A DNA stretch of 64,000 bases from a bacterium. Lineage in GTDB: Bacteria > Patescibacteriota > Dojkabacteria > SC72. A program made the position numbers and the translations under genes. This document shows positions 1 through 64,000 of the stretch, one piece after another. The stretch's first letter is position 1. The number at the start of each line of letters is the position of its first letter. A model generated the notes under the pieces. That model ran no database searches. It was not told where the DNA came from and was given only the letters and a program-made list of their open reading frames with translations. The DNA is taken from NCBI GenBank assembly GCA_021107795.1, contig JAIOSB010000027.1, forward strand, positions 290 through 64,289, written 5' to 3'.

Positions 1-1148
1 ACACCTTTACCTACTGTTTGTCCTCCTTCTCTAATTGCAAATGTTTGACCATCCTCAAGAGCTACTGGAGCAACTAAGGTAACGCTAAACTGTGTATTAT
101 CACCAGGAGCCACCATTTCAGTACCTTCTGGGAGTGTTACATCACCAGTTACATCTGCAGTTCTGATGTAGAACTGTGGCTTGTATCCACTTACAAATGG
201 AGTATGTCTTCCACCTTCTTCTTTGCTTAGGATATATACCTCAGCTTTAAATTCGGTGTGAGTTTTTATAGATCCTGGAGCACAGAGAACTTGACCTCTC
301 TCTACATCCTCTCTCTTAAATCCTCTTAAAAGAATACCTACATTATCACCAGCTTGAGCATCTTGCATGCTCTTGTTGAACATCTCAACACCAGTTACTG
401 TAGTTTTCTGATCTTTCCTACCCATTCCGAGAACCTCTACCTCTTCAGTTAATTTGATAGTACCTCTGTCAATTCTTCCTGTTGTTACTGTACCTCTACC
501 TTCGATAGAGAAAACATCCTCGATAGCCATAAGGAATGGCTTCTCGACATCTCTTTTAGGAATCTCAATGAATGAGTCTACAGCTGCCATAAGTTCTTTT
601 GCTGCAGCAAGGCCTTCTTCTTCACCTTTCTCAGCTGCTAATGCACTACCTACAACAATTGGAGCTTTCTCATCAAATCCATACTTCTTGAGAAGATCCC
701 CAACATCTGCTTTGATAAGTTCTATAATTTCCTCATCAGCACCAGGGAATTTGTTGATGAAAACAACAATCTTAGGAACACCAACCTGCTTTGCAAGCAA
801 TAAGTGCTCTTTTGTTTGTGGCATTGCACCATCATCAGAAGATATAACTAAAATTGCACCATCCATTTGTGCTGCACCTGTGATCATATTCTTAATATAA
901 TCTTTATGACCAGGACAATCTACTAATGCATAATGTCTGCTCTCTGTCTCAAACTCTACGTGTGCAACAGAAATTGTCAATGACTTTGCTCTTGAATCTG
1001 GATCCTTATCAAGCTTGTCAATCATTTTACTAGCCTCTTCTGAATGGGCATTTAGGATACCTCTAACCAAAGTAGTTTTACCGTGATCTACGTGTCCCAA
1101 TGTACCGATATTCATATGGGGCTTTGTTCTTACGAATACATCTGCCAT
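1..1148 (-). CDS. tuf: Elongation factor Tu; its C-terminal end runs off the window start
   Basis: Minus-strand translation from the ATG at ~1146-1148 reads [27 protein letters not shown]...DCPGHKDY...NKFP... These are the classic EF-Tu G-motifs, and the ORF stays open to coordinate 1. The plus-strand ORF 454-900 is antisense noise inside it. Confidence 0.95.
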
Positions 1149-1446
1149 GAATATTAAAATAAATAATTTATATATATAATATGTTTATTAACATACTTTA
1201 AGATTCTCAAACTGAGAACCTGCGCTGAATGTTATCAAAAAGTTGGTCTTTTTGCAAGAGGTTTCCTTATTTTACCAAGAAAAGATTCTCTCTAGAAACC
1301 CTCCAAGCATGGCATGGTCTGTCCTATAATATAGTTTTTGCAAACAAGAGACCTAATTATCACCATACCTAAGGTGTTATATCTCCTTTCTGGTGTGCAC
1401 GGACTTGTAAATATGTGGAATTAAGAAACCCTGTCGTAAAGCCTAT

Positions 1447-2088
1447 TTAAGAAGTTTCTGAGATTTTGAATTTCTCGTATTTTTTAATCTCAAACAATTT
1501 TCCGTTGTCTATCATCAAACCATACAGTAAACCAAAAGCACTTGGATTTAAAACATGGAAGTTCTGATTAGTAGCTCCATAGTGTGTATGACCACAGATT
1601 AGGAATCTCTTTTCCCCTGCCCAATTCCCCTTAATATCATCTATCTGACATTTAAACATATTGAGGAAACTCTTCCCTACAATTTTAAAACCGTAATATT
1701 GAATCCAATACCCATATTTTTTTAGAAACTCCAAGTTCAAATCGTCTACCAGTCCATGCCCATGTTCAAAATGTAGATTTAGCCCATCTAGATCTAAGTC
1801 TATTGCTTCTGACTGAGTTTCGGAGAACAGATTTGCGTTATTATCAGAGCGTTCTTTGGAATCATGATTACCAAAGATGTAATGTGCACCTTTTGACTTT
1901 AATAATGGGAAAAGCTCTTTCTTCCAGTCAGAATTAATAAATTCTTCGAATGTACAAAGTTCACTGTCCCAGAAATCTCCACATATTATTACTTTATCTG
2001 CTTTCTCACACCAGTATTTTACCCAATCGAAAAACTTTTTATCGTACTTTACTCGAAGATGACTGTCGGAGAATACAAAAACTTTCAT
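1447..2088 (-). CDS. Calcineurin-like metallophosphoesterase
   Basis: Motifs in order: SDSH ... GDFWD ... GNHD ... GHTH. Confidence 0.7.
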   Translation of the reverse strand: MKVFVFSDSHLRVKYDKKFFDWVKYWCEKADKVIICGDFWDSELCTFEEFINSDWKKELFPLLKSKGAHYIFGNHDSKERSDNNANLFSETQSEAIDLDLDGLNLHFEHGHGLVDDLNLEFLKKYGYWIQYYGFKIVGKSFLNMFKCQIDDIKGNWAGEKRFLICGHTHYGATNQNFHVLNPSAFGLLYGLMIDNGKLFEIKKYEKFKISETS

Positions 2089-2112
2089 AGGATTAATATA
2101 TATTGTAGAGTT

Positions 2113-4209
2113 CTATACATCACTTCCTGAGAGTTCTTCTGTTACACTCTTTGGCACTTCTGAGTATTTCTCAAACTCAACATTTGCACTACCCCTACCA
2201 CTAGTAATTGATCTCAGTTCACTTGTATATCCGAAGAGTTCTGCTAGAGGGACAAATGCTTTAACTAGAGTAATTCCATTCCCAATACTCTCAGACCCTT
2301 GGATTTGACCTCTCTTACTACTCAAGGATGCGGTTATATCTCCCATATTAGCATCTGGCATTTCTACTTCTACCTTCATCAAAGGCTCAAGGAGTATAGG
2401 TTTTGCTCTCTTACATCCAGATTTGAAGGCCATAGATCCTGCAACTTTAAATGCAGACTCTGAAGAATCTACTTCATGGTAAGAACCATCATATACCGTT
2501 ACCTTTATATCTACTACTGGATATCCAGCGACTACACCAGATTTCATAGATTCTACTACACCTTTTTGTATAGAAGGTATGAATTCTTTAGGGATAGATC
2601 CTCCTTTAATAGCATTAACAAATTCGAATCCTTTACCGGCCTGATTAGGTTCCAATTTAAGCCAACAGTGTCCATATTGTCCCTTACCACCAGACTGTTT
2701 GACATACCTACCTTCACTTTCCTCACATATATTTTTAATTGTCTCTCTATATGCTACCTGTGGTTTCCCTACATTCGCTATTACATTAAATTCTCTCTTC
2801 ATACGGTCTACCATAATTTCGAGATGCAATTCACCCATTCCAGAAATAATAGTTTGTCCCGTCTCATGATTAGTTTCTACTTTAAATGTAGGGTCTTCCT
2901 TTGCAAGCTTAGCAAGTGCTGTACCCATCTTCTCTTCATCAGATTTAGTGGCTGGTTCAACAGCTTGAGATACAACTGGTACCGCAAATACAATTTGTTC
3001 AAGAATAATATGCTCTTTCTCATCACAAAGTGTATCTCCCGTTGTTGAATCCTTAAGCCCTACAATTGCTCCAATATCTCCTGCTCTCAACATATCTACT
3101 TCTTCCCTGTCATCAGCATGCATTAATACAAGTCTACCGACTCTTTCTCTTATCCCTTTAGTTGAGTTGTAAACATAACTTCCTGCCTTAAGAGTCCCTG
3201 AGTACATTCTAAAGTAGGATAATGTCCCAATATGTGGATCACTTACAATCTTAAATACTAAAGATGAGAATGGTTCATTTTCATCTGGTTTTCTTTCAAT
3301 CTCTTCTTTAGTTTTAGGATCAATACCTTTAATAGCAGGAACATCAAGTGGAGATGGCAAACAGATAGTGATGTAATCAAGAAGTGTCCGAGCCATTGCA
3401 GATCTACCATCGCCTCCCATTACAGGGTACATATCTCCTGCAATAGTAGCTTTCCTAAGTGCACCATATAACTCATCTACTGTAATTTCTTCTCCTGCGA
3501 AATATTTCTCCATCAAACTGTCTTCCTGCTCTACAAGTTTCTCAAGCAAAATCTCTCTATATTTCTTCACCATATCATTCATTTCCTCTGGGATTTCTCT
3601 CTCTACTAATTCTGGAGAGTCTATTCCATCATATTGATATGCCTTCATCTGTATCAAATCTACATATCCATTAAGTTCTGTCTCTCTTCCAATTGGGAGA
3701 TTAATAGCAGTTGCTTTTGGACTTAACCTCTCCTTAATTGTACCAAAACTCTTTTCGAAATCTCCACCAATTAGATTTATCTTGTTCATAAAACAGATTC
3801 TAGGAACATTATATTTGTTTGCTTGTCTCCAGACTGTCTCTGATTGTGGTTCTACACCTTTCCTCCCATCAAAAAGAACAACAGCACCATCTAATACCCT
3901 AAGAGATCTCTCAACCTCTGCTGTAAAATCTACATGGCCAGGGGTATCTATAATATTGATTCTGTGATCCTTCTTTTTATACTCCCAAAAACATGTAACA
4001 GCTGCTGACATAATAGTAATCCCTCTCTCTTGCTCTTGCTCCATGAAGTCTGTAGTTGCAGCACCATCATGTACCTCTCCAATCTTGTGTGTTTGTCCTG
4101 TAAAGAAAAGTAGCCTCTCAGTAGTAGTAGTCTTTCCAGCGTCGATATGAGCAATGATACCAATGTTTCTCACTAACTCTAAGGGCATCTTAATATTGTA
4201 GGTTTCCAT
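2113..4209 (-). CDS. fusA: Elongation factor G
   Basis: 698 aa, [20 protein letters not shown]...DTPGHVDF..., full EF-G domain order; sits upstream of tuf as in the str operon. Confidence 0.95.
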
Positions 4210-4282
4210 AAAAATATAACTAAATTATAAGTAAATCACTTTTCATAAACAGAAAATAGTGTACGATACGCATTATATCAAA

Positions 4283-5728
4283 CTATTCTACCTGTGCCAA
4301 CAATTTCTCAACTTCAATAGAGACATTTCCTTCTAAATCATACTCCAAAGCACTCTCAAAATTGCTTTTTGCCGACACTTCATCACCACTATCTAGATCA
4401 AATACCCCTTTCATCCAGTAGTACTGGGGATTGAATCTGTCTAAAGATAGAAGTATTTCTAAATCAGAACTTACACTCTCTAACTCCCCTTTATCAAGAG
4501 CATTCCTTATACTCCAGAATAGATATTCTTTTTTCTCACTATCCTGCAGACTCATCTCAGAAAGTTTCCCAAGATAGTAGTTTAACTTAGCATCATTTTG
4601 TGCATTGTAATATAATTCCACCCCTATTAAATACAACCAATCCTCTTTGATATCCTTAACAATATTAGAGTACACTTCTTGAGACTTGGTGGTTTGATTA
4701 GATGAAATAAGGATGTGTAAATACTCTTTAATCAAGTCTTCTTCTAAATCTACTCCTGAGTATCCCACAGCCCTATCGTAATATATGATGGCATTAACTA
4801 AATCATCTTGATGGTAGTAAGCTCTACCCAACATCCAGTATTTCTGATTTTCATATCCAATTAAACTTACAGATTGAAGTAAAACCTCCACTGCTTTTTC
4901 ATAATTACCACCATCAAGATACGCTTTCCCTAGAATATACAATCCATCTACATATTGTGCTAATCCTTCAATCTCTGACTCCAGTATAGAGATAGTTAGT
5001 GTAGGATACCCATTATTAATATATATTCTCCCCAACTTCGCCTTGTTAAATAGTTCATCCTCATCAAGAGAGGTAAGTACAAACATATATTCATCAAAGT
5101 ATCCACTCCATTCCGTATTTATTACAGTGTAATCATCTAATATATTTACAGCTTTTGTATTATCCTGAGAACCTACTATATATGCGTAAAGAAGAGTTGC
5201 TTCGTCAGAGGTGACATCATCATATTTTTTCTGTAAGAGGTCTTTTGCCCTATCTATCTTCCCATTGAGTACACAAGATTTCGCTAGACCTAGATTAACA
5301 GTAGGATTACTATTTAAAGATGCTGCCAGTTCATAGTTGATATTTGCATTGTAGTAGTCCTTGCTATCGTAATATTTCTCAGCAATACTTGCATATATCA
5401 GGCTACAATCAGAAGAGGATAATGAATTCTGAGATTTGTTAGCAACTTCTAAGGCTGAATCAAAATCGTTTTTTGCTAAATATATGTCTATAATTCTCGA
5501 GTATGCTTTACCGTCTGTATGCACTATCTTTATCGACTCATTGTACTTTGATATCGCTTCTGAGTATTCTTTGGCACTCAAAAGAACATCTCCCTGTTCT
5601 ACTATTTGTTCATATTGTTCAAGCTCAGCTTGTGTAGGAGGTCTGAAGTAAAAATATGCAAATACACCACCTGCTACAAGGAGTATACCCATTATTATGG
5701 AAACTATTACCAGAACTTTCTTTTTCAT
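4283..5728 (-). CDS. Membrane-anchored TPR-repeat protein
   Basis: N-terminal TM helix (LVIVSIIMGILLVAGGVFAYFYF) followed by many 34-residue TPR-like repeats with conserved A/Y/L spacing. Confidence 0.6.
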   Translation of the reverse strand: MKKKVLVIVSIIMGILLVAGGVFAYFYFRPPTQAELEQYEQIVEQGDVLLSAKEYSEAISKYNESIKIVHTDGKAYSRIIDIYLAKNDFDSALEVANKSQNSLSSSDCSLIYASIAEKYYDSKDYYNANINYELAASLNSNPTVNLGLAKSCVLNGKIDRAKDLLQKKYDDVTSDEATLLYAYIVGSQDNTKAVNILDDYTVINTEWSGYFDEYMFVLTSLDEDELFNKAKLGRIYINNGYPTLTISILESEIEGLAQYVDGLYILGKAYLDGGNYEKAVEVLLQSVSLIGYENQKYWMLGRAYYHQDDLVNAIIYYDRAVGYSGVDLEEDLIKEYLHILISSNQTTKSQEVYSNIVKDIKEDWLYLIGVELYYNAQNDAKLNYYLGKLSEMSLQDSEKKEYLFWSIRNALDKGELESVSSDLEILLSLDRFNPQYYWMKGVFDLDSGDEVSAKSNFESALEYDLEGNVSIEVEKLLAQVE

Positions 5729-5806
5729 ACTATTTCTAGCATAATTTAGAGCTAGATAATTGTCAAATTTAACTTACAAAGTAATCATGATATACTCGTA
5801 CACATT

Positions 5807-6730
5807 ATGAAAACTTCAAAGTTAGTAATCCTAACTTCTACAATCTGTCTTTCCCTGCTACTTCCAATTATTTTAATAGGTGTTAATCCTAAATATACCT
5901 ATGCGCATGATACAAAAGATGTTGTTGATATTCCTACTGTTTTGTTTGATTTGAATACTCAAGAGGTAAATCATGTGTTTGATTTGAGTCTAGTCACTGT
6001 AGTTATCAATGGAAGGCCTACACAGGTATTGACAAAGAGAACAGATGTTTTTGATTTGTTGAGGGATCTTGGGGTAGTGGTAGATAATAGTAAGAGGATT
6101 GTGAGTATTTCTCAAGAGGTGCAATCAGGGAGTGTAATTAGGGTAATAACTGTGGGGACAGTTGTAGAGGAACTAAATATTGACATACCTTTTGAAACAG
6201 AAAGAATTAATACAAAGGATATTCCATATGGTGATACTTTGGTCTCACAAAAGGGTGTACTTGGTATACGTACACAACAGATAGAGAAGGTTTATGAAGA
6301 TGGGAAGTTGGTATCAGAGGTTATTCTCTCTGAGGTTATTACTAGAAAGGCTAAGGGAGAAATCATTAAGGTCGGAGTATTAAGTTATGGTATTGCGGAT
6401 TTAGAGAAGACTTATGGGTACAATTGTACACATTGGAGGGGAGTTGTTAATAGTGGGAACTATACAGAAAGGGAGAAGGAGTGGTTAAACTTTGTAATGT
6501 ATTGTGAGTCTGGTTGTAATGCAGAGAGTGATAAAAACTCCGTATACAAAGGTCTTTACCAATGGAACCCAAGATATTGGAATATATTCTATCCTAAGGA
6601 TAATATTTATGATGGTTATGCTCAAATTGAAAACACTATAATAAAAATTAGAAAGGGTGCAAAGCTTTACTCATACTGGCCTGATTGTCATAGAAAGTAT
6701 GTAGCTAAGTATGGGGAGTATGATAGATAG
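5807..6730 (+). CDS. RpfB-like secreted protein (DUF348 - G5 - Rpf-type lysozyme-like transglycosylase domain)
   Basis: Signal/TM N-terminus. The DUF348-like segment is VINGRPTQVLTKRTDVFDLLRDLGV. The G5-like segment is YGDTLVSQKGVLGIRTQQIEKVYEDGKLVSEV. The C-terminal VMYCESGCNAESDKNSVYKGLYQWNPRYW...YWPDC matches the Rpf motif CE(S/A)GGN...YYGGLQF.QGTW...W..C. Confidence 0.6.
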   Translation: MKTSKLVILTSTICLSLLLPIILIGVNPKYTYAHDTKDVVDIPTVLFDLNTQEVNHVFDLSLVTVVINGRPTQVLTKRTDVFDLLRDLGVVVDNSKRIVSISQEVQSGSVIRVITVGTVVEELNIDIPFETERINTKDIPYGDTLVSQKGVLGIRTQQIEKVYEDGKLVSEVILSEVITRKAKGEIIKVGVLSYGIADLEKTYGYNCTHWRGVVNSGNYTEREKEWLNFVMYCESGCNAESDKNSVYKGLYQWNPRYWNIFYPKDNIYDGYAQIENTIIKIRKGAKLYSYWPDCHRKYVAKYGEYDR

Positions 6731-8743
6731 CTAAGAATTCCAACTAAAGTACTCACAAATATCCTGTGGTATTTCTCCTAGAAACCTAGACGGTATTTGA
6801 TCGGAATAACCTTCTCTACTCCTTCTCCTCTCTGCAAATATCATATACAGCTTCTCCCTTGCCCTAGTAATCCCTACATAACAAAGCCTTCTCTCTTCTT
6901 CCAACCCCTTCTCATCCGTAAAAGATCGTGAATGAGGGAGTATTCCCTCCTCTACTCCTATCATAAAGATATAATCAAACTCCAAACCCTTAGATGAGTG
7001 TAATGTCATAAGATTAACATTCATACCACTCCCATCCTTATTCTTATCCTGCTCCTGTTCAATCAGCGCTATCTCTTGTAAGAAAATCTCCAGTGATTTA
7101 TCACCATACTTAGTTACATAGGTATTAGCCACATTCTTTAGCTCTTCAATATTCTCTATCTTGTACTGTGCTTGTTCAGTACCATCATCTATAGATTGTA
7201 TATATTTTGTTTGAGATAGGACTCTCTCTATTACCTCTAAGGCATCTTTGCCTTGTGAACTCACATATATACTACCAAATACAACCACTACAGACTGATA
7301 TTTATTTATATCCTCTATATATGGCTCTACACTCTTAATTATCGTCTTATCAAAACTCGTACTCTCTCTAAACTCAGGATTATTCACAAGATATGCACCA
7401 ACCAGTAACTCTCCAAGAGTACACTGCACCATCTTAGCAATATCATGTAACTTAGCCACACTCTTCGGACCCATCTTACGACTTGGTACATTAATCACTC
7501 TACTTAGACTAAGTTCATCCTTTAAATTCACTACACACCGGAGGTAACTAAGAACATCTTTTATTTCCTGCCTATCATAGAATCTAAAACCTCCAACCAA
7601 CTTGTAAGGCAATCCATTACTCAAAAGCGTCTCCTCTATCATTCTCGATTGGAAATTGGTACGGTAAAGCACCGCTATAGTTGATAGGTTGACTCCTTTT
7701 CTTCTTAACTCATTTATTTCATCTATGACATACTCGGCTTCTTCCTCCTGATCCCTTGCCTGATATACCGTTATCTCATCACCATTCCCTTTGTCCGTCC
7801 ACAACTCCTTCTCTATCCTTGTATTATTTTGTCCAATTACAGCAACTGCAGCCTCTATTACATTTTTCGTAGATCTATAATTCTGTTCTAGTTTAACAAC
7901 TTTCACATTTTTAAAATCTGTTTCAAATGATTGAATATTTTTAATATCAGCACCTCTCCATGTATATATACCTTGATCGTCATCTCCTACTACACAAAGA
8001 TTTTTGTACTTTGCAGATAGTAATTTAATAAATTTATACTGTACTGCATTAGTATCTTGATATTCATCTACCATGATATATTTGAATTTCTCTTGATATT
8101 TGCTTAATATTTTCTCATTCTCATCAAGTAACTTCACACAGAGGTAGAGTAGATCACCAAAATCAACACTATTTTGTGCAAGTAATTGTTTTTGATACTC
8201 CGGATATATTTGTGCAACAACATCTTCGATGTAACCACCATAGTGATTAGGAAATTGTTCTGCAGATATGAATTCGTTCTTTGCACTAGATATGAAATAT
8301 GCTATCGATTTAGGCTTTATCTGTTTTATATCTATATCTCTTTCTAAAAGCAATTCTTTTACTAAATTCTCTGAGTCGGATGAGTCATATATTGAAAAGT
8401 TTGATGTTAGTCCTAATTCTTTCGCATTCTGCCTTAGAATCATAGCCCCTATTGAATGGAATGTACCTATTACAGGTTGCAAACCTTCTTCCACCCCTAT
8501 ATCTTTTAGCATTTCAGCTACTCTTTCTTTCATCTCTCCAGCGGCTTTCTTAGTGAAGGTTACTGCTAGTATATTTGTTGGATTGATAGATTTTTTTGAT
8601 ATGAGGTATGCTATACGGTTAGTGATAACTCTGGTTTTACCAGATCCTGCTCCAGCAAATACAAGTAGTGGTCCTTCCGTATGTTGTACTGCAATCTTTT
8701 GTTGTGGATTAAGCCTAGACAGGATTACATCACCATTGTTCAT
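6731..8743 (-). CDS. uvrD: UvrD/PcrA-family ATP-dependent DNA helicase
   Basis: LNPQQKIAVQHTEGPLLVFAGAGSGKTRVITNRIAYLI (helicase motif I/Walker A), DEYQDTN motif II, and C-terminal ...GLEFDYIF...LCYVGITRA motifs. Confidence 0.9.
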   Translation of the reverse strand: MNNGDVILSRLNPQQKIAVQHTEGPLLVFAGAGSGKTRVITNRIAYLISKKSINPTNILAVTFTKKAAGEMKERVAEMLKDIGVEEGLQPVIGTFHSIGAMILRQNAKELGLTSNFSIYDSSDSENLVKELLLERDIDIKQIKPKSIAYFISSAKNEFISAEQFPNHYGGYIEDVVAQIYPEYQKQLLAQNSVDFGDLLYLCVKLLDENEKILSKYQEKFKYIMVDEYQDTNAVQYKFIKLLSAKYKNLCVVGDDDQGIYTWRGADIKNIQSFETDFKNVKVVKLEQNYRSTKNVIEAAVAVIGQNNTRIEKELWTDKGNGDEITVYQARDQEEEAEYVIDEINELRRKGVNLSTIAVLYRTNFQSRMIEETLLSNGLPYKLVGGFRFYDRQEIKDVLSYLRCVVNLKDELSLSRVINVPSRKMGPKSVAKLHDIAKMVQCTLGELLVGAYLVNNPEFRESTSFDKTIIKSVEPYIEDINKYQSVVVVFGSIYVSSQGKDALEVIERVLSQTKYIQSIDDGTEQAQYKIENIEELKNVANTYVTKYGDKSLEIFLQEIALIEQEQDKNKDGSGMNVNLMTLHSSKGLEFDYIFMIGVEEGILPHSRSFTDEKGLEEERRLCYVGITRAREKLYMIFAERRRSREGYSDQIPSRFLGEIPQDICEYFSWNS

Positions 8744-8770
8744 GTGACTAGTATTCTAATTAAGATACAA

Positions 8771-9940
8771 TTATATTTCTTTGGCATATTTACCATATAC
8801 CCAACCCTCTTTATCTTGCCCAAAGAGTATTTGATACCAACCTTCCTCTTCTTTTACTACAATATATACCTCCCCATCGTTCGCAACATCTATTTTCTCG
8901 CAGCTATACCACCTACATTCCCTTATATTCACGAACCCAAACTCTGGAGAGACCATTTTTACTAATGTATTATCACCTTTGGTTACAGTAAACTCAACCA
9001 CAAATTCAGAGTCTGAGAAGACTTCCTTCTTGAATTTGTAAATCTCGAATGTTTCTACATTTTCTCCGGGTAATACCTTAGGATCTAACTTAAATGTCAT
9101 CTCTATACTTTCTCCTGGTAGTACATATCTGTCAGAAGAAATATGTGTTGGTTTACTAAAACTGTCCCACTCCCCATTAAGAGCATATATACTTTCTTTA
9201 GAATCTTTCACTGATATATATATTGGGTATTTATCAGAAAGCCATACAAAGTCATTTCCATTCTTTATAGTTACTTTAACTTGCAGTGTATTCCCTATCT
9301 CTACAGCCTCTTCATATTCTACACTCTCAATCTCAGCTACATACTCCAAGTGTTCTCTCTCACTAACCTTCCATTCTTCTAGGCTATCACCAATTGATGA
9401 CTTAAACAGGTTGTTGGATTCCACTAGCTCAAGTTTTGAGAGAGTGGCTTCTGATTCTACGATATTGAAAGAATGGCTGTCATATTGAGTAATTCCATAT
9501 TTGTGAGATAGGTCATTCGCAAGTTCTAGAATGGAGGATTTTGCTTTACTACTTACTTGTGCATTATTCGATAGATATGCTACTACAATATATTTTGCAT
9601 CTGTAAGTTTTAAAGTATCTACATTTTGTGTACTGAATATATCTCCATTTTCATCAATTGCGTAGTGGAAAGGTATATTTCCTAGTTTCAGTTTTGTAAT
9701 TGAGTAGTAATATGTTACATCAAGGTAATCTTCTGTACTTAGGTTTAAGGTGTCGTAACTTCCCTCAACTTGCGTAAAGAGGATTTTAGTTGGTTGTTGG
9801 TATTGATATTCTACACCAGCGACTAGAGAAGTATCAAAATCGGAGTATGATTCTTCATATCCTAATATTGGAGTAGTAAATATTGCAAGGAAAAGGATTG
9901 TTAGTAAGATATTTTTAATTTTCATATCACATTGTACCAA
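8771..9940 (-). CDS. Secreted protein with C-terminal SH3b-like domain; possible cell-wall binding. An amidase_2-like N-region is uncertain.
   Basis: Signal peptide MKIKNILLTILFLAIFTTPILG, so the true start may be Met6. The C-terminus FVNIRECRWYSCEKIDV..GEVYIVVKEEEGWYQILFGQDKEGWVYGKY fits the bacterial SH3 pattern. The FHYAIDENGDIF...VVAYLSNN segment only weakly resembles amidase_2. Confidence 0.4.
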   Translation of the reverse strand: MVQCDMKIKNILLTILFLAIFTTPILGYEESYSDFDTSLVAGVEYQYQQPTKILFTQVEGSYDTLNLSTEDYLDVTYYYSITKLKLGNIPFHYAIDENGDIFSTQNVDTLKLTDAKYIVVAYLSNNAQVSSKAKSSILELANDLSHKYGITQYDSHSFNIVESEATLSKLELVESNNLFKSSIGDSLEEWKVSEREHLEYVAEIESVEYEEAVEIGNTLQVKVTIKNGNDFVWLSDKYPIYISVKDSKESIYALNGEWDSFSKPTHISSDRYVLPGESIEMTFKLDPKVLPGENVETFEIYKFKKEVFSDSEFVVEFTVTKGDNTLVKMVSPEFGFVNIRECRWYSCEKIDVANDGEVYIVVKEEEGWYQILFGQDKEGWVYGKYAKEI

Positions 9941-10882
9941 TTATTCTACACTTTTGACATATTCAGGATCAATTGCATTCATGAATCCTACAAAAGGTAC
10001 ACTAAAGAGTTCTTTTTCATATTCAACATCACATACTCCTGAGATTTCGTAGGAGTAGTATAGGTAGTTTTGATTACAATTGACAAAGTAAAGGACTGGT
10101 TCAACCGTATTGATAGAACATTTTTCATATTTTAATTCCACATCCATTGTCTCATATGAAAACTCGTCAACTTCTATCATTCCAGTTGCATCAATGGTTA
10201 TACTTTTAGGATATTGAGGAGAGGAGAGATATAATTCTAAAACATTGGTTTCCGCTATCATGGGGACTATATATTCCGATTTCTCAATTTGTGCTAGTAA
10301 TACTCTCGCAGTACTTAAATATCCGTTTGTTAAATAGAAATAGTCAGAGCTACCCGAGCCTACTTTCACCTCTTTTTCATCGATAATTCTATTAACCCTA
10401 TACATCCTAAAATTTTCTCCTTCGTCTATGATAGGGGTAGTATATTTAATTGAAGTGTCTAAGTAAGTCGATATGAATTCTTCTATGGTGCCAAATCTTA
10501 TCGCTTCAGGATATTTCGTAAGATTTATCATAAGGACTGTAGTGTCAATATCATATCTTAATACCTCCGCATTATCTTTCTCCCATTTTACAAAATTCAT
10601 ATCAGAGGTCTTTTGCAAACTACTATCTATTTCAAATGCAAATTGGTCTAGATATTCTGGGATTGTGTTAGATTTACAAATATAGAGGGGGGAATCTCCT
10701 GATTCAAGTTCCACATCTATTCTAAGATTGTATTCCTTGTAATCACTGAGGTAGGGATTTGCATCTACTAGCTCACTTTCTAATACGTTTGGCTGGAGTA
10801 AAGAGTAAAGAAGGAATATTCCTGCAAGAAGCATTGTTACTACACCTACCACTATTAAGATTTTTAATGTTTTTTTATTCAT
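9941..10882 (-). CDS. Hypothetical membrane-anchored extracellular protein
   Basis: N-terminal TM (LKILIVVGVVTMLLAGIFLLYSLL); no recognisable domain; stop/start abuts neighbouring genes. Confidence 0.45.
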   Translation of the reverse strand: MNKKTLKILIVVGVVTMLLAGIFLLYSLLQPNVLESELVDANPYLSDYKEYNLRIDVELESGDSPLYICKSNTIPEYLDQFAFEIDSSLQKTSDMNFVKWEKDNAEVLRYDIDTTVLMINLTKYPEAIRFGTIEEFISTYLDTSIKYTTPIIDEGENFRMYRVNRIIDEKEVKVGSGSSDYFYLTNGYLSTARVLLAQIEKSEYIVPMIAETNVLELYLSSPQYPKSITIDATGMIEVDEFSYETMDVELKYEKCSINTVEPVLYFVNCNQNYLYYSYEISGVCDVEYEKELFSVPFVGFMNAIDPEYVKSVE

Positions 10883-10897
10883 AATTTTTATTAATTA

Positions 10898-13807
10898 TTA
10901 AGGACGACAAGGTGGACATTTTGATTCTGATTGAACTCCATTTACACAACCCATATCCACTAAGAAAGCGATAGGGTCAATATATTGACCGTTATGTGTT
11001 ATTGTAAGGTGTACATGAGCTCCTGTCCAGCAATAGAAAACCCCATTCTTATTAGGCCTGGTTGTCCCCAAAGGATCATCAGCAACTATCTCAGCTGCAT
11101 ATTGGTAGATATATGCGACTGGCTCACCAGCTTTGTAGTTACGACCATTTCCTGGAGGTATTAGTTTGGTATGCATGAGATTAAACACATTTCCCTGACC
11201 ATCACTGAACTCTATATTCCACCCAGTAAAACCACCGTCAGTACATCTCCATGCAGCCATGCTTGATAGTTTTGCTGTACAGGTAGAGGTGTCACAATAT
11301 TGTGGAGCGAAGAAAAACTTCATTCCTGCTAAGTCTACTGGGTATAGATTTGTAATATTCTTGTGAGAACACTTTGTATTACTAAATCCCTGAGTACAAC
11401 GATATTTGACATCACCAAATGGACAGCTAGAATTGGTTGGTGCAGGGATATTGATAGGAGGAGGAACAAAGTTACCACTAGAATACAGATAGCCAGAGCT
11501 AAATCCTCCATATCCTCCAAAACCTTTATTTTCGTATATGGTACCTGGTATTTCTCTAGAATATGAATCTACTGAGGCCCTATTGCTATACTCACTTGAA
11601 GCTCCAATTAACAATATTAGTCCAAATACCCCGACAAAAGCATAAACAATTACCTTTATCGACAACTTCGTAACTCCTTCCATAACCCAAGCTACTACCA
11701 CTGTCACGGCTGTACCCAAAGGACCTGCAATTGCAGTACCTGCAAGACCAAATGCTGCGACAATACCTTGAGATATAGCACTTGATAAGGCAGCTCCTCC
11801 TGTTGCCTTCCATGATGTCAATAAAGCCATAGCAGCTTTGTCTTTTGTAAAGAATTTAAGCTTAGAGAGAACAGAGAATACACCCTTTCTTATACCCGTT
11901 TGTACTTTCCCCAAGGTTTTTTCTTGAAATAGACTCAACATCCTTGCAGGTGTGCTAAATATAGCTGTAACTTTAGACCATTGTTCAAGTGCATTTGATA
12001 TTTTCTCAGCTTTAAAAAATTTTTTAGCAAAAGCACTGTTTTCATCCCCTAAACCTTTTAGAACATAGCCCAATATATTTCTGTATTTAGGTTCTTTGGC
12101 AAGCAATTGGATTTGTTCCGTAGAATTAAGTTTTTTGTATTTTTTATAAAATTTCCAGAATTTAGGATCTTGCAATTCTTTGAATACTCCAGACTTAACA
12201 CTCCACATTTTCTTGATTTCTATTTTTTTATTATCTGCCACCCATGCAAACCCTTCTCCTGTAAACATAGATTTTACCCAAGTTGCTGGGTTCATATAGT
12301 AAAATCGAACCATACCATCGTTGTATGCATCTCTTAAATTTCGCTTATATGAAATCTCTGCTGATTTTGATTTCACAAATTCTACTTTATTCCACTTCCC
12401 CTTGCCAATTAATATTGTACCCGCATTATCTACTGGGCAGCCATAATATCCTTTAATAGGGTTGTAGAAATCCCCATTGAGAATAGCTTCAATTCCTCCT
12501 GGTCCAAAAGTCTGTTTCACCCCATAATAAAGACCCTCAGCTGCTCCAATTCCACTCCACAATTGAACACTATTCAAAGATCTTCTCGTCGATCTTAATT
12601 GTTTAATATTCTTTTGAGCTACAGATATCTCAGCTCTCTTCTGTGATTTTGACAATTTGCCATAATCTATAAGATTACTACCTGTACCAAATGTCTTCCC
12701 ACTTCTAATAGCTTTTAATCGGTCTCTTAACTCTTCCTCGTTAGATCGGATATTGCTCTTTGCTCTCTTCAATTTAAAAAGTATTCCCTCATCTTTACTT
12801 CCATCAAGACTCTCTGCTCCCTTCATAGCCCTAGCATCGAGAGTGTCATACTTTTTCCATAACTCTAAGATATTATTCGAACTTTCTAGCTTATTATATT
12901 CCACCAATTCTTTTGCTGTTAGTTGAGACTTCGTCCTGTTACCTAACAAATCGTTTTGCCTTTCTTCAAACTCCAGACCTAAAAGGCTCCTAAATGTTTC
13001 AGCACTAGAAATTGTGTCGGTAATCTTATCTATATTATCTTGAGTGTCTTCCCACCGTTTACTATCCGTTTTCTTGTTCAAATTCTTCAAAGAGGCTTCT
13101 AATGCATTAATACCTTCCATACCATTAAGAGAATTAATCTGATTGGTTAACTTCTCCTTCAGCTCCTTTCCTTTCCTTGTATTTTCATCCACCTTGTTCT
13201 TTCTTGCAATTAATTTTCTAACGTCAGTCCTACTCACATATCCATCTTTTCTTAATTCTTCAGAGGCTCGTACAATCCATTGCCTATCTCTAGGACTTCC
13301 CGAATCTTGGGCTGCCTGTCCTACTGCTCTCTCAAGGGTATTTTTAAGATCCCCATACCCCTCGAATAGCCCCATCTTTTTGGCATATGTACTCCCTGCT
13401 AAATATCTCATAGCCTCACCAGCCCATCTGATATTCTCCATTTTAGATATGGTTTTGTTTGTCTCAAAGAGTTTGTCTATGAATTCATCAGGCTTCTCGA
13501 AGAAATCGGGTAACCCACTTGCTGTCAGCTTGACTACAGGTATACGACTAGTCTGTACTCCCACTTTGATAGTCGGATCAACCAGTCCTTGCATAGCTCC
13601 TAGGAATTGATCTCCCACAAACATCCCTGGCATAGCCAATGCATCTACCAAGGTTTGTACATACTCAGAACTTGCTTGACTATCTGCTGTTGGTGGAGGT
13701 CTTACTGGTTTCCTTTGCTCTGGAGGTAATTCAGATTGTTCCAGAACAAAACCTAGGATATCTGATACAGATGATATTGTTTTATCCTTACCCTTATATC
13801 CAGCCAT
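10898..13807 (-). CDS. Large bitopic protein: ~690-aa cytoplasmic coiled-coil-rich N-domain, 2 TM helices, extracellular C-terminal M23 (LytM-type) peptidase-like domain
   Basis: No signal peptide. The TM pair is ...IVAAFGLAGTAIAGPLGTAVTVVVAWV... / ...VIVYAFVGVFGLILLIGA... The C-terminus has the M23 pattern VFNLMHTKLIPPGNGRNYKAGEPVAYI...GTTRPNKNG...CWTGAHVHLTITHNGQYIDP (HxH with flanking Gly-rich loops). Confidence 0.55.
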   Translation of the reverse strand: MAGYKGKDKTISSVSDILGFVLEQSELPPEQRKPVRPPPTADSQASSEYVQTLVDALAMPGMFVGDQFLGAMQGLVDPTIKVGVQTSRIPVVKLTASGLPDFFEKPDEFIDKLFETNKTISKMENIRWAGEAMRYLAGSTYAKKMGLFEGYGDLKNTLERAVGQAAQDSGSPRDRQWIVRASEELRKDGYVSRTDVRKLIARKNKVDENTRKGKELKEKLTNQINSLNGMEGINALEASLKNLNKKTDSKRWEDTQDNIDKITDTISSAETFRSLLGLEFEERQNDLLGNRTKSQLTAKELVEYNKLESSNNILELWKKYDTLDARAMKGAESLDGSKDEGILFKLKRAKSNIRSNEEELRDRLKAIRSGKTFGTGSNLIDYGKLSKSQKRAEISVAQKNIKQLRSTRRSLNSVQLWSGIGAAEGLYYGVKQTFGPGGIEAILNGDFYNPIKGYYGCPVDNAGTILIGKGKWNKVEFVKSKSAEISYKRNLRDAYNDGMVRFYYMNPATWVKSMFTGEGFAWVADNKKIEIKKMWSVKSGVFKELQDPKFWKFYKKYKKLNSTEQIQLLAKEPKYRNILGYVLKGLGDENSAFAKKFFKAEKISNALEQWSKVTAIFSTPARMLSLFQEKTLGKVQTGIRKGVFSVLSKLKFFTKDKAAMALLTSWKATGGAALSSAISQGIVAAFGLAGTAIAGPLGTAVTVVVAWVMEGVTKLSIKVIVYAFVGVFGLILLIGASSEYSNRASVDSYSREIPGTIYENKGFGGYGGFSSGYLYSSGNFVPPPINIPAPTNSSCPFGDVKYRCTQGFSNTKCSHKNITNLYPVDLAGMKFFFAPQYCDTSTCTAKLSSMAAWRCTDGGFTGWNIEFSDGQGNVFNLMHTKLIPPGNGRNYKAGEPVAYIYQYAAEIVADDPLGTTRPNKNGVFYCWTGAHVHLTITHNGQYIDPIAFLVDMGCVNGVQSESKCPPCRP

Positions 13808-13817
13808 ATATTTTTAT

Positions 13818-15266
13818 TTACTTTATTAATTTCCCTAACAATGGAATTCCGCCCAAAGCCTGTTTTGCAGCTTGTGCTGCATCCCCTGCATCTTTTGAGG
13901 TCGTAGGTGGTAGTAAAACTTTAGCGTATACATCTGCTTTAGAAGCTATAAAGATGACGAAGATTTGTAATACAAAAATTAATAATCCACCAAGCAAGTC
14001 TTGACTCTGATCAATTTGCGCTGTTGTTTGAGGAAGTGTGAGCTTATCCGGTCCTGGTAGCGATAAACCACCATCGCTTACAGCATAAAGAACTCCTGGG
14101 ATATTAAGAATTGCAAATGTAATCGGATATACTAACACATTTCTCATAATACTTTTCATCCAATTGATAAAACTTGCACTTTGACCTGGAATAGCTGACA
14201 TAGCAATTTGGAAAGGACCTGTTATTACAGCAATTAGAATACCAATATATGCCTTTATTAAAGTTAGAAAAACCTTAAAAACACCGACTGTCACTACAGC
14301 TAAAATAGCCAATACCAAGATTAATCCTACAAGTCCAACGACGACACCTGTAAGAGGGGCTGCAATAAATCCAACGACAACACCTATAGCTGCAGTTCCA
14401 CCAACAAGACCCAGTAACCCACCCTTACCTCCAAAGTCTGCAAATTGAGTCATTTCTTCAAAAAGGCCTTCCGGTGTAAACGCCCTAAATATACTACCCA
14501 AACTTTCCAGTGTAATAGGGTCACTATATTCACTACTACTAAAAATATCTACTAGAAGGACCATCATGAGCCCTCCAATATCTATTATCACTCCCGCTAT
14601 TGCAAAACTAAAGGTAACCCCTATTAACGCAAGAATAATGTTTGGTAGAGTATTCCCAAGAGTCACTAATGTCTGTCCTCCTAGTTTACTTCTAAACATG
14701 ATCATGAATCCAACAACTATCATGATTAATATGAAGAATACATAAGTAATATTCCTAACCTGTGACCATAATCCACTGATACCAGTATTAACCAACTCAT
14801 CATATCCTGAGTCAAATCCACTAGTTGTAATACTTGCATACACAGAACTATCTGCCTGATAACCAGGTACCCACTCTTCTGCCAAATGCGCATATACATT
14901 AACAAGAGGTTGTGATTCGTATAAAGCATATACTCCATCGGATGTCATACCATATATACCTCTTTTCATGTCAGGCGATATCGTATCTGAGTCCAACATT
15001 GCTTGATAGTCTGAAGATATTTCTGGTGCTAGATAAATAATTGCATTAACCACTGCGGTATTGGCACTAACAGCCTGTGACCTAGCAGAGTTATACTCAT
15101 CTCCCTCTGCCCCCTGCCCCACATTCACAGCTTCTACAGTAGATCCATATGATCCACTAAGGTCTAAACCTGTGTATTCTTGAGCATACGCATTAGTAGA
15201 TAAGAAGAAGAAAGCTATAACAAGTACTGACCAAAACAAATCTTTATTAAATCTATTTATTTTCAT
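13818..15266 (-). CDS. Polytopic membrane protein, VirB6/TrbL-like topology (signal peptide, ~150-aa extracytoplasmic segment, ~7-8 Gly-rich TM helices)
   Basis: Signal peptide LFWSVLVIAFFFLSTNAYAQ, then hydrophilic Ser/Tyr-rich segment, then consecutive hydrophobic Gly-rich helices (GLLGLVGGTAAIGVVVGFIAAPLTGVVVGLVGLILVLAILAVV...). Confidence 0.4.
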   Translation of the reverse strand: MKINRFNKDLFWSVLVIAFFFLSTNAYAQEYTGLDLSGSYGSTVEAVNVGQGAEGDEYNSARSQAVSANTAVVNAIIYLAPEISSDYQAMLDSDTISPDMKRGIYGMTSDGVYALYESQPLVNVYAHLAEEWVPGYQADSSVYASITTSGFDSGYDELVNTGISGLWSQVRNITYVFFILIMIVVGFMIMFRSKLGGQTLVTLGNTLPNIILALIGVTFSFAIAGVIIDIGGLMMVLLVDIFSSSEYSDPITLESLGSIFRAFTPEGLFEEMTQFADFGGKGGLLGLVGGTAAIGVVVGFIAAPLTGVVVGLVGLILVLAILAVVTVGVFKVFLTLIKAYIGILIAVITGPFQIAMSAIPGQSASFINWMKSIMRNVLVYPITFAILNIPGVLYAVSDGGLSLPGPDKLTLPQTTAQIDQSQDLLGGLLIFVLQIFVIFIASKADVYAKVLLPPTTSKDAGDAAQAAKQALGGIPLLGKLIK

Positions 15267-15290
15267 AGGATAATTAAAAAATATTAAATA

Positions 15291-16631
15291 TTACATCTTA
15301 TATACAGGATCTGTTCTATTCTCACTCTCCCATACATGAAAATTCATATAATCCATTCTATCAGGAAATACCTCCTGAGGCATATTATCATGTGACTGAA
15401 ATTCTAATTCTTGAGTAATATAGTCAATATCCCAAGCACAAGAAAGAGCCTTATTACCATATCCTCCAATATTTGCATAACAAGTTGTTAAGACATAAAT
15501 CTTCTGTGACTCATCAGCATTTGGAATTGAAAAACTTCCATTTCTTAACTTATTGAACTCCGTTACACACTTTCCATCAATACAATCTGCTTTACTACCC
15601 CAAGGAGACTCCATAATTACAACAATACTTGCAGTATTTATACAATTCTCATCTGCACCACTTATGCTAGAACACCTATCTGCATCAAAGATATTCATTA
15701 TTTCCTTAAAAAACGATATTACAATTTGCTTAAGACTTGGAGTACAACCTATCATCTCTGTATCTAAATCCATATTGATAAATGTAGTGTTCGTATCACA
15801 ATCATCTATACCATCATCTTCTTGCTCTGGAATATTTTCATAATATCCTGGATAATTCTGTGATTGACCCAATACATATGATCCAGACAAATATTTCTCT
15901 GGTGTCGGGTTAGAATAGTTTCTACAAGCTGCTCCACAATCATTAACTTGATACTTAGAGATAGAGATTTCACTTGTACCTGAGCCTTTGGCATTAGCAG
16001 TACCTTCAATGGAATAATTAATACCAAAAGATTTCGTTTTAGAAGCTTCCCCAGCATCTATAATAGCTTGTGTCTGAGTCTCTCCTGGGTACATATTCCC
16101 TGCAACCACTTCTTTATTAATCATCTCTCCCGCAGGTCTTAGTGTCCAGTGTTCAGTACCATCTTCTTCAGTAAATATTTGCCTAACAGATGAGTCCATA
16201 GTTGGAGATCCATTCAAAAGAGGTGGTACTTCGATACTAGTAAGAGAAATCGAAGCCTTTCTATCTACCATATCCCCTATACTCAGTTCTCTATCTTCTT
16301 TACCCATGTCCGCATCGAAAGAGAAAGTCCTAGCACATACTTTCTCGGAGGAATAGCTGTAGAAAGGAGTTACACATACATCCTGTTCTCCTAAAACCAT
16401 TCCTGGTTTAACCTCTCTAATCGGTTTGAAATTTTCATCTATTTCAAAGAACAAAGCTTGTTCCAATTGCCAGTCCTCTTCATTGGCCTCTACTTTCTCA
16501 CGAAGTACATACTCTTGAGTATCAGCTTGGATATGAGTAACCCTTTGTGTCTTGTTTATAACAAAAACCCCAAACAAAATAAGGAAAGATAAAAGAAGGA
16601 CAGGTTTTCGCGAATACAATTTCTTTGACAT
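15291..16631 (-). CDS. Cys-rich secreted/anchored hypothetical protein
   Basis: N-terminal TM (PVLLLSFLILFGVFVI), many paired cysteines (CGAAC, CDTNTT, CIDGKC), acidic. Confidence 0.45.
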   Translation of the reverse strand: MSKKLYSRKPVLLLSFLILFGVFVINKTQRVTHIQADTQEYVLREKVEANEEDWQLEQALFFEIDENFKPIREVKPGMVLGEQDVCVTPFYSYSSEKVCARTFSFDADMGKEDRELSIGDMVDRKASISLTSIEVPPLLNGSPTMDSSVRQIFTEEDGTEHWTLRPAGEMINKEVVAGNMYPGETQTQAIIDAGEASKTKSFGINYSIEGTANAKGSGTSEISISKYQVNDCGAACRNYSNPTPEKYLSGSYVLGQSQNYPGYYENIPEQEDDGIDDCDTNTTFINMDLDTEMIGCTPSLKQIVISFFKEIMNIFDADRCSSISGADENCINTASIVVIMESPWGSKADCIDGKCVTEFNKLRNGSFSIPNADESQKIYVLTTCYANIGGYGNKALSCAWDIDYITQELEFQSHDNMPQEVFPDRMDYMNFHVWESENRTDPVYKM

Positions 16632-16669
16632 AGTACAATATACATCGAAAAGAAGATGTATTCAATTGA

Positions 16670-18283
16670 TTAATCTATAAGAATGCCATAATCAGAAAGT
16701 AATGGGATTGAACTGTATGCTGAATTACTTGAATCAGAGACAGAGACTTCTACTTCTTCAGAAACAGCTTCTCCAACAGTCATTTCTGTAGCTGAAGGGT
16801 TTGTGAAATATTTAGAACTAAAGTTAACGATATCATCATTACTTTTATCGAAATATCCGCCCTCTGCATCTCTTGCTCCACCAATTGTCAAAATCCAAGA
16901 CCCTTCACTATCTACTAAGGTAGATATCGGGTAGCTTGTACCACTAGAACCAATACCGTCATTGTCCGTAAAGGTTGCAACAACAAGAGCATTTTTATAA
17001 TCCACAACCTCAAGAATACCTACAATGGTCTCAAACTGTGGAGGGCTGGATTGTGTAGCAAAAGTTTTTACTTCACCTTCATATTCATATACATCTTCTC
17101 CCGAGTATATTTCAAAAAAGTATGTTGTCTCTGGTTGTAATTGTGCAATCTCAATACTATGCAAGAAATATTCTCCTTGAGACGCTATACCATCTCTCTC
17201 ATCTCTCCCTTTATTAGACAAATCTGATGTAGTAGTTCCATACATTACATAGCCTTGTTGTGATTCCTTAGAGAACCATATTATCGAACAACTAACATCC
17301 GTAAGATTTGTAATCATTACACTCTCTACTCCATATACCTCCGGTTGAGAAGGCACTACTCCACTATTTGATACCATATCAATCCAAGCTAAATCACTCT
17401 TAAGTTCGTATAGGTTATCGGGAGTTTCATCTTCAATTTTCTCTTCTTCTTCTACCACAGGTACTACATATGAGTCTTTTTCTTCAATTATCATATCAGG
17501 TTTTTCACCTTCTTCTGTAGCTACAAGTTTCGTAGCGTCAGAGATATAGGTATCATATGGACTTCCAAAGATTACAAGCGTTTCCGTTAGTTTCATACTA
17601 GAATCAAAGATTGTCCCATATTGTCCTTCTACCACACCTGCATTCCCAACACTTGACACTCCCAGTATTACTAAGTCTGTTGAGTCTAACAGTGTATACA
17701 TACTCTTATCCTCAATACTTCTTAACGATGAGAGATCCACTAACCAGTTCCCATTGCTAGATGGAACAGTTGCTACTGGGTATGTCGTTTTGTCCTTGGG
17801 GAATATATATATTAGGGCATCGTCATCACTTATATCAGAGAGTTCTCCATGTACGGGTGTAGGGGTTGGAATATCTGCACTAATATTGGCTGTAGTAAAA
17901 CTAAACTCTTCCCCTTCTATATCTGTGTACATATCTTCTCCTGATATGATTTTAAAATCATATTCTGTATTTGGTTCTAAACTTTGAATTTCAACGTAGT
18001 GAGTATTTCTCTTCTCATTTCCCCTCTTATCTATCACTGGATTTTTCTCAGTTCCATTGAGTACAGGGATTACCGACCCTATTACTTCACTTTCAGTAGT
18101 CCATGTTACTGTGATGGAATTGGTAGTAAGGTTTGCAAGTATTGCATCTTTGGGTTGTGTATTTACTCCTGCATTTGTAAACCATCGTGCACCACTGTAT
18201 ATGGCAAAGAGTGTAAGAGGAATACCTAGTACCAGCGTAATTATTGTAGTTAGTTGCTTCTTTTGGTATGGAGTTATGTACAT
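16670..18283 (-). CDS. N-terminally anchored protein with two Fn3-like (purple-acid-phosphatase-N-like) domains
   Basis: TM anchor LTTIITLVLGIPLTLFAIYS. Repeat 1 is NSITVTWTTESEVIGSVIPVLNG...HYVEIQSLEPNTEYDFKIISG. Repeat 2 is CSIIWFSKESQQGYVMYG...LHSIEIAQLQPETTYFFEIYSG. Confidence 0.5.
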   Translation of the reverse strand: MYITPYQKKQLTTIITLVLGIPLTLFAIYSGARWFTNAGVNTQPKDAILANLTTNSITVTWTTESEVIGSVIPVLNGTEKNPVIDKRGNEKRNTHYVEIQSLEPNTEYDFKIISGEDMYTDIEGEEFSFTTANISADIPTPTPVHGELSDISDDDALIYIFPKDKTTYPVATVPSSNGNWLVDLSSLRSIEDKSMYTLLDSTDLVILGVSSVGNAGVVEGQYGTIFDSSMKLTETLVIFGSPYDTYISDATKLVATEEGEKPDMIIEEKDSYVVPVVEEEEKIEDETPDNLYELKSDLAWIDMVSNSGVVPSQPEVYGVESVMITNLTDVSCSIIWFSKESQQGYVMYGTTTSDLSNKGRDERDGIASQGEYFLHSIEIAQLQPETTYFFEIYSGEDVYEYEGEVKTFATQSSPPQFETIVGILEVVDYKNALVVATFTDNDGIGSSGTSYPISTLVDSEGSWILTIGGARDAEGGYFDKSNDDIVNFSSKYFTNPSATEMTVGEAVSEEVEVSVSDSSNSAYSSIPLLSDYGILID

Positions 18284-18390
18284 AGCTCTATATTACATTT
18301 ATTATTTCTATTAGACAATGGGGAGGGATCTTTGACGATGTGGATAATCGAGTTCATCTTTTATTCATAATCAATATGTAGAATATTAGT

Positions 18391-18879
18391 ATGAGTCAAG
18401 AGGATATTACATATGTATTTATAGATGCTCAGAATCTATATCTGGGTATAAGAGATCTAGGCTGGCATATTGATTATAGAAAACTCAATGTTTACCTGAA
18501 GGAAAAGTATCAAGCTCAATGTCTTTATATGTATATTGGATATCTGAAAGGAAATCAAAAGCTCTATACCAAACTTACACAGGCTGGTTTCGATATTATA
18601 TTCAAGGATACAGTGCGATATGGAAGAAACCGGGTTATTAAAGGTAACGTTGATGTAGATCTCACAGTAGATGTAATAAGAAAAGCATCCCTATACAACA
18701 AAGCCATTTTTATAAGTGCGGATGGGGATTTTTGTGCACTTTACAACTACCTTCTCAAAGAAAAAGGGAAAGAAATTTTAATACTAATCCCCAATATTTA
18801 TAAATATTCAAAGTTACTATTAAAATATAAGGGTAGACTAAGATTTATGAATGATTTGAGAGCCAAGATTGGGGAATAA
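18391..18879 (+). CDS. NYN-domain (LabA/DUF88-like PIN-fold) protein
   Basis: FIDAQNLY...GNVDVDLTVDV...FISADGDF acidic triad arrangement typical of NYN/LabA-like nucleases. Confidence 0.6.
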   Translation: MSQEDITYVFIDAQNLYLGIRDLGWHIDYRKLNVYLKEKYQAQCLYMYIGYLKGNQKLYTKLTQAGFDIIFKDTVRYGRNRVIKGNVDVDLTVDVIRKASLYNKAIFISADGDFCALYNYLLKEKGKEILILIPNIYKYSKLLLKYKGRLRFMNDLRAKIGE

Positions 18880-19014
18880 AAAGGGGGAGTGTTGCTTGTA
18901 AGACGAAACTTACAACCTTCCCTCCCTCGTGATAGCTCATTATAATAAATATCTACGATAATTACAACACGAGCAACACTAATTCATATCATGTTCACAA
19001 TCAGAAAAGGCTTT

Positions 19015-19329
19015 TTACTTCTTCATCCCTGAGAGAAACTCTGTAAGCGTAGTTAGTAATCCTGATATTTGTCTAACAGGTTGTATTACTGCTTGGTTTA
19101 CTTCTTCTACAGTCCCTTTTGTAGTACTTACCATTGCTTGAACATCATCAAGTATCACATTCGTCTTAATTAGTGTTTTGTTTGCTTCTTCAATGATCTT
19201 TGTACTACCCTGAACTACTCCTCTGGTATCTTTGGTAACCATACCTAGTTGGTAGAGTATGAATGTAAAGAATGCTACAGGTATCCCCATAAGTATCATC
19301 CAGTATATTGATGGTATTGTGTCGAACAT
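19015..19329 (-). CDS. Small single-TM membrane protein (DUF948-like?)
   Basis: 104 aa, one N-terminal TM (IYWMILMGIPVAFFTFILYQL) followed by a helical coiled-coil-like tail. Confidence 0.35.
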   Translation of the reverse strand: MFDTIPSIYWMILMGIPVAFFTFILYQLGMVTKDTRGVVQGSTKIIEEANKTLIKTNVILDDVQAMVSTTKGTVEEVNQAVIQPVRQISGLLTTLTEFLSGMKK

Positions 19330-19375
19330 ATGTATAGTGTTTTAATTAATCTATACCTTAGAATATCAGATATCC

Positions 19376-22300
19376 CTAGTTATTACCACATTGACCATCT
19401 AATTCACCATCTGGATGCCATATTAATGATTTGCATGTACTGTCTTCTGGTTGAAAGCTAGATATTCTCACAAAGTAGCCATTTGATGTAGTTATTGGAT
19501 AATCAAAACCATATTCTGTTCCCTCAGAGACTTGCAACCCCTCAAACATACCTTTTGATACAGGCCACCATGTTATATTATCTGCAGTTAAGCCTGAGAT
19601 TCTATTCACTGAGTCAATGAGTGTACGTGCTGTAAATGCTTTAGTATACCCACTTACTCCGATTAAGTTCCAACCAGGTATAAAACTTACAGGTACATTC
19701 GTATTAATATCAAATCCAGGAATAGGTATTCTACTATTCCTAGTAGCTACTATCGCATATCCAAAGCCTGGTAGTAGAGGGAAGTCAGAGCCGGCAGGAG
19801 TTCCTGATTCTGTAGACTTACTCATAATCCCTCCCTTCCACGATCCGTTGGAGAAGTATGTTATCTGACTGATTACTTCAAATTGGCTATTAGCTTCTTC
19901 CAATAGTTGTTCTGCAGTGTAGGATTCCCCGACATTCAGTGCAGGATAGAAATCGAATGATACTAGGTTTAAGCCCTCTTTCAGCACTATATCATACGCA
20001 TTAGATACTTGATTGACACTTAGTTCCAGCACACTAGATGATACTAAGTAGTCTCCATTTGCCACATCAAATTTCCCGTCATTGTTTATATCTTTATAAT
20101 ATATATATTTATAGTCAGCATTATAGTATTGCACGACGTTCTCACTATCTGGTCTAATTACTTCATAGTAACCATCTTTAGTCACACTTAAAAACAGCTC
20201 TTCCGTCTCTTGGGCCGACACTTTAGGTGCTGAGAAAGAGGCGATTTCCTGGAGGATATTATCCAAATTTAATGTACTAGTTTCAGAACATTCTCCAAAC
20301 GGTACAATTTTATATCCAGCTACACATCCTTTACCAACTTCTTGTTTTTGTTTTACTCCAAACCCACTATCACAACAGACATACCCTTCTTTAACATACT
20401 CTGTATCGAATGTAGCTGTACCACCTCCTGTTTTTATAACTGTATTAAAACTCTCACCATATATGGTTTCTAAATCAGCTTTCTGACCACAGGCATTAAA
20501 TTGAACCTCTATATCCCCTTTTGAGGTCAGGCAGTAATATTGAAGACCCTCAATTTCCTCCAAAGGTAGTAACCAACGATCGTCAAAAGAATCTTTATTA
20601 AAATCTCCGAGACTTTGCTTTGTTGGAGTCGCATAAGGAGTCTCGACTGATGGCCCAGAATAGTAATAATAATCTCCATCATCATCCAGATATATGTAAT
20701 CTCCATTCCAAGTAGGACTACCAACGTCATTTGCTATCACAAGATCCTCCGTTATAGTCTCTCTTAAAAAGTACGAGGCAGAGACACACTCTTTATTACC
20801 GCACTCATCACAATTGATAATATTTCCTTCATCCTTATTGAAACAGTACATCTCGTTTTCCAAATTAACAGATTTCACTACCTTATCAGCACAATACTCA
20901 TAAAAGTCTACCGTTTCATACTCACATTGACCAATTCCAGTTGGGTAGTAATTAGGGATATATACATAGCTAGATTCCTTTTTTACATTATGACAACACT
21001 CTAAGGCAATCACTTCTCCACTATCATTAGTTACAAGAGGTGCGAAATCTTCTGCAGACAGATTCCCTGATAATGAAGATTCCTCACCCTCCTCATTTGA
21101 GACGCTAGGTTGGCACTGAAACCAGAAGGATTCGCAGGGTGTGCCGTAATCGTCCTGGCTGGGACAGTTTATGAGATCATAGTCTGTAGTATAGTCTGAG
21201 CAGCGGAGTTTTCCCTCCTCCTCTTGATCTACACTTTCCTTCGGTTTAGGAGAAGGTAGTCCAGGATTATTACCCATACACTCGCTTTTCTCTTTATCCC
21301 AATAACAACCTCCATAATAATTCTCATTACAAACAGTTTCTGTAGTATAACCACTACAACCAGTTATCTCAGGACCCTCTACTACAAGTTCTATCTTGTC
21401 CTCAAGAAATCCCATAATCTCAGCACTCCCCTGCAAATCTCCAATAATATCTTCATATTCCGACGAATCTACAACGTCGACATTACCTGATACACTGTTT
21501 TTAACAAGTTCTCCATCTAATAAAGTATAGAGATTCCCTGCAGCATCTACTACTTGATCCTCTCCTATAACCTTCTTTTCTCCATCAACCTCAACCATCT
21601 GCCTACCCCTCTCCATACACCCCGCAGGCTTTGGACAAAGAGCTTGCAATCGGATATTAAATTGGCGAACTCCATTCCATAGACAAGTCTTGTAACAAGG
21701 ACTTGTTGGTGCACAACCACCAGCAAGAATAGGTCCATAAGAGACTGTTTTCCCTTCACTGTCCTCACACCTTGCCTCATCCCATGCAGCATTGACATAA
21801 GGTATAAAGGATTCTAATAAATCCTCTGCATTATTCTCAAAATCTATATCCTCTTCACTATTACCCAAGATACTCTCTACAGGAATATCATCTGTTCCAA
21901 AGGTTATCATATAGCACTGCTTTGGAGTAAAAGACTCATATTGATAACAAACCTCACCATTCATACCATTTATATCATCAAATACAGAACCATTTAAATC
22001 TCTAAAAGCCCCCTTATCAATACTCCACCCACCCTCACTATTAGTAGAAGCTGAAAGTAAATTAGAAATCAAAACATTACTCTCATCTACTACCCCTACA
22101 AAAACCATAGAATCTTTAGAGTCATCCTCATACAACAATCCTCCCGTATCAAGCTTCATACCATAAATCTTCCCATACATTGGATTAGGGACCACCATCT
22201 CGACAACATCCTGTATAACAGTTGTAACAGAAAACTCACTGAGAGTATCAAAAGCATATTCATATGAGTTTGTCTTACTACTAGACCATAGGAGTGAACC

Positions 22301-22714
22301 ATTTGATAATACAAAATTGTAAATCTTTCCTTCTTCAAGACCTGAAACAGTAACATGATGAACGTAATATTTATTATTCTTTACCTTGTATTCATTCAAA
22401 CAGTCAATACTATCTACACCACTCTCAAGTGCATCATTATTCAAATCTTCAACACAACTGGCCTGGGCTAAAACAACATCTCTATCATCATATGCAAACC
22501 TAACACCATTACTCCAGTACATTACAAATCCCTGTGTAGGCTGATGTGTTAGCCAGGATATAGTTGCAGAAGATGCAGTAATATTGGTAACCCTGACATC
22601 ATATGCTTGGAGCTTATTGCCCTGTACAATATAGTAAACTAGATAAGAGAAGGATATTAGCACAATAACTGTTAAGAGTCCCAATCCAAACATCTTGCTT
22701 CTTTTCATATTCAA
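19376..22714 (-). CDS. Giant (1112 aa) Cys-rich surface protein with N-terminal anchor and Fn3-like (PAP-N-like) domain
   Basis: TM anchor FGLGLLTVIVLISFSYLVYYIV, then the Fn3-like signature VTNITASSATISWLTHQPTQGFVMYWSNG...HHVTVSGLEEGKIYNFVLSNG. After that come >40 cysteines in clustered pairs (CDECGNKEC, ECCHN, VCCDSG). Confidence 0.5.
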   Translation of the reverse strand: MNMKRSKMFGLGLLTVIVLISFSYLVYYIVQGNKLQAYDVRVTNITASSATISWLTHQPTQGFVMYWSNGVRFAYDDRDVVLAQASCVEDLNNDALESGVDSIDCLNEYKVKNNKYYVHHVTVSGLEEGKIYNFVLSNGSLLWSSSKTNSYEYAFDTLSEFSVTTVIQDVVEMVVPNPMYGKIYGMKLDTGGLLYEDDSKDSMVFVGVVDESNVLISNLLSASTNSEGGWSIDKGAFRDLNGSVFDDINGMNGEVCYQYESFTPKQCYMITFGTDDIPVESILGNSEEDIDFENNAEDLLESFIPYVNAAWDEARCEDSEGKTVSYGPILAGGCAPTSPCYKTCLWNGVRQFNIRLQALCPKPAGCMERGRQMVEVDGEKKVIGEDQVVDAAGNLYTLLDGELVKNSVSGNVDVVDSSEYEDIIGDLQGSAEIMGFLEDKIELVVEGPEITGCSGYTTETVCNENYYGGCYWDKEKSECMGNNPGLPSPKPKESVDQEEEGKLRCSDYTTDYDLINCPSQDDYGTPCESFWFQCQPSVSNEEGEESSLSGNLSAEDFAPLVTNDSGEVIALECCHNVKKESSYVYIPNYYPTGIGQCEYETVDFYEYCADKVVKSVNLENEMYCFNKDEGNIINCDECGNKECVSASYFLRETITEDLVIANDVGSPTWNGDYIYLDDDGDYYYYSGPSVETPYATPTKQSLGDFNKDSFDDRWLLPLEEIEGLQYYCLTSKGDIEVQFNACGQKADLETIYGESFNTVIKTGGGTATFDTEYVKEGYVCCDSGFGVKQKQEVGKGCVAGYKIVPFGECSETSTLNLDNILQEIASFSAPKVSAQETEELFLSVTKDGYYEVIRPDSENVVQYYNADYKYIYYKDINNDGKFDVANGDYLVSSSVLELSVNQVSNAYDIVLKEGLNLVSFDFYPALNVGESYTAEQLLEEANSQFEVISQITYFSNGSWKGGIMSKSTESGTPAGSDFPLLPGFGYAIVATRNSRIPIPGFDINTNVPVSFIPGWNLIGVSGYTKAFTARTLIDSVNRISGLTADNITWWPVSKGMFEGLQVSEGTEYGFDYPITTSNGYFVRISSFQPEDSTCKSLIWHPDGELDGQCGNN

Positions 22715-22784
22715 AACCCTAAGATTATTACTCTAAAGATATAAAGAAACAGCCAATATGTCAATATAATGATATAATCCTCCT

Positions 22785-23519
22785 ATGCAAACATATTACA
22801 TACCACATAAACTAAAAATTGGAGATATCACTCACCTATCCGATAGTGATAGTGAAATGATTATTTCTCAACAGAAGCTACATGAGCAAGACCTTGTAGA
22901 GATAGAGACATACGACAAGGTATTCATTGCACAAATTACATACATTGAAAAAGGGAGTGTAGAGATAGAGATTGTAGAGGAAAAGGGGGAGCGAGTTACA
23001 AAGGAATATCCAACTACCACTATTTTACAATCACTCTCCAACGATTCTAAGTTTAATTACTTCATAGAGAAGTGCGTAGAGATAGGGGTAGGGAGAATAA
23101 TACCAGTAGAAAGTCAATATTCGCTTAAGAAGAAGAAGAAGGCAGTTAAGAGTATAGGACTTTGGAATAAGATTGTGAGTGATGCTACAGAACAGTCTAG
23201 AAATACAAGACCTACAATAGTGGAGAGTCCAATCAAGATTTCTGAGCTTAGTAACGATCAACTGGGAGATTGCATTAAGATATGTTTAGCTACTGAGAAT
23301 GTGGAGTCAATATATCTGAATGAATATATCCAAGGTATAGATATTAGGAAAGATATTGTAATTGCCATTGGTCCTGAGAAGGGGTGGTCTTCTAGTGATA
23401 TTGAAATATTTAAGAAGTTAGATTTCGATTTTGTTAAACTAAGGGGTAATATATTAAGAACAGAAACTGCGGGGATAGTGATAGGGAGTATAGTTAAATA
23501 TTTGAAGGGAGAAATATAA
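22785..23519 (+). CDS. rsmE: 16S rRNA (uracil1498-N3)-methyltransferase RsmE-like
   Basis: PUA-like N-region, then IEKCVEIGVGRIIPV...IAIGPEKGWSSSDIEIF...LRGNILRTETAGIV, the SPOUT RsmE signature. Confidence 0.65.
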   Translation: MQTYYIPHKLKIGDITHLSDSDSEMIISQQKLHEQDLVEIETYDKVFIAQITYIEKGSVEIEIVEEKGERVTKEYPTTTILQSLSNDSKFNYFIEKCVEIGVGRIIPVESQYSLKKKKKAVKSIGLWNKIVSDATEQSRNTRPTIVESPIKISELSNDQLGDCIKICLATENVESIYLNEYIQGIDIRKDIVIAIGPEKGWSSSDIEIFKKLDFDFVKLRGNILRTETAGIVIGSIVKYLKGEI

Positions 23520-24559
23520 TGAAGAAGAAGAGAAGGCGTAGTCCTAAGAAAACACATAGGAAGAATTACAAGAAGTCTAGGACTCAGACTTTTGATAGGA
23601 AGTTTTACTCTAAGGAGGATATATTTATATCTAGAATGGCTAGTATATTACAATTACCTAAGGGAGAGACTAAGCATCTTTTCTATCATAGGGCTAGGAC
23701 TACCATTAGGTTAAATCATCTCATAGCTGATCCTAGAAAGACTTTTAGGTTTCTTACTCAGACTAAGGGTTGGGAGCTTCAGAAGATTAATGGTTTTAAG
23801 GATACATATTTTGTGAATGGTATAGATAAGTCTGTAGTGTCTAAGACGGAGGAGTATTTGCATGGGGATTTCTATATCCAAGATTTAGCTAGTATGTTAT
23901 CCGTATATGTTTTAGATCCACAGGAGGGAGAGAAGGTTTTAGATTTGTGTGCTGCTCCTGGGAGTAAGACTACTCTCATTTCTGCATTGACGGATAATAA
24001 GGCAGAGATCACGGCTAATGATTCAGATCTTTCAAGGGTTAGTAAGTTAAAGAATGTTCTTCATCAGTTTGGTAGTAAGAATGTTAAGGTTACGAATTTA
24101 GAGGGTATGTTGTATGGTAAAACTTTGCCTGATCATTACGATAGGGTTCTTCTGGATACCCCTTGTAGTGGTGGTGGTAGGGTTTATTTAGCTAGTAATA
24201 AGCCTTTGCGTTTTTGGAGTATTAAGAGGGTTAACTTTTTTACTACTATACAGAAAGGGTTGCTTGATTCTGCGTTTAGGGCTCTTAAGCCTGGTGGTAC
24301 ATTGGTGTATTCTACTTGTACTTTAGAGCCTGATGAGAATGAGGGTGTAGTTACACATCTTTTGAAGACTTTTAAGAATGCGAGGGTAGAGAGTATAGAT
24401 TTTGTAGAGGGTTTAGATGTATTACTATCTAAGAACATTATACCTGGGATTACTAAGTGGAGTGGTAAGGAGTATCATCATTCTTTAATAAAGAGTTTAA
24501 GGACTGTACCATCTCCAGAGATGATGGGTTTTTATGTTGTTAAGATTGGGAAGGGGTAG
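23519..24559 (+). CDS. NOL1/NOP2/Sun-family RNA m5C methyltransferase (RsmB/RsmF-like) with basic N-terminal extension
   Basis: VLDLCAAPGSKTT (SAM motif I), DRVLLDTPCSGGG (motif IV with catalytic Cys), TLVYSTCTLEPDENE (motif VI TC). Start ATG overlaps the rsmE stop (ATAATGA). The N-terminus is MKKKRRRSPKKTHRKNYKK. Confidence 0.7.
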   Translation: MKKKRRRSPKKTHRKNYKKSRTQTFDRKFYSKEDIFISRMASILQLPKGETKHLFYHRARTTIRLNHLIADPRKTFRFLTQTKGWELQKINGFKDTYFVNGIDKSVVSKTEEYLHGDFYIQDLASMLSVYVLDPQEGEKVLDLCAAPGSKTTLISALTDNKAEITANDSDLSRVSKLKNVLHQFGSKNVKVTNLEGMLYGKTLPDHYDRVLLDTPCSGGGRVYLASNKPLRFWSIKRVNFFTTIQKGLLDSAFRALKPGGTLVYSTCTLEPDENEGVVTHLLKTFKNARVESIDFVEGLDVLLSKNIIPGITKWSGKEYHHSLIKSLRTVPSPEMMGFYVVKIGKG

Positions 24560-24621
24560 AAGGAAAAAGCTTTTAGCTTCTGAGTATAGATTTGAATTAA
24601 TTAAAACATAATCCATTACTT

Positions 24622-24951
24622 TTATATCTTTTTAGACAGTTTTTCTATTCTTTTAAAATACCAGTCCGTATTTATTCCCCATTTATTTGCCTCTTCACAC
24701 ATTCTAATCGCATCTTTATAACGTTGCTCATATTCAAGTAACATAATTGAGCGTTGAAAAGCAGGAACCGTTTTAACCATAGAATATCCATTCCGCCTGT
24801 CACTTATTGCCATTTGCCAGAATAGCTCTTGACCCTTCATACAAAGCCCCCAGAATTCATCTCTCAACTTTTGAGAGAAACCTTCGTGTTTCAAATTCCT
24901 CCATTTATTTTCTATTTCATCCAAATTGTCAAAATATGTTTGGTGTTCCAT
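24622..24951 (-). CDS. Hypothetical 109-aa protein, downstream partner of the DUF4145 gene
   Basis: No recognisable motif; Trp-rich, soluble. Confidence 0.35.
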   Translation of the reverse strand: MEHQTYFDNLDEIENKWRNLKHEGFSQKLRDEFWGLCMKGQELFWQMAISDRRNGYSMVKTVPAFQRSIMLLEYEQRYKDAIRMCEEANKWGINTDWYFKRIEKLSKKI

Positions 24952-24971
24952 AGTTCCATAATTCCCTTTAT

Positions 24972-25628
24972 CTATTTGTTTGGTGGTTTATTAGCAGATT
25001 TTAATTTCTCATCTAATGCCTTCTTTTTCAATTTTGTTAGAGTAGGTTGGACATAATAAAAATCAAATAATTGTTCAAGAACATCTAATATCCACTCAGT
25101 TTCTCCCTTTTCTACATCTATAATTTGACCACTATTAGTGGATTTTATAGGATGTGATGCGAAATTCCCAATATTTCTGACAGCATCAATAGCTTCACTG
25201 AGATGGCTTGGCAGTGTCTCCATAGCTTTCTCAATTTCTTGACTAAGATTATTTTTTGATATACCTTGTTCATGCAACATACTCTGCAAACATCTTCTCG
25301 CAAGTGCTGCTGATGCTTTTGAACTTAAAGGTTCTATTAACGAAGCCTCATTGAAATCCTGACTTATATCTGTTGGAACTTCTTTTGGAGCAGATGGTCT
25401 CATTGCACCTAAGGGACAAATCATTTGTTCACCAAATAATATTATAATTTCTTGACAAGCAGTACACCTGCAAGTTCGAAGCAATTTGGTTTTATCTTCC
25501 ACCCCATTTATTAACTCTCTATTAGGAAAATCGTAATTATGTGGGTACTTATAATATTGAACACCTTCAAAACGATTTGAATTTTTACAATATGGACATA
25601 TTCCTGTCTGATTTCTTGCAACTACCAT
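24972..25628 (-). CDS. Zn-ribbon + DUF4145 (HEPN-like) domain protein
   Basis: The N-terminus CPYCKNSN...CRCTACQ is a CxxC...CxxC ribbon. The C-terminus LSEAIDAVRNIGNFASHP...EWILDVLEQLFDFYYV fits the DUF4145 pattern (A..IR..GN.AAH ... ll..lf.fly) and is R-x-H HEPN-like. Confidence 0.5.
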   Translation of the reverse strand: MVVARNQTGICPYCKNSNRFEGVQYYKYPHNYDFPNRELINGVEDKTKLLRTCRCTACQEIIILFGEQMICPLGAMRPSAPKEVPTDISQDFNEASLIEPLSSKASAALARRCLQSMLHEQGISKNNLSQEIEKAMETLPSHLSEAIDAVRNIGNFASHPIKSTNSGQIIDVEKGETEWILDVLEQLFDFYYVQPTLTKLKKKALDEKLKSANKPPNK

Positions 25629-25696
25629 AATACTAACTCATAAATATATCTAATATAATCCTTCTTAGATTACCCCCATCTTACCAAATTCCCCTT

Positions 25697-25731
25697 CAAA
25701 AGAAAAAGAACCCCACATGTATGAGGTTCTT
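25697..25731 (-). terminator. Rho-independent terminator downstream of pnp
   Basis: On the minus strand, stem agaacc / ggttct with loop tcatacatgtgg is followed by tttttctttt (plus-strand A-run 25697-25707), ~25 nt after the pnp stop. Confidence 0.55.
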
Positions 25732-25756
25732 TCTATCTTACTACTCTGTAAGAACT

Positions 25757-27826
25757 CTACTCCTTAGCCTGTTTCATACTAAGCTTTATCTTCCCATCCC
25801 TTGCTATCTCTACTAACTTTACCTTTACCATATCCCCTTCCTTTACAACACTGTTTACATCCTTTACAAAATCATCTGCCATCTCTGAAACATGAACTAA
25901 ACCAGAAGTACCAGGATTAATATCTACAAATGCACCATAAGGCATTACTGAAGCTACCTTACCCTCATAGATTTCTCCCTCTTTTGGTATAAAGTTGTAC
26001 CTAGCGATATATGACATAGCTTTCTCCAGCTTCTCCTTGTTATCCGCATAGATATTCACTGTACCATCATCCTCAATACTAAGCTCTGCACCACTCTGCT
26101 CTGTAATCTCCTTAATATTCTTACCCCCTGGACCAATTAATTCCCCTATCTTATCTACAGGAATCTTTGCACTAGTAACCTGTGGAGCTGTTGCTGAAAC
26201 CTCTGGTCTAGGTTCTGATATTGCTTCCTCTATCTTATCTATCACCTGTAATCTACCCTCTTTACACTTCTTAAATGCCTCTTCTACAATCTCCATACTT
26301 AAACCCTTCATCTTGTTATCCATCTGTACAGCAGTAACACCATCCCTTGTACCTATTACCTTGAAATCCATATCACCGTAGAAGTCTTCTACTCCTTGCA
26401 TATCTGTAAGGATATTGATAGATTCATCATCTCCTAGTACAAGACCACAAGCTATACCACCTACAGTCTTCTTTATTGGAACACCAGCTGCCATTAAAGC
26501 TAGACTAGATCCACATGCAGAAGCCATAGAGCTTGAACCATTCTCACCTTGAACTTCAGATACAATGATAATGGTGTATGGGAATTCTTCTTTGGTAGGT
26601 AATACAGGAATTAGTGATTTCTCAGCTAACATTCCATGACCAACACCTCTTCTACTTGGTATGAGCCTAATTCTACCTGCTTCACCATATACATATGGTA
26701 AGTCATTGTAGAAATGCATGTAGTTCTTCTCCTTGTTTCCAAGCATATCATCTACTAATTGTGCATCATCCAATGTACCAAGTGTAGCTACTGAGAGCAC
26801 TTGCGTGAGTCCTCTTGTGAAAAGTCCTGTACCATGTACTTTAGGAAGTAAGTCTATTTGAGTGTCCATTTCTCTAATCTCATCTAATGCTCTACCGTCT
26901 ACTCTAATGTTTTCTTCTTTTACAATTCTTCTAAGTCCCTTCTTCTGCAACTTATCATATGCTTCTGAGAGATCTTTCTTAGAAAATTTTCCTTCAAATT
27001 TAGTGAAGACTTCTTTCATAGTTTCTTGGTGTTGACTCTTCTTTGCATCCTTAAGATTTTTCTCTGCTTTCTCACCCAAGAATTCCTCTAGAGATTCTAA
27101 AAGATTTTCTGGTAGTACTTTAGGAGTATATATTTTCTCCTTTGGACCACCTACTAGTTCTACAAATTTGTTCTGTGCTTCTAACCATGGTTTCATATCC
27201 TCTAAACCTCTTCTCATAGATTCTACTACTGTATCATCTGCGATATCGTTACATGCTCCATCGATCATGGTGAATACTTCTCCATCTCCTGATACGATGT
27301 AGTTCATTGGGTTTTCATCTGATACTGTAGCCATACTCTTGTATACTGATCCTTCAAGACCAACATTTACACCTGCTACTGGACCTTCAAATGGGATATT
27401 TGACATCACTAGTGCTGCTGATGCTGCGTTGATTGCAAGAAGTAGAGGGTCGTTTTCTTCATCATATGACATGACTGTGATGATTATGTTTACTTCGTCC
27501 ATGTAGTCGGAAGCAAATCTAGATCTAAGAGATCTGTCTATCATTCTAGATTTCAGTACTGCTTCATCAGATGGGAATCTTTCTCTTTTTACAAATCTAG
27601 AACCACTGATTTTCCCTGCAGCGTAGTATCTTTCAATATATTCTACAGAAAGGGGGAAGTAGTCCATATCACCAGTGGATGGGTTACTATTTACATTTAC
27701 TGTAATTGTGGTGTCTCCCATTTTGGCAAATATGGAATTTTGTGACTTTAAGGCTAATTTACCAGTAGAGAAACTACATTTCCTACCGTCAATCTCAAAC
27801 TCGTGTAACTTTTCGTTAAAAAGCAT
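25757..27826 (-). CDS. pnp: Polyribonucleotide nucleotidyltransferase (PNPase)
   Basis: 689 aa, two RNase PH-like cores, then a KH segment and S1 (GKVASVMPYGAFVDI...GLVHVSE) at the C-terminus; downstream of rpsO as usual. Confidence 0.95.
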   Translation of the reverse strand: MLFNEKLHEFEIDGRKCSFSTGKLALKSQNSIFAKMGDTTITVNVNSNPSTGDMDYFPLSVEYIERYYAAGKISGSRFVKRERFPSDEAVLKSRMIDRSLRSRFASDYMDEVNIIITVMSYDEENDPLLLAINAASAALVMSNIPFEGPVAGVNVGLEGSVYKSMATVSDENPMNYIVSGDGEVFTMIDGACNDIADDTVVESMRRGLEDMKPWLEAQNKFVELVGGPKEKIYTPKVLPENLLESLEEFLGEKAEKNLKDAKKSQHQETMKEVFTKFEGKFSKKDLSEAYDKLQKKGLRRIVKEENIRVDGRALDEIREMDTQIDLLPKVHGTGLFTRGLTQVLSVATLGTLDDAQLVDDMLGNKEKNYMHFYNDLPYVYGEAGRIRLIPSRRGVGHGMLAEKSLIPVLPTKEEFPYTIIIVSEVQGENGSSSMASACGSSLALMAAGVPIKKTVGGIACGLVLGDDESINILTDMQGVEDFYGDMDFKVIGTRDGVTAVQMDNKMKGLSMEIVEEAFKKCKEGRLQVIDKIEEAISEPRPEVSATAPQVTSAKIPVDKIGELIGPGGKNIKEITEQSGAELSIEDDGTVNIYADNKEKLEKAMSYIARYNFIPKEGEIYEGKVASVMPYGAFVDINPGTSGLVHVSEMADDFVKDVNSVVKEGDMVKVKLVEIARDGKIKLSMKQAKE

Positions 27827-27918
27827 AAATAAAAATATAAAATTTATATATCAAAATATAGCTTACTTAAAAGCTGTGTTCTGTGAAAGTTATATCAAGA
27901 AAGAGGAGAAAAAGAAAG

Positions 27919-28182
27919 TTAAATCTTTATCTTCTTTGTGAAAGTCTTGAATCTGTCAGCTTCATTGACCTCAAGATATTGAAGCAGTCTTCTTCTTTTT
28001 CCTACTTTTTGGAGTAAACCTCTTCTAGAGTGGTTATCCTTCTTATGATCCTTGAGATGTTCGGAAAGTTTCTGAATTTCTGATGTGAGGATTGCAACTT
28101 GAACCTCTGGGGATCCTGTATCTCCTTTATGAAGTGCGTATTTCTTTATTATTTTTTGCTTGTCAGTTGTGGTAAGGGACAT
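27919..28182 (-). CDS. rpsO: 30S ribosomal protein S15
   Basis: 87 aa, ...[51 protein letters not shown]... Confidence 0.9.
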
Positions 28183-28216
28183 AGTTATCTCTAGAGTAAC
28201 ATGATATTAAACATAT

Positions 28217-28239
28217 TACAATGACAAAAAGTCATTGTA
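28217..28239. promoter_or_regulatory. Perfect 9-bp inverted repeat (tacaatgac-aaaaa-gtcattgta) between infB stop and rpsO start
   Basis: Read directly from the sequence; no T-tract follows on either strand, so it is not a canonical intrinsic terminator. It may be an RNA processing or regulatory hairpin in the infB-rpsO spacer. Confidence 0.3.
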
Positions 28240-28293
28240 CAAGAACTCGACATTGTACTTTATTATAGGCTATCTGTCAACAATATTGGTATA

Positions 28294-29910
28294 TTATTTC
28301 ACTATCTTGTAACAATATATCTCATCTCCTTCTTCTGCGTCAACTGAGACATCCAAAATCACTCCACAGTCTGTGCCTTTGTCTACTTGTGTAAGGTCCT
28401 TTTTATTAATCTTTAATGACTTAATTCTTCCTTCAGCAAGGATGTCGTCGTCGCGGACTATATAGCATTTACAGCTTTTCTTCAAAACACCTTCTGTGAC
28501 CCTATTACCTAGTACTGTCTGACCATCGGAGAGGGTAAAGATTGCTTTGATTACAGCCTTACCTATTTCTTCTTCAGTTTCTCCTGGCTGAGAGAGTAAA
28601 TTCAATGCTTCTTCAATTTCATCTATTAGTTTGTAGATAATGGCGTAGGATCTTACTAAGACTTTGTATTTCTTTGCTAATTCCTTTGCATTTCTTTCCA
28701 TTCCTACTTCAAATCCTAGTATTATTGATTTCGTGACATGAGCTTTCTCGATATCTTTGATGGTTACATCCCCAATTCCTTGGTCTATGATATTTAGTTC
28801 TGCTCCTTCTACCTTAATTTTGGCTAATGATTTCTGAAGTGCCTCAAGAGATCCTTCTGAACCACTTTTAATCATTACAGCTAGTAATTTCACTTCATCT
28901 TCTGGTTCATTGCTGTCCATCTGAAAGAATTCTTCAAAGGACACTTCTGGATCTGGTTCTGCTCCTTCTTCAGTTGGCTTCTCTTCTACAACAGTTTCTT
29001 CTTCTACTTCTACGACAACTTCAGGAGTTTCTTCATCACTTTGAATGGGGTGTAGTATTTTCTTGTCGTTTTCTTCTAGTATGTATATTTCAGAACCAAG
29101 TGGTAGTATATTTGAAAGTCCTAATATCTTTCCTCCACATCCTGTTTCGAACCCTTTTATATGTTCACCTTCTTCCGAGATGAGGCCTTTTACTCTTTCG
29201 ATTACGATTTCTTTGTTAGCTTCATAGCCTATGAAATCTCCTTTTTTGATAGAGCCTTGGGTAACAACTACTGTTGATACATTCCCTCTAGATTTCTCCT
29301 TTACAGATTCTAATACAAATCCTTTAGCTAAAACTTTGTCTAGTAATTTCCCTCTGTTTTGTAATCCTTCCACTTCTATTACTAAATTAATCATATCTAA
29401 AAGGTCTGGTATTCCCTTGCCTGTCTTACCAGAGACTTCTACTACAGGGATTTCACCTCCCATTCCTTCTACTGAGATACCTTCAGATGCTAATTCTCTT
29501 TTTATCTTTTCAATATCGGTATTTGGTAAATCGCATTTGTTGATAACGACAATTGGTTTAGCTGTAGAGTCTTTGATAATTGCAATGGATTCTTTTGTTT
29601 GGGGTTTCACACCATCATTAGCGGCTACAATTAGTAAAACAATGTCTGCAATACTTCCCCCTCTTAGTCTCATCAAATCAAAAGCTTCATGACCTGGAGT
29701 ATCTACAAAGGTAATTCTTTCGTCTTTCTCACAATCTGGTGCTACGGTAAATACTGAAATCTTTTGTGTAATACCTCCAGCTTCACATTCTTGGACATTA
29801 GCTTCTCTAATTTTATCAAGTATTGTTGTTTTACCATGGTCTACATGACCAAGTATTGCAACAATTGGTACTCGCTTATTTTCATTTTTCTTCTTCTTTG
29901 TCTTACCCAT
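28294..29910 (-). CDS. infB: Translation initiation factor IF-2, short form (G-domain onward)
   Basis: 538 aa; [20 protein letters not shown]...DTPGHEAF...NKCD; lacks the long N-terminal domains of typical bacterial IF2. Confidence 0.9.
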   Translation of the reverse strand: MGKTKKKKNENKRVPIVAILGHVDHGKTTILDKIREANVQECEAGGITQKISVFTVAPDCEKDERITFVDTPGHEAFDLMRLRGGSIADIVLLIVAANDGVKPQTKESIAIIKDSTAKPIVVINKCDLPNTDIEKIKRELASEGISVEGMGGEIPVVEVSGKTGKGIPDLLDMINLVIEVEGLQNRGKLLDKVLAKGFVLESVKEKSRGNVSTVVVTQGSIKKGDFIGYEANKEIVIERVKGLISEEGEHIKGFETGCGGKILGLSNILPLGSEIYILEENDKKILHPIQSDEETPEVVVEVEEETVVEEKPTEEGAEPDPEVSFEEFFQMDSNEPEDEVKLLAVMIKSGSEGSLEALQKSLAKIKVEGAELNIIDQGIGDVTIKDIEKAHVTKSIILGFEVGMERNAKELAKKYKVLVRSYAIIYKLIDEIEEALNLLSQPGETEEEIGKAVIKAIFTLSDGQTVLGNRVTEGVLKKSCKCYIVRDDDILAEGRIKSLKINKKDLTQVDKGTDCGVILDVSVDAEEGDEIYCYKIVK

Positions 29911-29932
29911 GGCGAGTATTAAATGAATTAAA

Positions 29933-31180
29933 TTACTCTTTCTTCTTTACTACTTTCTTCTTTTTCACTTCTTTTTTCTTCTTCACTACTTCTTCTTTTA
30001 CATCTTCTTCTTTCTTAACTTCTTCTAAGACTTCTTCTTTCTCTACTACTTCCTCTTTTACCTTTTCTTCTTTCTTAGCTTCTTCTGATGTTTCATCTTT
30101 CTTGACTTCTTCATCAGCCTCTTCAACCACTTCTTCTCCTTCAGGACTCTCTATATCAATTTTCATCTCAGTTAGCTTCCAAGCTAGTCTTACATTCTGT
30201 CCTTCTTTACCAATTGCTAATGACAACTGATCTGCATCTACTATGACTGTTGCAGTTTCATCATCAATACTTACATCATTAACCTTGGCTGGACTCAATG
30301 CATTTGCAACGAACCTTTCTATATTCTCATCCCACTCGATTATATCAATTTTCTCTTCACCAACCTCGTTCATAATGTTTGCAATACGAATACCTCTTTG
30401 ACCTACACATGAACCAATTGGATCAACACCCTCTTGGTGAGAAACAACTGCTATCTTACTTCTAGTACCTGCTTCTCTTGCAACAGCTTTAATTTCTACA
30501 ATACCGGATTCAATTTCTGGGACTTCAAGTTTAAAAAGTTCTACTAAGAAATCTGGGTCAGCTCTAGATACTAAAACTTCTCCATCTTCGATACTCTTGA
30601 GAAGCACTTTATATCTCTCTCCTATTTTGTAATATTCATTACTAAGTTGCTCTTCTTGTGGCATCATTGCAGTAGCTTTACCTATTTCAAAGATTACTTG
30701 ACCTCTTTGCATCCTTTGCATTAGTGCAGTAAATACCTCTCCAACCTTATCACTATATTCGGCCAATACTGCATCTTTTTCAAATTCACTCATTTTCTGG
30801 AGAATAACTTGCTTTGCAGCTTGTGCAGCAATTCTACCCAATTCCTCAGAAGGAAGTTCAATTTGAACAGTATCACCTACTTCTACATTAGGAGAAATTA
30901 GCTCAGCTTCAACAAGAGCTATCTCTATCTCTTCATCTTCTACACCCTCCACAACAGCCTTGTTAGCAAAGAGTTTAAATTCTCCAACCTCTCTATCTAC
31001 CTCCACTGAGAGATGCTCTGCTACAGTATTTCCCTCATCATCTCTGGTTAAACCATATTTATCCTTTTTGTAAGCTGCTAAGATTGCAATCTCTAGTGCT
31101 TCAAAGATTTTTTCTTTGTCTAATCCTCTTTCTGCCGCTATCTGGCTTATTGCGGATATAAAGTCGGTAGTCATTGCCAT
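29933..31180 (-). CDS. nusA: Transcription termination/antitermination factor NusA with K/E-rich C-terminal tail
   Basis: N-terminal domain, S1 and two KH segments (GSCVGQRGIRIANI...; AIGKEGQNVRLAWKLT), then ~70 residues of EEVKKEE-type low complexity. Confidence 0.9.
   Translation of the reverse strand: MAMTTDFISAISQIAAERGLDKEKIFEALEIAILAAYKKDKYGLTRDDEGNTVAEHLSVEVDREVGEFKLFANKAVVEGVEDEEIEIALVEAELISPNVEVGDTVQIELPSEELGRIAAQAAKQVILQKMSEFEKDAVLAEYSDKVGEVFTALMQRMQRGQVIFEIGKATAMMPQEEQLSNEYYKIGERYKVLLKSIEDGEVLVSRADPDFLVELFKLEVPEIESGIVEIKAVAREAGTRSKIAVVSHQEGVDPIGSCVGQRGIRIANIMNEVGEEKIDIIEWDENIERFVANALSPAKVNDVSIDDETATVIVDADQLSLAIGKEGQNVRLAWKLTEMKIDIESPEGEEVVEEADEEVKKDETSEEAKKEEKVKEEVVEKEEVLEEVKKEEDVKEEVVKKKKEVKKKKVVKKKE
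29940..30130. repeat. Low-complexity cttctt/tttctt tandem-like DNA encoding the NusA K/E tail
   Basis: Visible reiteration of cttcttc / ttctttc units at the 3' end of nusA; the antisense S/T-rich ORF 29823-30230 is a mirror artefact of it. Confidence 0.5.
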
Positions 31181-31221
31181 ATCTATTTATCATCAAAATT
31201 TAGAATTCTAAGAAAAGTTTT

Positions 31222-31255
31222 ATAAAAAAAAGGTGAGACTTTCATTCCTCACCTC
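31222..31255 (-). terminator. Rho-independent terminator downstream of dnaJ
   Basis: On the minus strand, stem aggtgag / ctcacct (7 bp) with loop gaatgaaagt is followed by tttttttta (plus-strand A-run 31223-31231). Confidence 0.55.
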
Positions 31256-31302
31256 TTTCCTCATAACTTTCAAGGAAAGTATAGCAGAATACGATATTCA
31301 AA

Positions 31303-32385
31303 TCAAATAGCACCAAGCTCTTCCCACAGCTTCTTTTCGCTCCTAGACAACTTTTTAGGTATTTCCAGCTCAATTCTTACATATAGGTCTCCCTTCATAC
31401 CATCTTTGCCTAGTATCGGAACACCCTTTTCACGAATTCTAAATATTGATCCACTCTCCGTACCCTTAGGGATCTTAAGCGTCACTTTCCCATATGGTGT
31501 ATTAACCTTAATATTCCCTCCGAGCACTGCTACATGAATTTTAATACCCTCCTTCGTATATATATCACTACCCCTTCTCTCAAACTCTCTTGACGGCTCT
31601 ACTTCGATTTCAATATACAAATCCCCAGAAGGAGTACCCTTAGGACCTGCATTCCCCCCACCTCTGAATCTAAGCACCATACCATCATATGCACCTGCCG
31701 GTATCTTAATCTTCTCATTCTCGCGATTAATCTTAACACCTGTACCACCACACTTTGAACAATTCTCTTCTGGGACTTCACCACTTCCCTCACAGTCATT
31801 ACAAATACCATTAACTGCAATTGATCCTAATATTGTTCTCTGTACTTTCTGAATCCTCCCACTACCACCACAAGTCTTACATACTTTCATCTTCTTTGTC
31901 TTACTGCCTGTACCACCACAATATGAACAGGAGATATCTCTCTCAATATTTACTCCAAATGCACCTCCCCTGATTGATTCATCAAAATTAAGCTTTATCC
32001 TATATTTAATATCTGAACCTCTAACCCTAGTTTGCTGTTGACTACCACCAAAATCAAACCCTCCACCACCTCCGAAGAAAGTATTGAAGATATCTCCCAT
32101 ATCAAACGGTGTACCTTGGGCGTATCCATTAAAACCACCATATCCACTACTACCACCAAAACCAGCAGTTCCTGCATGACCATATTGATCATATGCCTTC
32201 CTTTTTGATTCATTAGAAAGAATCTCATACGATTCCTGCACCTCCTTAAACTTGTCTTCAGCACCATCCTCCTTGTTGACATCAGGATGATACTTCTTAA
32301 CAAGCTTTCTGTAAGCTTTCTTAATTTCATCTTGTGTAGACCCCTTATCCACTCCAAGTGTTTTGTAATAATCTTGTTTTTCCAT
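31303..32385 (-). CDS. dnaJ: Chaperone DnaJ
   Basis: J-domain with HPD (YRKLVKKYHPDVNK), G/F-rich region, four CxxCxGxG zinc-finger repeats (CSYCGGTG, CKTCGGSG, CNDCEGSG, CSKCGGTG). Confidence 0.9.
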   Translation of the reverse strand: MEKQDYYKTLGVDKGSTQDEIKKAYRKLVKKYHPDVNKEDGAEDKFKEVQESYEILSNESKRKAYDQYGHAGTAGFGGSSGYGGFNGYAQGTPFDMGDIFNTFFGGGGGFDFGGSQQQTRVRGSDIKYRIKLNFDESIRGGAFGVNIERDISCSYCGGTGSKTKKMKVCKTCGGSGRIQKVQRTILGSIAVNGICNDCEGSGEVPEENCSKCGGTGVKINRENEKIKIPAGAYDGMVLRFRGGGNAGPKGTPSGDLYIEIEVEPSREFERRGSDIYTKEGIKIHVAVLGGNIKVNTPYGKVTLKIPKGTESGSIFRIREKGVPILGKDGMKGDLYVRIELEIPKKLSRSEKKLWEELGAI

Positions 32386-32445
32386 ACGAAAACCATTTTA
32401 GCAGATAGGAGAGGTAGTTGCCAAGCCCGTGTGTTAGAATAGGTT

Positions 32446-33240
32446 ATGCAAAGCGAGTGGAATATTCCAGAAGAACAGCCCAAGAAGGTCAGGAGAGCAA
32501 AGATTATCATATCAGTAGGACTTTCAATCCTTGGAGTAATAATAATACTTTCCCAAGCAATACCTCTCACTAAATCATATCTAGATGGTGTCATTGAACA
32601 AACTCGAGTAAAACTTATGAAAAACCCAGTACCTGATTCATACAAAGCATATATTGAAGAGGAATTTGCCTACTACGATCCAAGTAAGAGTTACTTCGCA
32701 AATTTAGAGGATAGGATAGAGGGGCTAACGTTTGAAGGTATATATACATACGATCCAAATACAAATACACAAAAGGAGATCATTATTGATGATGAATACT
32801 CAAAAGATATGTACATATTGATTGAGAGCGTAGGAATTGAAGATATCATAATCACATCAAATGTAGAAAGTACCGAAGAAAAGGTATATGACCAATATCT
32901 TAAAAGAGGTGTAGCACATTTCAAAGGAACACCCTTACCAGGGGACGGGGGAAATTCATTCATATATGGGCATAGCTCAGTAGAAAGCTTCTTCACTAGA
33001 CATCAGAATTTAGCAGAAACAATATTTACTAGACTTGAGGATGTTGATATTGGAAATGATGTATATATCAAAAGAGATGACAACCTTCTACACTACATCG
33101 TAAGGAAAAAGAAAATTGTCGAATCAGACGATTTCTCCATACTGAGCAATCAAGGAGACAAAGAGACAGTAACACTAATGACCTGTTGGCCTCTTGGAAT
33201 TGGAACAAAACGACTAGTAGTAGTGGCAGAAAGATATTAG
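32446..33240 (+). CDS. Sortase-family transpeptidase
   Basis: N-terminal TM anchor (IIISVGLSILGVIIILS), His in FIYGHSS, catalytic Cys in TLMTCWP (the TLxTC motif), and a conserved Arg near the C-terminus (RLVVVAERY). Confidence 0.7.
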   Translation: MQSEWNIPEEQPKKVRRAKIIISVGLSILGVIIILSQAIPLTKSYLDGVIEQTRVKLMKNPVPDSYKAYIEEEFAYYDPSKSYFANLEDRIEGLTFEGIYTYDPNTNTQKEIIIDDEYSKDMYILIESVGIEDIIITSNVESTEEKVYDQYLKRGVAHFKGTPLPGDGGNSFIYGHSSVESFFTRHQNLAETIFTRLEDVDIGNDVYIKRDDNLLHYIVRKKKIVESDDFSILSNQGDKETVTLMTCWPLGIGTKRLVVVAERY

Positions 33241-33241
33241 T

Positions 33242-34588
33242 TTGTGTACAATAGTAGCTATGAGCCAGAAACAAAAAAGGATAATCACGATACTAGGGAT
33301 TGTTATGGTGTTTTTGATCCTCTCTTTAATCATAGTAGTCATCATGGACAACCAAGAGGATGATCTTACAGATCCTAATGACGTACAGATAAGTACAGAG
33401 CTCACATATTGGGGGCTTTGGGAACCAGAAAGTGTCATACAACCAATAATTGAACAATATGAAGCATTACATCCAGATGTAAAGATTGAATACTCTCAAC
33501 AATCTTTTACAAACTATGAAAGCAGACTTTACACAAGACTTCAACAGGCCTCTACTTCTGCTGAACCTGCACCAGATATTGTCCGGATTAATAATAGTTG
33601 GACACCTAAATATTACAAATATCTCTCACCCTTACCCACCTCTACCATGGATAGTACAACATACTCTGAGAAATTCTACCCTACAGCAATATCAGACTTC
33701 ACCGCAAAAGACGGAAATATTTACGCAATGCCTTGGGAAATAGATGGTTTGGCAATATTCTACAACAAGCAACTTCTCTCTCAAGCAGGTGTTGAAGAGC
33801 CACCAACAGATTGGGACTCTTTTATAGAACTTGCAAAGGAACTTACAACTAAAAATAGTACAGGACAAATATCACAATCCGGACTTGCAATTGGTACATC
33901 CAGAAATATCACTCATTCTGCAGATATTCTTTCTTACCTAATGCTACTCAACGGAGCAGATATCATAGACGAGACATATACCTCTACCAACCTTGTTAGT
34001 AACAATGTAGTTACCGCAACATATATCTATACTAATTTCGCACTCGACAAAGACCCCCTATGGAGTTCTGATTTAAGAAATGATTTGGAAATGTTTTACG
34101 CTGGCAACCTCGCAATGATGTTTGCTCCAAGTTGGAGAGCATTCGATATCATCCAATCAGCACCAAGTATTGAATTCGGGATTGCACCACTACCTCAGCT
34201 TGAGAATAATAATCAGATTTACTACTCCATGTACTGGGGAGAAGCTGTCACCAAGACTTGTTCCAACCCAACAGTTGCATGGGACTTCATAAGTTTCTTA
34301 GTTGATCATCAACAAGACATCTTCTCAGCTTCATCACAAGTTAGAGCTTTTGGAAAACCTTACTCACTGACAACTTTAAATAGCTCTCTTGACAGTAATC
34401 CATATTTGAAAGCATACACAATAATGGCTCCACATATGGAATCTTGGGGGATGGGTGATCAAATGTTTGTAGAGAAGACCTTAAACAACGCTATCACAGA
34501 AATTGTAGAAGATGGTTCAGACATTCAGAATGCCTTGGGAAATGCGCAGGTCGATATTAACGATCAACTTGCACAAACTAATGAGTAA
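33242..34588 (+). CDS. ABC-transporter extracellular solute-binding protein (family 1-like)
   Basis: Signal anchor (true start probably MSQKQKR at ~33260), then TYWGLWEPE...PDIVRINNSW...MFAPSWRAF, typical of sugar-type SBP. No permease or ATPase gene is adjacent, so it looks like an orphan. Confidence 0.45.
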   Translation: MCTIVAMSQKQKRIITILGIVMVFLILSLIIVVIMDNQEDDLTDPNDVQISTELTYWGLWEPESVIQPIIEQYEALHPDVKIEYSQQSFTNYESRLYTRLQQASTSAEPAPDIVRINNSWTPKYYKYLSPLPTSTMDSTTYSEKFYPTAISDFTAKDGNIYAMPWEIDGLAIFYNKQLLSQAGVEEPPTDWDSFIELAKELTTKNSTGQISQSGLAIGTSRNITHSADILSYLMLLNGADIIDETYTSTNLVSNNVVTATYIYTNFALDKDPLWSSDLRNDLEMFYAGNLAMMFAPSWRAFDIIQSAPSIEFGIAPLPQLENNNQIYYSMYWGEAVTKTCSNPTVAWDFISFLVDHQQDIFSASSQVRAFGKPYSLTTLNSSLDSNPYLKAYTIMAPHMESWGMGDQMFVEKTLNNAITEIVEDGSDIQNALGNAQVDINDQLAQTNE

Positions 34589-34603
34589 CATTAATATATA
34601 CAT

Positions 34604-36466
34604 ATGAATAAAAACTACTCCCCACAATCTGCCAAAAGAAATTTCCTCATGCTTTCATTCTTCTTGGTACTTTGCCTTCCCCTAATTGTATGGCAAGTCG
34701 TTAATGAAAACTTCGATATTCGAAACATGGCCTTCGAACAAATAGAGGTAAGTAAAGAGAACCCTTGCGTCATATCCTTTCCAAATGTAAACCCATATAC
34801 CATAGAAGTAAATAAAACGGTGCGAATGCAAGTAGAAGGAATTGCACAAGGAAGTGGGATAACCTCCATCCTCATTACAGACTCTACCGGAGAAGAAATC
34901 TTTTCTAAAACATATGAAAACGAAAGTAGTGAAATAGCGGAAACTTTCGAATTTACACCAACCACTTCCAAATCATACGAGATAATAGGGACACTCTCAG
35001 AAGGAAGCTACACCAGTGCATGTGTGATAAGTAGCCCATACGATGTAAAAGGAGTTCGTGTAGTAGCAAGTAACAGTGCACCCGAATTCACATCTACCCC
35101 CATAGACTCTACTCCATCACAAGATATCGATACAGATATAGCCTACGAATATACCCTAACCGCAACAGACCCTGAAGGAGACATGATTAATTACGTATTC
35201 TCATTCACTCCAAACGAAGATTGGATGAAGTACACAGTAATAAATGATGGAAGTAATGGAAACCTCAAAATACAATTTAAAGGAAGCACATCTCAACCTG
35301 CAAGCTACCTAGCAAACGTGTTCATACACGACGGATACAGTAAACACCTCAGATCACAATCATGGATAGTAAGCGTAAACCCTGCAGAAAATGATGTCCC
35401 ACGAGTAACAATACTCTCACCATGGGAGGCCCTCTCAGTGACACAAGGGAAAAACCTTACTGTAAAATGGGCAGCATCAGACCAAAACGCCATTACACAC
35501 TACGAACTTTACTTAGCACAAAGTCTCCAAGACGAAACTAAATGGCAGAGCATAGACAAAGATATTGCGTACAATATTGAGGAATACACCCTTAACACAG
35601 AAAATATCTCAGGAGGTATTTACCAAGCGATAATAAAAGCACCAGACAATCAAGACCCAGTACTTATAGGACAAGGAATCTCACCACCAATAACCATCAT
35701 AGGTAAAGAGATTGATACCCCAGATGACAGTGTAACACTACCAGAACCACAAATCATAAATATCTCACCAACAAGTGAAGATAGCATTACTAATGCTCTA
35801 GTTACAATCAGAGCATCATTACTCTCAAGCCAAGATTCTCAAATTGATGAAGACAGCATTCTATTCAAGATCGACAATAAGGACCTAACCTCCAATATTA
35901 AATTCAACAAGATCTCAGATTCTGAATACACACTAATATTCCAAACAGAGGAAGAATTCGATATAGGACTACATAAAGTAGAAATTTCCTTCACTGACAG
36001 CGAAGACCTACAATCCAGTAAAAGTTGGACATTCACAATCGAAGGGAAACAAACTGATCCAGACAAATTCTACTTCTTTGACTACGGTATAACAAAATCA
36101 ATAGTATATGTTGTAGGAGGAGGACTACTACTAATCATTCTCGCACTAGCAATTCCATTAATCCTCGTACAAGTATGGAAAGACGATGAGGAAACATCTG
36201 GAACAGATGATACGCTTACACCACCTACACATACCAATACTGTTGAGAATATTGTTAATAAAAACCAAACAATTGATACAGAACAAAAATTTTCAAAATT
36301 ACAACCCCTCACACAGCCAGAAAAGGATACTCCTCCACCAACAACCTTACAACCACAACCAAAGACAGAAAATACAGAAGAAGACCTTGAAATTCTTTAC
36401 CAAAAAATAAAAGATGAAAAAAACATCAGTACCGACAACGATACGCCTCCAGAACCAATCCTCTAG
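34604..36466 (+). CDS. Surface protein with putative-Ig (dystroglycan/cadherin-like, PF05345-like) domain, C-terminal TM anchor and Thr/Pro-rich tail
   Basis: Signal/TM N-terminus. The PF05345-like domain is APEFTSTPIDSTPSQDIDTDIAYEYTLTATDPEGDMINYVF...WM...NGNL (P.f.s.p...a..g..y.y.v.AtDpdGd.l.y). The C-terminal TM is VVGGGLLLIILALAIPLILV, followed by a T/P/Q-rich tail. Confidence 0.45.
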   Translation: MNKNYSPQSAKRNFLMLSFFLVLCLPLIVWQVVNENFDIRNMAFEQIEVSKENPCVISFPNVNPYTIEVNKTVRMQVEGIAQGSGITSILITDSTGEEIFSKTYENESSEIAETFEFTPTTSKSYEIIGTLSEGSYTSACVISSPYDVKGVRVVASNSAPEFTSTPIDSTPSQDIDTDIAYEYTLTATDPEGDMINYVFSFTPNEDWMKYTVINDGSNGNLKIQFKGSTSQPASYLANVFIHDGYSKHLRSQSWIVSVNPAENDVPRVTILSPWEALSVTQGKNLTVKWAASDQNAITHYELYLAQSLQDETKWQSIDKDIAYNIEEYTLNTENISGGIYQAIIKAPDNQDPVLIGQGISPPITIIGKEIDTPDDSVTLPEPQIINISPTSEDSITNALVTIRASLLSSQDSQIDEDSILFKIDNKDLTSNIKFNKISDSEYTLIFQTEEEFDIGLHKVEISFTDSEDLQSSKSWTFTIEGKQTDPDKFYFFDYGITKSIVYVVGGGLLLIILALAIPLILVQVWKDDEETSGTDDTLTPPTHTNTVENIVNKNQTIDTEQKFSKLQPLTQPEKDTPPPTTLQPQPKTENTEEDLEILYQKIKDEKNISTDNDTPPEPIL

Positions 36467-36487
36467 ATTTCTGATATAATCTCCCAT

Positions 36488-38236
36488 ATGGAAAACCTTA
36501 CATACACAGAAATTAGAGCCCGATACATACAATTTTTTACAGACAATGACCATACAGAAATTCCAAGCTCATCCTTAATCCCAAAAAATAACCCCTCTGT
36601 ACTTTTTGTAAACGCAGGCATGCTCCCCCTTGTACCATTCTTAAAAGGAGAAAAACACCCCAAAGGCCCAAGACTAGTAAATTCACAAAGATGCCTTAGA
36701 ACAGGTGACATAGACGAAGTCGGAGGCAACTTCCACTGCACCACCTTTGAAATGTTAGGTAATTGGTCTCTAAATGATTACTTTAAGAAAGAAGCTCTGA
36801 ATCTAACTGTAAAATTCTTCGTAGAAGATCTCGGCTTAGATATTAATAGGATATATGCAACCGTTTTCACAGGAATGAAAGATATCCCACAAGACGACGA
36901 CTCTATTCAAATCTGGAAAGAGATATTTAAATCATACAATATTGACGCAAAAGTTGGAAAAGGAGAAAGAATAGAACCACTAGGACAAGACGATAACTGG
37001 TGGGAATTACCAACTGGAGGACCATGCGGACCAGACAGTGAAATATTTTACAAACTAGACAACGGAGAACTAGTAGAAATTGGAAACAATGTATTCATGG
37101 AATACCTTCTTGACAACAATAAATATAAACCACTAGGGATACACAATGTGGACTTTGGTGGTGGATTAGACAGATTATCGGCAATACTACAAAAAACAGA
37201 CTCTGTCTTTGAAATAGACATATATAAACCAATACTTGAAAAAGTCAAAGAACTCTCAAACAAAGATGTTTTAGAATCCCAAAGAGTCATAGTTGACCAT
37301 ATTAAAGCAGCTACATGGATTGTAATGGACGGAATAACACCTAGCAAATCCCAACAAGGATATATACTTAGAAGACTCATCAGAAGAGCAATAAGACATG
37401 GAAAGAAATTAAATATAGAAGGGCTCTTTACTAAAAAAGTCGCCGACATATCGATAGAACAATTCAAAGAAATATGGCCTCAACTAGAAGAGAAAAAGGA
37501 ATATATCCTCAATACAATTGAAGATGAAGAAAAGAAATTTAATCGTACAATTAAAAATGGCCTGCAAATACTTGAAAAAATACTCCAACATAAAACTCAA
37601 ATTACTGGGGAAGATGCCTTCACCCTCTACGAAACATACGGATTTCCAATAGAGATTACACAAGAGATATTAAAAGAGAGAGGACTTAAATTAGTAAATC
37701 CTAAAGATTTTGAAAAAGCAAAACTTGCACACCAAGAACAATCCCGATCCTCATCCACAGGGATATTTAAAAGTGGACTCTCAGACTCCTCAGAAATGTC
37801 TACTAAATACCACACGGCTACTCATCTACTCCTAAGTGCTCTACAACAAGTCCTAGGAAATCAAGTGTGCCAAAAAGGAAGCAATATTACACCAGAAAGA
37901 TTACGATTCGATTACCCTAATGACAACAAGCTAACTCCAGAACAGATACTAGAGGTAGAGAATATTGTAAATAATGCAATAAACAAAGGACTAACAATAT
38001 CCTTCGAAGAAGTATCCAAGGAAAAAGCTCTAAAACTTGTACCCTCTGCAGCCTTCAGTGAAAAATATGGAGACACAGTAAAACTCTACTACATAGGACC
38101 AAAGGAAAACCCCTTCTCAATTGAAATATGTAATGGCCCACACGTTGACAACACAAAAGAACTTGGGAAATTCAAAATAAGCAAACAAGAAAATGTTGGA
38201 GCAGGTATAAAAAGAATTAAAGCAATACTACAATAA
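36488..38236 (+). CDS. alaS: Alanyl-tRNA synthetase, shortened (catalytic + tRNA-recognition + editing domains, no C-Ala domain)
   Basis: IRARYIQFFTDNDHTEIPSSSLIPKNNPSVLFVNAGM...SQRCLRTGDIDEVG...HCTTFEMLGNWS is the AlaRS class II core. The HTATHLLLSALQQVLG...CQKGS segment is the editing-domain HxxxH/C motif. It is 582 aa where typical AlaRS is ~870. Confidence 0.85.
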   Translation: MENLTYTEIRARYIQFFTDNDHTEIPSSSLIPKNNPSVLFVNAGMLPLVPFLKGEKHPKGPRLVNSQRCLRTGDIDEVGGNFHCTTFEMLGNWSLNDYFKKEALNLTVKFFVEDLGLDINRIYATVFTGMKDIPQDDDSIQIWKEIFKSYNIDAKVGKGERIEPLGQDDNWWELPTGGPCGPDSEIFYKLDNGELVEIGNNVFMEYLLDNNKYKPLGIHNVDFGGGLDRLSAILQKTDSVFEIDIYKPILEKVKELSNKDVLESQRVIVDHIKAATWIVMDGITPSKSQQGYILRRLIRRAIRHGKKLNIEGLFTKKVADISIEQFKEIWPQLEEKKEYILNTIEDEEKKFNRTIKNGLQILEKILQHKTQITGEDAFTLYETYGFPIEITQEILKERGLKLVNPKDFEKAKLAHQEQSRSSSTGIFKSGLSDSSEMSTKYHTATHLLLSALQQVLGNQVCQKGSNITPERLRFDYPNDNKLTPEQILEVENIVNNAINKGLTISFEEVSKEKALKLVPSAAFSEKYGDTVKLYYIGPKENPFSIEICNGPHVDNTKELGKFKISKQENVGAGIKRIKAILQ

Positions 38237-38240
38237 ACAG

Positions 38241-38681
38241 ATGACTCAATATCCAATACTAGCCATAGACTACGGCACAAAACACATAGGACTAGCAATA
38301 TCAGACTTCAAAGGAATAATTGCTACACCACTAGAAGTATTACATATCACACAAAAAAACGGATACGAAAAAATAGTAGAAAAAATCTCCGACATATGCG
38401 AGAACAATAAGGTACAAACAATACTCTTAGGGAAACCTCAGATTTTTCACATTTCACACCAAAAAACAATAAAGAAAATAAATCAATTTGAACAAATCTT
38501 AAAAGACGGTATCAAATTACCAATCCTTTTCCATGATGAAAGCTACTCTACAATTACCGCCCAAGATATGCTACTATGCACAAGCCAATCAACCAAGAAA
38601 AGCAGAAAGAAAATCGACAGTGTAGCTGCCGCTGTATTCTTACAAGAATTCTTAAATTCAAAATCACAAGACAATGTTTAA
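38241..38681 (+). CDS. ruvX: YqgF/RuvX putative pre-16S rRNA nuclease / Holliday-junction resolvase-like
   Basis: ILAIDYGTKHIGLAISD at the N-terminus (RNase H-like fold signature), ~146 aa. Confidence 0.75.
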   Translation: MTQYPILAIDYGTKHIGLAISDFKGIIATPLEVLHITQKNGYEKIVEKISDICENNKVQTILLGKPQIFHISHQKTIKKINQFEQILKDGIKLPILFHDESYSTITAQDMLLCTSQSTKKSRKKIDSVAAAVFLQEFLNSKSQDNV

Positions 38682-39684
38682 AAGCTTAAAATCCCTCATA
38701 AAGATATTCACACTCGCATTAATAACAGTAATCATTGGAGGAATATTCATCAAACTTAAATACAACAAGATAATTGAAACTCCAAATAGTGACTCTAGTG
38801 AAAAGATAACAATAACAATAAATGAAGGTCAAGCTGTAGACCTCATTATCGATGAACTCATTGATGCTGGAGTTATAAAAGAAAGCTGGAGAACATACCT
38901 TAAAACATACCTCAAACTAAATGACCTTTCATCAAAAATTCAAGCAGGTACGTACAACCTACCACTCAATCTTAATATAATAGAACTCATAGAATCACTC
39001 CAACATGCAGACAGCCAAGACATATGGATCACCATCCCGGAAGGTCTACGAAAAGATGAAATTGCAGATACTCTCGCAGAAGAATTTCTACCATATAGTA
39101 CTATCGATTTCTCCTCAACAGAATTCCTCTCACTAACAACAGACTCTGAATACATTTCTCAATTTGAATTTAACGACGAGGTGAATAATCTTGAAGGATA
39201 CATATTCCCAGATAAATACGCATTCTCAGTAGATAGTACTACACAATCCATACTAACTAAAATGATAACTACCTTTGTAACTAAAGTTGGCACTAATGAT
39301 ACATATGAAGACATCATCATTGCCTCAATGGTAGAACGAGAAGGATACAACAGCACAGATAGAGCAATCATTGCAGATATCATTAAAAGGCGATACAGTG
39401 AAGGATGGCTACTACAAATAGATGCAACACTACTCTACCCTGTCAAGGACTGGAAACATGTAATTACACAAACAGACAAGAACTCTGAAAACCCATATAA
39501 TACATATAAGTACCCTGGACTCGTACCAACACCAATATGCAACCCAGGACTAGAAGCTATTAATGCAACAAGAAATCCAAAGCCAAATAATTACTACTAC
39601 TACATACATGAAGATAATGGGACACCACACTACTCAACAACCCTAAATGAACACAATGCAAATGTAAATCAATATTTAAGATAA
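38674..39684 (+). CDS. mltG: Endolytic murein transglycosylase MltG (YceG-like)
   Basis: N-terminal TM, then ...QAGTYNLPLN... and WITIPEGLRKDEIADTL (the conserved catalytic Glu context of the YceG family); overlaps ruvX by 8 nt. Confidence 0.65.
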   Translation: MFKSLKSLIKIFTLALITVIIGGIFIKLKYNKIIETPNSDSSEKITITINEGQAVDLIIDELIDAGVIKESWRTYLKTYLKLNDLSSKIQAGTYNLPLNLNIIELIESLQHADSQDIWITIPEGLRKDEIADTLAEEFLPYSTIDFSSTEFLSLTTDSEYISQFEFNDEVNNLEGYIFPDKYAFSVDSTTQSILTKMITTFVTKVGTNDTYEDIIIASMVEREGYNSTDRAIIADIIKRRYSEGWLLQIDATLLYPVKDWKHVITQTDKNSENPYNTYKYPGLVPTPICNPGLEAINATRNPKPNNYYYYIHEDNGTPHYSTTLNEHNANVNQYLR

Positions 39685-39695
39685 AGTCTGCCACC

Positions 39696-41159
39696 ATGAG
39701 GATTACCTTAGATGACAAAGAAATAACACAACATAAAAAACACCGTCCTCCTAAAGATATAAAACAACCAAAAACTCCCAAACCACCACTTACAACTAAA
39801 CGTAAAATTACAAAAGCAATTCTTCTAATCCTTGCCGTAATTACTGTAGCAGTCATTAGTTACATAGGATACTTTGTTTACAAAGCATACAAAACAGGAA
39901 CAGCAATAGGATTCAAATTCAGACCAAATGACATCATAGCTCAAGACAATCCAGAGCTTAAAAAAGATAGTACAGGTAAATACACAAACATACTAGTTGT
40001 AGGAGTAGACACAAGAGAAAACGGGAATCTTCTAAATACAGACTCGCTCATACTCATCTCCTACAATTACGATACACAAGACATTACAATGACTTCCATC
40101 CCTAGAGATCTACATGTACAAATCAAACCAGACATATATTGGTTTAGTAGGATAAACGCTGTCTACTCCACATTTGAGCAAAACAATGATGGACAGGGAA
40201 TGCCTAGACTCTGCGAAGTAATCACAAAAGTTACAGGACAAGAAATACAATACAACGCAATGATAGACTACAAAGGATTTGTAGAATTAATAGATGCAAT
40301 CGGAGGAATAGATGTAAATGTAGAAAACAGTTTCACTGACTACATGTACCCTAGCGGATTCGGATATAAAACTGTAAGATTTTCAGAAGGAGTACAACAC
40401 ATGGACGGCTCTACTGCGCTTGAATACGCAAGATCCAGACATTCAATGCACAACGGAGAAGGATCTGACTTCGCTAGAGCAAAGAGACAACAAATCGTAA
40501 TATCCTCAATCACCGAAAAGGTAACATCAGGATCACTCCTAGATCCAAGAGCTCTCATGAACCTCTTTAATGTAGTACAAGACAATATACAAATCTCAGA
40601 ATTCACACTCGACGATATTGGAGTAGGAGTAGACCTACTCAGTGAGTTTAAAGAAACTGGAAACAGCTACTCCTTCATCCTCGATCCAAGTGCAGGAGCA
40701 GGCAGACTCCTCACAAGCCAAAACGTCATAAATACAGGAGCATATGCAATTGGACCAGTAGATGGACTTGGACAATATGACGACATACATGAATACATGA
40801 CCCTCCTACTAACCGACCCACAACTTTACAACGAAAACCCTGTAATAAAGATTTACAATACAGGACTTGGATACAATGAAACTATGCAAAGATACAATGA
40901 CCTTGTAGAACAATTCCCATACCTCAAGATTGGATATATGGGAACACTCTACAATGACAAAGATGGAGTTACCATATACATAAACAACGACAAAGACTTC
41001 GCACACTCATTGGAATCCATAAACCGATACCTCAAACCAGATAATACAACCAAACCAGAATATCTTACTACAACACTAAACGCAGAAGATATCACAATCC
41101 TCTTTGGAAAAACAGTCGGAGAAGTCTTAGAAGAAGATACTACCCAAACAACACCTTAA
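39696..41159 (+). CDS. LytR-CpsA-Psr (LCP) family cell-envelope polymer transferase
   Basis: TM anchor, then NILVVGVDTRENGNLLNTDSLILISYNYDTQDITMTSIPRDLHVQI, the LCP core signature. Confidence 0.75.
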   Translation: MRITLDDKEITQHKKHRPPKDIKQPKTPKPPLTTKRKITKAILLILAVITVAVISYIGYFVYKAYKTGTAIGFKFRPNDIIAQDNPELKKDSTGKYTNILVVGVDTRENGNLLNTDSLILISYNYDTQDITMTSIPRDLHVQIKPDIYWFSRINAVYSTFEQNNDGQGMPRLCEVITKVTGQEIQYNAMIDYKGFVELIDAIGGIDVNVENSFTDYMYPSGFGYKTVRFSEGVQHMDGSTALEYARSRHSMHNGEGSDFARAKRQQIVISSITEKVTSGSLLDPRALMNLFNVVQDNIQISEFTLDDIGVGVDLLSEFKETGNSYSFILDPSAGAGRLLTSQNVINTGAYAIGPVDGLGQYDDIHEYMTLLLTDPQLYNENPVIKIYNTGLGYNETMQRYNDLVEQFPYLKIGYMGTLYNDKDGVTIYINNDKDFAHSLESINRYLKPDNTTKPEYLTTTLNAEDITILFGKTVGEVLEEDTTQTTP

Positions 41160-41160
41160 G

Positions 41161-42081
41161 ATGCAAAAACTCTACCATGGTAAAAACAAATACCTCTCAC
41201 TACGATCCATACACGAATTACTCAATACAGAATTCCTGAACCACGAAATTATCACCATAGATGCAGACAGCACTAAAGCAGAAAAAATAATTGACACCCT
41301 CTACTCCCCATCCCTCTTCTCTACATCCAAAACATATTTCCTCAAACGAGTATACAAAAACAAAGAAAAAGAAATTTTGATTAAGAACCTTTTCGAAATA
41401 TTAGACAACAACTCTTCTACAATACTCATTTGGGAAGACCAGAAAATCAGAAGTAATACAAACTATTTTAAATTCTTTAAAAATCAAAACTCCGTAGAAG
41501 AATTCCCCGAGTTAAATAAGCGAAGCTTCCTAACATGGGCAAAAAAAGAAATAGAAGAATTACCATTTACAATACCACAAGATATACTCAACACACTCTC
41601 TCAAAGATCAAACTACGAACCAGAACGATTCAACAACAACATCGAAAAACTTAAACTCCTAGAAACAGACACCATTGATACAAAGAAACTAGACCAAACC
41701 GTAGCAGACACACTTGAAACAGATATCTGGAAACTAATGGATTACATTAATATCTCAGACCATACGGGTATAAATAATACACTAGAAAAACTCCTTGAAT
41801 ATAAAACTGACCCTCATTACATCCTCGCTATGATAGCCAGAAACCTAAGAATTGCAATACAGATAAAACATTTACTAGAGAACAACACAAATGAAAGATC
41901 AATTGCATCGATACTCAAACTCCCTCCATTTGCAATATATTCAATAATGAAAAGTGTCAAAAAGGTTAACAAAGGAAGACTCCTCCTACAATATCAAAAA
42001 CTTTGTAACCTTGACTATGAAATCAAGACAGGAAGAATAGAATCCACGCTAGGACTCTCTCTCTTCACCCTAATACTTTAG
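41161..42081 (+). CDS. holA: Probable DNA polymerase III delta subunit
   Basis: 306 aa, weak delta-like N-region. Support is mainly synteny: holA-rpsT-...-lepA as in Bacillus. Confidence 0.45.
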   Translation: MQKLYHGKNKYLSLRSIHELLNTEFLNHEIITIDADSTKAEKIIDTLYSPSLFSTSKTYFLKRVYKNKEKEILIKNLFEILDNNSSTILIWEDQKIRSNTNYFKFFKNQNSVEEFPELNKRSFLTWAKKEIEELPFTIPQDILNTLSQRSNYEPERFNNNIEKLKLLETDTIDTKKLDQTVADTLETDIWKLMDYINISDHTGINNTLEKLLEYKTDPHYILAMIARNLRIAIQIKHLLENNTNERSIASILKLPPFAIYSIMKSVKKVNKGRLLLQYQKLCNLDYEIKTGRIESTLGLSLFTLIL

Positions 42082-42141
42082 TTGACATTTATCCGTATAA
42101 TAACCTAAACTGTATCAACATTGTAATATTACTGCCTAAAT

Positions 42142-43863
42142 ATGGACCAGCAGAAGAAAAAATCCAAAACAATAACAAATATCCTTTTTACACTACTAGG
42201 AATACTAATCCTAGCCTTAGTCGGAGCAATAATATACTTCTACCTCATTGGAGATATTTTTCAGAAAGAGGAAGATCTAATAATAACCTGTGGATGTTAC
42301 TACATAGACCCTCAAGTTACTGACACATGTGGTGATACAAAAAGAGCTTTCAAGTTCAATACATCTACTGGCACATTAAACGAATGTTCTGCTTCCTGCC
42401 CACTTACAGAACTATCACCCAATATGCTTAACAGTACAACTCTACAAGAAGCTTACATAACTTGTACCACAAAGAATGTACCAAGTACCAAATGTAATGC
42501 AATGGAGATTAAAACAAAGGAAGGTCTAACCGTTACTGGAAAGATTAATCCAGAAGAAACAATAACTATTACTGCAACCTTTGATTCAACACAATATACA
42601 GATCACAAATTCCTAATAAACAATGTCCCCTCTCAACCTGATGAAACTACAGATACTACCATATCCAAAACACTTGCAGGTTTCGGAGACGACAGTACAC
42701 TACAAATCTCTGCACAAGCAGTAGACAGTACAGGAGATACAGTAAGTTCAATCATATGTAACAGACTAATCGAGATAACTACAACTACAGAAACTGGTGT
42801 AAGTGCACTAACACTTGATACATATACATCAAGTGGAAAAACAATAGTACAATCAGCACTCATATCTGCAGGAGGACTCAAAGACACATCCACTACTATA
42901 AAATTCTCTTTCAAGGATGAAGTACTTACAATGATAAACGGTTTTGAATTGGACCCAGACAAAGGACGAATCACAATCACAGAAAGTAATCTCTACAATT
43001 CTCTTAACTTCGTAGAAAGCAAATCATTTTCTGCTCTCGATACATATCAAGGAGATGTAACAGTAACAGCAGAAGTACTCCAAGACAATATCAGTCTAGG
43101 AACTGCGACTGAAGAAATAATTCTTTCAACCACTCAAGACGATCAAACACAAGAAGAAGATGAAGACGACACTACGGCAACTAAATCACAATTTAATGTG
43201 ACAAAAGCTTCTTCAGAAACATGTGTAGAAAGAGTCTCTCCAGATAACAGCTCCACATTTACAATAACTATTAGAAATAATGGAGAGGAGACTGACACCA
43301 TAGAATCAATAAAGGATAAACTCCCTCTAGGATTTGAATATGTAGCAAGCTCCTCTACGTTGAATGGAAACCCAATTGCAGATTCTGTGTTTGTAACGAC
43401 ATCAGACATAGGACAATCCCAAGAAATTGTATGGGAGCCACAAAACTCTTGGTCAATAGATACAGGAGAGACATTGATAATATCATTCAATGCAATTGCA
43501 GGAAGCGCATCTTTAACTGGTACAAACCTAAACGAAGTAATTGTAACACCATCTGAAATACCAGAAGACCCCGCAACACTAAGCTCCTCCATAGAAATAG
43601 TCGTTGCTCAAGACTGTGACGACATAGACACCACCGTACCTCAAACAGGGATATTTGACAGTATAGTTGGAAGAATCTTCTTCGGTATTGCTACCATCAT
43701 GATTGGGATAATAATATACAACACAAACAGAGGGACTCAGTTAGCCACAATGGTTATAAACTCAAATACATACAGAAACGCAGAAATGACATCCTACAAG
43801 ATATTCTCCCCTAAACGCTACTTTGAGGAAAGATTACTGGAGAGAAGAGAGAGAGAAAGATAA
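42142..43863 (+). CDS. Ser/Thr-rich surface protein with N-terminal anchor and a C-terminal VPQTG + hydrophobic + basic segment (candidate sortase sorting signal)
   Basis: N-terminal TM ILFTLLGILILALVGAIIYFYLI. Near the C-terminus, TTVPQTGIFDSIVGRIFFGIATIMIGIIIYNTNRGTQ is followed by ~40 further residues. Confidence 0.4.
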   Translation: MDQQKKKSKTITNILFTLLGILILALVGAIIYFYLIGDIFQKEEDLIITCGCYYIDPQVTDTCGDTKRAFKFNTSTGTLNECSASCPLTELSPNMLNSTTLQEAYITCTTKNVPSTKCNAMEIKTKEGLTVTGKINPEETITITATFDSTQYTDHKFLINNVPSQPDETTDTTISKTLAGFGDDSTLQISAQAVDSTGDTVSSIICNRLIEITTTTETGVSALTLDTYTSSGKTIVQSALISAGGLKDTSTTIKFSFKDEVLTMINGFELDPDKGRITITESNLYNSLNFVESKSFSALDTYQGDVTVTAEVLQDNISLGTATEEIILSTTQDDQTQEEDEDDTTATKSQFNVTKASSETCVERVSPDNSSTFTITIRNNGEETDTIESIKDKLPLGFEYVASSSTLNGNPIADSVFVTTSDIGQSQEIVWEPQNSWSIDTGETLIISFNAIAGSASLTGTNLNEVIVTPSEIPEDPATLSSSIEIVVAQDCDDIDTTVPQTGIFDSIVGRIFFGIATIMIGIIIYNTNRGTQLATMVINSNTYRNAEMTSYKIFSPKRYFEERLLERRERER

Positions 43864-44241
43864 AGGAACTCCACTGTCACCATAATCCATACCCCCTGAA
43901 CTAATCACAAAATAGTAATACTTTGTACTAAGTAACTTCTCAAGAACTACTGTATGTATCTCAGACGAGAGATCTTTAGTATCAATACTTACCAAATCTA
44001 AATTCCCCATATCATCCCCATATATTACATAACCCAAACACTCCTCCTCCGTCTTCCAATCAATTACAACCTGATGATCATCCTCCCCCTTAGACAAAGA
44101 AACATTGTACGGCACACAACCAGACACCATATCTAAATCACTAGAACCTTGAGCCTTGAAAACAAATACAACAAGTGCCCCAACAAGACATACCAAAACT
44201 CCACCAAATATATAGATCAACTTTTTACTCATAAACCTCAA
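43834..44241 (-). CDS. Small N-terminally anchored Fn3-like (PAP-N-like) domain protein
   Basis: TM LIYIFGGVLVCLVGALVVFVF, then VPYNVSLSKGEDDHQVVIDWKTEEECLGYVIYG...HTVVLEKLLSTKYYYFVISSG, the same pattern as the 537- and 1112-aa proteins. Confidence 0.45.
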   Translation of the reverse strand: MRFMSKKLIYIFGGVLVCLVGALVVFVFKAQGSSDLDMVSGCVPYNVSLSKGEDDHQVVIDWKTEEECLGYVIYGDDMGNLDLVSIDTKDLSSEIHTVVLEKLLSTKYYYFVISSGGMDYGDSGVPLSFSLSSLQ

Positions 44242-44626
44242 CTAAAACATAATTTACTACAGAAGAAGAACTCTCCCCATCTGAAACTGTCACAACATAC
44301 TTGTAAGTACCACTCTCAAACGGAATCCCTCTAATTTCATTCCCCTCTATCTCCATCCACAAAGGTTCCTCTGTTAAAGATATAACTACATCCACCCCCT
44401 CAGTATCTAAATCACTTACCTCTACAATATACCTAAAAAGTTCTCCAACATACAAAGACCTCATAGGAACAGATGAAATATATGGTACCCCCTGGTAATT
44501 AACAACACTACTACCCAATACACCCTCATCCAAAGTATCTCTACCATCCAAAACAGAATGACCCACAACACCAACTAAGGTAACAATAAGAACAACCAAA
44601 ATCCAAACTCTAATCCTTTGTTTCAT
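44225..44626 (-). CDS. Small anchored protein with putative-Ig (PF05345-like) domain
   Basis: The real start is likely the internal MKQRIRVWILVVLIVTLVGVV; the track ORF extends further with a GTG start and would overlap rpsT. The PF05345-like domain is YISSVPMRSLYVGELFRYIVEVSDLDTEGVDVVISLTEEPLWMEIEGNEIRGIPFESGTYKYVVTVSDGES. Confidence 0.45.
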   Translation of the reverse strand: MKQRIRVWILVVLIVTLVGVVGHSVLDGRDTLDEGVLGSSVVNYQGVPYISSVPMRSLYVGELFRYIVEVSDLDTEGVDVVISLTEEPLWMEIEGNEIRGIPFESGTYKYVVTVSDGESSSSVVNYVLVEVYE

Positions 44627-44717
44627 ACAATATAGTGTAACAGAAATTTTGATGTTTACAAATACCTTAAATACCGATATAATTACCGACTTCAAATTAA
44701 TATATTTCGATAATTGA

Positions 44718-45014
44718 ATGCCAAATTTAAGAACATCAATAAAAGATCTCAGACAAACTAAGAAGAGAACCATTTTTAACGACAGACTAAGAAATCGAGT
44801 AAAGAAAGCTACCAAAAGATTTAACACTCTAGTAGAAGAGAAAAAGCTTGATGAAGCAACAAAAGCACTCCCTCAAGTAAATAAGGTACTTGACAAAGCG
44901 GCCAAGAAACATATTATTAAGAAAGGCAACGCAAGCAGAAATAAATCAAGACTTGCAGCTAAACTTAATAATCTTGCCCAAGAGAATGTCAAACCTTCTA
45001 AAAAAAGCACTTAA
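44718..45014 (+). CDS. rpsT: 30S ribosomal protein S20
   Basis: MPNLRTSIKDLRQTKKRTIFNDRLRNRVK...KALPQVNKVLDKAAKKHIIKKGNASRNKSRLAAKLNNL matches the S20 consensus. Confidence 0.85.
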   Translation: MPNLRTSIKDLRQTKKRTIFNDRLRNRVKKATKRFNTLVEEKKLDEATKALPQVNKVLDKAAKKHIIKKGNASRNKSRLAAKLNNLAQENVKPSKKST

Positions 45015-45540
45015 ACTCTCACTACTTCCAGCAATCCTCATGATTGCAGGTAAATTCTTTGGTCTCTTTGTACTAATCGCATTTTACAGTATCCAATTTA
45101 GTGTAGGAAATGAAATTTCTGGAATCTTCTCTACACAAATCTTTCTTCCAACTTCTGAAACCACCCTTTTTGTTAACTCTCTCTCAGACTTAGCAATGAT
45201 CTCAATACTAGGCATCTCCACCATATATATGATCCTCCAAACAACCCTACTACAAAGTACGAAGAATAATCCAAGAACAATAGCGAAGGTTGTAAAATTT
45301 AATATGCTCAAATGGATAACAAGCAAGACTTCTACATTTCTCCAAATCTTCATATGGACAACATTTGTTGTGATATCCTCAATAATTACCATTACAAACT
45401 CCCTCCAAGGAGATACATACCTCTGGGTAGGCATTAGTGCAGGAGTAATATCACTCCTCTGTATATGGGGACTAATTAAAACATTTGAAATTGAAACAGA
45501 GAAGATATATCCTAGTAGTAGTAAGCATTCATACTTCTAA
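44986..45540 (+). CDS. Hypothetical polytopic membrane protein
   Basis: Four to five hydrophobic helices. The track ORF starts at 44890 inside rpsT in another frame; Met33 (44986) or Met51 (45040) are more plausible starts. Confidence 0.35.
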   Translation: MSNLLKKALKLSLLPAILMIAGKFFGLFVLIAFYSIQFSVGNEISGIFSTQIFLPTSETTLFVNSLSDLAMISILGISTIYMILQTTLLQSTKNNPRTIAKVVKFNMLKWITSKTSTFLQIFIWTTFVVISSIITITNSLQGDTYLWVGISAGVISLLCIWGLIKTFEIETEKIYPSSSKHSYF

Positions 45541-45542
45541 AA

Positions 45543-46109
45543 ATGATAACAAAGAACAATCAATCAAAAGTAAGATCCTTCTCAGGCAAGATTCTTGAGC
45601 CACTTGCACTTGGTTTACTAGCACTACTCTTCATAATTCCAGCACTCACGGTAATGAATCTTAAACCACTTACAAAGGATACCAAAGATTTCTCAAATGT
45701 CTTAGGTGTAACTACCAATTCTCAAATCATTGTAGATCTAATAGGAGGTACACACGAGATCTTAAGCGTAGAGAAGATATATAAGGATGGGGAGAGTGGA
45801 TATAGATATGGTACATTACTTGCACAAAGAGATTCTGACTTTTACTCCAAACCAATATTACAAATTACAAACAATACAAACGAAGAAAAGATCTTAACCT
45901 TCCTAGGTAGTACACTCCATCCTACGCAATCAAAGATAGGGTTGATAATAAATGACCAAGCATATGGCTTGCAAGATAGTACAGGTCAATCAGAGCTCGT
46001 AGAGATACTACTTAAACCAAGGGTCGCATATGATATATATCTAACAGTAGAGAATACAGTTGATATACAATTCAGTGAAGAATTTGAGATGAAGATAGGG
46101 ATTAAGTAG
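45543..46109 (+). CDS. Hypothetical anchored/secreted protein
   Basis: N-terminal TM (LALGLLALLFIIPALTVM); no domain recognised. Confidence 0.4.
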   Translation: MITKNNQSKVRSFSGKILEPLALGLLALLFIIPALTVMNLKPLTKDTKDFSNVLGVTTNSQIIVDLIGGTHEILSVEKIYKDGESGYRYGTLLAQRDSDFYSKPILQITNNTNEEKILTFLGSTLHPTQSKIGLIINDQAYGLQDSTGQSELVEILLKPRVAYDIYLTVENTVDIQFSEEFEMKIGIK

Positions 46110-46149
46110 TCACTATCAAAAAATCCCTTTCCTTTGTATAATCCATACT

Positions 46150-47967
46150 ATGCACGAACTCAGTAAAATACGCAATTTCTCAATAATTGCACACATTGAC
46201 CATGGAAAATCTACACTAGCTGATAGGATACTAGAAGTTACAGACACAGATACCAGAAGTGAAAAACACGACGAACGAATCCTAGACAGACTAGAACTAG
46301 AACAAGAAAGAGGAATAACGATAAAACTACAAGCATGCAGAATGAACTACAAAGAATACCAACTAAACCTCATAGACACACCCGGACACGTAGACTTCTC
46401 CTACGAAGTATCCCGATCCCTAGCAGCCTGTGAAGCAGCCCTACTCCTAGTAGACGCATCACAAGGAATACAAGCACAAACAATATCAAACACCAAAAAA
46501 GCCCTAGACCTAGGACTCACCCTCATACCAGTACTAAACAAAATAGACCTACCACATGTCGATATAGAAGAAAGAGAACAAGAAATATGTAACCTTCTAG
46601 GATTTGAAAAAGAAGAGATTGTCAAAGTCTCTGCCAAAACAGGAGAAAATGTAGAACTCTTACTCGACGAGATAATAAAACAATGCCCACCGCCACAAGG
46701 CGACACCAAAGCCCCACTACAAGCCCTAATCTTTGACTCCTTCTACGACGAACACAGAGGAGTAGTCGTTGCTGTAAGAATATTCAATGGATCCATCTCT
46801 CACAAACACGGTAAACCACAAGACCTCTTCATGCTCCAAAAACAAGAAAGCTTCAAACCTACGGAAATAGGGATATTTAATCCAGATCTAAAAGAAACAA
46901 ACTCCCTAGGAACAGGAGAAGTCGGATACATTGCAACCGGACTCAAAGATATTAGATACTTCACAGTAGGAGACACAGTATCAGACCACAAAGAAACAAA
47001 AGCCCTACCCGGTTACCAAACACCAAAATCAAATGTATTCGCAACCTTCTTCCCAACTACCTCAGAAGATTACGAACTCCTTAAAATATCTCTAAACAAA
47101 TTAGCCCTAAACGATGCAGCACTCGTCTTCTCAGACCAAAGATCTGCACTACTAGGATCAGGATTTAGATGTGGTTTCCTAGGACTCCTACACATGCAAA
47201 TTGTACAAGAAAGATTAGAAAGAGAATATGATGTAGAACTGATAATTACAGCACCTACTGTAGAATATCACGTCACCTCTATCAACGATGAGAAATTAAT
47301 CATACAAACACCAAGTGAACTCCCAGACCCAAATAAAATAAAGGAAATCTCAGAACCATGGGTCAGAACAGAAATACTAACACCAGACAGATACATGGGA
47401 GACCTGATGAACCTTTGCCAAGCTCACAGAGGAACATACATAAATACCAAATACCTCTCACAAGGTGATGCCAACATCAAACTAAAAGACCAATACATCC
47501 TACTCGAATACGATATGCCACTAGCCTCTCTGATTTCCAACTTCTTCGATCAACTCAAAAACATCTCAAGTGGATACGCCTCCATGGAGTACGAATTTAT
47601 AGACTTCTTCCCAGTAGACCTAGTGAAAGTCTCTGTACTTGTAAACCACGATGAAATACCAGCCCTAAGCTTCCTAGAAACTAGAGAAGGAGCCAGACCA
47701 AAAGCAACGAAATTACTCGAAGTAATGAAAACAGTAATACCAAGACAACAATTCCCAATACCACTACAAGCCGCAATAGGAGCAAAAATCATTGCAAGAG
47801 AAGATGTAAGAGCATTCAGAAAAGATGTCACAGCCAATCTCTACGGTGGAGACTACAGTAGAAAACAAAAACTCCTCAAAAAACAAAAGAAAGGAAAGAA
47901 AAGACTTAAACAAGTCGGACGGGTCAATATCCCACAAGAAGCCTTCCTTGCAATATTAAAAACATAA
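46150..47967 (+). CDS. lepA: Elongation factor 4 (LepA)
   Basis: IRNFSIIAHIDHGKSTLADRIL...DTPGHVDF...NKIDLP and the LepA-specific C-terminal domain (...RQQFPIPLQAAIGAKIIAREDV...). Confidence 0.95.
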   Translation: MHELSKIRNFSIIAHIDHGKSTLADRILEVTDTDTRSEKHDERILDRLELEQERGITIKLQACRMNYKEYQLNLIDTPGHVDFSYEVSRSLAACEAALLLVDASQGIQAQTISNTKKALDLGLTLIPVLNKIDLPHVDIEEREQEICNLLGFEKEEIVKVSAKTGENVELLLDEIIKQCPPPQGDTKAPLQALIFDSFYDEHRGVVVAVRIFNGSISHKHGKPQDLFMLQKQESFKPTEIGIFNPDLKETNSLGTGEVGYIATGLKDIRYFTVGDTVSDHKETKALPGYQTPKSNVFATFFPTTSEDYELLKISLNKLALNDAALVFSDQRSALLGSGFRCGFLGLLHMQIVQERLEREYDVELIITAPTVEYHVTSINDEKLIIQTPSELPDPNKIKEISEPWVRTEILTPDRYMGDLMNLCQAHRGTYINTKYLSQGDANIKLKDQYILLEYDMPLASLISNFFDQLKNISSGYASMEYEFIDFFPVDLVKVSVLVNHDEIPALSFLETREGARPKATKLLEVMKTVIPRQQFPIPLQAAIGAKIIAREDVRAFRKDVTANLYGGDYSRKQKLLKKQKKGKKRLKQVGRVNIPQEAFLAILKT

Positions 47968-49052
47968 TGATTAAGAAGCTCAAATTAAACAACTTTAGGA
48001 AATTCAAAGACCTAGAATTAGAATTCACATCCGATATCATTGTCTTCCACGGTAACAATGCACAAGGAAAAAGCTCAATACTAGAAGCCCTCCACATCAT
48101 CTGTAACGGCAACTCACCATGGTCAAGTGGTAACGAATATATCAATAACAAACAAAATGGAATATCACAACACAGCAGAATTGAAATAACCACAAAAGAA
48201 CATACATATGCCCATTACAAAGACAAAAATCGCAAAACATATATGATAGACGACAGTAAAACCACACCCAAGAAATTCTTCATTAACAATTCCGCAACAA
48301 TCTTTAACCCAGAAAGAATAGACCTACTCATGCTCTCCCCTAACCAAAGAAGAACTTTCTTAGACGAAACCATCTCCGCTATAAACTACGAATACCCCTC
48401 CATACTCTCCAAATTCCGGAAAGTACTTAAACAAAGAAACTCTCACTTAAAGAAATTGGCTAAGAAGTTTTACGAAAAAGGAATAATCTCCAGACACGAC
48501 CCACAACTCAACTTCTGGACACTACAACTCTCAGAACTCTCCTCTATTATCTACATAGAAAGATTAAAGATTTTAGAAAAGTTCTCAGAAGAAAAGTTCT
48601 CACTTGAATATGACTTCTGCAATAAAAACCTACAACCCATTGAAAAGATAAAAAACAAAATAGAAGAAATCCAAAAGATTCTAGACCTTGCTCTGGAAGA
48701 CAACAAGAAACGAGACATAGTAACAGGCTACACCAATATAGGACCACACAGAGACGACTGGAATATATTTACAGACCAAGACATTAAAAAATATGGATCT
48801 CGTGGACAAAAAAGATTGGCTGTAGGCAATCTAGTCTTTAAATCCCATGAGATAATAGCAAAAGAGCTAGGATATCACCCTATCCTTCTACTAGACGATA
48901 TAGCATCAGAATTAGACATTAAAAATACAAAGGAAGTATTCAACAAAAAAGTATTAAACAAACAACAAACATTTATAACCACAGTAGATAAGAAAATATT
49001 ACCAAAACATATTCTAGAAAATGCCCAATTCTTCAATCTTAATAAATATTAG
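47967..49052 (+). CDS. recF: DNA replication and repair protein RecF
   Basis: Walker A NNAQGKSSILEAL, RecF signature GPHRDD, ABC-like signature SRGQKRL, Walker B ILLLDDIASELD; start overlaps the lepA stop. Confidence 0.75.
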   Translation: MIKKLKLNNFRKFKDLELEFTSDIIVFHGNNAQGKSSILEALHIICNGNSPWSSGNEYINNKQNGISQHSRIEITTKEHTYAHYKDKNRKTYMIDDSKTTPKKFFINNSATIFNPERIDLLMLSPNQRRTFLDETISAINYEYPSILSKFRKVLKQRNSHLKKLAKKFYEKGIISRHDPQLNFWTLQLSELSSIIYIERLKILEKFSEEKFSLEYDFCNKNLQPIEKIKNKIEEIQKILDLALEDNKKRDIVTGYTNIGPHRDDWNIFTDQDIKKYGSRGQKRLAVGNLVFKSHEIIAKELGYHPILLLDDIASELDIKNTKEVFNKKVLNKQQTFITTVDKKILPKHILENAQFFNLNKY

Positions 49053-49840
49053 GTTCTCTCTAAGATATCCCTCCTAAAATCTCTAGGAAAGAACTCTATT
49101 CTCCCCTTCCCAAACCCCCTTAACAACCTCCTCACATCAGGCCTATGCCTCATTAATAGCATAAACACGAACTGTCCACAGAAACAAAAACAGTTAACAG
49201 GAAACAGTAAATAATTTCTTTTACTCAACCCCTTCAACATCCCCATTCTAATATCCTCCTTCTTTAAGAAAGACTCTGATACCAAAAACTTCTCTTTCAA
49301 CCAACTATTCTGAAGAAAGATAACACTCAAAAACTCCTTCTTATAAACCGGCTTCAGAAATAATAACTCATTCAAATTGAAAATATCATCATCAAATACC
49401 AAACTCCTCTCCTCTGTCAAAAGATTAATACACAACTTATCCTTCACCTCCAACCTCTTCTTTTTTAATCTAACTCTCTGTTCAAATATATTCCTAAAAT
49501 ACAAAAACAATCTATACACCCAAACCACATCATTTCTCGTTACAATAAATAGATCGATATCATCCCCATCCTCTACATACTCAGATGCAATAGAGCCAGA
49601 TATTCCAATAAACCGAACAAAAGGTTTGAATACAATCCAAGACAAAGATTTCTCTAACATACCCATTTTTTTCTCCATCATATCCCTCTGCACATCACTA
49701 ATCCCACTATACTCCTCACCATCTACCTCCAATCCCCACACCTCCATCACTTTCTGCTTACTAAGACATGCAGGAATATTCTTCCTGAAATTATACAACT
49801 CCTCCATATTCAAGTACTCACTCTCATTGTTTTTTCCCAT
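49049..49840 (-). CDS. Hypothetical protein with minimal nucleotidyltransferase-like motif (Pol-beta superfamily?)
   Basis: FIGISGSIASEYVEDGDDIDLFIV fits hG[GS]-x(9-13)-Dh[DE]h; the rest is unrecognised. Confidence 0.3.
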   Translation of the reverse strand: MGKNNESEYLNMEELYNFRKNIPACLSKQKVMEVWGLEVDGEEYSGISDVQRDMMEKKMGMLEKSLSWIVFKPFVRFIGISGSIASEYVEDGDDIDLFIVTRNDVVWVYRLFLYFRNIFEQRVRLKKKRLEVKDKLCINLLTEERSLVFDDDIFNLNELLFLKPVYKKEFLSVIFLQNSWLKEKFLVSESFLKKEDIRMGMLKGLSKRNYLLFPVNCFCFCGQFVFMLLMRHRPDVRRLLRGFGKGRIEFFPRDFRRDILERT

Positions 49841-49910
49841 ATGTATATATATAGAACAAATATTATCGGTTATTCAAACAATATTAATGCTATGGTAAAC
49901 TAAAAGCAAG

Positions 49911-50732
49911 ATGAAACAACATCCAATACCACAAAACGTGCTAGATGTTGAGTTTAAACTCTTCACTAGATTCACAATCAAGGAATTTGCATACCTAGCA
50001 GCAGGGATAGTTAGTGGGTCACTCTTCCTTGTCCTAAACAAACAACTAGGTCTCCCCAGCCTCATTGCATGGCCATCATTTCTCACTCTCTCAGCCATTG
50101 GAGCATTCTTCGCATTAGTACCAATCAACGACCAAGGAGCAGATGAATTTATAAAAAATTACTTCACTGCGATAAAGAAACCAACTCAACGAGTATGGCT
50201 AAATGAACAAATGCAAAGTCAAAGAGTAAAACCAATAGTGAAAACAGAAGACGAAGGCAAAGGAAAGATCGTAGGAGGTAAAATTACAAAGAAAGAAAAA
50301 ACCTTCATTGAAAAACCGGGAGATGATATCCTTCAAGTACAAACATCCCAAACCACTACTAAGCCAGAACCAACGATACAACCCTCCAATTCTTTACCAC
50401 AAACCATTGTCATCGGACCTCAAAATATTTCTCAATATCAATTCGGCATAAAAAGTGTAAATAGACTACCTGGAAATATGAATATTTGGTTGACAGATAC
50501 AAATGACCGAGGACTTGCAAACATTCCAGTATATCTCAAAGACCAAAATGGGAAAGTCATATTCGCTAATAGAACAGGACAGAATGGATACTTCATATTA
50601 AACAAAATCCTCCCACAGGGTATATACCACATACAATTTGATCAACATACATATAAAATTCCAAATATTCAGTGGATATTAGAAAATACACAAAGTAAAA
50701 ACCCAATTAAAATTACAGCGAAACTCGCATGA
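49911..50732 (+). CDS. PrgI/VirB3-like T4SS membrane protein fused to a C-terminal transthyretin/carboxypeptidase-regulatory-like beta domain
   Basis: The N-terminus IPQNVLDVEFKLFTRFTIKEFAYLAAGIVSGSLFLVL...LIAWPSFLTLSAIGAFFALVPI matches the PrgI-family pattern (P.d...eDk..g.ft.rq..yl, two TM). The C-terminus NIWLTDTNDRGLANIPVYLKDQNGKVIFANRTGQNGYFILNKILPQGIYHIQF is a CarboxypepD_reg-like beta sandwich. Its stop overlaps the next start (ATGA). Confidence 0.5.
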   Translation: MKQHPIPQNVLDVEFKLFTRFTIKEFAYLAAGIVSGSLFLVLNKQLGLPSLIAWPSFLTLSAIGAFFALVPINDQGADEFIKNYFTAIKKPTQRVWLNEQMQSQRVKPIVKTEDEGKGKIVGGKITKKEKTFIEKPGDDILQVQTSQTTTKPEPTIQPSNSLPQTIVIGPQNISQYQFGIKSVNRLPGNMNIWLTDTNDRGLANIPVYLKDQNGKVIFANRTGQNGYFILNKILPQGIYHIQFDQHTYKIPNIQWILENTQSKNPIKITAKLA

Positions 50733-51379
50733 ATACAAAAGATAGAGCAAGAGCAACAACCTCTACACAGAGTCACCTAGAGGTAAAAAACATTGTAGAT
50801 GATCTTGTCATCACAAAAAGTGGAAGTGTAGCACTAGTAGTACAAACAAATGCAATAAACTTCGACCTGTTAGCAGAGTACGAACAAGATAGTAAAATAT
50901 ACGCATTTGCGGGACTACTCAACTCCCTTAACTTCCATATACAAATCCTCATCCGAACACAACGAATAGATATCTCTAACTACATTGATCATCTTAAAAA
51001 TCAAAAACAAAAAAACATGTCTGAAGGTCTTAAAGATATGCTCACCACCTACACCCTTTTTGTACAAAACTTAATTGTAGAAAATAATGTTCTTGATAAA
51101 AACTTCTATCTTGTAATACCATACAATCCTGCAGCCATAATGCCAGATGCGAATATCTTTAGTGCAAAGAAAACAAAGGAAGAACAAGAGACACAAAAAG
51201 CCATGAAAAGAGACCACCTACTTGAAAAAGCTAAGATATTTCTTTACCCCAAGAGAGACCATATTATCAAACAACTAGGAAGAATGGGCCTAATGGGGCA
51301 CCAGTTAACAAACCAGGAACTCATAACTGAGTTCTACACAACATATAATCCAGGAGAGGAGGGAAACAGTGGAAGATAA
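50729..51379 (+). CDS. Hypothetical soluble 216-aa protein in the T4SS module
   Basis: No TM; the segment LVITKSGSVALVVQTNAINFDLLAEYEQDS...LLNSLNFHIQILIRTQRID loosely resembles VirB4 N-terminal regions. It is translationally coupled on both sides (ATGA with the upstream gene and an 11-nt overlap with the downstream gene). Confidence 0.35.
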   Translation: MNTKDRARATTSTQSHLEVKNIVDDLVITKSGSVALVVQTNAINFDLLAEYEQDSKIYAFAGLLNSLNFHIQILIRTQRIDISNYIDHLKNQKQKNMSEGLKDMLTTYTLFVQNLIVENNVLDKNFYLVIPYNPAAIMPDANIFSAKKTKEEQETQKAMKRDHLLEKAKIFLYPKRDHIIKQLGRMGLMGHQLTNQELITEFYTTYNPGEEGNSGR

Positions 51380-53759
51380 AACATTACAAAACAAACAAAT
51401 TAATTCTCAAGTTACAGATAAAATTGGTAGTAACCCTCTAAATAAATATGCGGATATTGCAAACAAAGTCCAACAAGAGGTGAATACAGTACAGGAAAGC
51501 AAGATTAACAATATCCAAAAAGACAGATTTGAAGACACTGTAATCAAGAAAGACAAAAAAAGCAATATTATATCTAAAATGCTAGACAAATTTACTCCAA
51601 ATCCTAAAAAAACAAAACCTGACACAGAACCCTCCGTAGAAGCTCAATCCAGACCTACTGCCGACTTCTCTGGACTCTCACTAACAGATATTGTAGCTCC
51701 CCTTGACCTTGAAGTAGATTTCAATCATCTCCAGATGGGAGACTATTACTTCAAAACTTTCTTTATCAGTGGATATCCAAGATTTGTAGGTCCGAACTGG
51801 CTCTCACCTATAATCAATTTCGAACACTCTCTTCGTATTAGTACGTTTTACTACCCTGTAGACTCCAAGATTATAATGGAAAAACTAAAGAAAAAGATTG
51901 GGGAAATGGAAGCAACCCTTTACAGTCAGATGGAAGATAGAAAAGTAATTGATGCATCTCTCAAGGTAAAACTCTCTGATGCTCAACAACTTCAAGATTC
52001 AATAGCGGAAGGAAGTGAAAAGTTCTTCCATTTTGCAATGTATATAACAATATATGCTCCAAACAAGAAACTTCTAGAGAAATACTCCAGAAATATTACC
52101 TCTACACTTGCAGCTATGAATGTAACAGCCAAATCTGCAACTCTTCTTCAAGAACCCGGCTTTATCAGTACACAACCACTTGCATTAGACAAAATCCATA
52201 TCACTCGTAATATGGATACCACATCTTTAGCTACCACATTCCCATTTGTCTCCTCAGAACTCACTATGAACCACGGTATCATGTATGGTCTGAACTTGCA
52301 TAATAATAGTTTGGTAGTATTTGACAGATTCGAATTAGAGAATGCCAACACTGTAGTATTTGCTAAATCTGGAGCTGGTAAAAGTTACTTTGTAAAACTA
52401 GAAGCCGTAAGAAGCTTAATGATGGGTACAGAGATAATAATCATAGACCCAGAGCGTGAGTATGAAGACCTCTCTAAGGCCGTAGAAGGATCATACATAT
52501 CCTTCTCACAAGACAAAGGTCATAAGATGAACCCTTTTGAACTCTCCGGTATGGCAGACGAAGACGACGATGAACTCCGAATGAAGATGCTCTCTCTACT
52601 CGGATTCTTCAAAGTCATGTTTGAAGGCCTATCCAACGTTGAATCTTCAGTACTAGACAGAGCATTAATACTCACCTACAGAGAAAAAGGAATCACATTT
52701 GATCCAAGAACTCAAAAGAAAGATCCTCCTCTACTTGAAGACCTTTACAAAGTTCTTAAAGGCATGGCAGAAGACGAAGCTCATAACTTAGCTAGAAGAA
52801 TGGAAAAATACATCATAGGAAGTGGTGCAGGAATATTTAACGAAGCAAGTAACTTTGAGATAAGCAATCCATTTACCGTCTTTAGTGTAAGAGATCTCCA
52901 AGAAGAACTAAAACCCTTAGCAATGTATCTAATGCTTGACTTTATATGGACTAGAATTAGAAAAGTTCGAAAACGACGATTACTAATCGTAGATGAGGCT
53001 TGGTACATGATGGAAAGAGAAGACTCTGCAAAATTTATGTATGCTATGGCCAAACGAGCAAGAAAATACTATCTAGGCCTCACAACTATTACTCAAGATG
53101 TTGCAGACTTTACCAAAAACGAAATGGGTAAAGCCATCATTTCAAACTCCTCTATACAGATGCTAATGAAACAAAGCCCCTCTGCAGTAGAAACCCTACA
53201 AGCAGTATTTAATCTCTCTGATGGTGAAAGAAACTTCCTATTAAACTGTGATCGAGGACAAGGACTATTCTTTGCTGGCTCAAATCATGTAGGAATACAG
53301 GTTCTCTCTAGCCAAGCAGAGCACGAATTAATTACATCTGATCCTAGAGATATTGAGGCGAAAGAAAAAAGAATAGCACAAGGGATTAAAGATACACGAA
53401 CTAGGGAGGAACTTGCAAAGGTTTTTGCCCCACCATCCGCCCAACAACCCATGAGAGATGGAACTACAATTGCAAAACAGCTATCTATGATTGAAAGAGC
53501 TGCACAGAAAAGGAAGGATGATAAGGTGCAGATAGAGGGAGAACGAAGAAACTATGAAGAAGAAGTACGTAGGAAATTGGAAGAAAAAGATAGAGAACTC
53601 AATCCTGATAAATATACTCATCAGAAATCTTTCAACCAGATTATCGAAGAGAATACAATTCCTGGTCAAGTAGTACAAGCTCGAAAAGACACACAAAGAG
53701 GAAGGCAACATGTCACTCCTCAAGGATTGGTCGACTATAACAATAACGATGGGAAATAA
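51369..53759 (+). CDS. VirB4/TrbE/CagE-family type IV secretion ATPase
   Basis: 796 aa. The Gram-positive VirB4-like N-domain is LDLEVDFNHLQMGDYYFKTFFISGYPRFVGPNWLSPII. Walker A is VVFAKSGAGKSYFVK, Walker B is RRLLIVDEAWYMM, and the C-terminal motifs are ...GLTTITQDVADF... Confidence 0.85.
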   Translation: MEDKTLQNKQINSQVTDKIGSNPLNKYADIANKVQQEVNTVQESKINNIQKDRFEDTVIKKDKKSNIISKMLDKFTPNPKKTKPDTEPSVEAQSRPTADFSGLSLTDIVAPLDLEVDFNHLQMGDYYFKTFFISGYPRFVGPNWLSPIINFEHSLRISTFYYPVDSKIIMEKLKKKIGEMEATLYSQMEDRKVIDASLKVKLSDAQQLQDSIAEGSEKFFHFAMYITIYAPNKKLLEKYSRNITSTLAAMNVTAKSATLLQEPGFISTQPLALDKIHITRNMDTTSLATTFPFVSSELTMNHGIMYGLNLHNNSLVVFDRFELENANTVVFAKSGAGKSYFVKLEAVRSLMMGTEIIIIDPEREYEDLSKAVEGSYISFSQDKGHKMNPFELSGMADEDDDELRMKMLSLLGFFKVMFEGLSNVESSVLDRALILTYREKGITFDPRTQKKDPPLLEDLYKVLKGMAEDEAHNLARRMEKYIIGSGAGIFNEASNFEISNPFTVFSVRDLQEELKPLAMYLMLDFIWTRIRKVRKRRLLIVDEAWYMMEREDSAKFMYAMAKRARKYYLGLTTITQDVADFTKNEMGKAIISNSSIQMLMKQSPSAVETLQAVFNLSDGERNFLLNCDRGQGLFFAGSNHVGIQVLSSQAEHELITSDPRDIEAKEKRIAQGIKDTRTREELAKVFAPPSAQQPMRDGTTIAKQLSMIERAAQKRKDDKVQIEGERRNYEEEVRRKLEEKDRELNPDKYTHQKSFNQIIEENTIPGQVVQARKDTQRGRQHVTPQGLVDYNNNDGK

Positions 53760-53976
53760 TACAGACACTACAATAAATGAAAGTATCTATTTGGTCACAA
53801 AGAAATGTGATGTTAAACACCTATCTCAAGACAAACGTGGTAAAGATTTAGGTGCACTTAAAAAGGCAGAAGAAAGGTCAAAGAAGCGCATGGATATTAC
53901 ATTCGGAAAGAAAGACAACGAAACAACCAGAGCTATGAATGCTCTCAGTATAATGAATCCATTTAAAGGAGTTTAA
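53749..53976 (+). CDS. Small basic hypothetical protein (75 aa) trailing the VirB4 gene
   Basis: ORF only; Lys/Arg-rich; start overlaps the VirB4 3' end. Confidence 0.2.
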   Translation: MGNNTDTTINESIYLVTKKCDVKHLSQDKRGKDLGALKKAEERSKKRMDITFGKKDNETTRAMNALSIMNPFKGV

Positions 53977-55172
53977 CTCAAAGGCCCTTGGTCTGGTAAC
54001 ACAAAATCCCTCAAGTTCTCAGTTGTAATGACTACCGGTATTGGAGAACCGGTTACTAACTTCCTTGCTACTGTTCTAACCAAAGTATATATATTTCTTT
54101 CTAGTTGTCTAATACCTGCATCAAATCCCACTGGTCTAATTAATACTGGCCATACACTATCTTGTATTTGTAGATATTGTTCACTTAGCCCTGTCTCCTT
54201 AAGAATTTTTGGTAATATATAATTCCTTGCAATTACTCCCTTCTCTTCATCTGAGTAGCTAGAAAAACGAATAACTTCTACACGATCAAGGAGTGCAGCA
54301 GACAATCCTCCCAGATTGTTTGCAGTACATATAAAAAAAACATTGGATAGATCTACAGGATAATCTACATAGTGATCCACAAAGGATTTGTTTTGTTCTG
54401 GATCTAATATTTCAAGTAAAGCAGCCATCACATCATTAAGAAGACCCTCCTGTGCACTAGACTTCTCTATTTCATCTAGCAGTATGACAGGGTTCATACT
54501 TTGTGTTCTAACTAATGCTTTAATAATCTGTCCTGGCTCAGCTCCATCGGAATATCTTGGTACTCCTCTTAATGTTTTTACATCCCCTATTGCTCCAAGA
54601 GAGATTCTTGCAAATTTCCTACCCATAGCTTTAGCAATAGATGCTGCGATAGATGTTTTCCCTACTCCTTGCAGACCAACAAATAGAAGTACCGGAGACT
54701 TAATCATTGTATCTACCCTATTATCAGCTACCGCTGGGATATTATAAGCAGTAGGGAAATCCTTGTTCCTTAAAGTCACTGGTTCTGGTGCTTTTGTACC
54801 TATCCCTTTATTTTGTAACTGCATTACTGCAAGGTAATCAAGAATGATATTCTTAACAGTATTCATACCATGGTGGGTAGAATCCATTGCTTTCCTTGCA
54901 TTTTCAATATCATAATTGTCTGCAGACAGTTTTCCCCAAGGTATTTTTGTTATCCAATCCACATACTTATCTATTGTTTCAAATTCAGTACTATAATTCC
55001 CATACTTAGCCATACGAGAAAGTCTAGATATTGCTTTAAGGATATCCTCTTTGAAATCATAAGGTATATTTACACTATCTAGCTTTCTTTGTAATTCCTT
55101 TATCTCTGCCAGAAAATCATCCTGCACACTTTGTATAGGGTTTGGGGCATTGTTCATATATGATAATAACAT
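53973..55172 (-). CDS. Lon-family AAA+ ATPase module without LON N-domain and without S16 protease domain
   Basis: YVDWITKIPWGKL...ILDYLAV (Lon middle region), Walker A LLFVGLQGVGKTSIAASIAKAMGRKF, Walker B VILLDEIEKS, LEILDPEQNKSFVDHY, sensor FICTANN, LLDRVEVIRFSSYSDEEK. The protein ends ~60 aa after the AAA+ helical lid. The flanking genes are sufS (2 nt away) and the plus-strand small ORF. Confidence 0.7.
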   Translation of the reverse strand: MLLSYMNNAPNPIQSVQDDFLAEIKELQRKLDSVNIPYDFKEDILKAISRLSRMAKYGNYSTEFETIDKYVDWITKIPWGKLSADNYDIENARKAMDSTHHGMNTVKNIILDYLAVMQLQNKGIGTKAPEPVTLRNKDFPTAYNIPAVADNRVDTMIKSPVLLFVGLQGVGKTSIAASIAKAMGRKFARISLGAIGDVKTLRGVPRYSDGAEPGQIIKALVRTQSMNPVILLDEIEKSSAQEGLLNDVMAALLEILDPEQNKSFVDHYVDYPVDLSNVFFICTANNLGGLSAALLDRVEVIRFSSYSDEEKGVIARNYILPKILKETGLSEQYLQIQDSVWPVLIRPVGFDAGIRQLERNIYTLVRTVARKLVTGSPIPVVITTENLRDFVLPDQGPLS

Positions 55173-55174
55173 AC

Positions 55175-56449
55175 TTAGAGAGTTCTTAGCACCCCCTGTT
55201 TAATAATCAGTACAACTCTATCTATATCCTCCTGAGTAGAATATACTCCTAAACTTACTCTCATTGTAGGTCCAACCCCAAATTTGTCATGTAAAGGTTG
55301 TGCACAATGAAAACCATCTCTAATACACACCCCTTGCGAAGAGATGAACTCTAAAATATCTTCCCCTCGAGTATTACTATCTATTTTAGACTCTTTACAT
55401 CCTGCAAAGGAAAAACCTTTAAGATTAAATGTAATAGCACCTACTCTTTCTCTACTTCCAAAAAGTTTAAACCATTCTATACCATCAAACTGTGATATAA
55501 AGCTTTCTACTAAATCTCTCTCATGATTAATTAATACATCATATCCTCCCATGTCCTTGACTGCTTCGCTAAGCCATGATATTGCTGTAGCTAGTGCAAT
55601 ACCATCTGCAATATCTGGTGTCCCTGCTTCAAATCTCCATGGTAATTCATTTAAATCAAAGTCCTTTTTACTAACCTCTCTTATCATCTCTCCACCTCCC
55701 ATATATGGTGGCAATTTCTCTAGTATTTCTTTTTTAATATAGATACATCCACTACCCGTTGGTCCATATGTTTTATGTCCAGAGAACACCAGTGCATCAC
55801 ACCCTAAATCTTTTACATCCATGGGTAATCTAGCAATACTTTGAGCTGCATCTATGAGTACAACTGCATTAGATTTATGAGCTAGTTTAGTAATTTCTTT
55901 TACATCATTTATTGTTCCCAACACATTAGATACATGGAGTATAGAAACAATCTTTATCCTTCCTTTCTTCTTGTTTATCAAAGATTTAAACCATTCTAAA
56001 TCTAGTTCATAGTTATCGGCAACAGGAATATATTCAATATTGAAACCTATTTCTTTCTGAAGCATCAACCATGGAACAATATTACTATGATGCTCCATCT
56101 CACTAAGTACAACAATATCTCCTTTCTCTAGATTATGTTTCGCGTATGTATTTACAAAGAGATTTATTCCTTCTGTACAATTTCTAGTAAATATGATTTC
56201 TTCATATGATGTAGCATTTAAAAACTCTGCTACAATCTTATGTGCCTCAATCCATTTTTCTGTGGCTCTTAAAGCTAGTACATGAGAACCTCTATGAATA
56301 TTCGAATTGTACTTGGTGTAGTATTCACTCAGGCAATCAATTACACATTGGGGCTTTTGGGTAGTAGCCGAACTATCTAGGTATACAATTTGTTTCCCAT
56401 TAATCTTTTGATTAAGTATAGGGAATTGTTTTTTAATATTATTTCTCAT
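55175..56449 (-). CDS. sufS: Cysteine desulfurase, SufS/CsdA-type (aminotransferase class V)
   Basis: VYLDSSATTQKPQ, PLP-lysine in SGHKTYGPTGSG, catalytic Cys region RDGFHCAQP. Confidence 0.85.
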   Translation of the reverse strand: MRNNIKKQFPILNQKINGKQIVYLDSSATTQKPQCVIDCLSEYYTKYNSNIHRGSHVLALRATEKWIEAHKIVAEFLNATSYEEIIFTRNCTEGINLFVNTYAKHNLEKGDIVVLSEMEHHSNIVPWLMLQKEIGFNIEYIPVADNYELDLEWFKSLINKKKGRIKIVSILHVSNVLGTINDVKEITKLAHKSNAVVLIDAAQSIARLPMDVKDLGCDALVFSGHKTYGPTGSGCIYIKKEILEKLPPYMGGGEMIREVSKKDFDLNELPWRFEAGTPDIADGIALATAISWLSEAVKDMGGYDVLINHERDLVESFISQFDGIEWFKLFGSRERVGAITFNLKGFSFAGCKESKIDSNTRGEDILEFISSQGVCIRDGFHCAQPLHDKFGVGPTMRVSLGVYSTQEDIDRVVLIIKQGVLRTL

Positions 56450-56479
56450 TCTTTTTAAAACTATCCTATCATTTCCAAA

Positions 56480-57820
56480 CTATTTCTTAAACAAAGGATC
56501 TTTCTGAAAGAAAAGTTTATTCCATTGATTAATATATTTAATATCTGAATTCTTTAAATTGAAAATATCCTTAATATCCAAATACATATTAAATTTGGTT
56601 AAGTGACTCAGGGGAAGAAGATATTTTGTAAACTCTTTTGACATTTCATCAGACATATATTCTTTTGACTTCTCTCTCCAATTCTTTATATCTACATATG
56701 TCTCAAGAAGATTCCTATTCATATCCCTTTGAAGCTCTGAGTATTTCTTAAGAGATTTTGGTAGTAAGTAGCACTGAGAGTTCTTTCTTTCAAGTTCTTT
56801 ATCAATATCTATGAAGTCTGAAAGAAGTGGTACATATATTGTGTAGTTTTGATCTAGTATTTCAAAAACATCTGTAAGTGGTAAATATCCAGAAAGACGA
56901 CTACCCTTCTGAAATCCTAAATATCCTATATCTCCTTTGTTAATTGTTTTTCCAATAGAGAGTTGATCTTCGTAATCAAATTCTAATTCTTCTTTACTAC
57001 CCAGAGGATTGATTAGCATTTCAAGATTTGTAAATACTTGTTCTACAATGTCTGTGATATATTCAAACTTAAAAGGTTCGGAATCATCTAAATCAAACTC
57101 CTGCTCTTTAGATACGCACTCTTCTAAATATTCTAATATCTTTATTGTAGTCACTCTTTGAGTGCAGTCTGGTATTACCTCAATATCAGTCTTAAGCAAT
57201 TTTTCTAACATATCACCTAGTTGATTATCTAGTACCATATCGCTACACAATAGAGTGTTAGCTAGTTCAATATTGGAGCTTAGGGAGAGGGAGATAGCTG
57301 CTCGATGTTGTATACCGAGTGGTAGGAGAGATTTAGCAAATTCTTTATATTGATTTCCCCTTTTCTTAGCCACTAACCAGTAATTCCTCATACTATTCAG
57401 TTGAATATTTTCATATTCCTTCCTAATCTCCCTGTTCTCACAAACTTCTGTGGGTATTCTGACAAAGTAGGAGCTATCTCTATTTATATATTTCCAATCT
57501 CTTAGTTTGAAAAATGAGCTTGAGGATAGGGAAGAGAGTTTGAGAAATGTATATATTGGGATATTGTCTACAATATATGTTCTGTTATTTATTTCATACA
57601 TATCATCAAGTGGAAATTCTTTCCAATCGTCAATCTCACAACTTTTGCATATATCAAGAATACTTGCTTTGCTACTAAGAGCTTGTTTAATGATGTAGTG
57701 AGTTCTGAGTTTAGAACTGTAATCTTCATTACTTAGTATTGAGAATATTCGTAGTCTATTCCAATATTCATCAGTTCTAATATCTTCTATATGAAGACCT
57801 TTTCTTTGTATTAATTTCAT
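56480..57820 (-). CDS. Hypothetical 446-aa soluble protein
   Basis: No confident motif. A ThyX-like interpretation was considered and not supported (see noticed_but_rejected). Confidence 0.4.
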   Translation of the reverse strand: MKLIQRKGLHIEDIRTDEYWNRLRIFSILSNEDYSSKLRTHYIIKQALSSKASILDICKSCEIDDWKEFPLDDMYEINNRTYIVDNIPIYTFLKLSSLSSSSFFKLRDWKYINRDSSYFVRIPTEVCENREIRKEYENIQLNSMRNYWLVAKKRGNQYKEFAKSLLPLGIQHRAAISLSLSSNIELANTLLCSDMVLDNQLGDMLEKLLKTDIEVIPDCTQRVTTIKILEYLEECVSKEQEFDLDDSEPFKFEYITDIVEQVFTNLEMLINPLGSKEELEFDYEDQLSIGKTINKGDIGYLGFQKGSRLSGYLPLTDVFEILDQNYTIYVPLLSDFIDIDKELERKNSQCYLLPKSLKKYSELQRDMNRNLLETYVDIKNWREKSKEYMSDEMSKEFTKYLLPLSHLTKFNMYLDIKDIFNLKNSDIKYINQWNKLFFQKDPLFKK

Positions 57821-57830
57821 AGGTATTTCT

Positions 57831-59066
57831 TTAATTTATACCTGGAACTGGAAAGTCCTTTGTAAAATCTTTTACTTCTAATCTAATCTTTTTAATTAAA
57901 TCCTCATCGTGGGAATTTCTCAGTACACTATATATATATTGAGCTATCTTTTCCATATCTAATTCTTTCATTCCTCTGCTTGTAATTGCAGCTGTCCCTA
58001 TTCTCACTCCTGATGGATCCCATGGTTTTCTTAAGTCATTTGGTACTGCGTTTTTGTTTAGAGTAATATTTGCTTTTTCTAGAGTAAGGCTTGCTTCTTC
58101 TCCACTCATATTAACACTTTTGACAGTATCTACAAGCATTAGGTTATTATCAGTACCACCAGATACAATGGAGTAATTTCTTTTAGTTAACTCATCTGCT
58201 AATTTCTTAGCGTTAAGTACTACTTGTTTAGAATATTGTTTGAACTCATCAGTACTAGCCTCTTTGAGTGCGACTGCGATTGCAGCAATGGTATGGTTGT
58301 GTGGACCTCCTTGAGATCCTGGGAAGACAGCTTTGTCTATTACTTCTGCATACGCTTTGTTACACATAATCATGGCTCCTCTAGGACCTCTTAGTGTCTT
58401 GTGAGTAGTAGTAGTGATAATATCTACATATGGTACAGGAGATGGATAGTGTCCAGTTGCTACTAGTCCTGCAACATGTGCAATATCGGAAACGAGAATG
58501 GCATCCACTTCATCAGCTATCCTTCTAAACTCTTTCCAATCCACTACTCTCGAGTATGCAGAAAATCCACTCCATATTAATTTTGGTCTGTAATTGTGAG
58601 CTATCTTTCTTACTTCATCGTAGTCAATATATCCGTTATTATCTACACCGTAATTGACTGAATTAAAATATTTACCTGATACAGAGACTTTAAATCCATG
58701 ACTAAGATGCCCGCCAGCATCAAGTGACATACCCATTGTCCTATCACCTGGTTTAAGAAAGGCTAGGTGTACCGCAAAGTTCGCAGAAGAGCCAGAATAT
58801 GGTTGTACATTTACATGATCGACTTTGAAGAGTTTCTTTGCTCTATCAATTGCCAAGTTTTCTATCTGATCAATGTATACATTCCCTCCGTAATATCTTT
58901 TTGAAAGATATCCTTCCGAATATTTGTTTGTAAGAATTGAGCCCATTGCTTCCAATACAGGACGACTTACATAGTTCTCAGAAGCTATTAGTTCAATACT
59001 TTCTAATTGTCTTTTGCTTTCTTTCTGTATGAGATCATATATCTGGTTATCTGTGTCTTGTAACAT
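57831..59066 (-). CDS. glyA: Serine hydroxymethyltransferase
   Basis: VNVQPYSGSSANFAVH...TTTTHKTLRGPRG (PLP Lys), typical SHMT length. Confidence 0.95.
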   Translation of the reverse strand: MLQDTDNQIYDLIQKESKRQLESIELIASENYVSRPVLEAMGSILTNKYSEGYLSKRYYGGNVYIDQIENLAIDRAKKLFKVDHVNVQPYSGSSANFAVHLAFLKPGDRTMGMSLDAGGHLSHGFKVSVSGKYFNSVNYGVDNNGYIDYDEVRKIAHNYRPKLIWSGFSAYSRVVDWKEFRRIADEVDAILVSDIAHVAGLVATGHYPSPVPYVDIITTTTHKTLRGPRGAMIMCNKAYAEVIDKAVFPGSQGGPHNHTIAAIAVALKEASTDEFKQYSKQVVLNAKKLADELTKRNYSIVSGGTDNNLMLVDTVKSVNMSGEEASLTLEKANITLNKNAVPNDLRKPWDPSGVRIGTAAITSRGMKELDMEKIAQYIYSVLRNSHDEDLIKKIRLEVKDFTKDFPVPGIN

Positions 59067-59913
59067 TCTTCTTGTATGTTTGTACTAAATTAGAAAAGAG
59101 AGAAGCTATGGTCATTGGCCCTACTCCACCTGGTACAGGGGTAATGTATTCACACTTGTCTTTCACATCCTCAAAGTCAACATCTCCAACTAAATTCCCT
59201 TCGTAATCACGGTTTGTACCAATATCTATGATAATTGCACCTTCCTTTACAAATTCAGATGTAATATATTGTGGTTTACCAATGGCGACTGCTAGGATGT
59301 CTGCATTTCTACATATTTCTGTAAGATTCTCTGTCTTAGAATGCGCTATTGTCACCGTAGCATCTCTTTTAACAAACATTGCAGCTAATGGTAATCCTAC
59401 GACATTGCTTCTACCTAAAACCACAACATCTTTTCCGATGATTTCAATATCATATTCACGAAGTAGAGAAATGATACCTGTGGGTGTAGCAGAGCCCATT
59501 CCTGATCTTTCATTCCATACCCAACCAAGAGATGCGTATGTTAAACCGTCTACATCCTTAGATACATTTATACTCTCAAGTATTGATTTCGTATTGAAGG
59601 TTTTATATCCCCTAGGTAGTGGTAGCTGAACCATTATGCCATCTACTAGTGAGTCTTTATTTAGTTTCTCTATCAGTTCTATTATCTCTTTTTCCTCTAC
59701 ACTATGCTCGAACCTATTTACTACTACCTTTATTCCAAGTTCCTTACCCTTCTTTTCTTTCATGCTTACATACTCCTCACTTGCAACATCGTTACCTACA
59801 ATTATGATATCTAATCTAGGTATCCTATTACAGTTGTTAATCAGAGTAGAAACCTCATCCTTTATCCTTCCCGATATCTCTTCTGATGTTTTCTTTCCGT
59901 CTAATATTGTCAT
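59047..59913 (-). CDS. folD: Bifunctional 5,10-methylene-THF dehydrogenase / cyclohydrolase
   Basis: ILDGKKTSEEI...IIIVGNDVASEEYV...VVVLGRSNVVGLPLA...PVPGGVGPMT; overlaps glyA by 20 nt. Confidence 0.9.
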   Translation of the reverse strand: MTILDGKKTSEEISGRIKDEVSTLINNCNRIPRLDIIIVGNDVASEEYVSMKEKKGKELGIKVVVNRFEHSVEEKEIIELIEKLNKDSLVDGIMVQLPLPRGYKTFNTKSILESINVSKDVDGLTYASLGWVWNERSGMGSATPTGIISLLREYDIEIIGKDVVVLGRSNVVGLPLAAMFVKRDATVTIAHSKTENLTEICRNADILAVAIGKPQYITSEFVKEGAIIIDIGTNRDYEGNLVGDVDFEDVKDKCEYITPVPGGVGPMTIASLFSNLVQTYKKNVTRHR

Positions 59914-59991
59914 TTCTTTTACCCTTCTAAAATATTTACTCCTATATTTTACAGGATATTGACTCCCTTTGTTAATCTAGGAGTATCTCTA

Positions 59992-61824
59992 TCACTTTTT
60001 CTTTTTTGTTCTAGTGCCTTTGTAGGTTCTACCTCTCTTCTTAAGAAGCTCTTTCCACGGGCCGGATTCAACCATATGGCCATTCTCGAAGTAGTATACT
60101 CTATCGAATTTCTCTAAATCTTCTGTACTTCTTGTAATGTATATTAGGATTCTCTTTTTCCCAACAAAATCGATTACACCATTAATTATCTTTGACTTTG
60201 ACTTACTATCAATGAATGTAAATGGCTCATCCATGATGAATATCTCTTTATTCCTATACAACATTCTTGCAATCGCTATCCTTTGCCAATATCCAGGAGA
60301 GAGTTCAAGACCCTCTGAGAAATATCTACCTAAAGTTCTTTTATCTTCTATTCCATCTTTTTTCATTAGCTTATCTAGATTTGTAATCTTGAGAACTTTC
60401 TCATAAAGACCCCTGTCTACATTCTTCCTATCAAGTCCAATGGTAATGTTCTTTTCCAAAGAGAAGTTGTAGTTGATGAAGTTTTGGAAGACAACAGAAA
60501 TGTGTTTCTTAAGTTCTCCTCTCTTAAGCTCCCTAATGGAATATCCACTGATGACGTAGTCCCCTATTAAAATCTCGTACATTCCTGTTAGTAATTTAAC
60601 TAGACTACTTTTCCCTGAACTATCTCCACCTAAGAATGCAACTTTCTCTCCGGAGTTAATTTCAAGGTTAATGTTTTCTAAAATCTTTCTTCCTGGTTGA
60701 TCTGGGTATGCGAAGTCTAAATCATCAAATTTAAGGGTAAGTGATTTTTCTGGTAATTTTTCTGTCCCATATTTAATATCTCCAAATCCTTTCCACTGTA
60801 CTAGTTCGAAAAATCTTGATGCGTATGAAAGCCTATCTGAAAGAAGTGCTACCGTGTTGAATATATTGAATGCACTGTTGTATGCAACCGTAGTGTAGTT
60901 GAAGAGTGCTGAGAAAGTACCTATGGTAAGTCTCTTAACCAATGCATATCCTATGACATATATTATATATCCATATTTAAGTACCTGACCAAATACTGAT
61001 GTCGCTATCGTATCAATGTAGAGATGTTTTCTTCTCTCGAAGAGTCCTCTCTGATATTCATTATCTTCATTCCTTAATGTATTCTTGATATGCCTGAATG
61101 TATTATCCACTCTTAATTCACTAAAGAAGGTATTGTCCCTTGCCAATTTTGAAAGGTAGTTCACAATTTTGAGCCTTCCTACTTCTTCTGCGTTGTATGT
61201 TCTAATCTTTTTCCTCTGAATATATCCCATTATTACCTCAGGTAATACAAAGATTCCAAGAAAGAGGATTGAGAATCGCATATCTATGAACATGATGGTA
61301 AGTGCAGTAATCATCCTTATCCCCTGTGATACGATATTCGAGAATGCTTGATATGAGAGAATCATATTTTCAATTGAGTATTCTGGTACATATGCAACAA
61401 GGTCTTGGAATTTTGGATCCATTATATCCTGCAAATTCGATTTGGATATCTTGTTAACCATTTCTAGATTACAGTCAGACCATACTTCGTCATTCATGTT
61501 TGTGTAAAGATTGGCTCTAATCTTGTTCCCAATATTTACCACTATCCAAAGTAGCAGAATCATCATGAGGAAGAAGAAAGCGTCTGTGAGTATGAATTCT
61601 CGTATATCGAACTTCTCCACTCCTACTTCTAGTAGTACCGACATGCTATCCAGAAAGCTACCCATCACCTTAATGTTGTACATTTCAGCAACAGTAATTG
61701 CTAAAAAGAGAATATCTCTTAGTACTACCCAAAGGGTATATCTTCCGTAGAAGAATCTTACTACTTCTTTTAGTGTTTTTAGTTTCTCCTTGATACGCTT
61801 GTTCATGTTAATATACAATATCAT
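59992..61824 (-). CDS. ABC exporter, fused permease + ATP-binding (MsbA/type I exporter-like)
   Basis: Six TM helices, then Walker A GEKVAFLGGDSSGKSS (slightly degenerate), signature LSPGYWQRIAIA, Walker B IFIMDEPFT. The real start is probably the second Met (MNKRIKEK, ~61806). Confidence 0.85.
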   Translation of the reverse strand: MILYINMNKRIKEKLKTLKEVVRFFYGRYTLWVVLRDILFLAITVAEMYNIKVMGSFLDSMSVLLEVGVEKFDIREFILTDAFFFLMMILLLWIVVNIGNKIRANLYTNMNDEVWSDCNLEMVNKISKSNLQDIMDPKFQDLVAYVPEYSIENMILSYQAFSNIVSQGIRMITALTIMFIDMRFSILFLGIFVLPEVIMGYIQRKKIRTYNAEEVGRLKIVNYLSKLARDNTFFSELRVDNTFRHIKNTLRNEDNEYQRGLFERRKHLYIDTIATSVFGQVLKYGYIIYVIGYALVKRLTIGTFSALFNYTTVAYNSAFNIFNTVALLSDRLSYASRFFELVQWKGFGDIKYGTEKLPEKSLTLKFDDLDFAYPDQPGRKILENINLEINSGEKVAFLGGDSSGKSSLVKLLTGMYEILIGDYVISGYSIRELKRGELKKHISVVFQNFINYNFSLEKNITIGLDRKNVDRGLYEKVLKITNLDKLMKKDGIEDKRTLGRYFSEGLELSPGYWQRIAIARMLYRNKEIFIMDEPFTFIDSKSKSKIINGVIDFVGKKRILIYITRSTEDLEKFDRVYYFENGHMVESGPWKELLKKRGRTYKGTRTKKKK

Positions 61825-62302
61825 TTTAATTCATTCTAATCTAGAAGTGAGGGACAATATTTATCTTCAAAACTTGTTGTATGATGTCTGGGATGAGTAT
61901 TTTAGTGATGTACCAAGGAAAAACTTCGTACTTGCTAAATTCGGTAAGTATTCAAAAAGACAGCTTGGGTGTATTAAATATGCAAGGGAGAGAACAAAGG
62001 TGAAGGCTTTGTTAAAGAAGTATGAGGATGATATATTGAGGCAGGATGTGCAAAGTGTTTCCATTGTTGTCCTTACAAGGCATTTTCAGAGTGATTTAGT
62101 TCCAGAATATTTATTAATTTCAACAATTGCTCATGAGTTGTGTCATTACACTCATGGTTTTAATTCACCTCTTAAGAGACTTTACAAATATCCACATCAG
62201 GGAGGTATTGTAAAAAGAGAGATGGTAGAGAGAGGTTTGGGCGGTATTTTAAAGCAAAGTGAGGTGTGGTTGAAGGAGAATTGGGTAGGGATTGTTGCAT
62301 AG
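61790..62302 (+). CDS. SprT-like / HExxH zinc-metallopeptidase-like protein
   Basis: IAHELCHYTHGF (HExxH with downstream His) in a ~170-aa protein. The start is uncertain, because the track ATG would overlap the divergent ABC-exporter 5' end. Confidence 0.4.
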   Translation: MIRLFMLIYNIILIHSNLEVRDNIYLQNLLYDVWDEYFSDVPRKNFVLAKFGKYSKRQLGCIKYARERTKVKALLKKYEDDILRQDVQSVSIVVLTRHFQSDLVPEYLLISTIAHELCHYTHGFNSPLKRLYKYPHQGGIVKREMVERGLGGILKQSEVWLKENWVGIVA

Positions 62303-62376
62303 AGTGATTGTTATTCTATTTTTATGACATCTACATCTATATATCCTTTCGTGAATATTCTTTACAATTCATATAT

Positions 62377-62901
62377 ATGGAATATCATGATATAGGGGAG
62401 AATATACGGAAGTATAGGAAGAGGTTGAAATTAACTCAGGATGAGTTAGCAGATAGGGTGGGTATTACTTGGGAGATGATTTCAAGGTATGAGAGGGGTG
62501 AGAGTTCTCCTATGAATCAGCTTGATAAATTGGCTAAGTCTCTTGGTGTTTCTGCTGGTGATCTTGTGGATAGTGATAGTGTTAATGTTTATCAGATTCC
62601 TTTGTTTACATCAATTCCGAAGGATTTTATTTTTAAGAAAGAGTGTACTTTAACTTACTACAATTGTCCTACATGGGTTACTAAGTTAGATCATGAGAGT
62701 TTTGTAGTTGATATGGGTATTGTAGAGTCTAGTAGTTTGTTGTGTTCTTCAAATGGTTTTTTGTTTGTAAGTCCTAATTGTAAGTTGAGTGTTAATGATA
62801 TTGTTTTAGTAAGTAAAGATAGGAAGTTAAGGATAGAGAGTTATAACAAGAGAGAGAATCATGTTATTGGAAAGGTTGTTATGCAGGAGGTGGGGTATTA
62901 G
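62377..62901 (+). CDS. XRE-family HTH regulator with C-terminal S24 (LexA/CI)-like beta domain
   Basis: The HTH is IRKYRKRLKLTQDELADRVGITWEMISRYERGESSP. The C-terminal ~110 aa beta-rich segment is LexA/CI-like (VLVSKDRKLRI...), but the catalytic Ser/Lys are not clearly identifiable. The track ORF start at 62308 adds an implausible F/Y-rich leader, so Met24 was chosen. Confidence 0.45.
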   Translation: MEYHDIGENIRKYRKRLKLTQDELADRVGITWEMISRYERGESSPMNQLDKLAKSLGVSAGDLVDSDSVNVYQIPLFTSIPKDFIFKKECTLTYYNCPTWVTKLDHESFVVDMGIVESSSLLCSSNGFLFVSPNCKLSVNDIVLVSKDRKLRIESYNKRENHVIGKVVMQEVGY

Positions 62902-62907
62902 GGGTTA

Positions 62908-62944
62908 AGGGGAATTAAAAGGGCAACGTTCCCCTGAGTTTTTA
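62908..62944 (+). terminator. Rho-independent terminator after the XRE/S24 gene (possibly bidirectional)
   Basis: Stem aggggaa / ttcccct (7 bp, loop ttaaaagggcaacg) is followed by gagttttt; an A-run on the other side could serve the convergent cupin gene. Confidence 0.5.
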
Positions 62945-62952
62945 AAAAACAA

Positions 62953-63294
62953 TTATTCCACTAGTTTAAATTGCTTAGGCGACCATTTTGGTGAATTAAC
63001 TAAAACAAGTTTAAGTTGTTTTCCCTCAGACCAATACTTCTCACCTTTTCTAAAATGGTAAAGGTCGCCTTCTTCGATATTGAAATCGCCAAATTCTGAA
63101 TGAATGGCTCCAGAACCACTTAAAACATAATAGATTTCCTCACAGCCTGTATTTGCAACCCTTCCTTTATCTGGGAATCTTCCATCAATATATGCTGTTG
63201 CAAAACTTAGATTTTCACTTTGAGAAGCATACTCCCAAACAGAACACTGTTCGGAATTTGTCTTCTTTTTTGCTTGCGACTTTTTAATTAACAT
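62953..63294 (-). CDS. Cupin-fold small protein
   Basis: GRFPDKGRVANTGCEEIYYVLSGSGAIH...GDLYHF is a cupin_2-like two-motif pattern; 113 aa. Confidence 0.4.
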   Translation of the reverse strand: MLIKKSQAKKKTNSEQCSVWEYASQSENLSFATAYIDGRFPDKGRVANTGCEEIYYVLSGSGAIHSEFGDFNIEEGDLYHFRKGEKYWSEGKQLKLVLVNSPKWSPKQFKLVE

Positions 63295-63354
63295 AATTTA
63301 ACTTGATCTAATCTACTTCAAATTAAGTATCTGTAATATTTATACAAGTTTCGA

Positions 63355-64000
63355 CTACATCATCCCTGGCATACCACTACCCATTCCTGTATTCATAGGC
63401 ATAGCAGGTTCATCTGTCTTTATCTCTGCTACTACAGCCTCTGTGGTTATAAGCATGGTACCAACTGATGCTCCATTTACTAAAGCTAATCTTGTTACTT
63501 TAACAGGGTCTATAATACCTTCCTTAATCATATCTACATATTCCCCTGTCTTAGCATTGTAACCAGTATTCTTCGAACAATTAGATGCAATTACTGCACC
63601 ATCCTGTCCTGCATTATCTGCAATCTGTTTGAGAGGTTCGCTTAGTACTCCCCTTAATATTTCAATACCAAGTTGCTCATCAACATCTTCTAGCTCAATA
63701 TCATCTAATGCACTCTTCACATTATGAAGTGCTAAACCACCACCAGCTACAACACCCTCTTCTATAGCGGCTCTAGTTGCATTGATAGCATCCTCTACTC
63801 TTTGCTTCTTCTCCTTAGCCTCTATCTCAGAAGCTGCACCAACCTTTATTACAGCTACTCCACCTGAAAGCTTAGCAAGTCTTTCCTGCAATTTCTCCTT
63901 GTCGTAATCTGATGTAGACTTTTTAATATGACTCTTAATCTCAGAAACCCTATCCTTCAAATTCTTCCCAATACCACTACCTTCTACAATGATAGTTTCC
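63355..64000 (-). CDS. groL: Chaperonin GroEL, C-terminal ~215 aa (N-terminus beyond window end)
   Basis: Minus-strand translation ...[12 protein letters not shown]...[17 protein letters not shown]... ends in the Gly-Met tail MGSGMPGMM. The ORF remains open to coordinate 64000. Confidence 0.9.

Follow-up and report, generated by a model that had tools for sequence, protein, structure and literature searches.

A divergent VirB6-like protein encoded in a conserved envelope gene array of Dojkabacteria

Among the few machines that Patescibacteria have been shown to require for their epibiotic life is a type IV secretion system (T4SS). In two reports (PMC12102498 and PMC12857230), this system is described as composed of VirB4, TrsD, PrgI, VirB6, and VirB2-like pilins, as essential in "Ca. 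Southlakia epibionticum," and as one whose VirB6 subunit frequently goes undetected owing to its divergence; the former adds that VirB6 is hard to find in several patescibacterial classes. VirB6 is also described as conserved in all T4SSs (PMC12857230). A hypothetical protein of a Dojkabacteria genome, encoded beside a giant membrane protein with a peptidase domain, raises the question of whether it is a VirB6 subunit and, if so, what role it has in an array of envelope genes.

Layout of the 482-aa protein

We analyzed a 64,000-nucleotide stretch of contig JAIOSB010000027.1 (here, the window), in which positions 13818 to 15266 on the minus strand encode, from an ATG start, a 482-amino-acid (aa) protein deposited at NCBI as hypothetical protein K8R20_02915. 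This open reading frame (ORF) is a real gene, as shown by 259 homologues in a word index and by a family that counts 3,977 representatives at 50% identity.

The initial annotation had described a signal peptide, an extracytoplasmic segment of about 150 aa rich in Ser and Tyr, and seven or eight Gly-rich helices, a layout that our analysis confirmed. A Kyte-Doolittle scan located an N-terminal hydrophobic segment at residues 10 to 28 that ends in NAYA/QE, an AxA signal-peptidase motif. The signal peptide comprises residues 1 to 28 (15183 to 15266, minus strand), and F20, F21, N25, and A28 vary little or not at all among 31 aligned homologues. It is followed by an extracytoplasmic domain of about 140 aa (residues 29 to 165; 14772 to 15182, minus strand), which is rich in Ser, Tyr, Gly, and Ala and mostly helical, as judged from its composition and the helices of an AlphaFold2 (AF2) model, and which carries a conserved HLAxEWVPGY motif. 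Residues 30 to 175 consist of 13% Ser, 9.6% Gly, 9.6% Ala, and 8.9% Tyr. H127, L128, W132, and G135 are conserved in the homologue alignment. The length of this ectodomain differs among members of the wider family.

Common to the whole family is the hydrophobic core (residues 166 to 450; 13917 to 14771, minus strand), which carries the motifs GFMIMFRxKxGGQ and TFSFAIxG. Gly makes up 11.7% of residues 176 to 482. The Kyte-Doolittle scan placed hydrophobic helices at approximately residues 173 to 191, 199 to 245, 282 to 302, 307 to 330, 336 to 359, 377 to 395, and 424 to 442, and since segment 199 to 245 forms two helices in the AF2 model, the total is seven to eight, where at least five are expected of a VirB6/TrbL protein. 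This number need not equal that of membrane spans, because in the solved R388 VirB6 the membrane is crossed by two N-proximal helices only (PMC12857230). Within the core, the columns of a GP(350-351)...PG(360-361)...W369 motif (14160 to 14219, minus strand) are invariant in the family.

Sequence and fold likeness to VirB6

Searches of the 482-aa protein against Pfam, NCBIfam, and PHROGs found no family, PF04610 (TrbL/VirB6) included. The PomA match obtained in these comparisons (E 0.032, 13.5 bits versus a cut-off of 341) is noise. The comparison with PF04610, which the initial annotation had put forward as a check, thus gave a graded outcome: the protein itself is not matched, but 3 of 49 diverse family members are, below the cut-off, and PF04610 is the sole Pfam family matched by more than one of them. 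The best of these matches (P0196; E 5.4e-4, 20.2 bits, under the 25.9-bit cut-off) covers profile positions 33 to 176 of 215, and P0196 aligns to the 482-aa protein over its full length (E 1e-32).

Profile-profile comparison was more telling. Using hhalign, we compared a family alignment (A2) with an alignment of 18 plasmid VirB6 sequences (A7) and obtained a match with a probability of 65.7%, an E value of 5.8e-5, and a score of 45.6, covering about 100 of the 482 residues. This score lies above those of all 23 controls, with reversed profiles reaching 18 to 21.5 and 20 column shuffles reaching 8.6 to 22.5. Alignment A1 against A7 gave an E value of 6.3e-4, and the probability falls to 28% with a narrower family alignment. 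The match pairs residues 343 to 455 with residues 173 to 271 of TrwI, the VirB6 of R388, and places the GP...W motif onto G180-P181...W199, the only invariant residues of VirB6, with the same 18-residue spacing from P to W. At the same time, identity to TrwI and other MPF_T VirB6 proteins is only 13 to 16%, and the likeness to PF04610 stays below the Pfam threshold. The core motif is therefore homologous to that of bona fide VirB6 proteins, a remote homology of moderate strength.

This signal emerged only once the VirB6 alignment had been widened by 12 plasmid homologues. A narrow TrwI-only profile, in which all sequences share more than 50% identity, matched the family with a probability of just 1.7%, and single TrwI, PrgH, and Orf15 sequences gave no significant match (1.7% or less). 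Similarity to Gram-positive ConG-type proteins, for which a comparison had been suggested initially, could not be demonstrated with the single PrgH and Orf15 sequences, whose probabilities against the family profile were 0.3 to 1.4%. HMMER profiles built from A1 and A2 retrieved no VirB6 chain from the PDB sequences, with chance matches at E 0.55 only.

The fold provided a second line of evidence. Predicted with no templates, the AF2 model is of medium confidence (pLDDT 67.8 overall and 78 to 91 over most of the core), and it forms a hydrophobic helix bundle as in the solved structures of TrwI and DotA. In a Foldseek search of 350,542 chains, TrwI chains occupied ranks 1 to 5 (prob 1.00 to 0.66) and DotA rank 10. 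The Foldseek E values of these VirB6-type matches are weak (0.05 to 0.3). Nevertheless, the fold searches placed DotA and TrwI/VirB6 at the top, and rank, coverage, and rmsd set these two apart from other structures with either method. ABC exporters and ZnT appeared with prob of at most 0.09 and TM of at most 0.15. A match to a transporter or flippase, the finding that would have spoken against a VirB6 identity, was looked for, and no transporter, flippase, or Wzy polymerase family appeared in any sequence or fold search of the protein.

Both structures differ from the 482-aa protein in several respects. TrwI and MPF_T VirB6/TraD share its hydrophobic multi-helix core, but the Dojkabacteria protein has in addition an N-terminal cleavable signal peptide and a helical ectodomain. 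DotA, known from the DotA-IcmX protochannel of the Legionella Dot/Icm system (PDB 9ngy), is an extended VirB6 that, like our protein, has a sizeable extracytoplasmic domain beside the core (PMC12857230). However, identity to DotA is 7%, DotA is at least 857 aa long, and its system is a diderm T4BSS through which effectors reach eukaryotic cells. It also has IcmX/VirB5 as a partner, whereas none was identified for the 482-aa protein.

Gene context in Dojkabacteria and in other Patescibacteria

The gene is part of an eight-gene array on the minus strand, the order of which is kept across Dojkabacteria, down to 28 to 40% identity. The array begins with a surface giant of 1,112 aa (19376 to 22714), assigned to it by synteny, which is anchored at its N terminus and whose N-terminal domain is FN3-like. 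Next come a 104-aa protein with an N-terminal transmembrane (TM) helix and a weak DUF948-like match (19015 to 19329; PF06103, E 1.6e-4, below the cut-off), syntenic in 52 of 80 related loci, and a 537-aa N-terminally anchored protein with two domains of the FN3/purple-acid-phosphatase-N type (16670 to 18283; PF16656, E 7.5e-17; PF00041, E 2e-7), syntenic in 57 of 80. A syntenic gene for a 446-aa N-terminally anchored, Cys-rich extracellular protein with no assigned fold (15291 to 16631) lies immediately upstream of the VirB6-like gene.

Immediately downstream is the gene for the 969-aa membrane giant (10898 to 13807, minus strand). The initial annotation had the two genes in the reverse order, with the VirB6-like gene starting 10 nucleotides (nt) after the stop of the giant's gene. 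Both are on the minus strand, and it is the VirB6-like gene that lies upstream; the 10-nt gap itself was correct, with ATAAAAATAT separating the TAA of the VirB6-like gene from the ATG of the 969-aa gene. The term peptidase giant was well chosen. The protein has a coiled-coil-rich cytoplasmic part of about 685 aa, two or three TM helices (residues 687 to 739), and, outside the cell, a Cys-rich M23 peptidase domain (nt 10901 to 11440); a profile of its C-terminal part against the PDB matched M23 peptidases (E 3.7e-6 and 9.7e-6), as well as LytM, ShyA, and LasA, and H, D, and H residues and an HxH motif are invariant. A multidomain wall hydrolase of the VirB1 type thus follows the gene directly, and the M23 giant is the next gene in 63 of the 80 related loci.

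The array ends with two further genes on the same strand. Directly after the giant's gene, positions 9941 to 10882 encode a bitopic protein of 313 aa whose tandem extracellular domains are PepSY/YycH/YycI-like and which may regulate the M23 domain. We also considered this neighbor as a VirB8 homologue and rejected that assignment: its domains are PepSY/YycI-like, with no NTF2-like fold after the N-terminal TM helix, and no VirB8-like protein was found in the window. The last gene (8771 to 9940), syntenic in 50 of 80 loci, encodes a protein of 389 aa that is secreted or anchored and has a bacterial SH3 domain at its C terminus (PF08239, E 1.3e-7). A promoter and terminator scan from 6.5 to 23 kb gave counts at the shuffled expectation and is uninformative on whether these genes form an operon.

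Recognizable T4SS genes lie elsewhere in the window, on the plus strand and flanked by housekeeping genes. They encode a PrgI-like (VirB3) protein with a C-terminal CarboxypepD_reg-like domain (49911 to 50732; PF12666, E 3.4e-6; E 4e-13 to the PrgI gene of locus L009), a 216-aa TraC-like protein (50729 to 51379; 42% identity, E 1e-48 to the PF26593 [TraC-like] gene of locus L097), and a 796-aa VirB4-like ATPase (51369 to 53759; PF19044, E 6.3e-28, with AAA_10, TraC_F_IV, and CagE_TrbE_VirB matches). Since it is placed between virB3 and virB4, as in the arrangement described in PMC12102498, the TraC-like protein is probably a TrsD-type component. This locus is chromosomal, and no relaxase domain was detected in any window protein scanned. 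It matches the chromosomal, relaxase-free Patescibacteria T4SS with VirB4, TrsD, and PrgI that PMC12102498 describes for "Ca. Southlakia epibionticum" ML1. The window holds no second family member or other VirB6 candidate, and a phmmer search with 13 pilins from loci L009 and L012 found no VirB2-like pilins (PF18895) among its ORFs of at least 50 aa. The ATPase locus is 36 kb away from the VirB6-like gene, and in 79 of 80 related Dojkabacteria loci neither VirB3 nor VirB4 is encoded within 10 kb of the family gene. A functional coupling between the two is therefore inferred rather than read from gene position.

In other patescibacterial lineages, distant family members hold the VirB6 position of canonical T4SS loci, following an array of VirB2-like pilin genes. 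L097 starts with six or seven T4SS_pilin genes, which are followed by a family member (31% identity to the 482-aa protein, E 2e-27) and then by PrgI, TraC-like, VirB4, and dnaN. In L009, a pilin array and a giant precede the family member (E 9e-29), after which come an M23 giant, PrgI, and TraC-like, and the arrangement in L008 and L012 is similar. M23 or other hydrolase giants occur in or near T4SS loci of other classes that contain the family. By BLASTP, the 969-aa giant gave no significant match to the M23 giant of L009 (984 aa), so their equivalence is one of architecture only; the 313-aa protein compared with a 334-aa gene of L009 gave no significant match either. In contrast to these loci, the Dojkabacteria gene is away from virB4, in an envelope array, with no pilin array in the window. 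It differs in a similar manner from plasmid VirB6 genes, which have VirB5, VirB7, VirB9, VirB10, and EexN as neighbors, whereas the Dojkabacteria gene has none of these and is carried by a monoderm host.

A monoderm host is common to the systems of PrgH (pCF10), Orf15 (Tn916), ConG (ICEBs1), and TcpH (pCW3) as well. In Tn916, orf15 is followed by orf14, and in pCF10 prgH precedes prgK, so that a polytopic protein is encoded directly before or near a large multidomain wall hydrolase, a pairing mirrored by the VirB6-like gene and the M23 giant; PrgK has been reported to carry a LytM (M23) domain (PMC12857230). Unlike the Patescibacteria system, these Gram-positive systems are conjugative, with relaxases and coupling proteins.

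Interpretation of the array

Three independent lines, namely, sequence profiles, fold, and gene context in other lineages, support the VirB6/TrbL-like identity originally proposed. Our data support the conclusion that the 482-aa protein is a new and very divergent member of VirB6, the central platform or channel subunit of T4SSs, and it probably serves the chromosomal, monoderm-type (MPF_FATA-like) T4SS that is found across Patescibacteria.

Other explanations have to be weighed against this one. The 482-aa protein has no match among curated families, and in L006 and L011 family members are preceded, at two or three genes upstream, by Wzy_C. This could be taken to mean that it is a polytopic membrane protein of a generic kind (for example, a solute transporter, flippase, or Wzy-like polymerase) and resembles VirB6 by a chance similarity of helical bundles. 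We find this highly improbable, given the outcome of the searches for such families and the low Foldseek prob of ABC exporters and ZnT, the prominence of both VirB6-type structures, a profile match at the level of the motif that exceeds every control, and a T4SS context that recurs in several lineages (L008, L009, L012, and L097). Scarcely more credible is a scenario in which the protein has no role in secretion and is instead a dedicated partner of the M23 giant, acting as a membrane scaffold or activator of this wall hydrolase in division or autolysis. The 10-nt spacing, the near-universal adjacency of the two genes in Dojkabacteria, and the putative PepSY/YycI-like regulator encoded right after the giant would all fit such a partnership, but family members in L097, L008, and L012 are found next to pilin arrays, PrgI, and VirB4 instead of an M23 giant. 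Furthermore, fold and motif match VirB6, and no hydrolase activators such as FtsX or EnvC appeared in the fold searches.

It is also conceivable, albeit unlikely, that the VirB6-type fold has been exapted in Dojkabacteria, where it would work without VirB4 as the platform of a separate envelope apparatus of FN3 giants, M23 giant, PepSY/YycI-like protein, and SH3 protein, dedicated to host attachment and wall cutting. An array order conserved throughout the lineage without an adjoining virB4, partners that are not standard T4SS parts, and a window in which pilin genes were not detected speak for this scenario. Against it, virB3, the TraC-like gene, and virB4 have been kept in the same window, where no other protein could take the place of VirB6, and a T4SS without this subunit would be unusual given its reported conservation. 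The family moreover resides inside T4SS loci in other classes, and these have hydrolase giants in or near them too.

Returning to a VirB6 subunit of the Patescibacteria T4SS, we propose the following mechanism by analogy with TrwI and DotA. After cleavage of the signal peptide, several copies of the 482-aa protein, probably five, would assemble via the conserved hydrophobic helices and form, on the outer face of the cytoplasmic membrane, a central platform or protochannel. This platform would sit above the complex of VirB3 (PrgI-like), TraC-like protein, and VirB4 ATPase encoded at 49.9 to 53.8 kb, and substrates, plus pilins if present, would cross it; the oligomeric state, physical coupling to VirB4, substrate, and direction of transport in this scheme are all inferred. 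In Dojkabacteria, the virB6-like gene has been separated from the virB4 locus and is probably cotranscribed with a module encoding two FN3 surface proteins, the 446-aa Cys-rich protein, the M23 giant, the PepSY/YycI-like protein, and the SH3 protein. Within this module, the role of the M23 giant would be to open peptidoglycan, the cell's own or that of a host, and the PepSY/YycI-like protein may restrain this peptidase. Since relaxases are generally absent, and in view of the Saccharibacteria precedent, the most likely use of the system is in interaction with a host or in uptake and not in conjugation.

This opens the way for a broader hypothesis, which we offer tentatively and regard as possible. 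In this scenario, the Dojkabacteria platform, uncoupled from the ATPase genes, has become part of a lineage-wide contact module, a T4SS variant for breaching the host wall in epibiotic feeding. The module would combine VirB6 and its helical ectodomain with FN3 giants that replace the pilin array, a giant with exchangeable hydrolase heads (M23 or HExxH), and a PepSY/YycI-like brake, and the wider family, of about 4,000 clusters at 50% identity, would be the VirB6 missing from patescibacterial classes in which published profile searches found few or none.

For annotation, the assignment gives a supported VirB6 identity to a very large and previously unannotated family, and the motif GFMIMFRxK...TFSFAIxG...GP...PG...W could seed an improved profile for Patescibacteria genomes. 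T4SS parts in the Dojkabacteria lineage are split between loci and are missed by surveys of 20 genes on each side of virB4. Candidates for the extracellular part of the T4SS machine are the M23 membrane giant and the PepSY/YycI-like, FN3, and SH3 proteins.

A divergent membrane protein family

The 482-aa protein encoded at 13818-15266 (-) lies in chromosomal DNA of low GC content (~36%) that also carries the housekeeping genes for EF-G, PcrA, PNPase, IF-2, NusA, DnaJ, AlaRS and LepA. A hydropathy scan and the residue composition bear out the layout described in the initial annotation: a signal sequence (residues 10-28, ending between NAYA and QE) precedes a hydrophilic, Ser/Tyr-rich segment (residues 30-175; Ser 13%, Gly 9.6%, Ala 9.6%, Tyr 8.9%) and 7 to 8 hydrophobic helices between residues 173 and 442, with Gly making up 11.7% of the C-terminal 300 residues.

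The identical NCBI entry is a "hypothetical protein" (K8R20_02915), and the protein has no meaningful match in Pfam, NCBIfam or PHROGs. None of its 259 word-indexed homologues carries a Pfam domain; those that are named belong to Candidatus Dojkabacteria, WS6 or Patescibacteria. An alignment of 31 homologues contains 55 invariant columns, including those of an ectodomain motif, HLAxEWVPGY, of two motifs at the first helices (GFMIMFRxKxGGQ and TFSFAIxG) and of a later one, GP...PG...W. When the profile of this alignment was run against 1.84 billion representatives with HMMER, 3,977 clusters at 50% identity matched, 1,503 of them at E ≤ 1e-30. Common to the family is the hydrophobic core, which spans profile positions of about 160-490, and the N-terminal ectodomains vary, the longest proteins reaching 878 aa. 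Some Patescibacteria carry two tandem paralogs (L006:8174-12535, of 593 aa and 845 aa, and L093:9677-14315, in loci of other genomes), and some Dojkabacteria genomes have a second copy on a separate contig (locus pairs L081/L087, L059/L080 and L083/L094).

Relationship to VirB6 in sequence and fold

The protein is homologous to VirB6, in keeping with the initial reading of it as VirB6/TrbL-like. The Pfam check proposed for that reading came out in part: the protein itself matches no Pfam family, but 3 of 49 diverse family members, scanned singly, matched PF04610 (TrbL/VirB6), the only Pfam family matched by more than one of them. In the best case, P0196, the match covers PF04610 positions 33-176 of 215 (E 5.4e-4) at 20.2 bits, below the cut-off of 25.9; P0196 itself aligns with our protein across ectodomain and core (E 1e-32).

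Family HMMER profiles matched no VirB6 among PDB sequences, a profile-profile comparison with a narrow alignment of TrwI, the VirB6 of plasmid R388, was not significant, and PrgH and Tn916 Orf15, each compared with the family as a single sequence, gave nothing significant. After the VirB6 alignment had been broadened by 12 diverse plasmid VirB6/TraD proteins, hhalign with the diverse family alignment returned Prob 65.7%, E 5.8e-5 and a score of 45.6, above all controls (18-21.5 for reversed profiles, 8.6-22.5 for 20 column-shuffled VirB6 profiles); a narrower family alignment gave E 6.3e-4. The match pairs residues 343-455 with TrwI 173-271 and aligns TrwI P181 and W199 with the family-invariant P351 and W369. 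Only four columns of the VirB6 alignment are invariant (M1, D117, G180 and W199), and P181 is nearly so.

An AF2 model computed template-free from the alignment of 31 sequences (mean pLDDT 67.8, pTM 0.54; most of the hydrophobic core at 78-91) points the same way. Fold comparison ranked DotA from the Legionella DotA-IcmX protochannel first (11.1; 229) and TrwI/VirB6 from the R388 stalk second (8.2; 211 of 261); DotA is taken as the Dot/Icm homolog of VirB6 in a current review (PMC12857230). In a Foldseek search of 350,542 chains, TrwI chains took ranks 1 to 5 (prob 1.00-0.66, TM 0.32-0.46 on our protein) and DotA rank 10.

Gene neighborhoods and the secretion system

In the Dojkabacteria, the gene sits in an array that runs RsmB/RsmE, a 1,000- to 1,100-aa FN3 giant, a ~105-aa DUF948-like protein, a ~540-aa double-FN3 protein, a ~440-aa Cys-rich protein, the VirB6-like protein, a ~900- to 970-aa giant, a ~320-aa protein, a ~390-aa SH3 protein and PcrA. 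This order is constant in the near-identical contigs of the window, in a relative at 38% identity and in the majority of the 80 loci compared at species level; 63 of the 80 have a detectable giant immediately downstream of the VirB6-like gene. Gaps between genes of the window's array are 0-46 nt; a scan of the region for promoters and terminators was uninformative. The genes of the array share one direction, and its sole interruption is an NYN-domain (RNase-like) gene on the opposite strand, at 18391-18879 (+), which looks like a recent insertion, since only 2 of the 80 loci have it. Directly upstream of the VirB6-like gene, 15291-16631 (-) encodes a 446-aa, N-terminally anchored Cys-rich protein in which no family was detectable; it is syntenic in many Dojkabacteria and fast-diverging (23-31% identity beyond close relatives).

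The 969-aa giant (10898-13807 -) had been placed before the VirB6-like gene, and this order is reversed: 10 nt separate the TAA of the latter from the ATG of the giant, which therefore lies downstream. It has no signal peptide; ~685 cytoplasmic residues lead to 2 to 3 TM helices (687-739), and the C-terminal domain is rich in Cys. Its designation as a peptidase holds: searched against the PDB, a profile of 13 orthologous C termini matched peptidases of the M23 type (E 3.7e-6 and 9.7e-6; also LytM, ShyA and LasA), and H, D, H and HxH are invariant. This M23 domain is divergent and missed by Pfam. In two giants from related loci (L045:13187-13876 and L090:5652-6341) an HExxH (zincin-type) domain stands in its place, which suggests a common membrane-anchored body with exchangeable hydrolase heads. 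A VirB6-like gene followed by that of a large wall hydrolase is paralleled by orf15 and orf14 of Tn916, and likewise by prgH-(prgI-prgJ)-prgK of pCF10.

The model of the 313-aa protein (9941-10882 -), with a core pLDDT of 85-95, consists of a TM helix at the N terminus and α/β domains in tandem, which makes the protein PepSY/YycI-like and not VirB8-like. PepSY-type domains are known inhibitors and regulators of proteases or hydrolases, so this protein may serve to restrain the M23 domain of the giant.

The genes at 49911-53759 (+), between recF and a Lon-like AAA+ gene, encode the ATPase core of a T4SS of the Patescibacteria type. This core comprises a 273-aa PrgI-like VirB3 (PF12666; CarboxypepD_reg-like tail; E 4e-13 to the PrgI of L009), a 216-aa TraC-like protein that is probably TrsD-type (42% identical to its L097 counterpart, E 1e-48) and a 796-aa VirB4 (PF19044, E 6e-28). 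No VirB6, pilin or hydrolase gene adjoins it; the window holds a single member of the VirB6-like family and no detectable VirB2-like pilin.

In other Patescibacteria, family members stand within such loci. L097 has six or seven PF18895 T4SS_pilin genes, a family member (31% identity, E 2e-27), PrgI with a CarboxypepD_reg domain, TraC-like, VirB4 and dnaN; L009 opens with a sigma factor and a pilin array, followed by a 1,450-aa protein and the family member (E 9e-29); an M23 protein of 984 aa, a protein of 334 aa, PrgI and TraC-like come next. L008 and L012 share the pilin array, giant and family member arrangement, and L006 and L011 have family members beside dnaA-rnpA-yidC, where a published survey locates many Patescibacteria T4SS genes (PMC12102498). 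Loci of this type are those described for Patescibacteria T4SSs, with VirB4, TrsD, PrgI/VirB3, VirB6 and VirB2-like pilins (PMC12102498, PMC12857230). The pilin arrays, of six to eight divergent VirB2-like genes, lie at L008:2839-5947, L009:2453-5616, L012:3158-6287 and L097:3311-6668, directly upstream of the family members, with a 1,200- to 1,450-aa protein intervening in L008, L009 and L012; a divergently transcribed ECF-type sigma factor adjoins three of the four.

Interpretation and minor observations

The explanation that we consider most likely, and hold with fair confidence, makes this protein the VirB6 subunit of the T4SS in this bacterium, consistent with the DotA/TrwI fold matches, the hhalign result and the T4SS loci elsewhere. 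If it works like TrwI and DotA (PMC12857230), copies of it, probably five, would assemble into a central platform or protochannel that sits above the complex of VirB3, TraC-like protein and VirB4, with help from the envelope proteins of the surrounding genes, and the M23 giant would provide passage through peptidoglycan. Homology and gene context are results of the analysis; we infer the number of subunits, their link to VirB4, the substrate and the direction of transport.

A considerably less probable reading is that a platform of VirB6 fold was exapted for an envelope or attachment machine that works independently of VirB4; VirB4 is absent within 10 kb in all 80 loci and PrgI is present in one, and the window does encode both. 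The conserved adjacency of the giant would also suit a scaffold dedicated to the M23 hydrolase, a reading that we regard as improbable given the family members in pilin- and VirB4-containing loci. Slightly more improbable still is an unrelated transporter or flippase with a chance resemblance to VirB6; transporters score prob ≤0.09 in the Foldseek search.

VirB6 is already known from Patescibacteria T4SSs; a survey of 3,035 genomes detected it in only 480 proteins and called it "scarce or absent" in some classes (PMC12102498). New here is a highly divergent, unannotated member with three distinguishing features: its signal peptide and ectodomain are additions, its gene is detached from virB4, and the operon around it is conserved and noncanonical. 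The VirB6 assignment helps annotation and leaves current understanding intact. The neighboring genes become candidates for the extracellular portion of the Patescibacteria-type T4SS, a machine that is essential in Ca. Southlakia epibionticum (PMC12102498, PMC12857230).

Elsewhere in the window, 63355-63960 (-), near its end, encodes only the C-terminal third of GroEL (Cpn60 profile positions 331-488 of 490) from a TTG start; a frameshift, an in-frame stop codon or a misassembly may explain this. A 264-aa protein (32446-33240 +) carries a sortase-like TLMTC motif. Two large surface proteins with Big_7 and DUF11 domains are encoded nearby (34604-36466 + and 42142-43863 +); both are hydrophobic at the N terminus and again in a single C-terminal segment, which makes them possible sortase substrates.

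Follow-up and report, generated by a model that had tools for sequence, protein, structure and literature searches.

Two cysteine-rich predicted surface proteins of Candidatus Dojkabacteria and their conserved gene cluster with a probable link to type IV secretion

[quoted passage not shown] The monoderm Actinobacteria routinely form extracellular disulfides; their exported surface proteins, including pilins, are oxidatively folded via the MdbA/DsbA-VKOR pathway, and exported proteins show a bias towards even numbers of cysteines, with few disulfides per protein. The T4SS of Patescibacteria resembles monoderm conjugation systems, and its VirB4 belongs to the same lineage as that of the enterococcal plasmid pCF10 (MPF-FATA); VirB6, VirB8 and VirB1 are often undetectable, and an adhesin was not found (PMC12102498). 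A Saccharibacterium depends on a T4SS and on several adhesins, an FnIII protein among them, for its epibiotic growth; SEML1_0890 of Southlakia epibionticum is an essential FnIII-domain adhesin implicated in host contact, and neither cysteines nor a linkage to the T4SS membrane protein were reported for this or the other adhesins (PMC10633639).

The 64-kb stretch of DNA analysed here (the window) codes for proteins whose homologues carry the name Candidatus Dojkabacteria, and comes from the chromosome of such a bacterium, an ultra-small member of the CPR/Patescibacteria. It contains genes coding for a sortase and a LytR-CpsA-Psr protein, while outer-membrane genes were not seen in it. A sequence-only reading had drawn attention to two open reading frames for cysteine-rich proteins of 446 and 1112 aa; both were found exactly where it had placed them, on the minus strand (Table 1). 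The length of 1112 aa presupposes initiation at TTG; in public gene calls, translation begins at ATG codons further along the gene, resulting in 1110 or 1105 aa.

Table 1. Features of the window discussed in the text
Feature	Position	Strand	Basis or description
389-aa exported protein	8771..9940	-	C-terminal bacterial SH3 domain
313-aa N-anchored protein, 4 Cys	9941..10882	-	conserved in cluster
969-aa protein	10898..13807	-	~680-aa N-terminal domain, hydrophobic region 683-747, C-terminal ectodomain
482-aa polytopic membrane protein	13818..15266	-	signal peptide, ~140-aa ectodomain, ~8-9 TM segments, 0 Cys
446-aa Cys-rich exported protein	15291..16631	-	ORF, 12 invariant Cys, six local pairs
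537-aa N-anchored protein	16670..18283	-	two FnIII + beta-domain modules, acidic linker
104-aa single-TM protein	19015..19329	-	weak DUF948 match
1112-aa Cys-rich surface protein, 34 Cys	19376..22714	-	ORF, Cys positions, family size, parity
Conserved C-terminal beta-rich domain of 1112-aa protein (residues ~898-1090)	19445..20023	-	invariant columns; pLDDT 60-80
Hypervariable Cys-rich middle of 1112-aa protein (residues ~316-809), 28 Cys	20288..21769	-	family alignment
Conserved base of 1112-aa protein (residues ~38-285)	21860..22603	-	FnIII + second beta domain
N-terminal membrane anchor of 1112-aa protein (residues ~9-31)	22622..22690	-	hydropathy scan; model helix 2-34
Distal T4SS core	49911..53759	+	Pfam; NCBIfam TrsD 8e-7
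PrgI/VirB3-like	49911-50732	+	Pfam
TrsD-like	50729-51379	+	NCBIfam TrsD 8e-7
VirB4 ATPase	51369-53759	+	Pfam

Both genes belong to a cluster whose order across the Dojkabacteria, with genes denoted by the length of their products, is 1112-104-537-446-482-969-313-389; the same order was observed in 29 metagenome loci and six species genomes. The 104-aa protein is conserved at 55–86% identity in all syntenic loci, and the single cysteine of the 537-aa protein is not conserved. The 389-aa gene (384 aa in public records) is the last of the cluster and precedes uvrD, which is adjoined by a gene coding for a G5 protein. Since two close relatives, L011 and L016, lack the 1112 gene at the site expected from synteny, it is dispensable for the cluster; its copy number at this site ranges from 0 to 2.

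The PrgI/VirB3-TrsD-VirB4 trio of the window is located 35 kb from this cluster, with neither a membrane-channel nor a wall-hydrolase gene beside it, and none of the 29 Dojkabacteria-type loci contains a VirB4 gene within 10 kb. In other lineages of the Patescibacteria, however, a distantly related gene of the 482 family lies 2.2–9.1 kb from PrgI/VirB3-TrsD-VirB4 in 11 of the 17 informative loci, in which the downstream flank spans at least 9 kb. These T4SS clusters comprise VirB2-like pilin arrays, a membrane protein, VirB3-TrsD-VirB4, and an SLT hydrolase; the 482 family (HMM E-values of 1e-23 to 1e-56), whose sole member in the window is the 482-aa protein, is common to them and to the Dojkabacteria cluster. 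They also encode a cysteine-rich exported protein of 745 aa (20 Cys), a 518-aa protein (10 Cys) with a C-terminal match to T4SS_pilin, and hydrolases with 8–14 Cys. In contrast, the 446, 537, 1112, 969, 313 and 389 families are absent from them, the Dojkabacteria cluster is separate from the ATPase core, and a pilin array was not recognised in the window. Similarity of the 482 family to VirB6/TrwI, PrgH or any PDB chain was not detectable, and the 969 family resembles neither PrgK nor the SLT proteins encoded downstream of VirB4 in other lineages. Because the 482 family is found near VirB3-TrsD-VirB4 in other Patescibacteria, the cluster most likely represents the envelope and extracellular half of a T4SS; the link of the 446, 537 and 1112 families to T4SS rests on the neighbourhood with this one gene, as the T4SS clusters found in other lineages contain no homologues of these three families. 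We infer, with a probability of roughly 0.55, that the 446-aa and 1112-aa proteins, stabilised by disulfides, form extracellular parts (possibly adhesins) of a split envelope apparatus linked to a T4SS.

The gene order is reminiscent of that of pCF10, likewise a monoderm system, in which the surface adhesins PrgA, PrgB and PrgC are encoded upstream of the channel genes; surface proteins, a polytopic membrane protein, and a large membrane-bound wall hydrolase follow one another in both. PrgB and PrgC, however, are annotated as LPXTG sortase substrates, whereas the Dojkabacteria proteins are rich in cysteine and lack the LPXTG motif. Besides, homology was detected neither between the 482-aa protein and PrgH nor between the 969-aa protein and PrgK, and VirB3 and VirB4 are encoded outside the Dojkabacteria cluster.

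It is possible, albeit rather unlikely, that both proteins act on their own, as surface adhesins or as components of an envelope lattice functionally unrelated to a T4SS, and that their neighbourhood with the 482-aa gene reflects only the very stable gene order of Dojkabacteria in this region. Consistent with this, the flanking housekeeping genes (coding for PNPase, RsmB, RsmE, UvrD, the G5 protein, a TPR protein, and EF-G) show the same degree of synteny throughout the class, and both the absence of the 446, 537 and 1112 families from T4SS clusters in other lineages and the absence or duplication of the 1112 gene at its site would fit. However, the genes from 537 to 389 are tightly packed on one strand, with gaps of 0–38 bp, and remain together in all 29 + 6 loci at 482-family identities down to 36%; moreover, the T4SS core of the window has no channel or hydrolase partner of its own.

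A quite improbable reading is that of a cell-wall remodelling or division apparatus, with the cysteine-rich proteins as its structural or regulatory ectodomains rather than as host-contact proteins. It draws on the 969-aa protein, which did not match any Pfam or PDB entry. The N-terminal domain of this protein lacks a signal peptide, and its C-terminal ectodomain has 10 conserved cysteines; in the alignment, five invariant metal and catalytic residues (H815, D825, H879 and H931xH933) form an M23/LasA-like pattern, and hhalign assigned probabilities of 88.8% to LasA and 60% to lysostaphin. The SH3_3 domain of the 389-aa protein and the G5 protein beside uvrD would also suit a role in the wall. 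However, with its hypervariable middle and its 0–2 copies the 1112 gene does not look like the partner of a housekeeping wall enzyme, other lineages link the 482 family to VirB4 and not to division genes, and wall hydrolases are normal components of monoderm T4SS (PMC12102498).

As to the proteins themselves, the proposed export of both is borne out by positive charges at the N-terminus with a hydrophobic segment behind them, which predict each protein to be membrane-anchored. Searches of Pfam, NCBIfam, PHROGs and PDB gave no match for the 446-aa protein. The 1112-aa protein is a member of a Dojkabacteria family of >500 clusters at 50% identity, and its N-terminal anchor and its FnIII base (read earlier as an Fn3-like stalk) were confirmed. 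A K/R-rich n-region precedes the anchor; the FnIII domain of the base is of the purple-acid-phosphatase-N type, and the module which it forms with the second beta domain occurs in two copies in the neighbouring 537-aa protein. The middle region (6.3% Cys family-wide) has no Pfam match, and contains CC-x-C-x-C modules at residues 573–608 and 780–809; such modules are enriched, with 133 observed vs 32 in shuffles. A DxNxDG Ca-loop-like motif (residues 875–883) precedes the C-terminal domain, which contains the motifs GWNLIG, YEGLQ, YGFDYP and GYFVR and lacks a Pfam match even at E=10; the pair Cys1094/Cys1109 follows it. This architecture, a conserved base, a hypervariable cysteine-rich middle and a conserved tip, would fit the suggested surface spike or adhesin.

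By analogy, cysteine-rich surface proteins with a conserved scaffold and a variable region may be compared to TraN. However, sequence similarity is lacking (no TraN match in Pfam), the 446-aa and 1112-aa proteins appear to be anchored N-terminally in a single membrane, FnIII domains are present here, and a dedicated disulfide isomerase was not seen nearby. As compared by description, the 1112-aa protein also resembles SEML1_0890 in being an FnIII-domain patescibacterial surface protein (PMC10633639).

The 446-aa and 1112-aa proteins contain 12 (2.7%) and 34 (3.1%) cysteines, respectively, as compared to 3.7 and 9.2 expected from the mean of 0.83% in the other 43 ORFs of the window. Their cysteine content is 3–4 times that of the rest of the window (binomial P = 4e-4 and 2e-10), and no other exported protein encoded there is as rich in cysteine. 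The earlier description of dozens of cysteines in close pairs (CxxC, CC, CxxxC) holds insofar as the cysteines form sequence-local pairs, with gaps of 4–18 residues within and 20–133 between pairs in the 446-aa protein, and of 1–18 and 3–285 residues in the 1112-aa protein; as to the motifs it was overstated, since CC, CxxC and CxxxC occur 0, 0 and 1 times in the former and 2, 1 and 1 times in the latter.

None of the 12 cysteines of the 446-aa protein varies among 25 homologues (43–65% identity), and in homologue P0016 an insertion adds two cysteines at once. Local spacing suggests the pairs 86/99, 232/236, 278/296, 320/330, 350/355 and 384/398; this pattern is kept in position-equivalent ORFs of distant lineages, which have 12, 14 or 16 cysteines, even if the profile match is as weak as an E-value of 1e-6 or absent. 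Members of the 1112-aa family have 2–87 cysteines, the number being even in 112 of 152 members (74%; P = 4e-9) and in 60 of the 72 complete ones (83%); broken down by region, an even number was found for 73/73 N-domains, 71/73 C-domains and 64/73 middles. Three variable pairs co-occur: for Cys1094/Cys1109, 55 sequences contain both residues, none a single one and 69 neither (phi 1.00), and the corresponding numbers are 20, 0 and 104 (phi 1.00) and 31, 1 and 64 (phi 0.98) for the second and third pair. Among the exported proteins of the window with at least two mature cysteines, 9 of 9 have an even number, based on topologies assigned in this analysis. AlphaFold models were of too low a confidence to reveal cysteine pairing, with pLDDT values of 45.4 (446 aa) and 42.7 (1112 aa). 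As judged from these sequence patterns, the claim that the cysteines are disulfide partners is strongly supported for both proteins, and the bonds presumably form. Up to 17 predicted disulfides here, and up to ~43 in the family, contrast with the few per protein in Actinobacteria, for which the oxidase pair is identified. That such bonding would be unusual in bacteria lacking a periplasm was too strong a statement, given the disulfides of Actinobacteria and the VKOR of Saccharibacteria.

Binding of metals (Zn or Fe-S) by the cysteines in knuckle-like modules, e.g., because the bacterium lives without oxygen and lacks a thiol oxidase, is highly improbable. Metal binding would be conceivable in principle for the recurrent four-cysteine CC-x-C-x-C module, genes for DsbA, DsbB, VKOR or thioredoxin-like proteins were detected neither in the window nor within 10 kb past its left edge, and a respiratory chain is generally absent from Patescibacteria (PMC10633639). 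However, cysteines are gained and lost by twos, not by fours, and counts of 26, 30, 34 and 38 are common in the 1112-aa family; the CxxC motif typical of Zn or Fe-S sites is almost absent; an extracellular location is predicted for both proteins; and in Saccharibacteria, another class of Patescibacteria, VKOR belongs to the core genes (PMC9040727). It is likewise highly improbable that the two proteins are toxins or effectors that are secreted, or receptor-binding proteins derived from phages, since, even though cysteine-rich secreted proteins are often toxins, matches in Pfam, NCBIfam and PHROGs and tblastn matches among 50,697 phage records were lacking, the N-terminal segments resemble uncleaved anchors, and the chromosomal position among housekeeping genes is fixed; nothing points to the toxin-like nature suggested earlier.

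According to the favoured reading of a split, T4SS-linked apparatus, both proteins would be inserted into the membrane via their N-terminal anchors with the bulk of the chain outside, and would be stabilised by six (446 aa) and seventeen (1112 aa) intramolecular disulfides. The 446-aa protein may be a core subunit that evolves slowly and is built on a fixed set of disulfides, and the 1112-aa protein a modular spike consisting of anchor, FnIII and beta-sandwich base, a variable middle of small, fast-evolving disulfide-knotted modules, and a conserved C-terminal tip. Both would probably assemble with the 482-aa protein and with the 969-aa protein, a putative membrane-bound M23-like wall hydrolase encoded in the same cluster; its LasA match and its invariant residues count in favour of this reading, too. 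The cluster would thus provide the envelope and extracellular half of the machine that resembles type IV secretion in Patescibacteria; in Dojkabacteria this half appears to be split from the ATPase core, its presumed functional partner, and the cysteine-rich proteins would be its cell-contact parts, acting as adhesins or in mating-pair stabilisation and possibly binding host cells. The conserved, T4SS-linked gene cluster, which goes beyond the sequence-only reading, is the main context for these proteins; as it contains a membrane protein that is encoded beside the T4SS in other CPR bacteria, both may well be the T4SS component in contact with the host cell.

The 64-kb window has a G+C content of 31–39% and carries the housekeeping genes for EF-G, IF-2, NusA, PNPase, AlaRS, LepA, RecF and SHMT, together with genes for a sortase, a LytR-CpsA-Psr protein and several N-anchored surface proteins; tRNA and Rfam scans of the window gave no match. 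Homologues of the target genes are labelled Candidatus Dojkabacteria or Patescibacteria group bacterium, and the source is therefore a chromosome of Dojkabacteria (WS6, CPR), in agreement with the monoderm-type organism assumed in the sequence-only reading. The 446-aa and the 1112-aa proteins contain 12 and 34 cysteines, respectively, as compared to 3.7 and 9.2 expected from the mean cysteine content of the remaining window ORFs (0.83%); the excess has P values of 4e-4 and 2e-10. The cysteines form local pairs, with 1–18 residues within a pair and gaps of up to 285 residues between pairs across the two proteins. The earlier description of cysteine-rich ORFs with locally paired cysteines thus holds, but CC, CxxC and CxxxC are rare: a single CxxxC occurs in the 446-aa protein, whereas CC is present twice, and CxxC and CxxxC once each, in the 1112-aa protein.

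Each N-terminus consists of a K/R-rich stretch followed by a hydrophobic segment, with every cysteine downstream of it, and both proteins are predicted to be exported, with their cysteines on the extracytoplasmic side. Despite the presence of a sortase gene at 32446–33240 (+), a reading of the cysteine-rich proteins as sortase substrates was rejected, because an LPXTG-like motif with a hydrophobic tail is absent from the 446-, 537- and 1112-aa proteins. A DUF11-type surface protein of 573 aa, encoded 9 kb downstream of the sortase gene at 42142–43863 (+), has 10 cysteines and, ahead of a hydrophobic stretch at the C-terminus, a VPQTG motif, and is likely a substrate of this sortase.

Coordinates of the features in the window
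Feature	Position	Strand	Remarks
969-aa protein, C-terminal ectodomain	10898-11500	-	LasA-like H/D/H/HxH pattern, 10 conserved Cys
446-aa protein gene	15291-16631	-	ORF
NYN-domain (RNase-like) gene	18391-18879	+	opposite strand, between 104-aa and 537-aa genes
1112-aa protein gene	19376-22714	-	ORF, TTG start; 1105-1110 aa in public calls
DINNDGKFD, residues 875-883 of the 1112-aa protein	20068-20094	-	DxNxDG EF-hand/dockerin-like Ca loop, just before tip domain
PrgI/VirB3, TrsD, VirB4 core	49911-53759	+	PF12666 PrgI; PF19044 TraG P-loop; CagE_TrbE_VirB; NCBIfam TrsD 8e-7

Only 28 relatives of the 446-aa protein, all of about 450 aa and from the same lineage, were found among 5.8 billion clustered proteins. 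All 12 cysteines are invariant in a 25-sequence alignment of the family (43–65% identity), and further cysteines are confined to the leader region, except for one insertion that carries two of them. The ladder of pairs is retained in position-equivalent ORFs of more distant Dojkabacteria, mostly with 12, 14 or 16 cysteines (two of these ORFs have 11), even where the profile E-value is at 1e-6 or no match is obtained. The number of cysteines in the best 152 members of the 1112 family ranges from 2 to 87 (median 34) and is even in 112 of them (P = 4e-9), and likewise in 60 of the 72 complete-looking sequences. By region, the count is even for all 73 N-terminal domains, for 71 of 73 C-terminal domains and for 64 of 73 middle regions, the latter with a cysteine content of 6.3%. 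Three variable cysteine pairs in the conserved domains co-occur with phi values of 0.98–1.0 (both/single/neither, 55/0/69, 20/0/104 and 31/1/64). The nine exported proteins of the window with at least two mature cysteines, their topology being assigned by ourselves, all have an even number. According to Dutton and colleagues, such a parity signature reportedly marks organisms with oxidative folding of exported proteins. Because the cysteines are invariant, occur in even numbers and are gained and lost in pairs, we consider the extensive extracellular disulfide bonding proposed by the sequence-only reading very likely.

AlphaFold2 models were of too low confidence to show cysteine pairing for both the 446-aa protein (25-sequence alignment; pLDDT 45.4) and the 1112-aa protein (pLDDT 42.7, about 25 in the cysteine-rich middle). 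A Pfam search and a CxxC scan of the ORFs in the 64-kb window, from a genome of about 0.6–0.7 Mb, detected no Dsb, VKOR or thioredoxin-type genes, and the left flank beyond the window, searched for a Dsb gene, comprises EF-Tu and ribosomal protein genes only. One Saccharibacteria group has VKOR among its single-copy core genes (PMC9040727); the phylum is therefore not devoid of such enzymes. A literature search on disulfide formation or cysteine-rich proteins in CPR bacteria found nothing specific.

A word-based search with the 1112-aa protein recovered few relatives, and an exhaustive profile search recovered 2503 representative proteins at E ≤ 1e-3 (523 at E ≤ 1e-30), to which a search with the C-terminal domain alone added two fragments only. 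The family shares a layout of a conserved anchor, a base of FnIII and beta-domain, a variable middle and a C-terminal domain. The N-terminal anchor and Fn3-like stalk postulated earlier are supported by the predicted anchor and by a PF16656 match in 43 of 43 scanned members (best E 4e-11); the window protein itself scores 28.8 bits with PF16656 (gathering cut-off 30) and 18.6 bits with PF00041 (gathering cut-off 25). The FnIII and beta-domain module is present twice in the neighbouring 537-aa protein, which reaches 62 bits with the FnIII/purple-acid-phosphatase N-terminal Pfam profile, and the seven-strand beta-sandwich of this domain type was found. The middle region is highly variable in length and sequence; the C-terminal (tip) domain of about 200 aa is conserved and beta-rich, with the motifs GWNLIG, YEGLQ, YGFDYP and GYFVR. 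Neither part matches Pfam, NCBIfam or PHROGs, nor does the 446-aa protein, and hhalign found no relationship between the 446 and 1112 families. A calcium loop akin to DINNDGKFD occurs in 60 of 152 family members. A four-cysteine module, CC-x(8-26)-C-x(6-24)-C, recurs in the middle of 1112-family proteins (window 20288–21769 (-); homologues P0031, P0040 and P0070); it was observed 133 times versus 32 in shuffled sequences, a four-fold enrichment, with two copies in the window protein and up to nine tandem copies per protein. It matches no Pfam family and may represent an undescribed mini-domain. A target of DGR-type diversification was rejected, as a reverse transcriptase is absent from the window and conservation is highest at the C-terminus, where such a target would vary.

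Both cysteine-rich proteins belong to a tightly packed array on the minus strand, whose genes we name by product length: 1112, 104, 537, 446, 482, 969, 313 and 389, followed by uvrD. Related loci, whether taken from species genomes or from metagenomes, all have this order, even where the 482-aa protein is only 36% identical. The variable element is the 1112 gene, whose site, flanked by rsmE and the 104-aa gene, is fixed; the gene is absent there in the close relatives L011 (7091–8256) and L016 (5717–6876) and tandemly duplicated in the distant relative L031 (193–6320). Among the loci compared, the NYN gene was seen only in the organism's own contigs and one distant relative (L004/L005). The interval between the PNPase gene and rsmB (24622–25628 (-)) codes for a 109-aa product and for a DUF4145 protein, the latter with two zinc-ribbon motifs of the CxxC type, and holds two different small genes in the closest relative (L011:5210–6034); it is a small variable island beside the cluster.

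The 389-aa protein has a bacterial SH3 domain at its C-terminus. In the 969-aa protein, an N-terminal domain of about 680 aa that lacks a signal peptide is joined through a hydrophobic region to a C-terminal ectodomain, with H815, D825, H879, H931 and H933 invariant in six orthologues. Comparison of the ectodomain by hhalign with provisional reference sequences gave a probability of 88.8% to LasA (M23) and 60% to lysostaphin; against Pfam, including the M23 profile, the protein gave no match even at E=10. These features suggest a divergent, membrane-tethered putative peptidoglycan endopeptidase. The 969-, 482- and 313-aa proteins are without match in Pfam, NCBIfam and PHROGs, and PDB sequence and profile searches with the 482- and 969-aa proteins and the alignments A1, A2, A3 and A7 found nothing.

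A PrgI/VirB3-TrsD-VirB4 cassette, the core described for Patescibacteria type IV secretion systems (T4SS; PMC12102498), is located about 35 kb from the cluster, as measured to PrgI. Its neighbours are recF/a nucleotidyltransferase gene on one side and an AAA ATPase gene on the other, and genes for a channel, a hydrolase or a pilin array are absent next to it. With 273 aa the PrgI-like protein is long, and its C-terminus weakly resembles an SdrD_B-like Ig domain. When metagenome contigs were scanned with the 482 family, 80 loci were obtained, 29 of the Dojkabacteria type and 51 more distant (HMM E 1e-23 to 1e-56). VirB4 was found within 10 kb of the cluster in none of the 29 Dojkabacteria-type loci, and proximity to virB4 (within about 20 genes) was seen only for the distant 482 homologues, not for the cluster genes. 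In 15 distant loci a 482 homologue lies 2.2–9.1 kb from PrgI-TrsD-VirB4; linkage was found in 11 of the 17 distant loci with at least 9 kb of downstream sequence. The 482 family, whose window member is encoded at 13818–15266 (-), is therefore a T4SS-linked polytopic membrane protein family. Patescibacteria metagenome contigs with 482-family genes include L046, L049, L057, L060, L061, L072, L076 and L084.

Comparison of the 482 family with TrwI/VirB6 of R388 and PrgH of pCF10 by hhalign gave probabilities below 1%, the VirB6, TrbL and PrgH profiles did not match, Pfam and PDB yielded nothing, and tblastn of the 482-aa protein against plasmid records was negative. Lacking similarity to VirB6, TrwI and PrgH, the family is a positional and possibly functional analogue and not a member of VirB6; the functional analogy is possible because the protein is polytopic (8–9 TM segments) and T4SS-linked, and it may be an undetected channel component of Patescibacteria T4SS. 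The 969 family showed no relationship by hhalign to PrgK or to the SLT proteins encoded after VirB4 elsewhere.

The distant loci with this linkage also hold arrays of small two-TM proteins, one cysteine-rich fusion matching T4SS_pilin, and, downstream of VirB4, SLT-domain hydrolases with 8–14 cysteines. Cysteine-rich exported proteins encoded in other Patescibacteria T4SS clusters (L057:7055–9289, L046:4463–6016, L060:4923–7566, L046:17422–20118) include one of 745 aa with 20 cysteines and one of 518 aa with 10 cysteines and the pilin match at its C-terminus, besides the SLT-domain hydrolases; the extracellular parts of such systems may thus be cysteine-rich in general. The Dojkabacteria arrangement resembles a T4SS cluster whose VirB3-TrsD-VirB4 cassette was relocated, while the exported proteins, the membrane protein, small anchored proteins and a wall hydrolase stayed in place.

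The organization parallels that of the pCF10 operon of Enterococcus, in which the genes for the surface adhesins PrgA, PrgB and PrgC lie ahead of those for the channel and for the hydrolase PrgK. No homology between the Prg proteins and those of the Dojkabacteria cluster was detected. In F-like plasmids, variants of TraN set the range of conjugation partners, and we invoke TraN as an analogue for an adhesin role of the 1112-aa protein. Southlakia needs adhesins for epibiotic growth (PMC10633639). The adhesin role is deduced from the architecture and from analogy with TraN and the Southlakia adhesins, and the T4SS link of the cluster from the neighbourhood of one of its genes in other lineages. 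In the mechanism we propose, the cysteine-rich proteins would be exported via the Sec pathway and kept in the membrane by their N-terminal anchors, and sequence-local disulfides would lock thin, protease-resistant extracellular modules. The slowly evolving 446- and 537-aa proteins would form the constant part of an envelope-spanning assembly shared with the 482-aa membrane protein and the 969-aa hydrolase, and the 1112-aa spike, with its fast-evolving middle and zero to two copies, would reach outward to contact another cell. We assign this mechanism, i.e. disulfide-locked anchored proteins in a T4SS-linked assembly with a cell-contact spike, a probability of roughly 0.55. A bolder version is conceivable, but we lean against it: the cluster and the distant cassette would be two separate gene pieces of a repurposed T4SS, the cysteine-rich proteins would be its host-touching end, the hypervariable, disulfide-knotted middle of the 1112-aa protein would set the docking host, like TraN, and the disulfides would be made without a respiratory chain by an undescribed oxidation route.

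If the neighbourhood were merely syntenic, the cysteine-rich products would be stand-alone surface proteins; we judge this unlikely. A complex for wall remodelling or division, to which the putative endopeptidase and the SH3-domain protein could belong, appears improbable. Least credible are cysteines that bind metal (cytoplasmic metal-cluster proteins were rejected, since export signals are present and a CxxC patterning is absent) and toxins or phage-derived proteins (the 1112-aa protein gave no tblastn match to phage records).

Surface proteins rich in disulfides are a known kind, as are adhesins associated with T4SS. The 446 and 1112 families, which outside the FnIII base have no relatives in Pfam, NCBIfam, PHROGs or PDB, appear to be new, as do the CC-C-C module, the cluster conserved in Dojkabacteria and the link of the 482 family to Patescibacteria T4SS; a literature search found no paper on the two families, the module, the cluster or the 482-T4SS linkage. 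Patescibacteria account for a large share of bacterial diversity and seemingly live attached to other cells, and we know of no contact molecules of theirs except type IV pili and a few Saccharibacteria adhesins. A survey of Patescibacteria T4SS described no adhesin, and channel or wall-hydrolase components were often not found (PMC12102498). The widespread 482 family accompanies VirB3-TrsD-VirB4 and is a candidate for the missing channel component; its exported partners in Dojkabacteria are a constant set, and two of them would rank among the most disulfide-rich bacterial surface proteins to be expected in a monoderm. Parity and pairwise covariation of the cysteines provide a clean sequence signature of oxidative folding of exported proteins in this lineage, and prompt one to ask what oxidase and what electron acceptor would serve it without quinone-based respiration.

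Follow-up and report, generated by a model that had tools for sequence, protein, structure and literature searches.

The gene analysed here encodes a VirB3/PrgI-type subunit of a chromosomal, monoderm-type type IV secretion system (T4SS) in Dojkabacteria, in which the conserved membrane module of the family is followed by a linker and a folded C-terminal domain. This three-part architecture (N-module, linker and C-domain) is the usual form of the protein in a large Patescibacterial clade. The explanation that accounts best for the whole, and in which our confidence is moderate, is a VirB3-type subunit with a tethered beta-sandwich that stays in the cytoplasm and binds protein.

In the reduced genomes of Patescibacteria few large machines are kept, the T4SS being one of them, and in the one tractable species T4SS genes, that for PrgI among them, are essential for growth on the host bacterium (PMC10633639). 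The extension matters because it belongs to a machine on which the epibiotic lifestyle depends. Of the core subunits, VirB3 is the least understood, and in Patescibacteria a long tether and a folded domain are a routine part of it. Since tether and domain are absent from the characterised plasmid systems, they point to a lineage-specific and testable part of the mechanism, and annotations that read 'PrgI family protein' conceal more than half of the protein.

The gene, its operon and the N-terminal module

The window, i.e., the whole stretch of DNA that was analysed, comprises 64,000 nt (positions 290-64,289, forward strand, of contig JAIOSB010000027.1 in assembly GCA_021107795.1, Dojkabacteria SC72). 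It is AT-rich, with about 36% G+C, and among its housekeeping genes are those for EF-G, IF-2, PNPase, AlaRS, a UvrD-type helicase, SHMT, FolD and a cysteine desulfurase-like aminotransferase. The features considered are collected in Table 1.

Table 1. Coordinates in the window of the extended PrgI gene, its parts and the two genes that follow it
Feature	Position	Strand	Basis or remark
Whole gene, extended PrgI/VirB3-family protein	49911..50732	+	ATG start, 273 aa and TGA stop (ORF list)
N-terminal PrgI/VirB3 module, residues 1-108	49911..50234	+	Pfam PF12666, AlphaFold2, conservation
Two-helix membrane hairpin, residues ~26-70	49986..50120	+	Hydropathy scan and AlphaFold2
Linker, residues 109-165	50235..50405	+	Variable, acidic, disordered (pLDDT, conservation, charge)
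Transthyretin-like/CarboxypepD_reg-type beta-sandwich (modelled), residues 166-273	50406..50729	+	
TrsD-like gene, 216 aa	50729..51379	+	Free-standing relative of VirB4 N-terminal region; translationally coupled to PrgI gene
VirB4-family ATPase, 796 aa	51369..53759	+	NCBIfam conju_CD1110, 389.6 bits vs cut-off 325

The gene exists as the preliminary description had reported it, with a PrgI module followed by a C-terminal domain, and its product is 100% identical to the NCBI entry 'PrgI family protein [bacterium]' (P0001). Its homologues number 373 at E <= 1e-3, and the 120 of them that were listed have lengths of 265-299 aa and nearly all cover 98-100% of the query, those that carry a name being from Dojkabacteria/WS6. 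It follows that the gene is not a chance open reading frame (ORF).

A translationally coupled operon begins with the PrgI gene, which is followed directly, and in the same orientation, by the TrsD-like gene and then by the VirB4 gene. The stop codon of PrgI (TGA) and the start codon of the TrsD-like gene (ATG) overlap in the sequence ATGA (positions 50729-50732), and the 3' end of the TrsD-like gene overlaps the VirB4 start in its turn (51369 vs 51379). The gene is thereby found in the neighbourhood of virB4 in which a VirB3-type gene is to be sought, VirB4 being the motor that proteins of the VirB3 type anchor to the membrane. The TrsD-like protein matches NCBIfam TrsD/TraD (NF041427) with E 8e-7 and positions 100-233 of the Mycoplasma VirB4 model NF045975, in both cases below the cut-off, while the VirB4 ATPase has further matches to Pfam P-loop_TraG, AAA_10 and CagE_TrbE_VirB. 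The operon follows recF in the window. Promoter and terminator scans at the locus gave background level only, and no further copies of the C-domain or the N-module were found within the window.

Among 80 species-level Dojkabacteria loci, the commonest order of genes is LepA - RecF - (nucleotidyltransferase) - PrgI - TrsD-like - VirB4 - Lon-like AAA. The full order, with the nucleotidyltransferase included, occurs in 37 of the 80, most of the others being without the nucleotidyltransferase or cut by a contig end, and the TrsD-like gene holds the same position in these loci. When gene order is conserved in this way, the locus must be a stable chromosomal one and not a mobile element. In two distant loci with a long PrgI (L081 and L082, with the PrgI proteins P0236 of 717 aa and P0234 of 890 aa), PrgI (PF12666 and PF13620) is followed by a TraC-like protein (PF26593), which is the counterpart of the TrsD-like protein under another name, and then by VirB4, and the operons adjoin dnaN, a recF-like gene, yidC and rnpA. 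This location on the dnaN side matches the position near the replication origin that is often found for the Patescibacterial T4SS according to a survey (Quinonero-Coronel et al. 2025, PMC12102498), in which PrgI, TrsD and VirB4 are reported as widespread and VirB3-VirB4 fusions as absent.

The N-terminal module consists of a highly conserved N-tail helix (residues 1-25), the membrane hairpin and a conserved post-membrane helix region (residues 71-108). Pfam PrgI (PF12666) matches residues 5-94 of the window protein with 27.9 bits, marginally above the cut-off of 27; the same profile is matched by all 36 aligned members of the family (best E 1.4e-9) and, with 28-41 bits, by distant long homologues. 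These matches, and the position upstream of the TrsD-like and VirB4 genes, confirm the family identity that had been proposed from the sequence. The plan of the VirB3 family, with an N-terminal helix, a two-helix hairpin and a C-terminal helix, is recovered by hydropathy and by AlphaFold2 alike. The hydropathy scan gives only two hydrophobic segments, at about residues 26-42 and 50-70 with a 7-residue turn between them, and AlphaFold2, when supplied with the family alignment, predicts helices at residues 8-19, 23-46, 50-69 and 77-88. The turn is shorter still in distant homologues and amounts to a few residues in many relatives. Sequence searches of solved structures with the N-module profile or with the TrsD-like protein returned no meaningful match.

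In size the protein departs from its family. Described PrgI/VirB3 proteins are, as had been pointed out, small proteins with two membrane helices and short termini (PrgI has 117 aa, and VirB3 proteins are in general of 10-15 kDa; PMC12857230), whereas in the window protein 165 residues follow the PrgI module. This excess makes the protein a variant of the family, and it is not an argument against the homology of the N-module.

The C-terminal domain, the linker and the spread of the fusion

The C-terminal domain of the window protein matches Pfam profiles only below their thresholds, residues 195-250 scoring 22.4 bits with SdrD_B (threshold 29.7) and 19.1 bits with CarboxypepD_reg (PF13620; threshold 32.3). 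The Dojkabacterial C-domain, that of the window protein included, reaches no Pfam threshold, and only six of 36 Dojkabacteria members match PF13620 at E <= 0.01. The PF13620 threshold is passed by homologous C-domains in P0234 (33.2), P0269 (36.1) and P0186 (33.5), and hhalign aligns the Dojkabacterial C-domain with the C-domains of the long homologues with a probability of 97% and E 1e-10. In the full-length AlphaFold2 model an all-beta domain begins at about residue 161 (pLDDT 83-95), and the C-domain modelled alone has a pLDDT of 91.7 and a pTM of 0.83. When the C-domain is compared with the PDB by Foldseek, a CnaB2 domain (8bdw) is matched with E 2e-5 and a target TM-score of 0.70. Carboxypeptidases D and N are matched through their transthyretin-like domains (5aq0; target TM-scores of 0.70-0.73), and SdrD B domains, the BcpA pilin and transthyretin are matched as well. 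As modelled, the C-domain is a transthyretin-like beta-sandwich, which agrees with the transthyretin/CarboxypepD_reg-like domain of the preliminary description and answers the structural comparison that it had called for.

An isopeptide domain of the CnaB type was considered and dropped as unlikely on the strength of the sequences, in which no Lys of the first strand is conserved. Residues K263, K267 and N172 are conserved in Dojkabacteria but not in the wider PrgI family, so that an isopeptide triad is not a feature of the family. A sortase motif and a signal peptide are both absent from the window protein.

Between the two folded parts, the AlphaFold2 pLDDT is below 50 at residues 110-131 and 141-160. 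The linker carries a net charge of -5, and its start is Lys-rich in Dojkabacteria. It contains two islands that are nearly invariant in the 36-sequence Dojkabacteria alignment, K-K-I-I-G-G at about residues 119-123 and F-x-E-x-P-G-D-D-I-L at about residues 131-141, with K119, G122, E134, G137, D138, D139 and I140 invariant or almost so. In the long forms, Pro, Thr, Gln and Ser are abundant in the linkers, which frequently contain a coiled coil that gives rise to intermediate-filament-like matches, and sometimes the motif LPIRGERIL.

In the alignment of 36 homologues the protein divides into zones, an almost invariant N-module (residues 1-108), a variable linker and a conserved C-domain. When conservation is defined as the fraction of sequences that share the consensus residue, and is calculated for 74 sequences (the window protein and its orthologues from the Dojkabacteria species loci), its value is 0.93 for the N-tail, 0.68 for the hairpin, 0.72 for the post-membrane region, 0.33 for the linker and 0.60 for the C-domain. 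The fusion is present in every complete orthologue from 80 Dojkabacteria species, the PrgI ORFs that are uncut by a contig end in these loci all having 255-455 aa. An artefact, in which mis-assembly, a frameshift or a mis-called gene has joined a small PrgI gene to an unrelated ORF, is refuted, with a negligible residual chance, by the recurrence of the same unbroken ORF in independent assemblies of 80 species and on hundreds of metagenomic contigs, and by the presence of both conserved parts in one frame with no stop between them; no point in its favour was found.

To what extent the fusion is spread beyond Dojkabacteria can be seen from a scan of the family profile against 1.84 billion cluster representatives (50% identity), which gave 1738 matches at E <= 1e-3 and 1207 at E <= 1e-10. 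The best 150 representatives were re-scanned with separate profiles for the N-module and the C-domain, and 114 of these 150 begin with the N-module and close with the C-domain at their very C-terminus. The lengths of these fusions range from 215 to 890 aa (median 388) with linkers of 53-688 aa, and further long relatives reach 1005 aa. Among the longest, ten carry PF12666, of which three also pass the Pfam CarboxypepD_reg threshold. By name, the bearers of the fusion are from 'Patescibacteria group bacterium' and from candidate division WWE3, the WWE3 member having the same architecture; the taxonomic breadth of the long forms is given by these few named proteins, the genome scan having returned almost only Dojkabacteria. 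With the N-module alone, the listed proteins are named from Microgenomates, Woesebacteria and Amesbacteria and are all labelled partial, and a word-indexed search with the N-module profile, which permits no survey of lengths, returned short proteins only, several of the named ones again being labelled partial. Three short proteins with the C-domain only (P0137, P0147 and P0164) were considered as split genes and taken instead as probable fragments, since P0137 and P0147 are without an initial Met and all three begin just after the N-module. As the C-domains are homologous across the family, the fusion has been inherited and not assembled repeatedly.

The survey of C-terminal extensions that had been suggested thus gives a divided answer to the claim that the fusion is atypical: it is so in comparison with the characterised plasmid systems, but not in Patescibacteria, where the fusion is the common form. 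No account of a PrgI protein built in this way came up when the literature was searched for PrgI and CarboxypepD_reg in combination, and the searchable text of PMC12102498 and of PMC10633639 makes no mention of a C-terminal domain on PrgI. The fusion is visible in precomputed domain tables, yet it has apparently gone undiscussed.

It may be asked whether the extension is a lineage-specific and largely dispensable appendage, made up of low-complexity accretion and a captured domain in decay, and without a part in secretion. The wide variation of the linker in length and composition would fit such a view, and so would the different, helical extension of the Saccharibacterial PrgI and the few family members of about 180 aa that appear complete (P0378 and P0359). 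A decaying domain would, however, hardly hold its place at the very C-terminus in 114 of the best 150 representatives, divergent as these are, and remain homologous across the family, nor would it be more conserved than the linker that leads to it, as is the case in the 74 Dojkabacteria sequences. In reduced genomes, moreover, useless sequence would not be expected to persist, and we regard a dispensable appendage as highly improbable.

Membrane topology and proposed mechanism

On which side of the membrane the linker and the C-domain lie follows, in the first place, from the number of membrane helices. In 135 representatives no robust third hydrophobic segment appears, and the few weak extra ones lie inside beta strands of the C-domain. 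With two membrane helices and no third, both termini must be on one side of the membrane. Over 112 representatives, Lys and Arg together number 3.1 in the N-tail and 0.7 in the inter-helix loop (3-8 residues long in the representatives), as against 5.6 in the stretch of 35 residues behind helix 2. By the positive-inside rule, this distribution gives an in-out-in topology. For VirB3 of Agrobacterium, reporter fusions described by Mossey and co-workers in 2010 reportedly put both termini in the cytoplasm, and the existence of VirB3-VirB4 fusion proteins is consistent with cytoplasmic VirB3 termini. In the cryo-EM structure of the R388 system (PMC9259494), helices 2 and 3 of VirB3 cross the membrane and the protein is wrapped around the VirB4 N-domain, and a review (PMC12857230) describes VirB3 proteins as having short cytoplasmic extensions at both termini. 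The two helices with flanking positive charge, the lack of a third segment and the cytoplasmic location of VirB3 termini elsewhere together argue that the linker and the beta-sandwich probably lie in the cytoplasm. The extracellular placement that had been proposed is not supported by these observations, the protein having neither a signal peptide nor an odd number of membrane passes, and the proposal that the domain is a carbohydrate- or wall-binding module is not supported.

There is a counterpoint to the cytoplasmic placement, in that domains of the CarboxypepD_reg, SdrD-B and CnaB types occur overwhelmingly in exported proteins. The only non-PrgI proteins that the family profile recovers are of the surface type, with 998-1525 aa and 5-10 repeats, and several of them carry signal peptides or wall anchors. 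The N-tail, too, carries little net charge (+0.35). The succession of a long Pro/Thr-rich spacer, a coiled coil and a beta domain at the end resembles, furthermore, the envelope-spanning proteins TonB, TolA and VirB10, although cytoplasmic tethers of similar design are known from ZipA and the FtsK linker.

The alternative to be weighed here is an envelope-spanning arm, in which the beta-sandwich is outside the cell, the linker passes through the wall or S-layer, and the domain binds peptidoglycan, polysaccharide or the host cell, so as to form a VirB10/TonB-like or adhesin-like element of a monoderm T4SS that is otherwise without such parts. It would account for a domain type that is typical of exported proteins and for the Pro/Thr/Gln-rich spacers and coiled coils that precede the domain in the long homologues, as in proteins that span the envelope; the survey of PMC12102498, moreover, names VirB4, TrsD, PrgI/VirB3, VirB6 and VirB2-like proteins as the widely distributed components, and no wall-spanning part is among them. 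Such an arm requires, however, either that both termini are outside or that a third membrane pass has escaped detection in a family with two segments in nearly all 135 representatives. The scarcity of Lys and Arg in the loop and their abundance after helix 2, the Lys-rich start of the Dojkabacterial linker, the cytoplasmic termini of VirB3 in characterised systems and the absence of a signal peptide all speak against it, and we consider the arm unlikely.

In the preferred reading, that of a VirB3-type subunit with a cytoplasmic tethered domain, the hairpin would reside in the membrane and the N-module would, by its homology, work like VirB3. The N-tail and the post-membrane helix would then hold the VirB4 N-domain, here perhaps supplied in part by TrsD, at the cytoplasmic face, while the predicted topology would place the linker and the beta-sandwich in the cytoplasm, beside TrsD and VirB4. 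If the R388 stoichiometry holds, there would be six copies in each machine, every one of them with a beta-sandwich on a flexible line by the ATPase. The weakest step is the last one, that the beta-sandwich may be a tethered protein-binding module. Binding of a partner is suggested by the N-tail being the most conserved part of the protein and by the occurrence of conserved islands inside a variable linker. The beta-sandwich might dock on the VirB4/TrsD ATPase assembly and serve as a peripheral tether, or it might draw in a substrate or partner at the base of a machine whose coupling protein is unrecognisable or dispensable, and the linker islands could be extra docking motifs.

Tentatively, one may go further and see in the extension a previously unrecognised structural element, either a receptor for a substrate or partner, formed by six tethered sandwiches at the cytoplasmic entrance of a machine with an unrecognisable or dispensable coupling protein, or a wall-crossing arm of the VirB10/TonB-like kind, although we think it rather doubtful that this is so. 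The arm version could reach through the wall to the host cell, against the predicted topology. Were one or the other true, it would mean a new function for VirB3, which so far has been regarded only as a small membrane anchor for VirB4.

Comparison with known systems

With PrgI of the Enterococcus plasmid pCF10 (PF12666) and with VirB3/TrwM of R388, the window protein shares the N-terminal helix, the two-helix hairpin and the helix that follows. The genes of these proteins lie just upstream of VirB4 genes, as here, and by analogy a role as membrane receptor for the VirB4 N-domain may be expected. They have 100-120 aa and short termini, whereas the window protein, with its long linker and folded C-domain, has 273 aa and its relatives have up to 1005 aa. 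A separate TrsD-like protein between PrgI and VirB4, as in the window locus, is a further difference from both.

An extended PrgI is also found in Southlakia epibionticum, where the supplement of PMC10633639 (Wang et al. 2023) gives the gene SEML1_0010 as essential, with 903 bp and 300 aa, and places it upstream of TrsD-like and VirB4 genes. The operon order and the N-module are the same as here, and the difference lies in the terminal domain: the Southlakia extension is assigned in the supplement to a helical fold (TFIIS domain 2/KIX-like), in contrast to the beta-sandwich of the window protein. Since the Southlakia PrgI is extended too, and with a different domain, an extended PrgI seems to be general in Patescibacteria, the terminal domain differing by class.

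As regards the domain itself, CarboxypepD_reg/transthyretin-like domains, known for example from carboxypeptidase D (the TTL domain, 5aq0) and from SusC-type transporters (an N-terminal extension, 9hfj), are extracellular or periplasmic, whereas the window C-domain comes after a membrane hairpin that is predicted to end on the cytoplasmic side, and its score is below the Pfam threshold. From CnaB domains, as they occur in Gram-positive pilins and adhesins (8bdw, BcpA 3kpt, SdrD B), it differs in having no conserved first-strand Lys, no signal peptide and no sortase motif.

In ZipA, the FtsK linker and the b-subunit stalk of F-ATPase, finally, a membrane anchor is connected through a flexible Pro/Gln tether or a stalk to a cytoplasmic binding domain. 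These belong to different machines and have no sequence or fold relationship to the long PrgI proteins; what the long homologues would share with them, by analogy, is the design, i.e., an anchor, a flexible or coiled-coil spacer and a terminal globular domain.

Gene order and coding of the VirB4 region

When the PrgI neighbourhood is compared across 80 species-level Dojkabacteria loci, the commonest gene order is LepA, RecF, a nucleotidyltransferase on the minus strand, PrgI, TrsD, VirB4 and a Lon-like AAA protein, the last also on the minus strand. The nucleotidyltransferase gene is missing in a subset of the species, and the Lon-like AAA gene adjoins VirB4 in most of the loci. In a Pfam search the Lon-like AAA protein has no match to the Lon protease domain.

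The position of the TrsD-like gene is kept in the 80 loci as well as in two distant loci with long PrgI, and the gene is translationally coupled to both of its neighbours. Its product aligns to a Mycoplasma VirB4 model over model positions 100-233. The N-terminal region of VirB4 seems to be coded apart, as the TrsD-like protein. Such separate coding is known in Patescibacteria already (PMC12102498).

Features of the window and the matches or comparisons that define them
Feature	Window position	Strand	Basis
PrgI neighbourhood	46150-55172	mixed	gene order compared across loci L001-L080
PrgI linker motifs, residues ~119-141	50265-50333	+	family alignment
TrsD-like protein, 216 aa	50729-51379	+	match to Mycoplasma VirB4 model
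VirB4 ATPase	51369-53759	+	CD1110 family model match
Lon-like AAA protein, 399 aa	53973-55172	-	AAA+ module and Lon lid domain
ORF, 446 aa	56480-57820	-	weak partial ThyX (Thy1) match
Large protein	10898-13807	-	no Pfam match or weak Ig/fn3-type
Large protein	16670-18283	-	no Pfam match or weak Ig/fn3-type
Large protein	19376-22714	-	no Pfam match or weak Ig/fn3-type
Large protein	34604-36466	+	no Pfam match or weak Ig/fn3-type
Large protein	42142-43863	+	no Pfam match or weak Ig/fn3-type

Candidate docking segments in PrgI and VirB4

The PrgI linker is variable apart from short conserved motifs, which in the Dojkabacteria alignment read K-K-I-I-G-G and F-x-E-x-P-G-D-D-I-L. Some long Patescibacterial homologues (P0234, P0269, P0236 and P0186) carry G-(E/T)-I-(V/L)-L-P-I-R-G-E-R-I-L, and a strict pattern of this type occurs in 8 of the 114 representatives, among the best 150, that have both N-module and C-domain. 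The two sets may serve as equivalent docking motifs.

In the window VirB4 ATPase the CD1110 family model covers only residues 94-643, and the family-profile search gives no family match for the N-terminal ~93 residues, which are of low complexity, or for the C-terminal ~150, which are highly charged and coiled-coil-like in appearance. The PrgI C-domain might dock on this C-terminal tail.

Other proteins of the window

The weak Ig/fn3-type matches among the five large proteins are to Pur_ac_phosph_N, fn3, Big_7 and DUF11, and by Pfam none of the five resembles known T4SS parts; they are probably surface proteins of the Dojkabacteria bacterium itself. The sole match of the 446-aa ORF, weak and partial, is to Thy1 (26.6 bits, residues 110-194). 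Folate and one-carbon genes (SHMT, FolD) surround this ORF, which is unusually long for a ThyX.

Extended PrgI in a Saccharibacterial species

According to supplementary material of PMC10633639, the PrgI protein of Southlakia epibionticum (SEML1_0010) is essential and also extended, to 300 aa; the fold given there for its extension is helical, of the TFIIS domain 2/KIX-like type. Since that extension is helical, the terminal domains carried by one common VirB3 module seem to differ between Patescibacterial classes.

Follow-up and report, generated by a model that had tools for sequence, protein, structure and literature searches.

An open reading frame on the minus strand of the window, by which we mean the whole 64-kb stretch of DNA analysed, is a real, intact and conserved gene for a Lon-derived ATPase (53973–55172; ORF calling, Pfam and TIGR00763). 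The gene, hereafter Lon-AAA, runs from ATG to stop and encodes 399 aa, or 394 aa from the alternative start at Met6, which is the form held by NCBI, where the identical protein (P0001) is labelled "AAA family ATPase". It is a housekeeping paralog of a large CPR clade, neither a decayed gene nor a secretion accessory. As to what the protein does, we favour, with modest confidence and judging from sequence, an oligomeric, ATP-hydrolysing, non-proteolytic ATPase that would serve in remodelling or regulation and would descend, as a paralog of single origin, from LonA.

Domain architecture of Lon-AAA and its family

Pfam recognizes an AAA domain (7e-20; residues 162–304) and a Lon_lid domain (1.2e-8; residues 325–376) in the Lon-AAA protein and no other domain; neither the LON N-domain (PF02190) nor Lon_C/S16 (PF05362) was matched. 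The NCBIfam model for lon, TIGR00763, is covered only from position 253 to 567 of 795 (E = 1.3e-100; 338 bits versus a cutoff of 608), and PRK10787 likewise scores 242 bits versus a cutoff of 891. The closest solved structures are LonA proteases, with B. subtilis 3m6a at E = 1.1e-73 in the HMMER alignment. Residues 17–120 align with residues 239–339 of the Meiothermus taiwanensis enzyme (MtaLon) and residues 153–371 with MtaLon 342–557, while the lid matches the isolated Lon alpha-domains 1x37, 4git and 1qzm. The protein is thus collinear with soluble LonA, beginning at the three-helix bundle and ending just past the lid, 8 residues beyond the lid alignment, and its alpha/beta domain carries no insertion. 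Pfam, TIGR00763 and the structure alignments therefore agree with the original prediction of a stand-alone Lon AAA+ module lacking both the LON N-domain and the S16 protease. The long-helix gate of LonA is absent as well.

Four segments can be distinguished, all on the minus strand. The three-helix bundle (3H; residues 17–120; 54813–55124), which is counted as part of the AAA+ module (PMC8519571), contains the conserved motif Y-V-D-W-I-x-x-I-P-W and was located by alignment to MtaLon and B. subtilis Lon together with the helices of an AlphaFold2 (AF2) model. It is followed by an unaligned insertion (residues 121–157; 54702–54812) that varies among lineages and is predicted to be disordered (pLDDT <50 at residues 125–157); its size among relatives ranges from near zero (P0144) to ~130 aa (P0130), and its column entropy, at 2.79 bits, is the highest. 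The AAA+ alpha/beta nucleotide-binding domain (residues 158–304; 54261–54701), delimited by Pfam and the LonA structure alignment, and the Lon-type alpha-helical lid (residues 305–391; 54000–54260), which includes the sensor-2 residue Arg355 (54108–54110), complete the chain. With a pLDDT of 67.5, the AF2 model of the monomer is only moderately good and is silent on assembly, and a Foldseek search with it returned LonA structures only, adding nothing beyond the sequence evidence.

The same truncated architecture recurs across hundreds of independent assemblies. In Dojkabacteria it is found in more than 120 protein clusters (304–407 aa, 62–100% identity), none of which has Lon_C or LON_substr_bdg. 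In a species-level survey of the 80 best loci from Dojkabacteria, WWE3 and Microgenomates, a set that includes two real LonA genes, 78 have stop-to-stop ORFs of 349–510 aa without N or P domain, and Pfam bears out the architecture of 3H, AAA+ and lid only in eight WWE3 and Microgenomates members. The AAA+-only sequences, the present one among them, group as one clade in each of 30 neighbour-joining bootstraps, none of which places them as sister to CPR LonA; they are 36–40% identical to LonA, whereas LonA proteins are 51–64% identical to one another. The median pI of the family is 5.8, versus 9.1 for the matching region of LonA. The full-length LonA most similar to Lon-AAA, P0164, showed no CPR affinity. 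On this phylogeny, the family common to Dojkabacteria, WWE3 and Microgenomatia is one of single origin. JGI names these proteins "ATP-dependent Lon protease", which is wrong for the AAA+-only proteins.

An intact ATPase site and diverged pore loops

The original prediction held that all Lon AAA+ motifs are intact, and for the nucleotide site this is so. Among 134 close relatives, the Walker A motif (G-L-Q-G-V-G-K-T-S, residues 166–174; 54651–54677) is invariant at G166, G169, G171, K172 and T173, and the Walker B motif (V-I-L-L-D-E, residues 229–234; 54471–54488) at D233 and E234. Equally invariant in all 134 are the sensor-1 residue Asn285 (54318–54320) and the arginine finger Arg297, which lies within L-L-D-R-V-E-V (54282–54284), while sensor-2 Arg355 is kept in 133. 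In the wider family the Walker A residues are retained in 85 of 85 members and the sensor-1 Asn in 84, the exception having K; the two acidic Walker B residues and the arginine finger are invariant there too. The arginine finger of AAA+ proteins acts in trans, and its conservation thus implies an oligomeric ATPase.

The claim fails for the pore loops, both of whose LonA signatures are lost. Pore-loop 1 (residues 202–214; 54531–54569) reads R-G-V-P-R-Y-S-D-G-A-E-P-G, compared with R-G-H-R-R-T-Y-[IV]-G-A-M-P-G in LonA, where the stretch from G-H-R onward is identical in 27 of 27 canonical sequences. The pore-loop-2 region (S-A-Q-E-G-L-L-N-D-V, residues 239–248; 54429–54458) has acquired a two-residue insertion and lost the [FYW]-R-G-D-P of LonA. 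All 27 LonA sequences have both signatures, HRRTY[IV]G and [FYW]RGDP, whereas none of 85 family members has either. The entropy at the tip of pore-loop 1 is 2.28 bits in the family versus 0.18 bits in LonA, which ranks the tip 9th of 226 core windows for variability, and in Microgenomates members it lacks aromatic residues altogether. In MtaLonA the substrate is gripped by Y397 and I398 together with W431 of pore-loop II (PMC8519571). The degenerate loop nevertheless retains an Arg/Lys and often a Tyr or His shifted by one position: R202-G203, a basic residue at 206 and E212-P213-G214 are kept, and 116 of 134 close relatives have Tyr or His at 207. These features can be written as proposed family signatures, G-[LVI]-x-G-x-G-K-T-[ST] for Walker A and R-G-x-[SP]-[RK]-x4-[AS]-E-P-G for pore-loop 1, and, as far as such residues can tell, the modified loop may grip in a non-canonical way.

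A genuine unfoldase or translocase (a "Lon-X") has therefore to be considered, which would thread polypeptides with modified loops, either alone or feeding a separate peptidase as ClpX does for ClpP and HslU for HslV. Such an activity would be in keeping with the conserved ATPase site and Arg finger, with the residues kept in pore-loop 1, and with the retention of the 3H bundle, which lies above the pore in LonA. We nevertheless think it unlikely, although it fares best among the alternatives, as the aromatic-hydrophobic pair is missing, the loop tip ranks among the core's most variable stretches and, in Microgenomates, even the shifted aromatic is gone. Furthermore, within ~10 kb of the gene, 78 loci contain neither an S16 gene nor another peptidase gene that recurs, no protease-docking element is identifiable in the Lon-AAA protein, and the N-domain and long-helix gate with which LonA selects its substrates are absent. 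The original prediction of a novel unfoldase or chaperone-type derivative thus stands as regards a functional Lon derivative, but its unfoldase or chaperone part is weakened by the loss of the pore-loop signatures and the N-domain; according to the title of a preprint (10.64898/2026.05.06.723147), the chaperone-like activity of LonP1 is mediated by the N-domain.

Relation to LonA and gene neighbourhood

In Microgenomatia, a complete LonA gene and the AAA+-only gene occur on one contig, ~7–8 kb apart, in two verified cases (L064 with P0302, and JGI Ga0613827_000001), and six more pairs on a shared contig were deduced from records of identical size. A further candidate pair, P0338 and L070, was rejected: its LonA is on a record of 1,082,443 bp and its AAA-only gene on one of 1,082,363 bp, and the two are not collinear in the region compared. 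Because LonA is present on the same contig, the AAA+-only gene of Microgenomatia is a paralog and not a replacement. In Dojkabacteria, no canonical Lon was seen within the 64-kb window or within 20-kb pieces of other loci, and the record cross-match that paired the Microgenomatia genes gave no LonA partner for Dojkabacteria contigs. Lon-AAA could be the sole Lon relative there, with a different role.

The two verified and probably six further pairs, together with the retention of the Arg finger, which LonA has at its subunit interface, and of a lid of Lon type, raise the question of whether the protein is a regulatory partner that joins or binds LonA rings and modulates proteolysis. We regard this as improbable. 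Nowhere do the two genes stand side by side, the low identity to LonA speaks for separate evolution, and the proteolytic chamber would presumably have a gap wherever a subunit lacked the protease domain.

The neighbours of the gene differ among lineages. In the window, Lon-AAA follows a co-oriented class-V aminotransferase gene resembling cysteine desulfurases (sufS-like; 55175–56449, minus strand; Pfam Aminotran_5, 1.2e-120), whose stop lies 2 nt before the Lon-AAA start codon. On the other side is a conserved small ORF of 88 aa on the plus strand (53710–53976, by ORF calling), the end of the VirB4 operon, whose stop overlaps that of Lon-AAA within TTAA (53973–53976); sufS and a small ORF had been correctly predicted as the flanks. 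The small ORF has no Pfam or PADLOC match; homologues of 74–88 aa were found in 15 loci, and the stop overlap is kept in 13 of these. A VirB4/TraC-type ATPase gene (51369–53759, plus strand; Pfam P-loop_TraG, AAA_10 and CagE_TrbE_VirB), taken here as context only, is convergent with Lon-AAA. When we clustered the neighbourhoods of 89 loci, the VirB4 cluster was convergent downstream in 21, all in one Dojkabacteria subclade, and sufS was directly upstream in ~15 of these 21, an adjacency seen in Dojkabacteria only. In other Dojkabacteria the neighbours of the ortholog are rplY or unrelated genes. The ortholog of WWE3 and Microgenomates comes directly after the nusA-infB-rpsO-pnp block, in an rpsO-pnp-[gene]-udg-rnj-ftsK order that is found with short intergenic gaps in ~35 species-level loci. 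The gaps of the orthologs are short to every neighbour, and none is singled out for translational coupling. We infer that the sufS and VirB4 neighbourhood of the window is a lineage-specific gene order and not a functional unit. A scan for promoters and terminators around the gene gave matches not above shuffled controls; there is one weak hairpin 28 nt past the Lon-AAA stop.

The position between pnp, encoding PNPase, and rnj, encoding RNase J, in WWE3 and Microgenomatia could point to a role in RNA metabolism or ribosome biogenesis, and the recurrence of this order with short gaps is what speaks for it. To us this seems about as doubtful as the regulation of LonA. The adjacency is broken in Dojkabacteria, and in the window the nusA-infB-rpsO-pnp block (25757–32385, minus strand; Pfam for pnp and infB, BLAST to neighbourhood clusters 6, 9 and 18) is ~26 kb away. 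Moreover, the acidity of the family relative to LonA disfavours nucleic-acid binding, and housekeeping arrays in CPR are kept by descent and are weak evidence for a shared function.

Service to the neighbouring type-IV-secretion-like apparatus, as hypothesized in the original prediction, is much less probable still. The convergence with the small ORF-VirB4-TraC-PrgI cluster does persist through the 21 loci, down to ~60% identity, one locus (L006) keeps the VirB4 arrangement despite the loss of sufS, and the Lon-AAA stop overlaps that of the ORF with which the VirB4 operon ends. However, the gene had been described as immediately downstream of the secretion module, which is true only in plus-strand coordinates; it lies on the opposite strand and belongs to a different operon, following sufS on its own strand. 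In L023 and L024, udg intervenes between the gene and the VirB4 cluster, showing that the juxtaposition is secondary. There is no VirB4 near the orthologs of WWE3, Microgenomates and other Dojkabacteria, and Pfam finds no similarity to the ATPases of type IV secretion, with the VirB4, VirB11 and VirD4 families all unmatched in the Lon-AAA protein.

Finally, a full-length lon could have given rise to a pseudogene, a fragment or an artefact of assembly, but nothing except the truncated architecture speaks for this, and we give it a negligible chance of being correct. The ATPase residues are conserved in intact ORFs of the same architecture throughout independent assemblies, no frequent frameshifts or stops were seen in the orthologs, the ends of the protein coincide with clean domain boundaries, and the missing domains have no space (2 nt upstream, and ~210 nt downstream that are filled by another conserved ORF). 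Frameshifted remnants of LON-N or S16 were sought with local HMMs made from 48 LonA sequences and run on all stop-to-stop segments in the six frames of the whole window, and none was found (best E > 2); as a control, the two real LonA genes scored 200–265 bits, and the N-domain HMM gave 155–221 bits on real LonA.

A probable non-proteolytic relative of LonA

Among known systems, the closest to Lon-AAA is LonA itself (S16.001/TIGR00763; B. subtilis 3m6a, M. taiwanensis 7fd4, E. coli Lon), with which it has homologous 3H, alpha/beta and lid segments (E = 1e-73 to 1e-100) and the hallmarks D-W-x-x-x-x-P-W, L-D-P-E-Q-N, Walker A/B, sensor-1, Arg finger and sensor-2 in common. Unlike LonA, it has no LON/PUA N-domain, long helix or S16 Ser-Lys protease and neither of the pore-loop signatures, and it falls in a separate clade. 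An engineered E. coli fragment (6n2i, a 344-residue chain) has a similar span of 3H plus AAA+, residues 156–391 of Lon-AAA aligning with 106–339 of the chain; such LonA fragments are laboratory truncations that keep the pore loops, whereas Lon-AAA is natural, evolves independently and has diverged loops. LonB and LonBA are marked by a P domain and by a membrane anchor set into the AAA+ module; Lon-AAA lacks the P domain, and its alignment with LonA shows no insertion in the alpha/beta domain. LonC (PMC3391209), as described in PMC9569914, keeps the protease and has lost the ATPase residues. It has thus also lost one of the two Lon activities, but as a mirror image of Lon-AAA, which keeps the ATPase and is without the protease.

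Looser parallels exist outside Lon. Plant FtsHi is a paralog with a degenerate protease domain, and the stand-alone HCLR-clade ATPases ClpB, ClpX and HslU thread their substrates with aromatic pore loops. They resemble Lon-AAA, by analogy only, in being AAA+ modules of protease lineages without proteolysis of their own; the homology is that of the generic AAA+ fold, and we know of none that is derived from Lon. BrxL, to which the protein had been likened, resembles Lon through a protease-like domain. This domain is absent from Lon-AAA, leaving only the label "Lon-like" in common. PADLOC gave no BrxL match, the sole match in the defence library was a weak generic AAA hit to DolB (44 bits), and no BREX or defence island surrounds the gene, whose neighbours are housekeeping genes.

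For the non-proteolytic ATPase that we favour, the following mode of action can be proposed. ATP would be bound and hydrolysed by an oligomer of the subunits, probably ring-shaped. Proteins would not be degraded, and hand-over-hand threading of polypeptides appears unlikely; the parts that meet a client would be the 3H bundle and the variable insertion, not the central pore. The protein would then most likely have a housekeeping role, using nucleotide to drive remodelling or assembly or to exert regulation. The ring of protease domains adds strongly to the stability of the LonA hexamer, so that a module lacking them may form no stable ring alone.

Every Lon protease has a P domain after its A domain, and the subfamilies A, B, C and BA all retain the protease domain (PMC9569914). 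Our literature search, of incomplete coverage, found no account of a natural protease-less Lon paralog. It is conceivable, though we put it at somewhat short of an even chance, that the family is an undescribed Lon subfamily beside LonA, B, C and BA: an ATP-hydrolysing ring without protease, N-domain or gripping pore loops, serving as a core gene across Dojkabacteria, WWE3 and Microgenomatia beside LonA, with a mechanism new for Lon. Candidate mechanisms would be nucleotide-gated binding and release of clients via 3H and the insertion, or allosteric control of LonA.

A conserved ATPase-only paralog of LonA would mean that evolution has turned the Lon motor to a purpose other than proteolysis, and the loss of the substrate-gripping loops makes the case for such a re-use stronger. 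With this family one could ask, in a natural setting, whether the AAA+ ring of Lon is able to form and function once the protease ring is gone, and the family would also be a clean system in which the ATPase-dependent, non-proteolytic functions of Lon may be separated from degradation. For CPR bacteria, whose proteostasis toolkit is very small, it would mean one more clade-specific core gene.

Domain anatomy of the Lon-AAA protein

The Lon-AAA gene (53973..55172, minus strand) is an ATG-to-stop ORF of 399 aa, and the database protein P0001, named "AAA family ATPase", is 100% identical to its product over 394 aa from Met6. The sole Pfam matches were AAA (residues 162-304) and Lon_lid (325-376), and the LonA equivalog model TIGR00763 covered the protein only at model positions 253-567 of 795, scoring 338 bits where the cutoff is 608. 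All top solved-structure matches were LonA, the first being B. subtilis 3m6a (E = 1.1e-73). Residues 17-120 aligned with residues 239-339 of Meiothermus taiwanensis LonA (MtaLon), i.e. the three-helix (3H) bundle, and residues 153-371 with 342-557, the chain ending 8 residues past the lid alignment. Pfam, TIGR00763 and the structure alignments thus agree with the original prediction of a stand-alone Lon AAA+ module. Engineered LonA fragments (6n2i, 344-residue chain) span about the same polypeptide.

Within the protein, variability peaks in the 37-residue segment that links the 3H bundle to the alpha/beta domain (residues 121-157); this segment is predicted to be disordered, and its equivalent in relatives ranges from almost nothing (protein P0144) to about 130 residues (P0130). 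The LonA-derived proteins of this architecture, hereafter the AAA-only family, are acidic: their median pI is 5.8, versus 9.1 for the same region of LonA. Some members carry an extra region with no Pfam match, about 195 aa C-terminal or about 320 aa N-terminal (P0145 of locus L008, 548 aa; P0162/P0277, 669-703 aa). Outside the window we also saw unusual tandem-AAA Lon proteases of 900-1,700 aa (P0123-P0129, P0131-P0135 and others), in which two or three Lon AAA+ modules precede one S16 domain; they have no LON N-domain, the sequences inspected have a hydrophobic N-terminus, and the sole named member is from Candidatus Dependentiae.

Nucleotide site and pore loops

Motif columns were compared among 134 close relatives, the wider family of 85 members and 27 canonical LonA, 12 of them from CPR. 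Walker A (G166, G169, G171, K172, T173), Walker B (D233, E234), sensor-1 N285 and the Arg finger R297 were invariant in 134/134 close relatives, and sensor-2 R355 was present in 133. In the wider family the Walker motifs and the Arg finger were kept in 85/85, and the sensor-1 and sensor-2 positions each deviated in a single member. The nucleotide site, with its trans-acting Arg finger, is intact and conserved.

Pore-loop 1 reads R-G-H-R-R-T-Y-[IV]-G-[AS]-x-P-G in 27/27 canonical LonA and R-G-x-[SP]-[RK]-x-x-x-x-[AS]-E-P-G in the AAA-only family, where the canonical Tyr column is occupied by E, V, S or A. Dojkabacteria members at times have a Tyr or His one position before this column, and Microgenomates members have no aromatic residue at pore-loop 1. 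The entropy of the loop tip was 2.28 bits in the AAA-only family, ranking 9th in variability of 226 AAA-core windows, and 0.18 bits in LonA, where the tip lies within the ten most conserved windows. The pore-loop-2 motif [FYW]-R-G-D-P is absent from the AAA-only family, and its Dojkabacteria and WWE3 members have a 2-residue insertion in this region. The residues changed are exactly those by which MtaLonA grips the translocating substrate, Y397, I398 and W431 (PMC8519571). The claim that all Lon AAA+ motifs are intact therefore holds for the nucleotide site only, because both pore-loop signatures are gone. With the ATPase residues kept and the substrate grippers changed, a non-canonical unfoldase or a two-component protease is a rather unlikely alternative.

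Distribution, coexistence with LonA and gene neighbourhood

A scan with the family alignment, in which each species was represented by one genome, gave at least 592 relatives. Neither an N nor a P domain was present in the ORFs (349-510 aa) of 78 of the 80 best loci, which belong to Dojkabacteria, WWE3 and the Microgenomates lineages Gottesman-, Ames-, Woese- and Shapirobacteria; the other two loci were ordinary full-length LonA, used as positive controls. Pfam bore out the architecture in eight distant members. Dojkabacteria, WWE3 and Microgenomatia have been treated as one clade within CPR (PMC12641178). Many MAG records with this CPR-specific gene, including L013, L014, L018, L020, L021, L046, L050, L070 and L073, are titled Saccharibacteria, Gammaproteobacteria, Pseudomonadales or Methanoperedens; we regard these labels as unreliable because the gene order there is of the Dojkabacteria or Microgenomates type, and suspect wrong taxonomic labels or mis-binned contigs. 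In a neighbour-joining tree of 345 aligned columns (85 family members, 12 CPR LonA and 15 other LonA), the AAA-only proteins formed a clade in 30/30 bootstraps and were sister to CPR LonA in 0/30, and their identity to LonA was 36-40% compared with 51-64% among LonA. This clade and the identity gap point to one ancient loss of domains, with divergence afterwards, as the probable origin of the family.

The AAA-only gene in Microgenomatia is a paralog of LonA, not a replacement. Locus L064 has both, 8 kb apart, with LonA extending past the locus edge; the full LonA of this 46,475-bp contig (P0302) is 820 aa with LON_substr_bdg, AAA, Lon_lid and Lon_C. JGI contig Ga0613827_000001 (699,001 bp) encodes an 824-aa LonA at 93.1-95.6 kb and a 399-aa AAA-only protein at 103.0-104.2 kb, directly after pnp. 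Six more pairs, matched between the lists of LonA and AAA-only homologs, share same-sized longest contigs (153085, 155667, 62573, 88509, 265352, 16550) and are probably co-located. Given these pairs, a LonA regulator or a hetero-oligomer can be considered, and seems improbable to us.

We clustered the neighbourhood genes of 89 loci and annotated representatives. About 35 WWE3 and Microgenomates loci showed nusA-infB-x-rpsO-pnp-[Lon-AAA ortholog]-udg-rnj-ftsK; in the window the nusA-infB-rpsO-pnp block is intact, 26 kb from the Lon-AAA gene, and we consider a factor in RNA metabolism no more probable than a LonA regulator. The main Dojkabacteria clade, including the window, has folD-glyA-thyX-like-(dcd)-sufS-[Lon-AAA gene], convergent with small ORF-VirB4-TraC-like-PrgI-like. 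Two loci at about 60% identity (L023, L024) still have udg between the ortholog and the VirB4 cluster, and another (L006) has other genes in place of sufS. In P0130-type Dojkabacteria the gene follows rplY near groES-groEL-clpB, and the P0144 and P0145 types show neither context; the latter two adjoin a gene for a Big_5 + Peptidase_C39_2 protein. Intergenic gaps to every neighbour were short and none was special, and no neighbour was kept across the whole family in the 89 loci. That the gene lies beside VirB4, on the opposite strand, is specific to one lineage, so the proposal that the protein services the secretion apparatus found no support, and a T4SS accessory is very improbable.

The minimal T4SS-like cluster itself (49911-53976, plus strand; PrgI-like, TraC-like, VirB4, small ORF) is syntenic across Dojkabacteria and flanked by housekeeping genes (lepA, a recF/SMC-like gene, a nucleotidyltransferase), with T4SS_pilin genes nearby in L006. 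Its small ORF (53710-53976, plus strand; 74-88 aa in relatives) follows VirB4, overlapping its end, is conserved in 15 loci and had no Pfam or PADLOC match; in 13/15 loci its stop codon and that of the oppositely oriented Lon-AAA gene overlap in the palindrome TTAA. In the folD-glyA-x-sufS array, a 446-aa protein (56480-57820, minus strand; relatives 444-531 aa) matched ThyX (Thy1) only weakly and in part (E = 6e-6), with less than the usual full-domain coverage; it may be a ThyX that has diverged or been extended. Three large ORFs of 969 aa (10898-13807, minus), 620 aa (34604-36466, plus) and 1,112 aa (19376-22714, minus) had no Pfam match or merely a weak one to the purple-acid-phosphatase N-domain, and may be CPR surface proteins.

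A decayed gene was also suggested originally. There is no room for the missing domains, because a sufS-like class-V aminotransferase gene on the same minus strand stops 2 nt upstream and an 88-aa ORF and VirB4 converge from the opposite strand. We made HMMs of the N-domain and S16 from 48 full-length LonA sequences and ran them against every stop-to-stop segment of the 64-kb window; no match was better than E = 2, so the remnants sought near the gene were not found. The same HMMs gave 155-265 bits on real LonA genes in the fetched loci. AAA and Lon_lid were present, and Lon_C and LON_substr_bdg absent, in every one of the 120 best protein clusters (304-407 aa, 62-100% identity); wherever named below "bacterium" or "Patescibacteria group", these clusters were Candidatus Dojkabacteria / WS6. 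Farther representatives (45-63% identity) had the same architecture and were Dojkabacteria wherever named. With intact ORFs in so many relatives and no domain remnants in the window, a pseudogene can practically be dismissed.

Relation to known Lon kinds and proposed role

In LonA, LonB/BA and LonC alike, the definition requires an A domain and, after it, a P domain (PMC9569914). The Lon-AAA protein shares the AAA+ scaffold with LonA but has no P domain, and thus belongs to none of LonA, LonB/BA and LonC. LonC, with a dead ATPase and a live protease, is its mirror image. The suggested likeness to BrxL was not borne out by PADLOC. A natural protease-less Lon paralog had no description in the searchable literature, which does not prove that none exists. 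The title of a preprint ascribes the chaperone-like activity of LonP1 to its N-domain, independent of the ATPase (10.64898/2026.05.06.723147); going by this title, the analogy of Lon as a chaperone is weak, because the Lon-AAA protein has no N-domain.

The AAA-only protein has lost the N-domain, the long helix, both pore-loop signatures and the protease. On balance, we lean toward a protein that would form an ATP-hydrolysing oligomer, would neither degrade proteins nor thread them canonically, and would serve as a remodelling or regulatory factor driven by nucleotide, with the 3H bundle that it has kept and the variable insertion as the most plausible sites of client contact. As a variant of the Lon family, Lon-AAA is real and conserved, and it seems not to have been described before.
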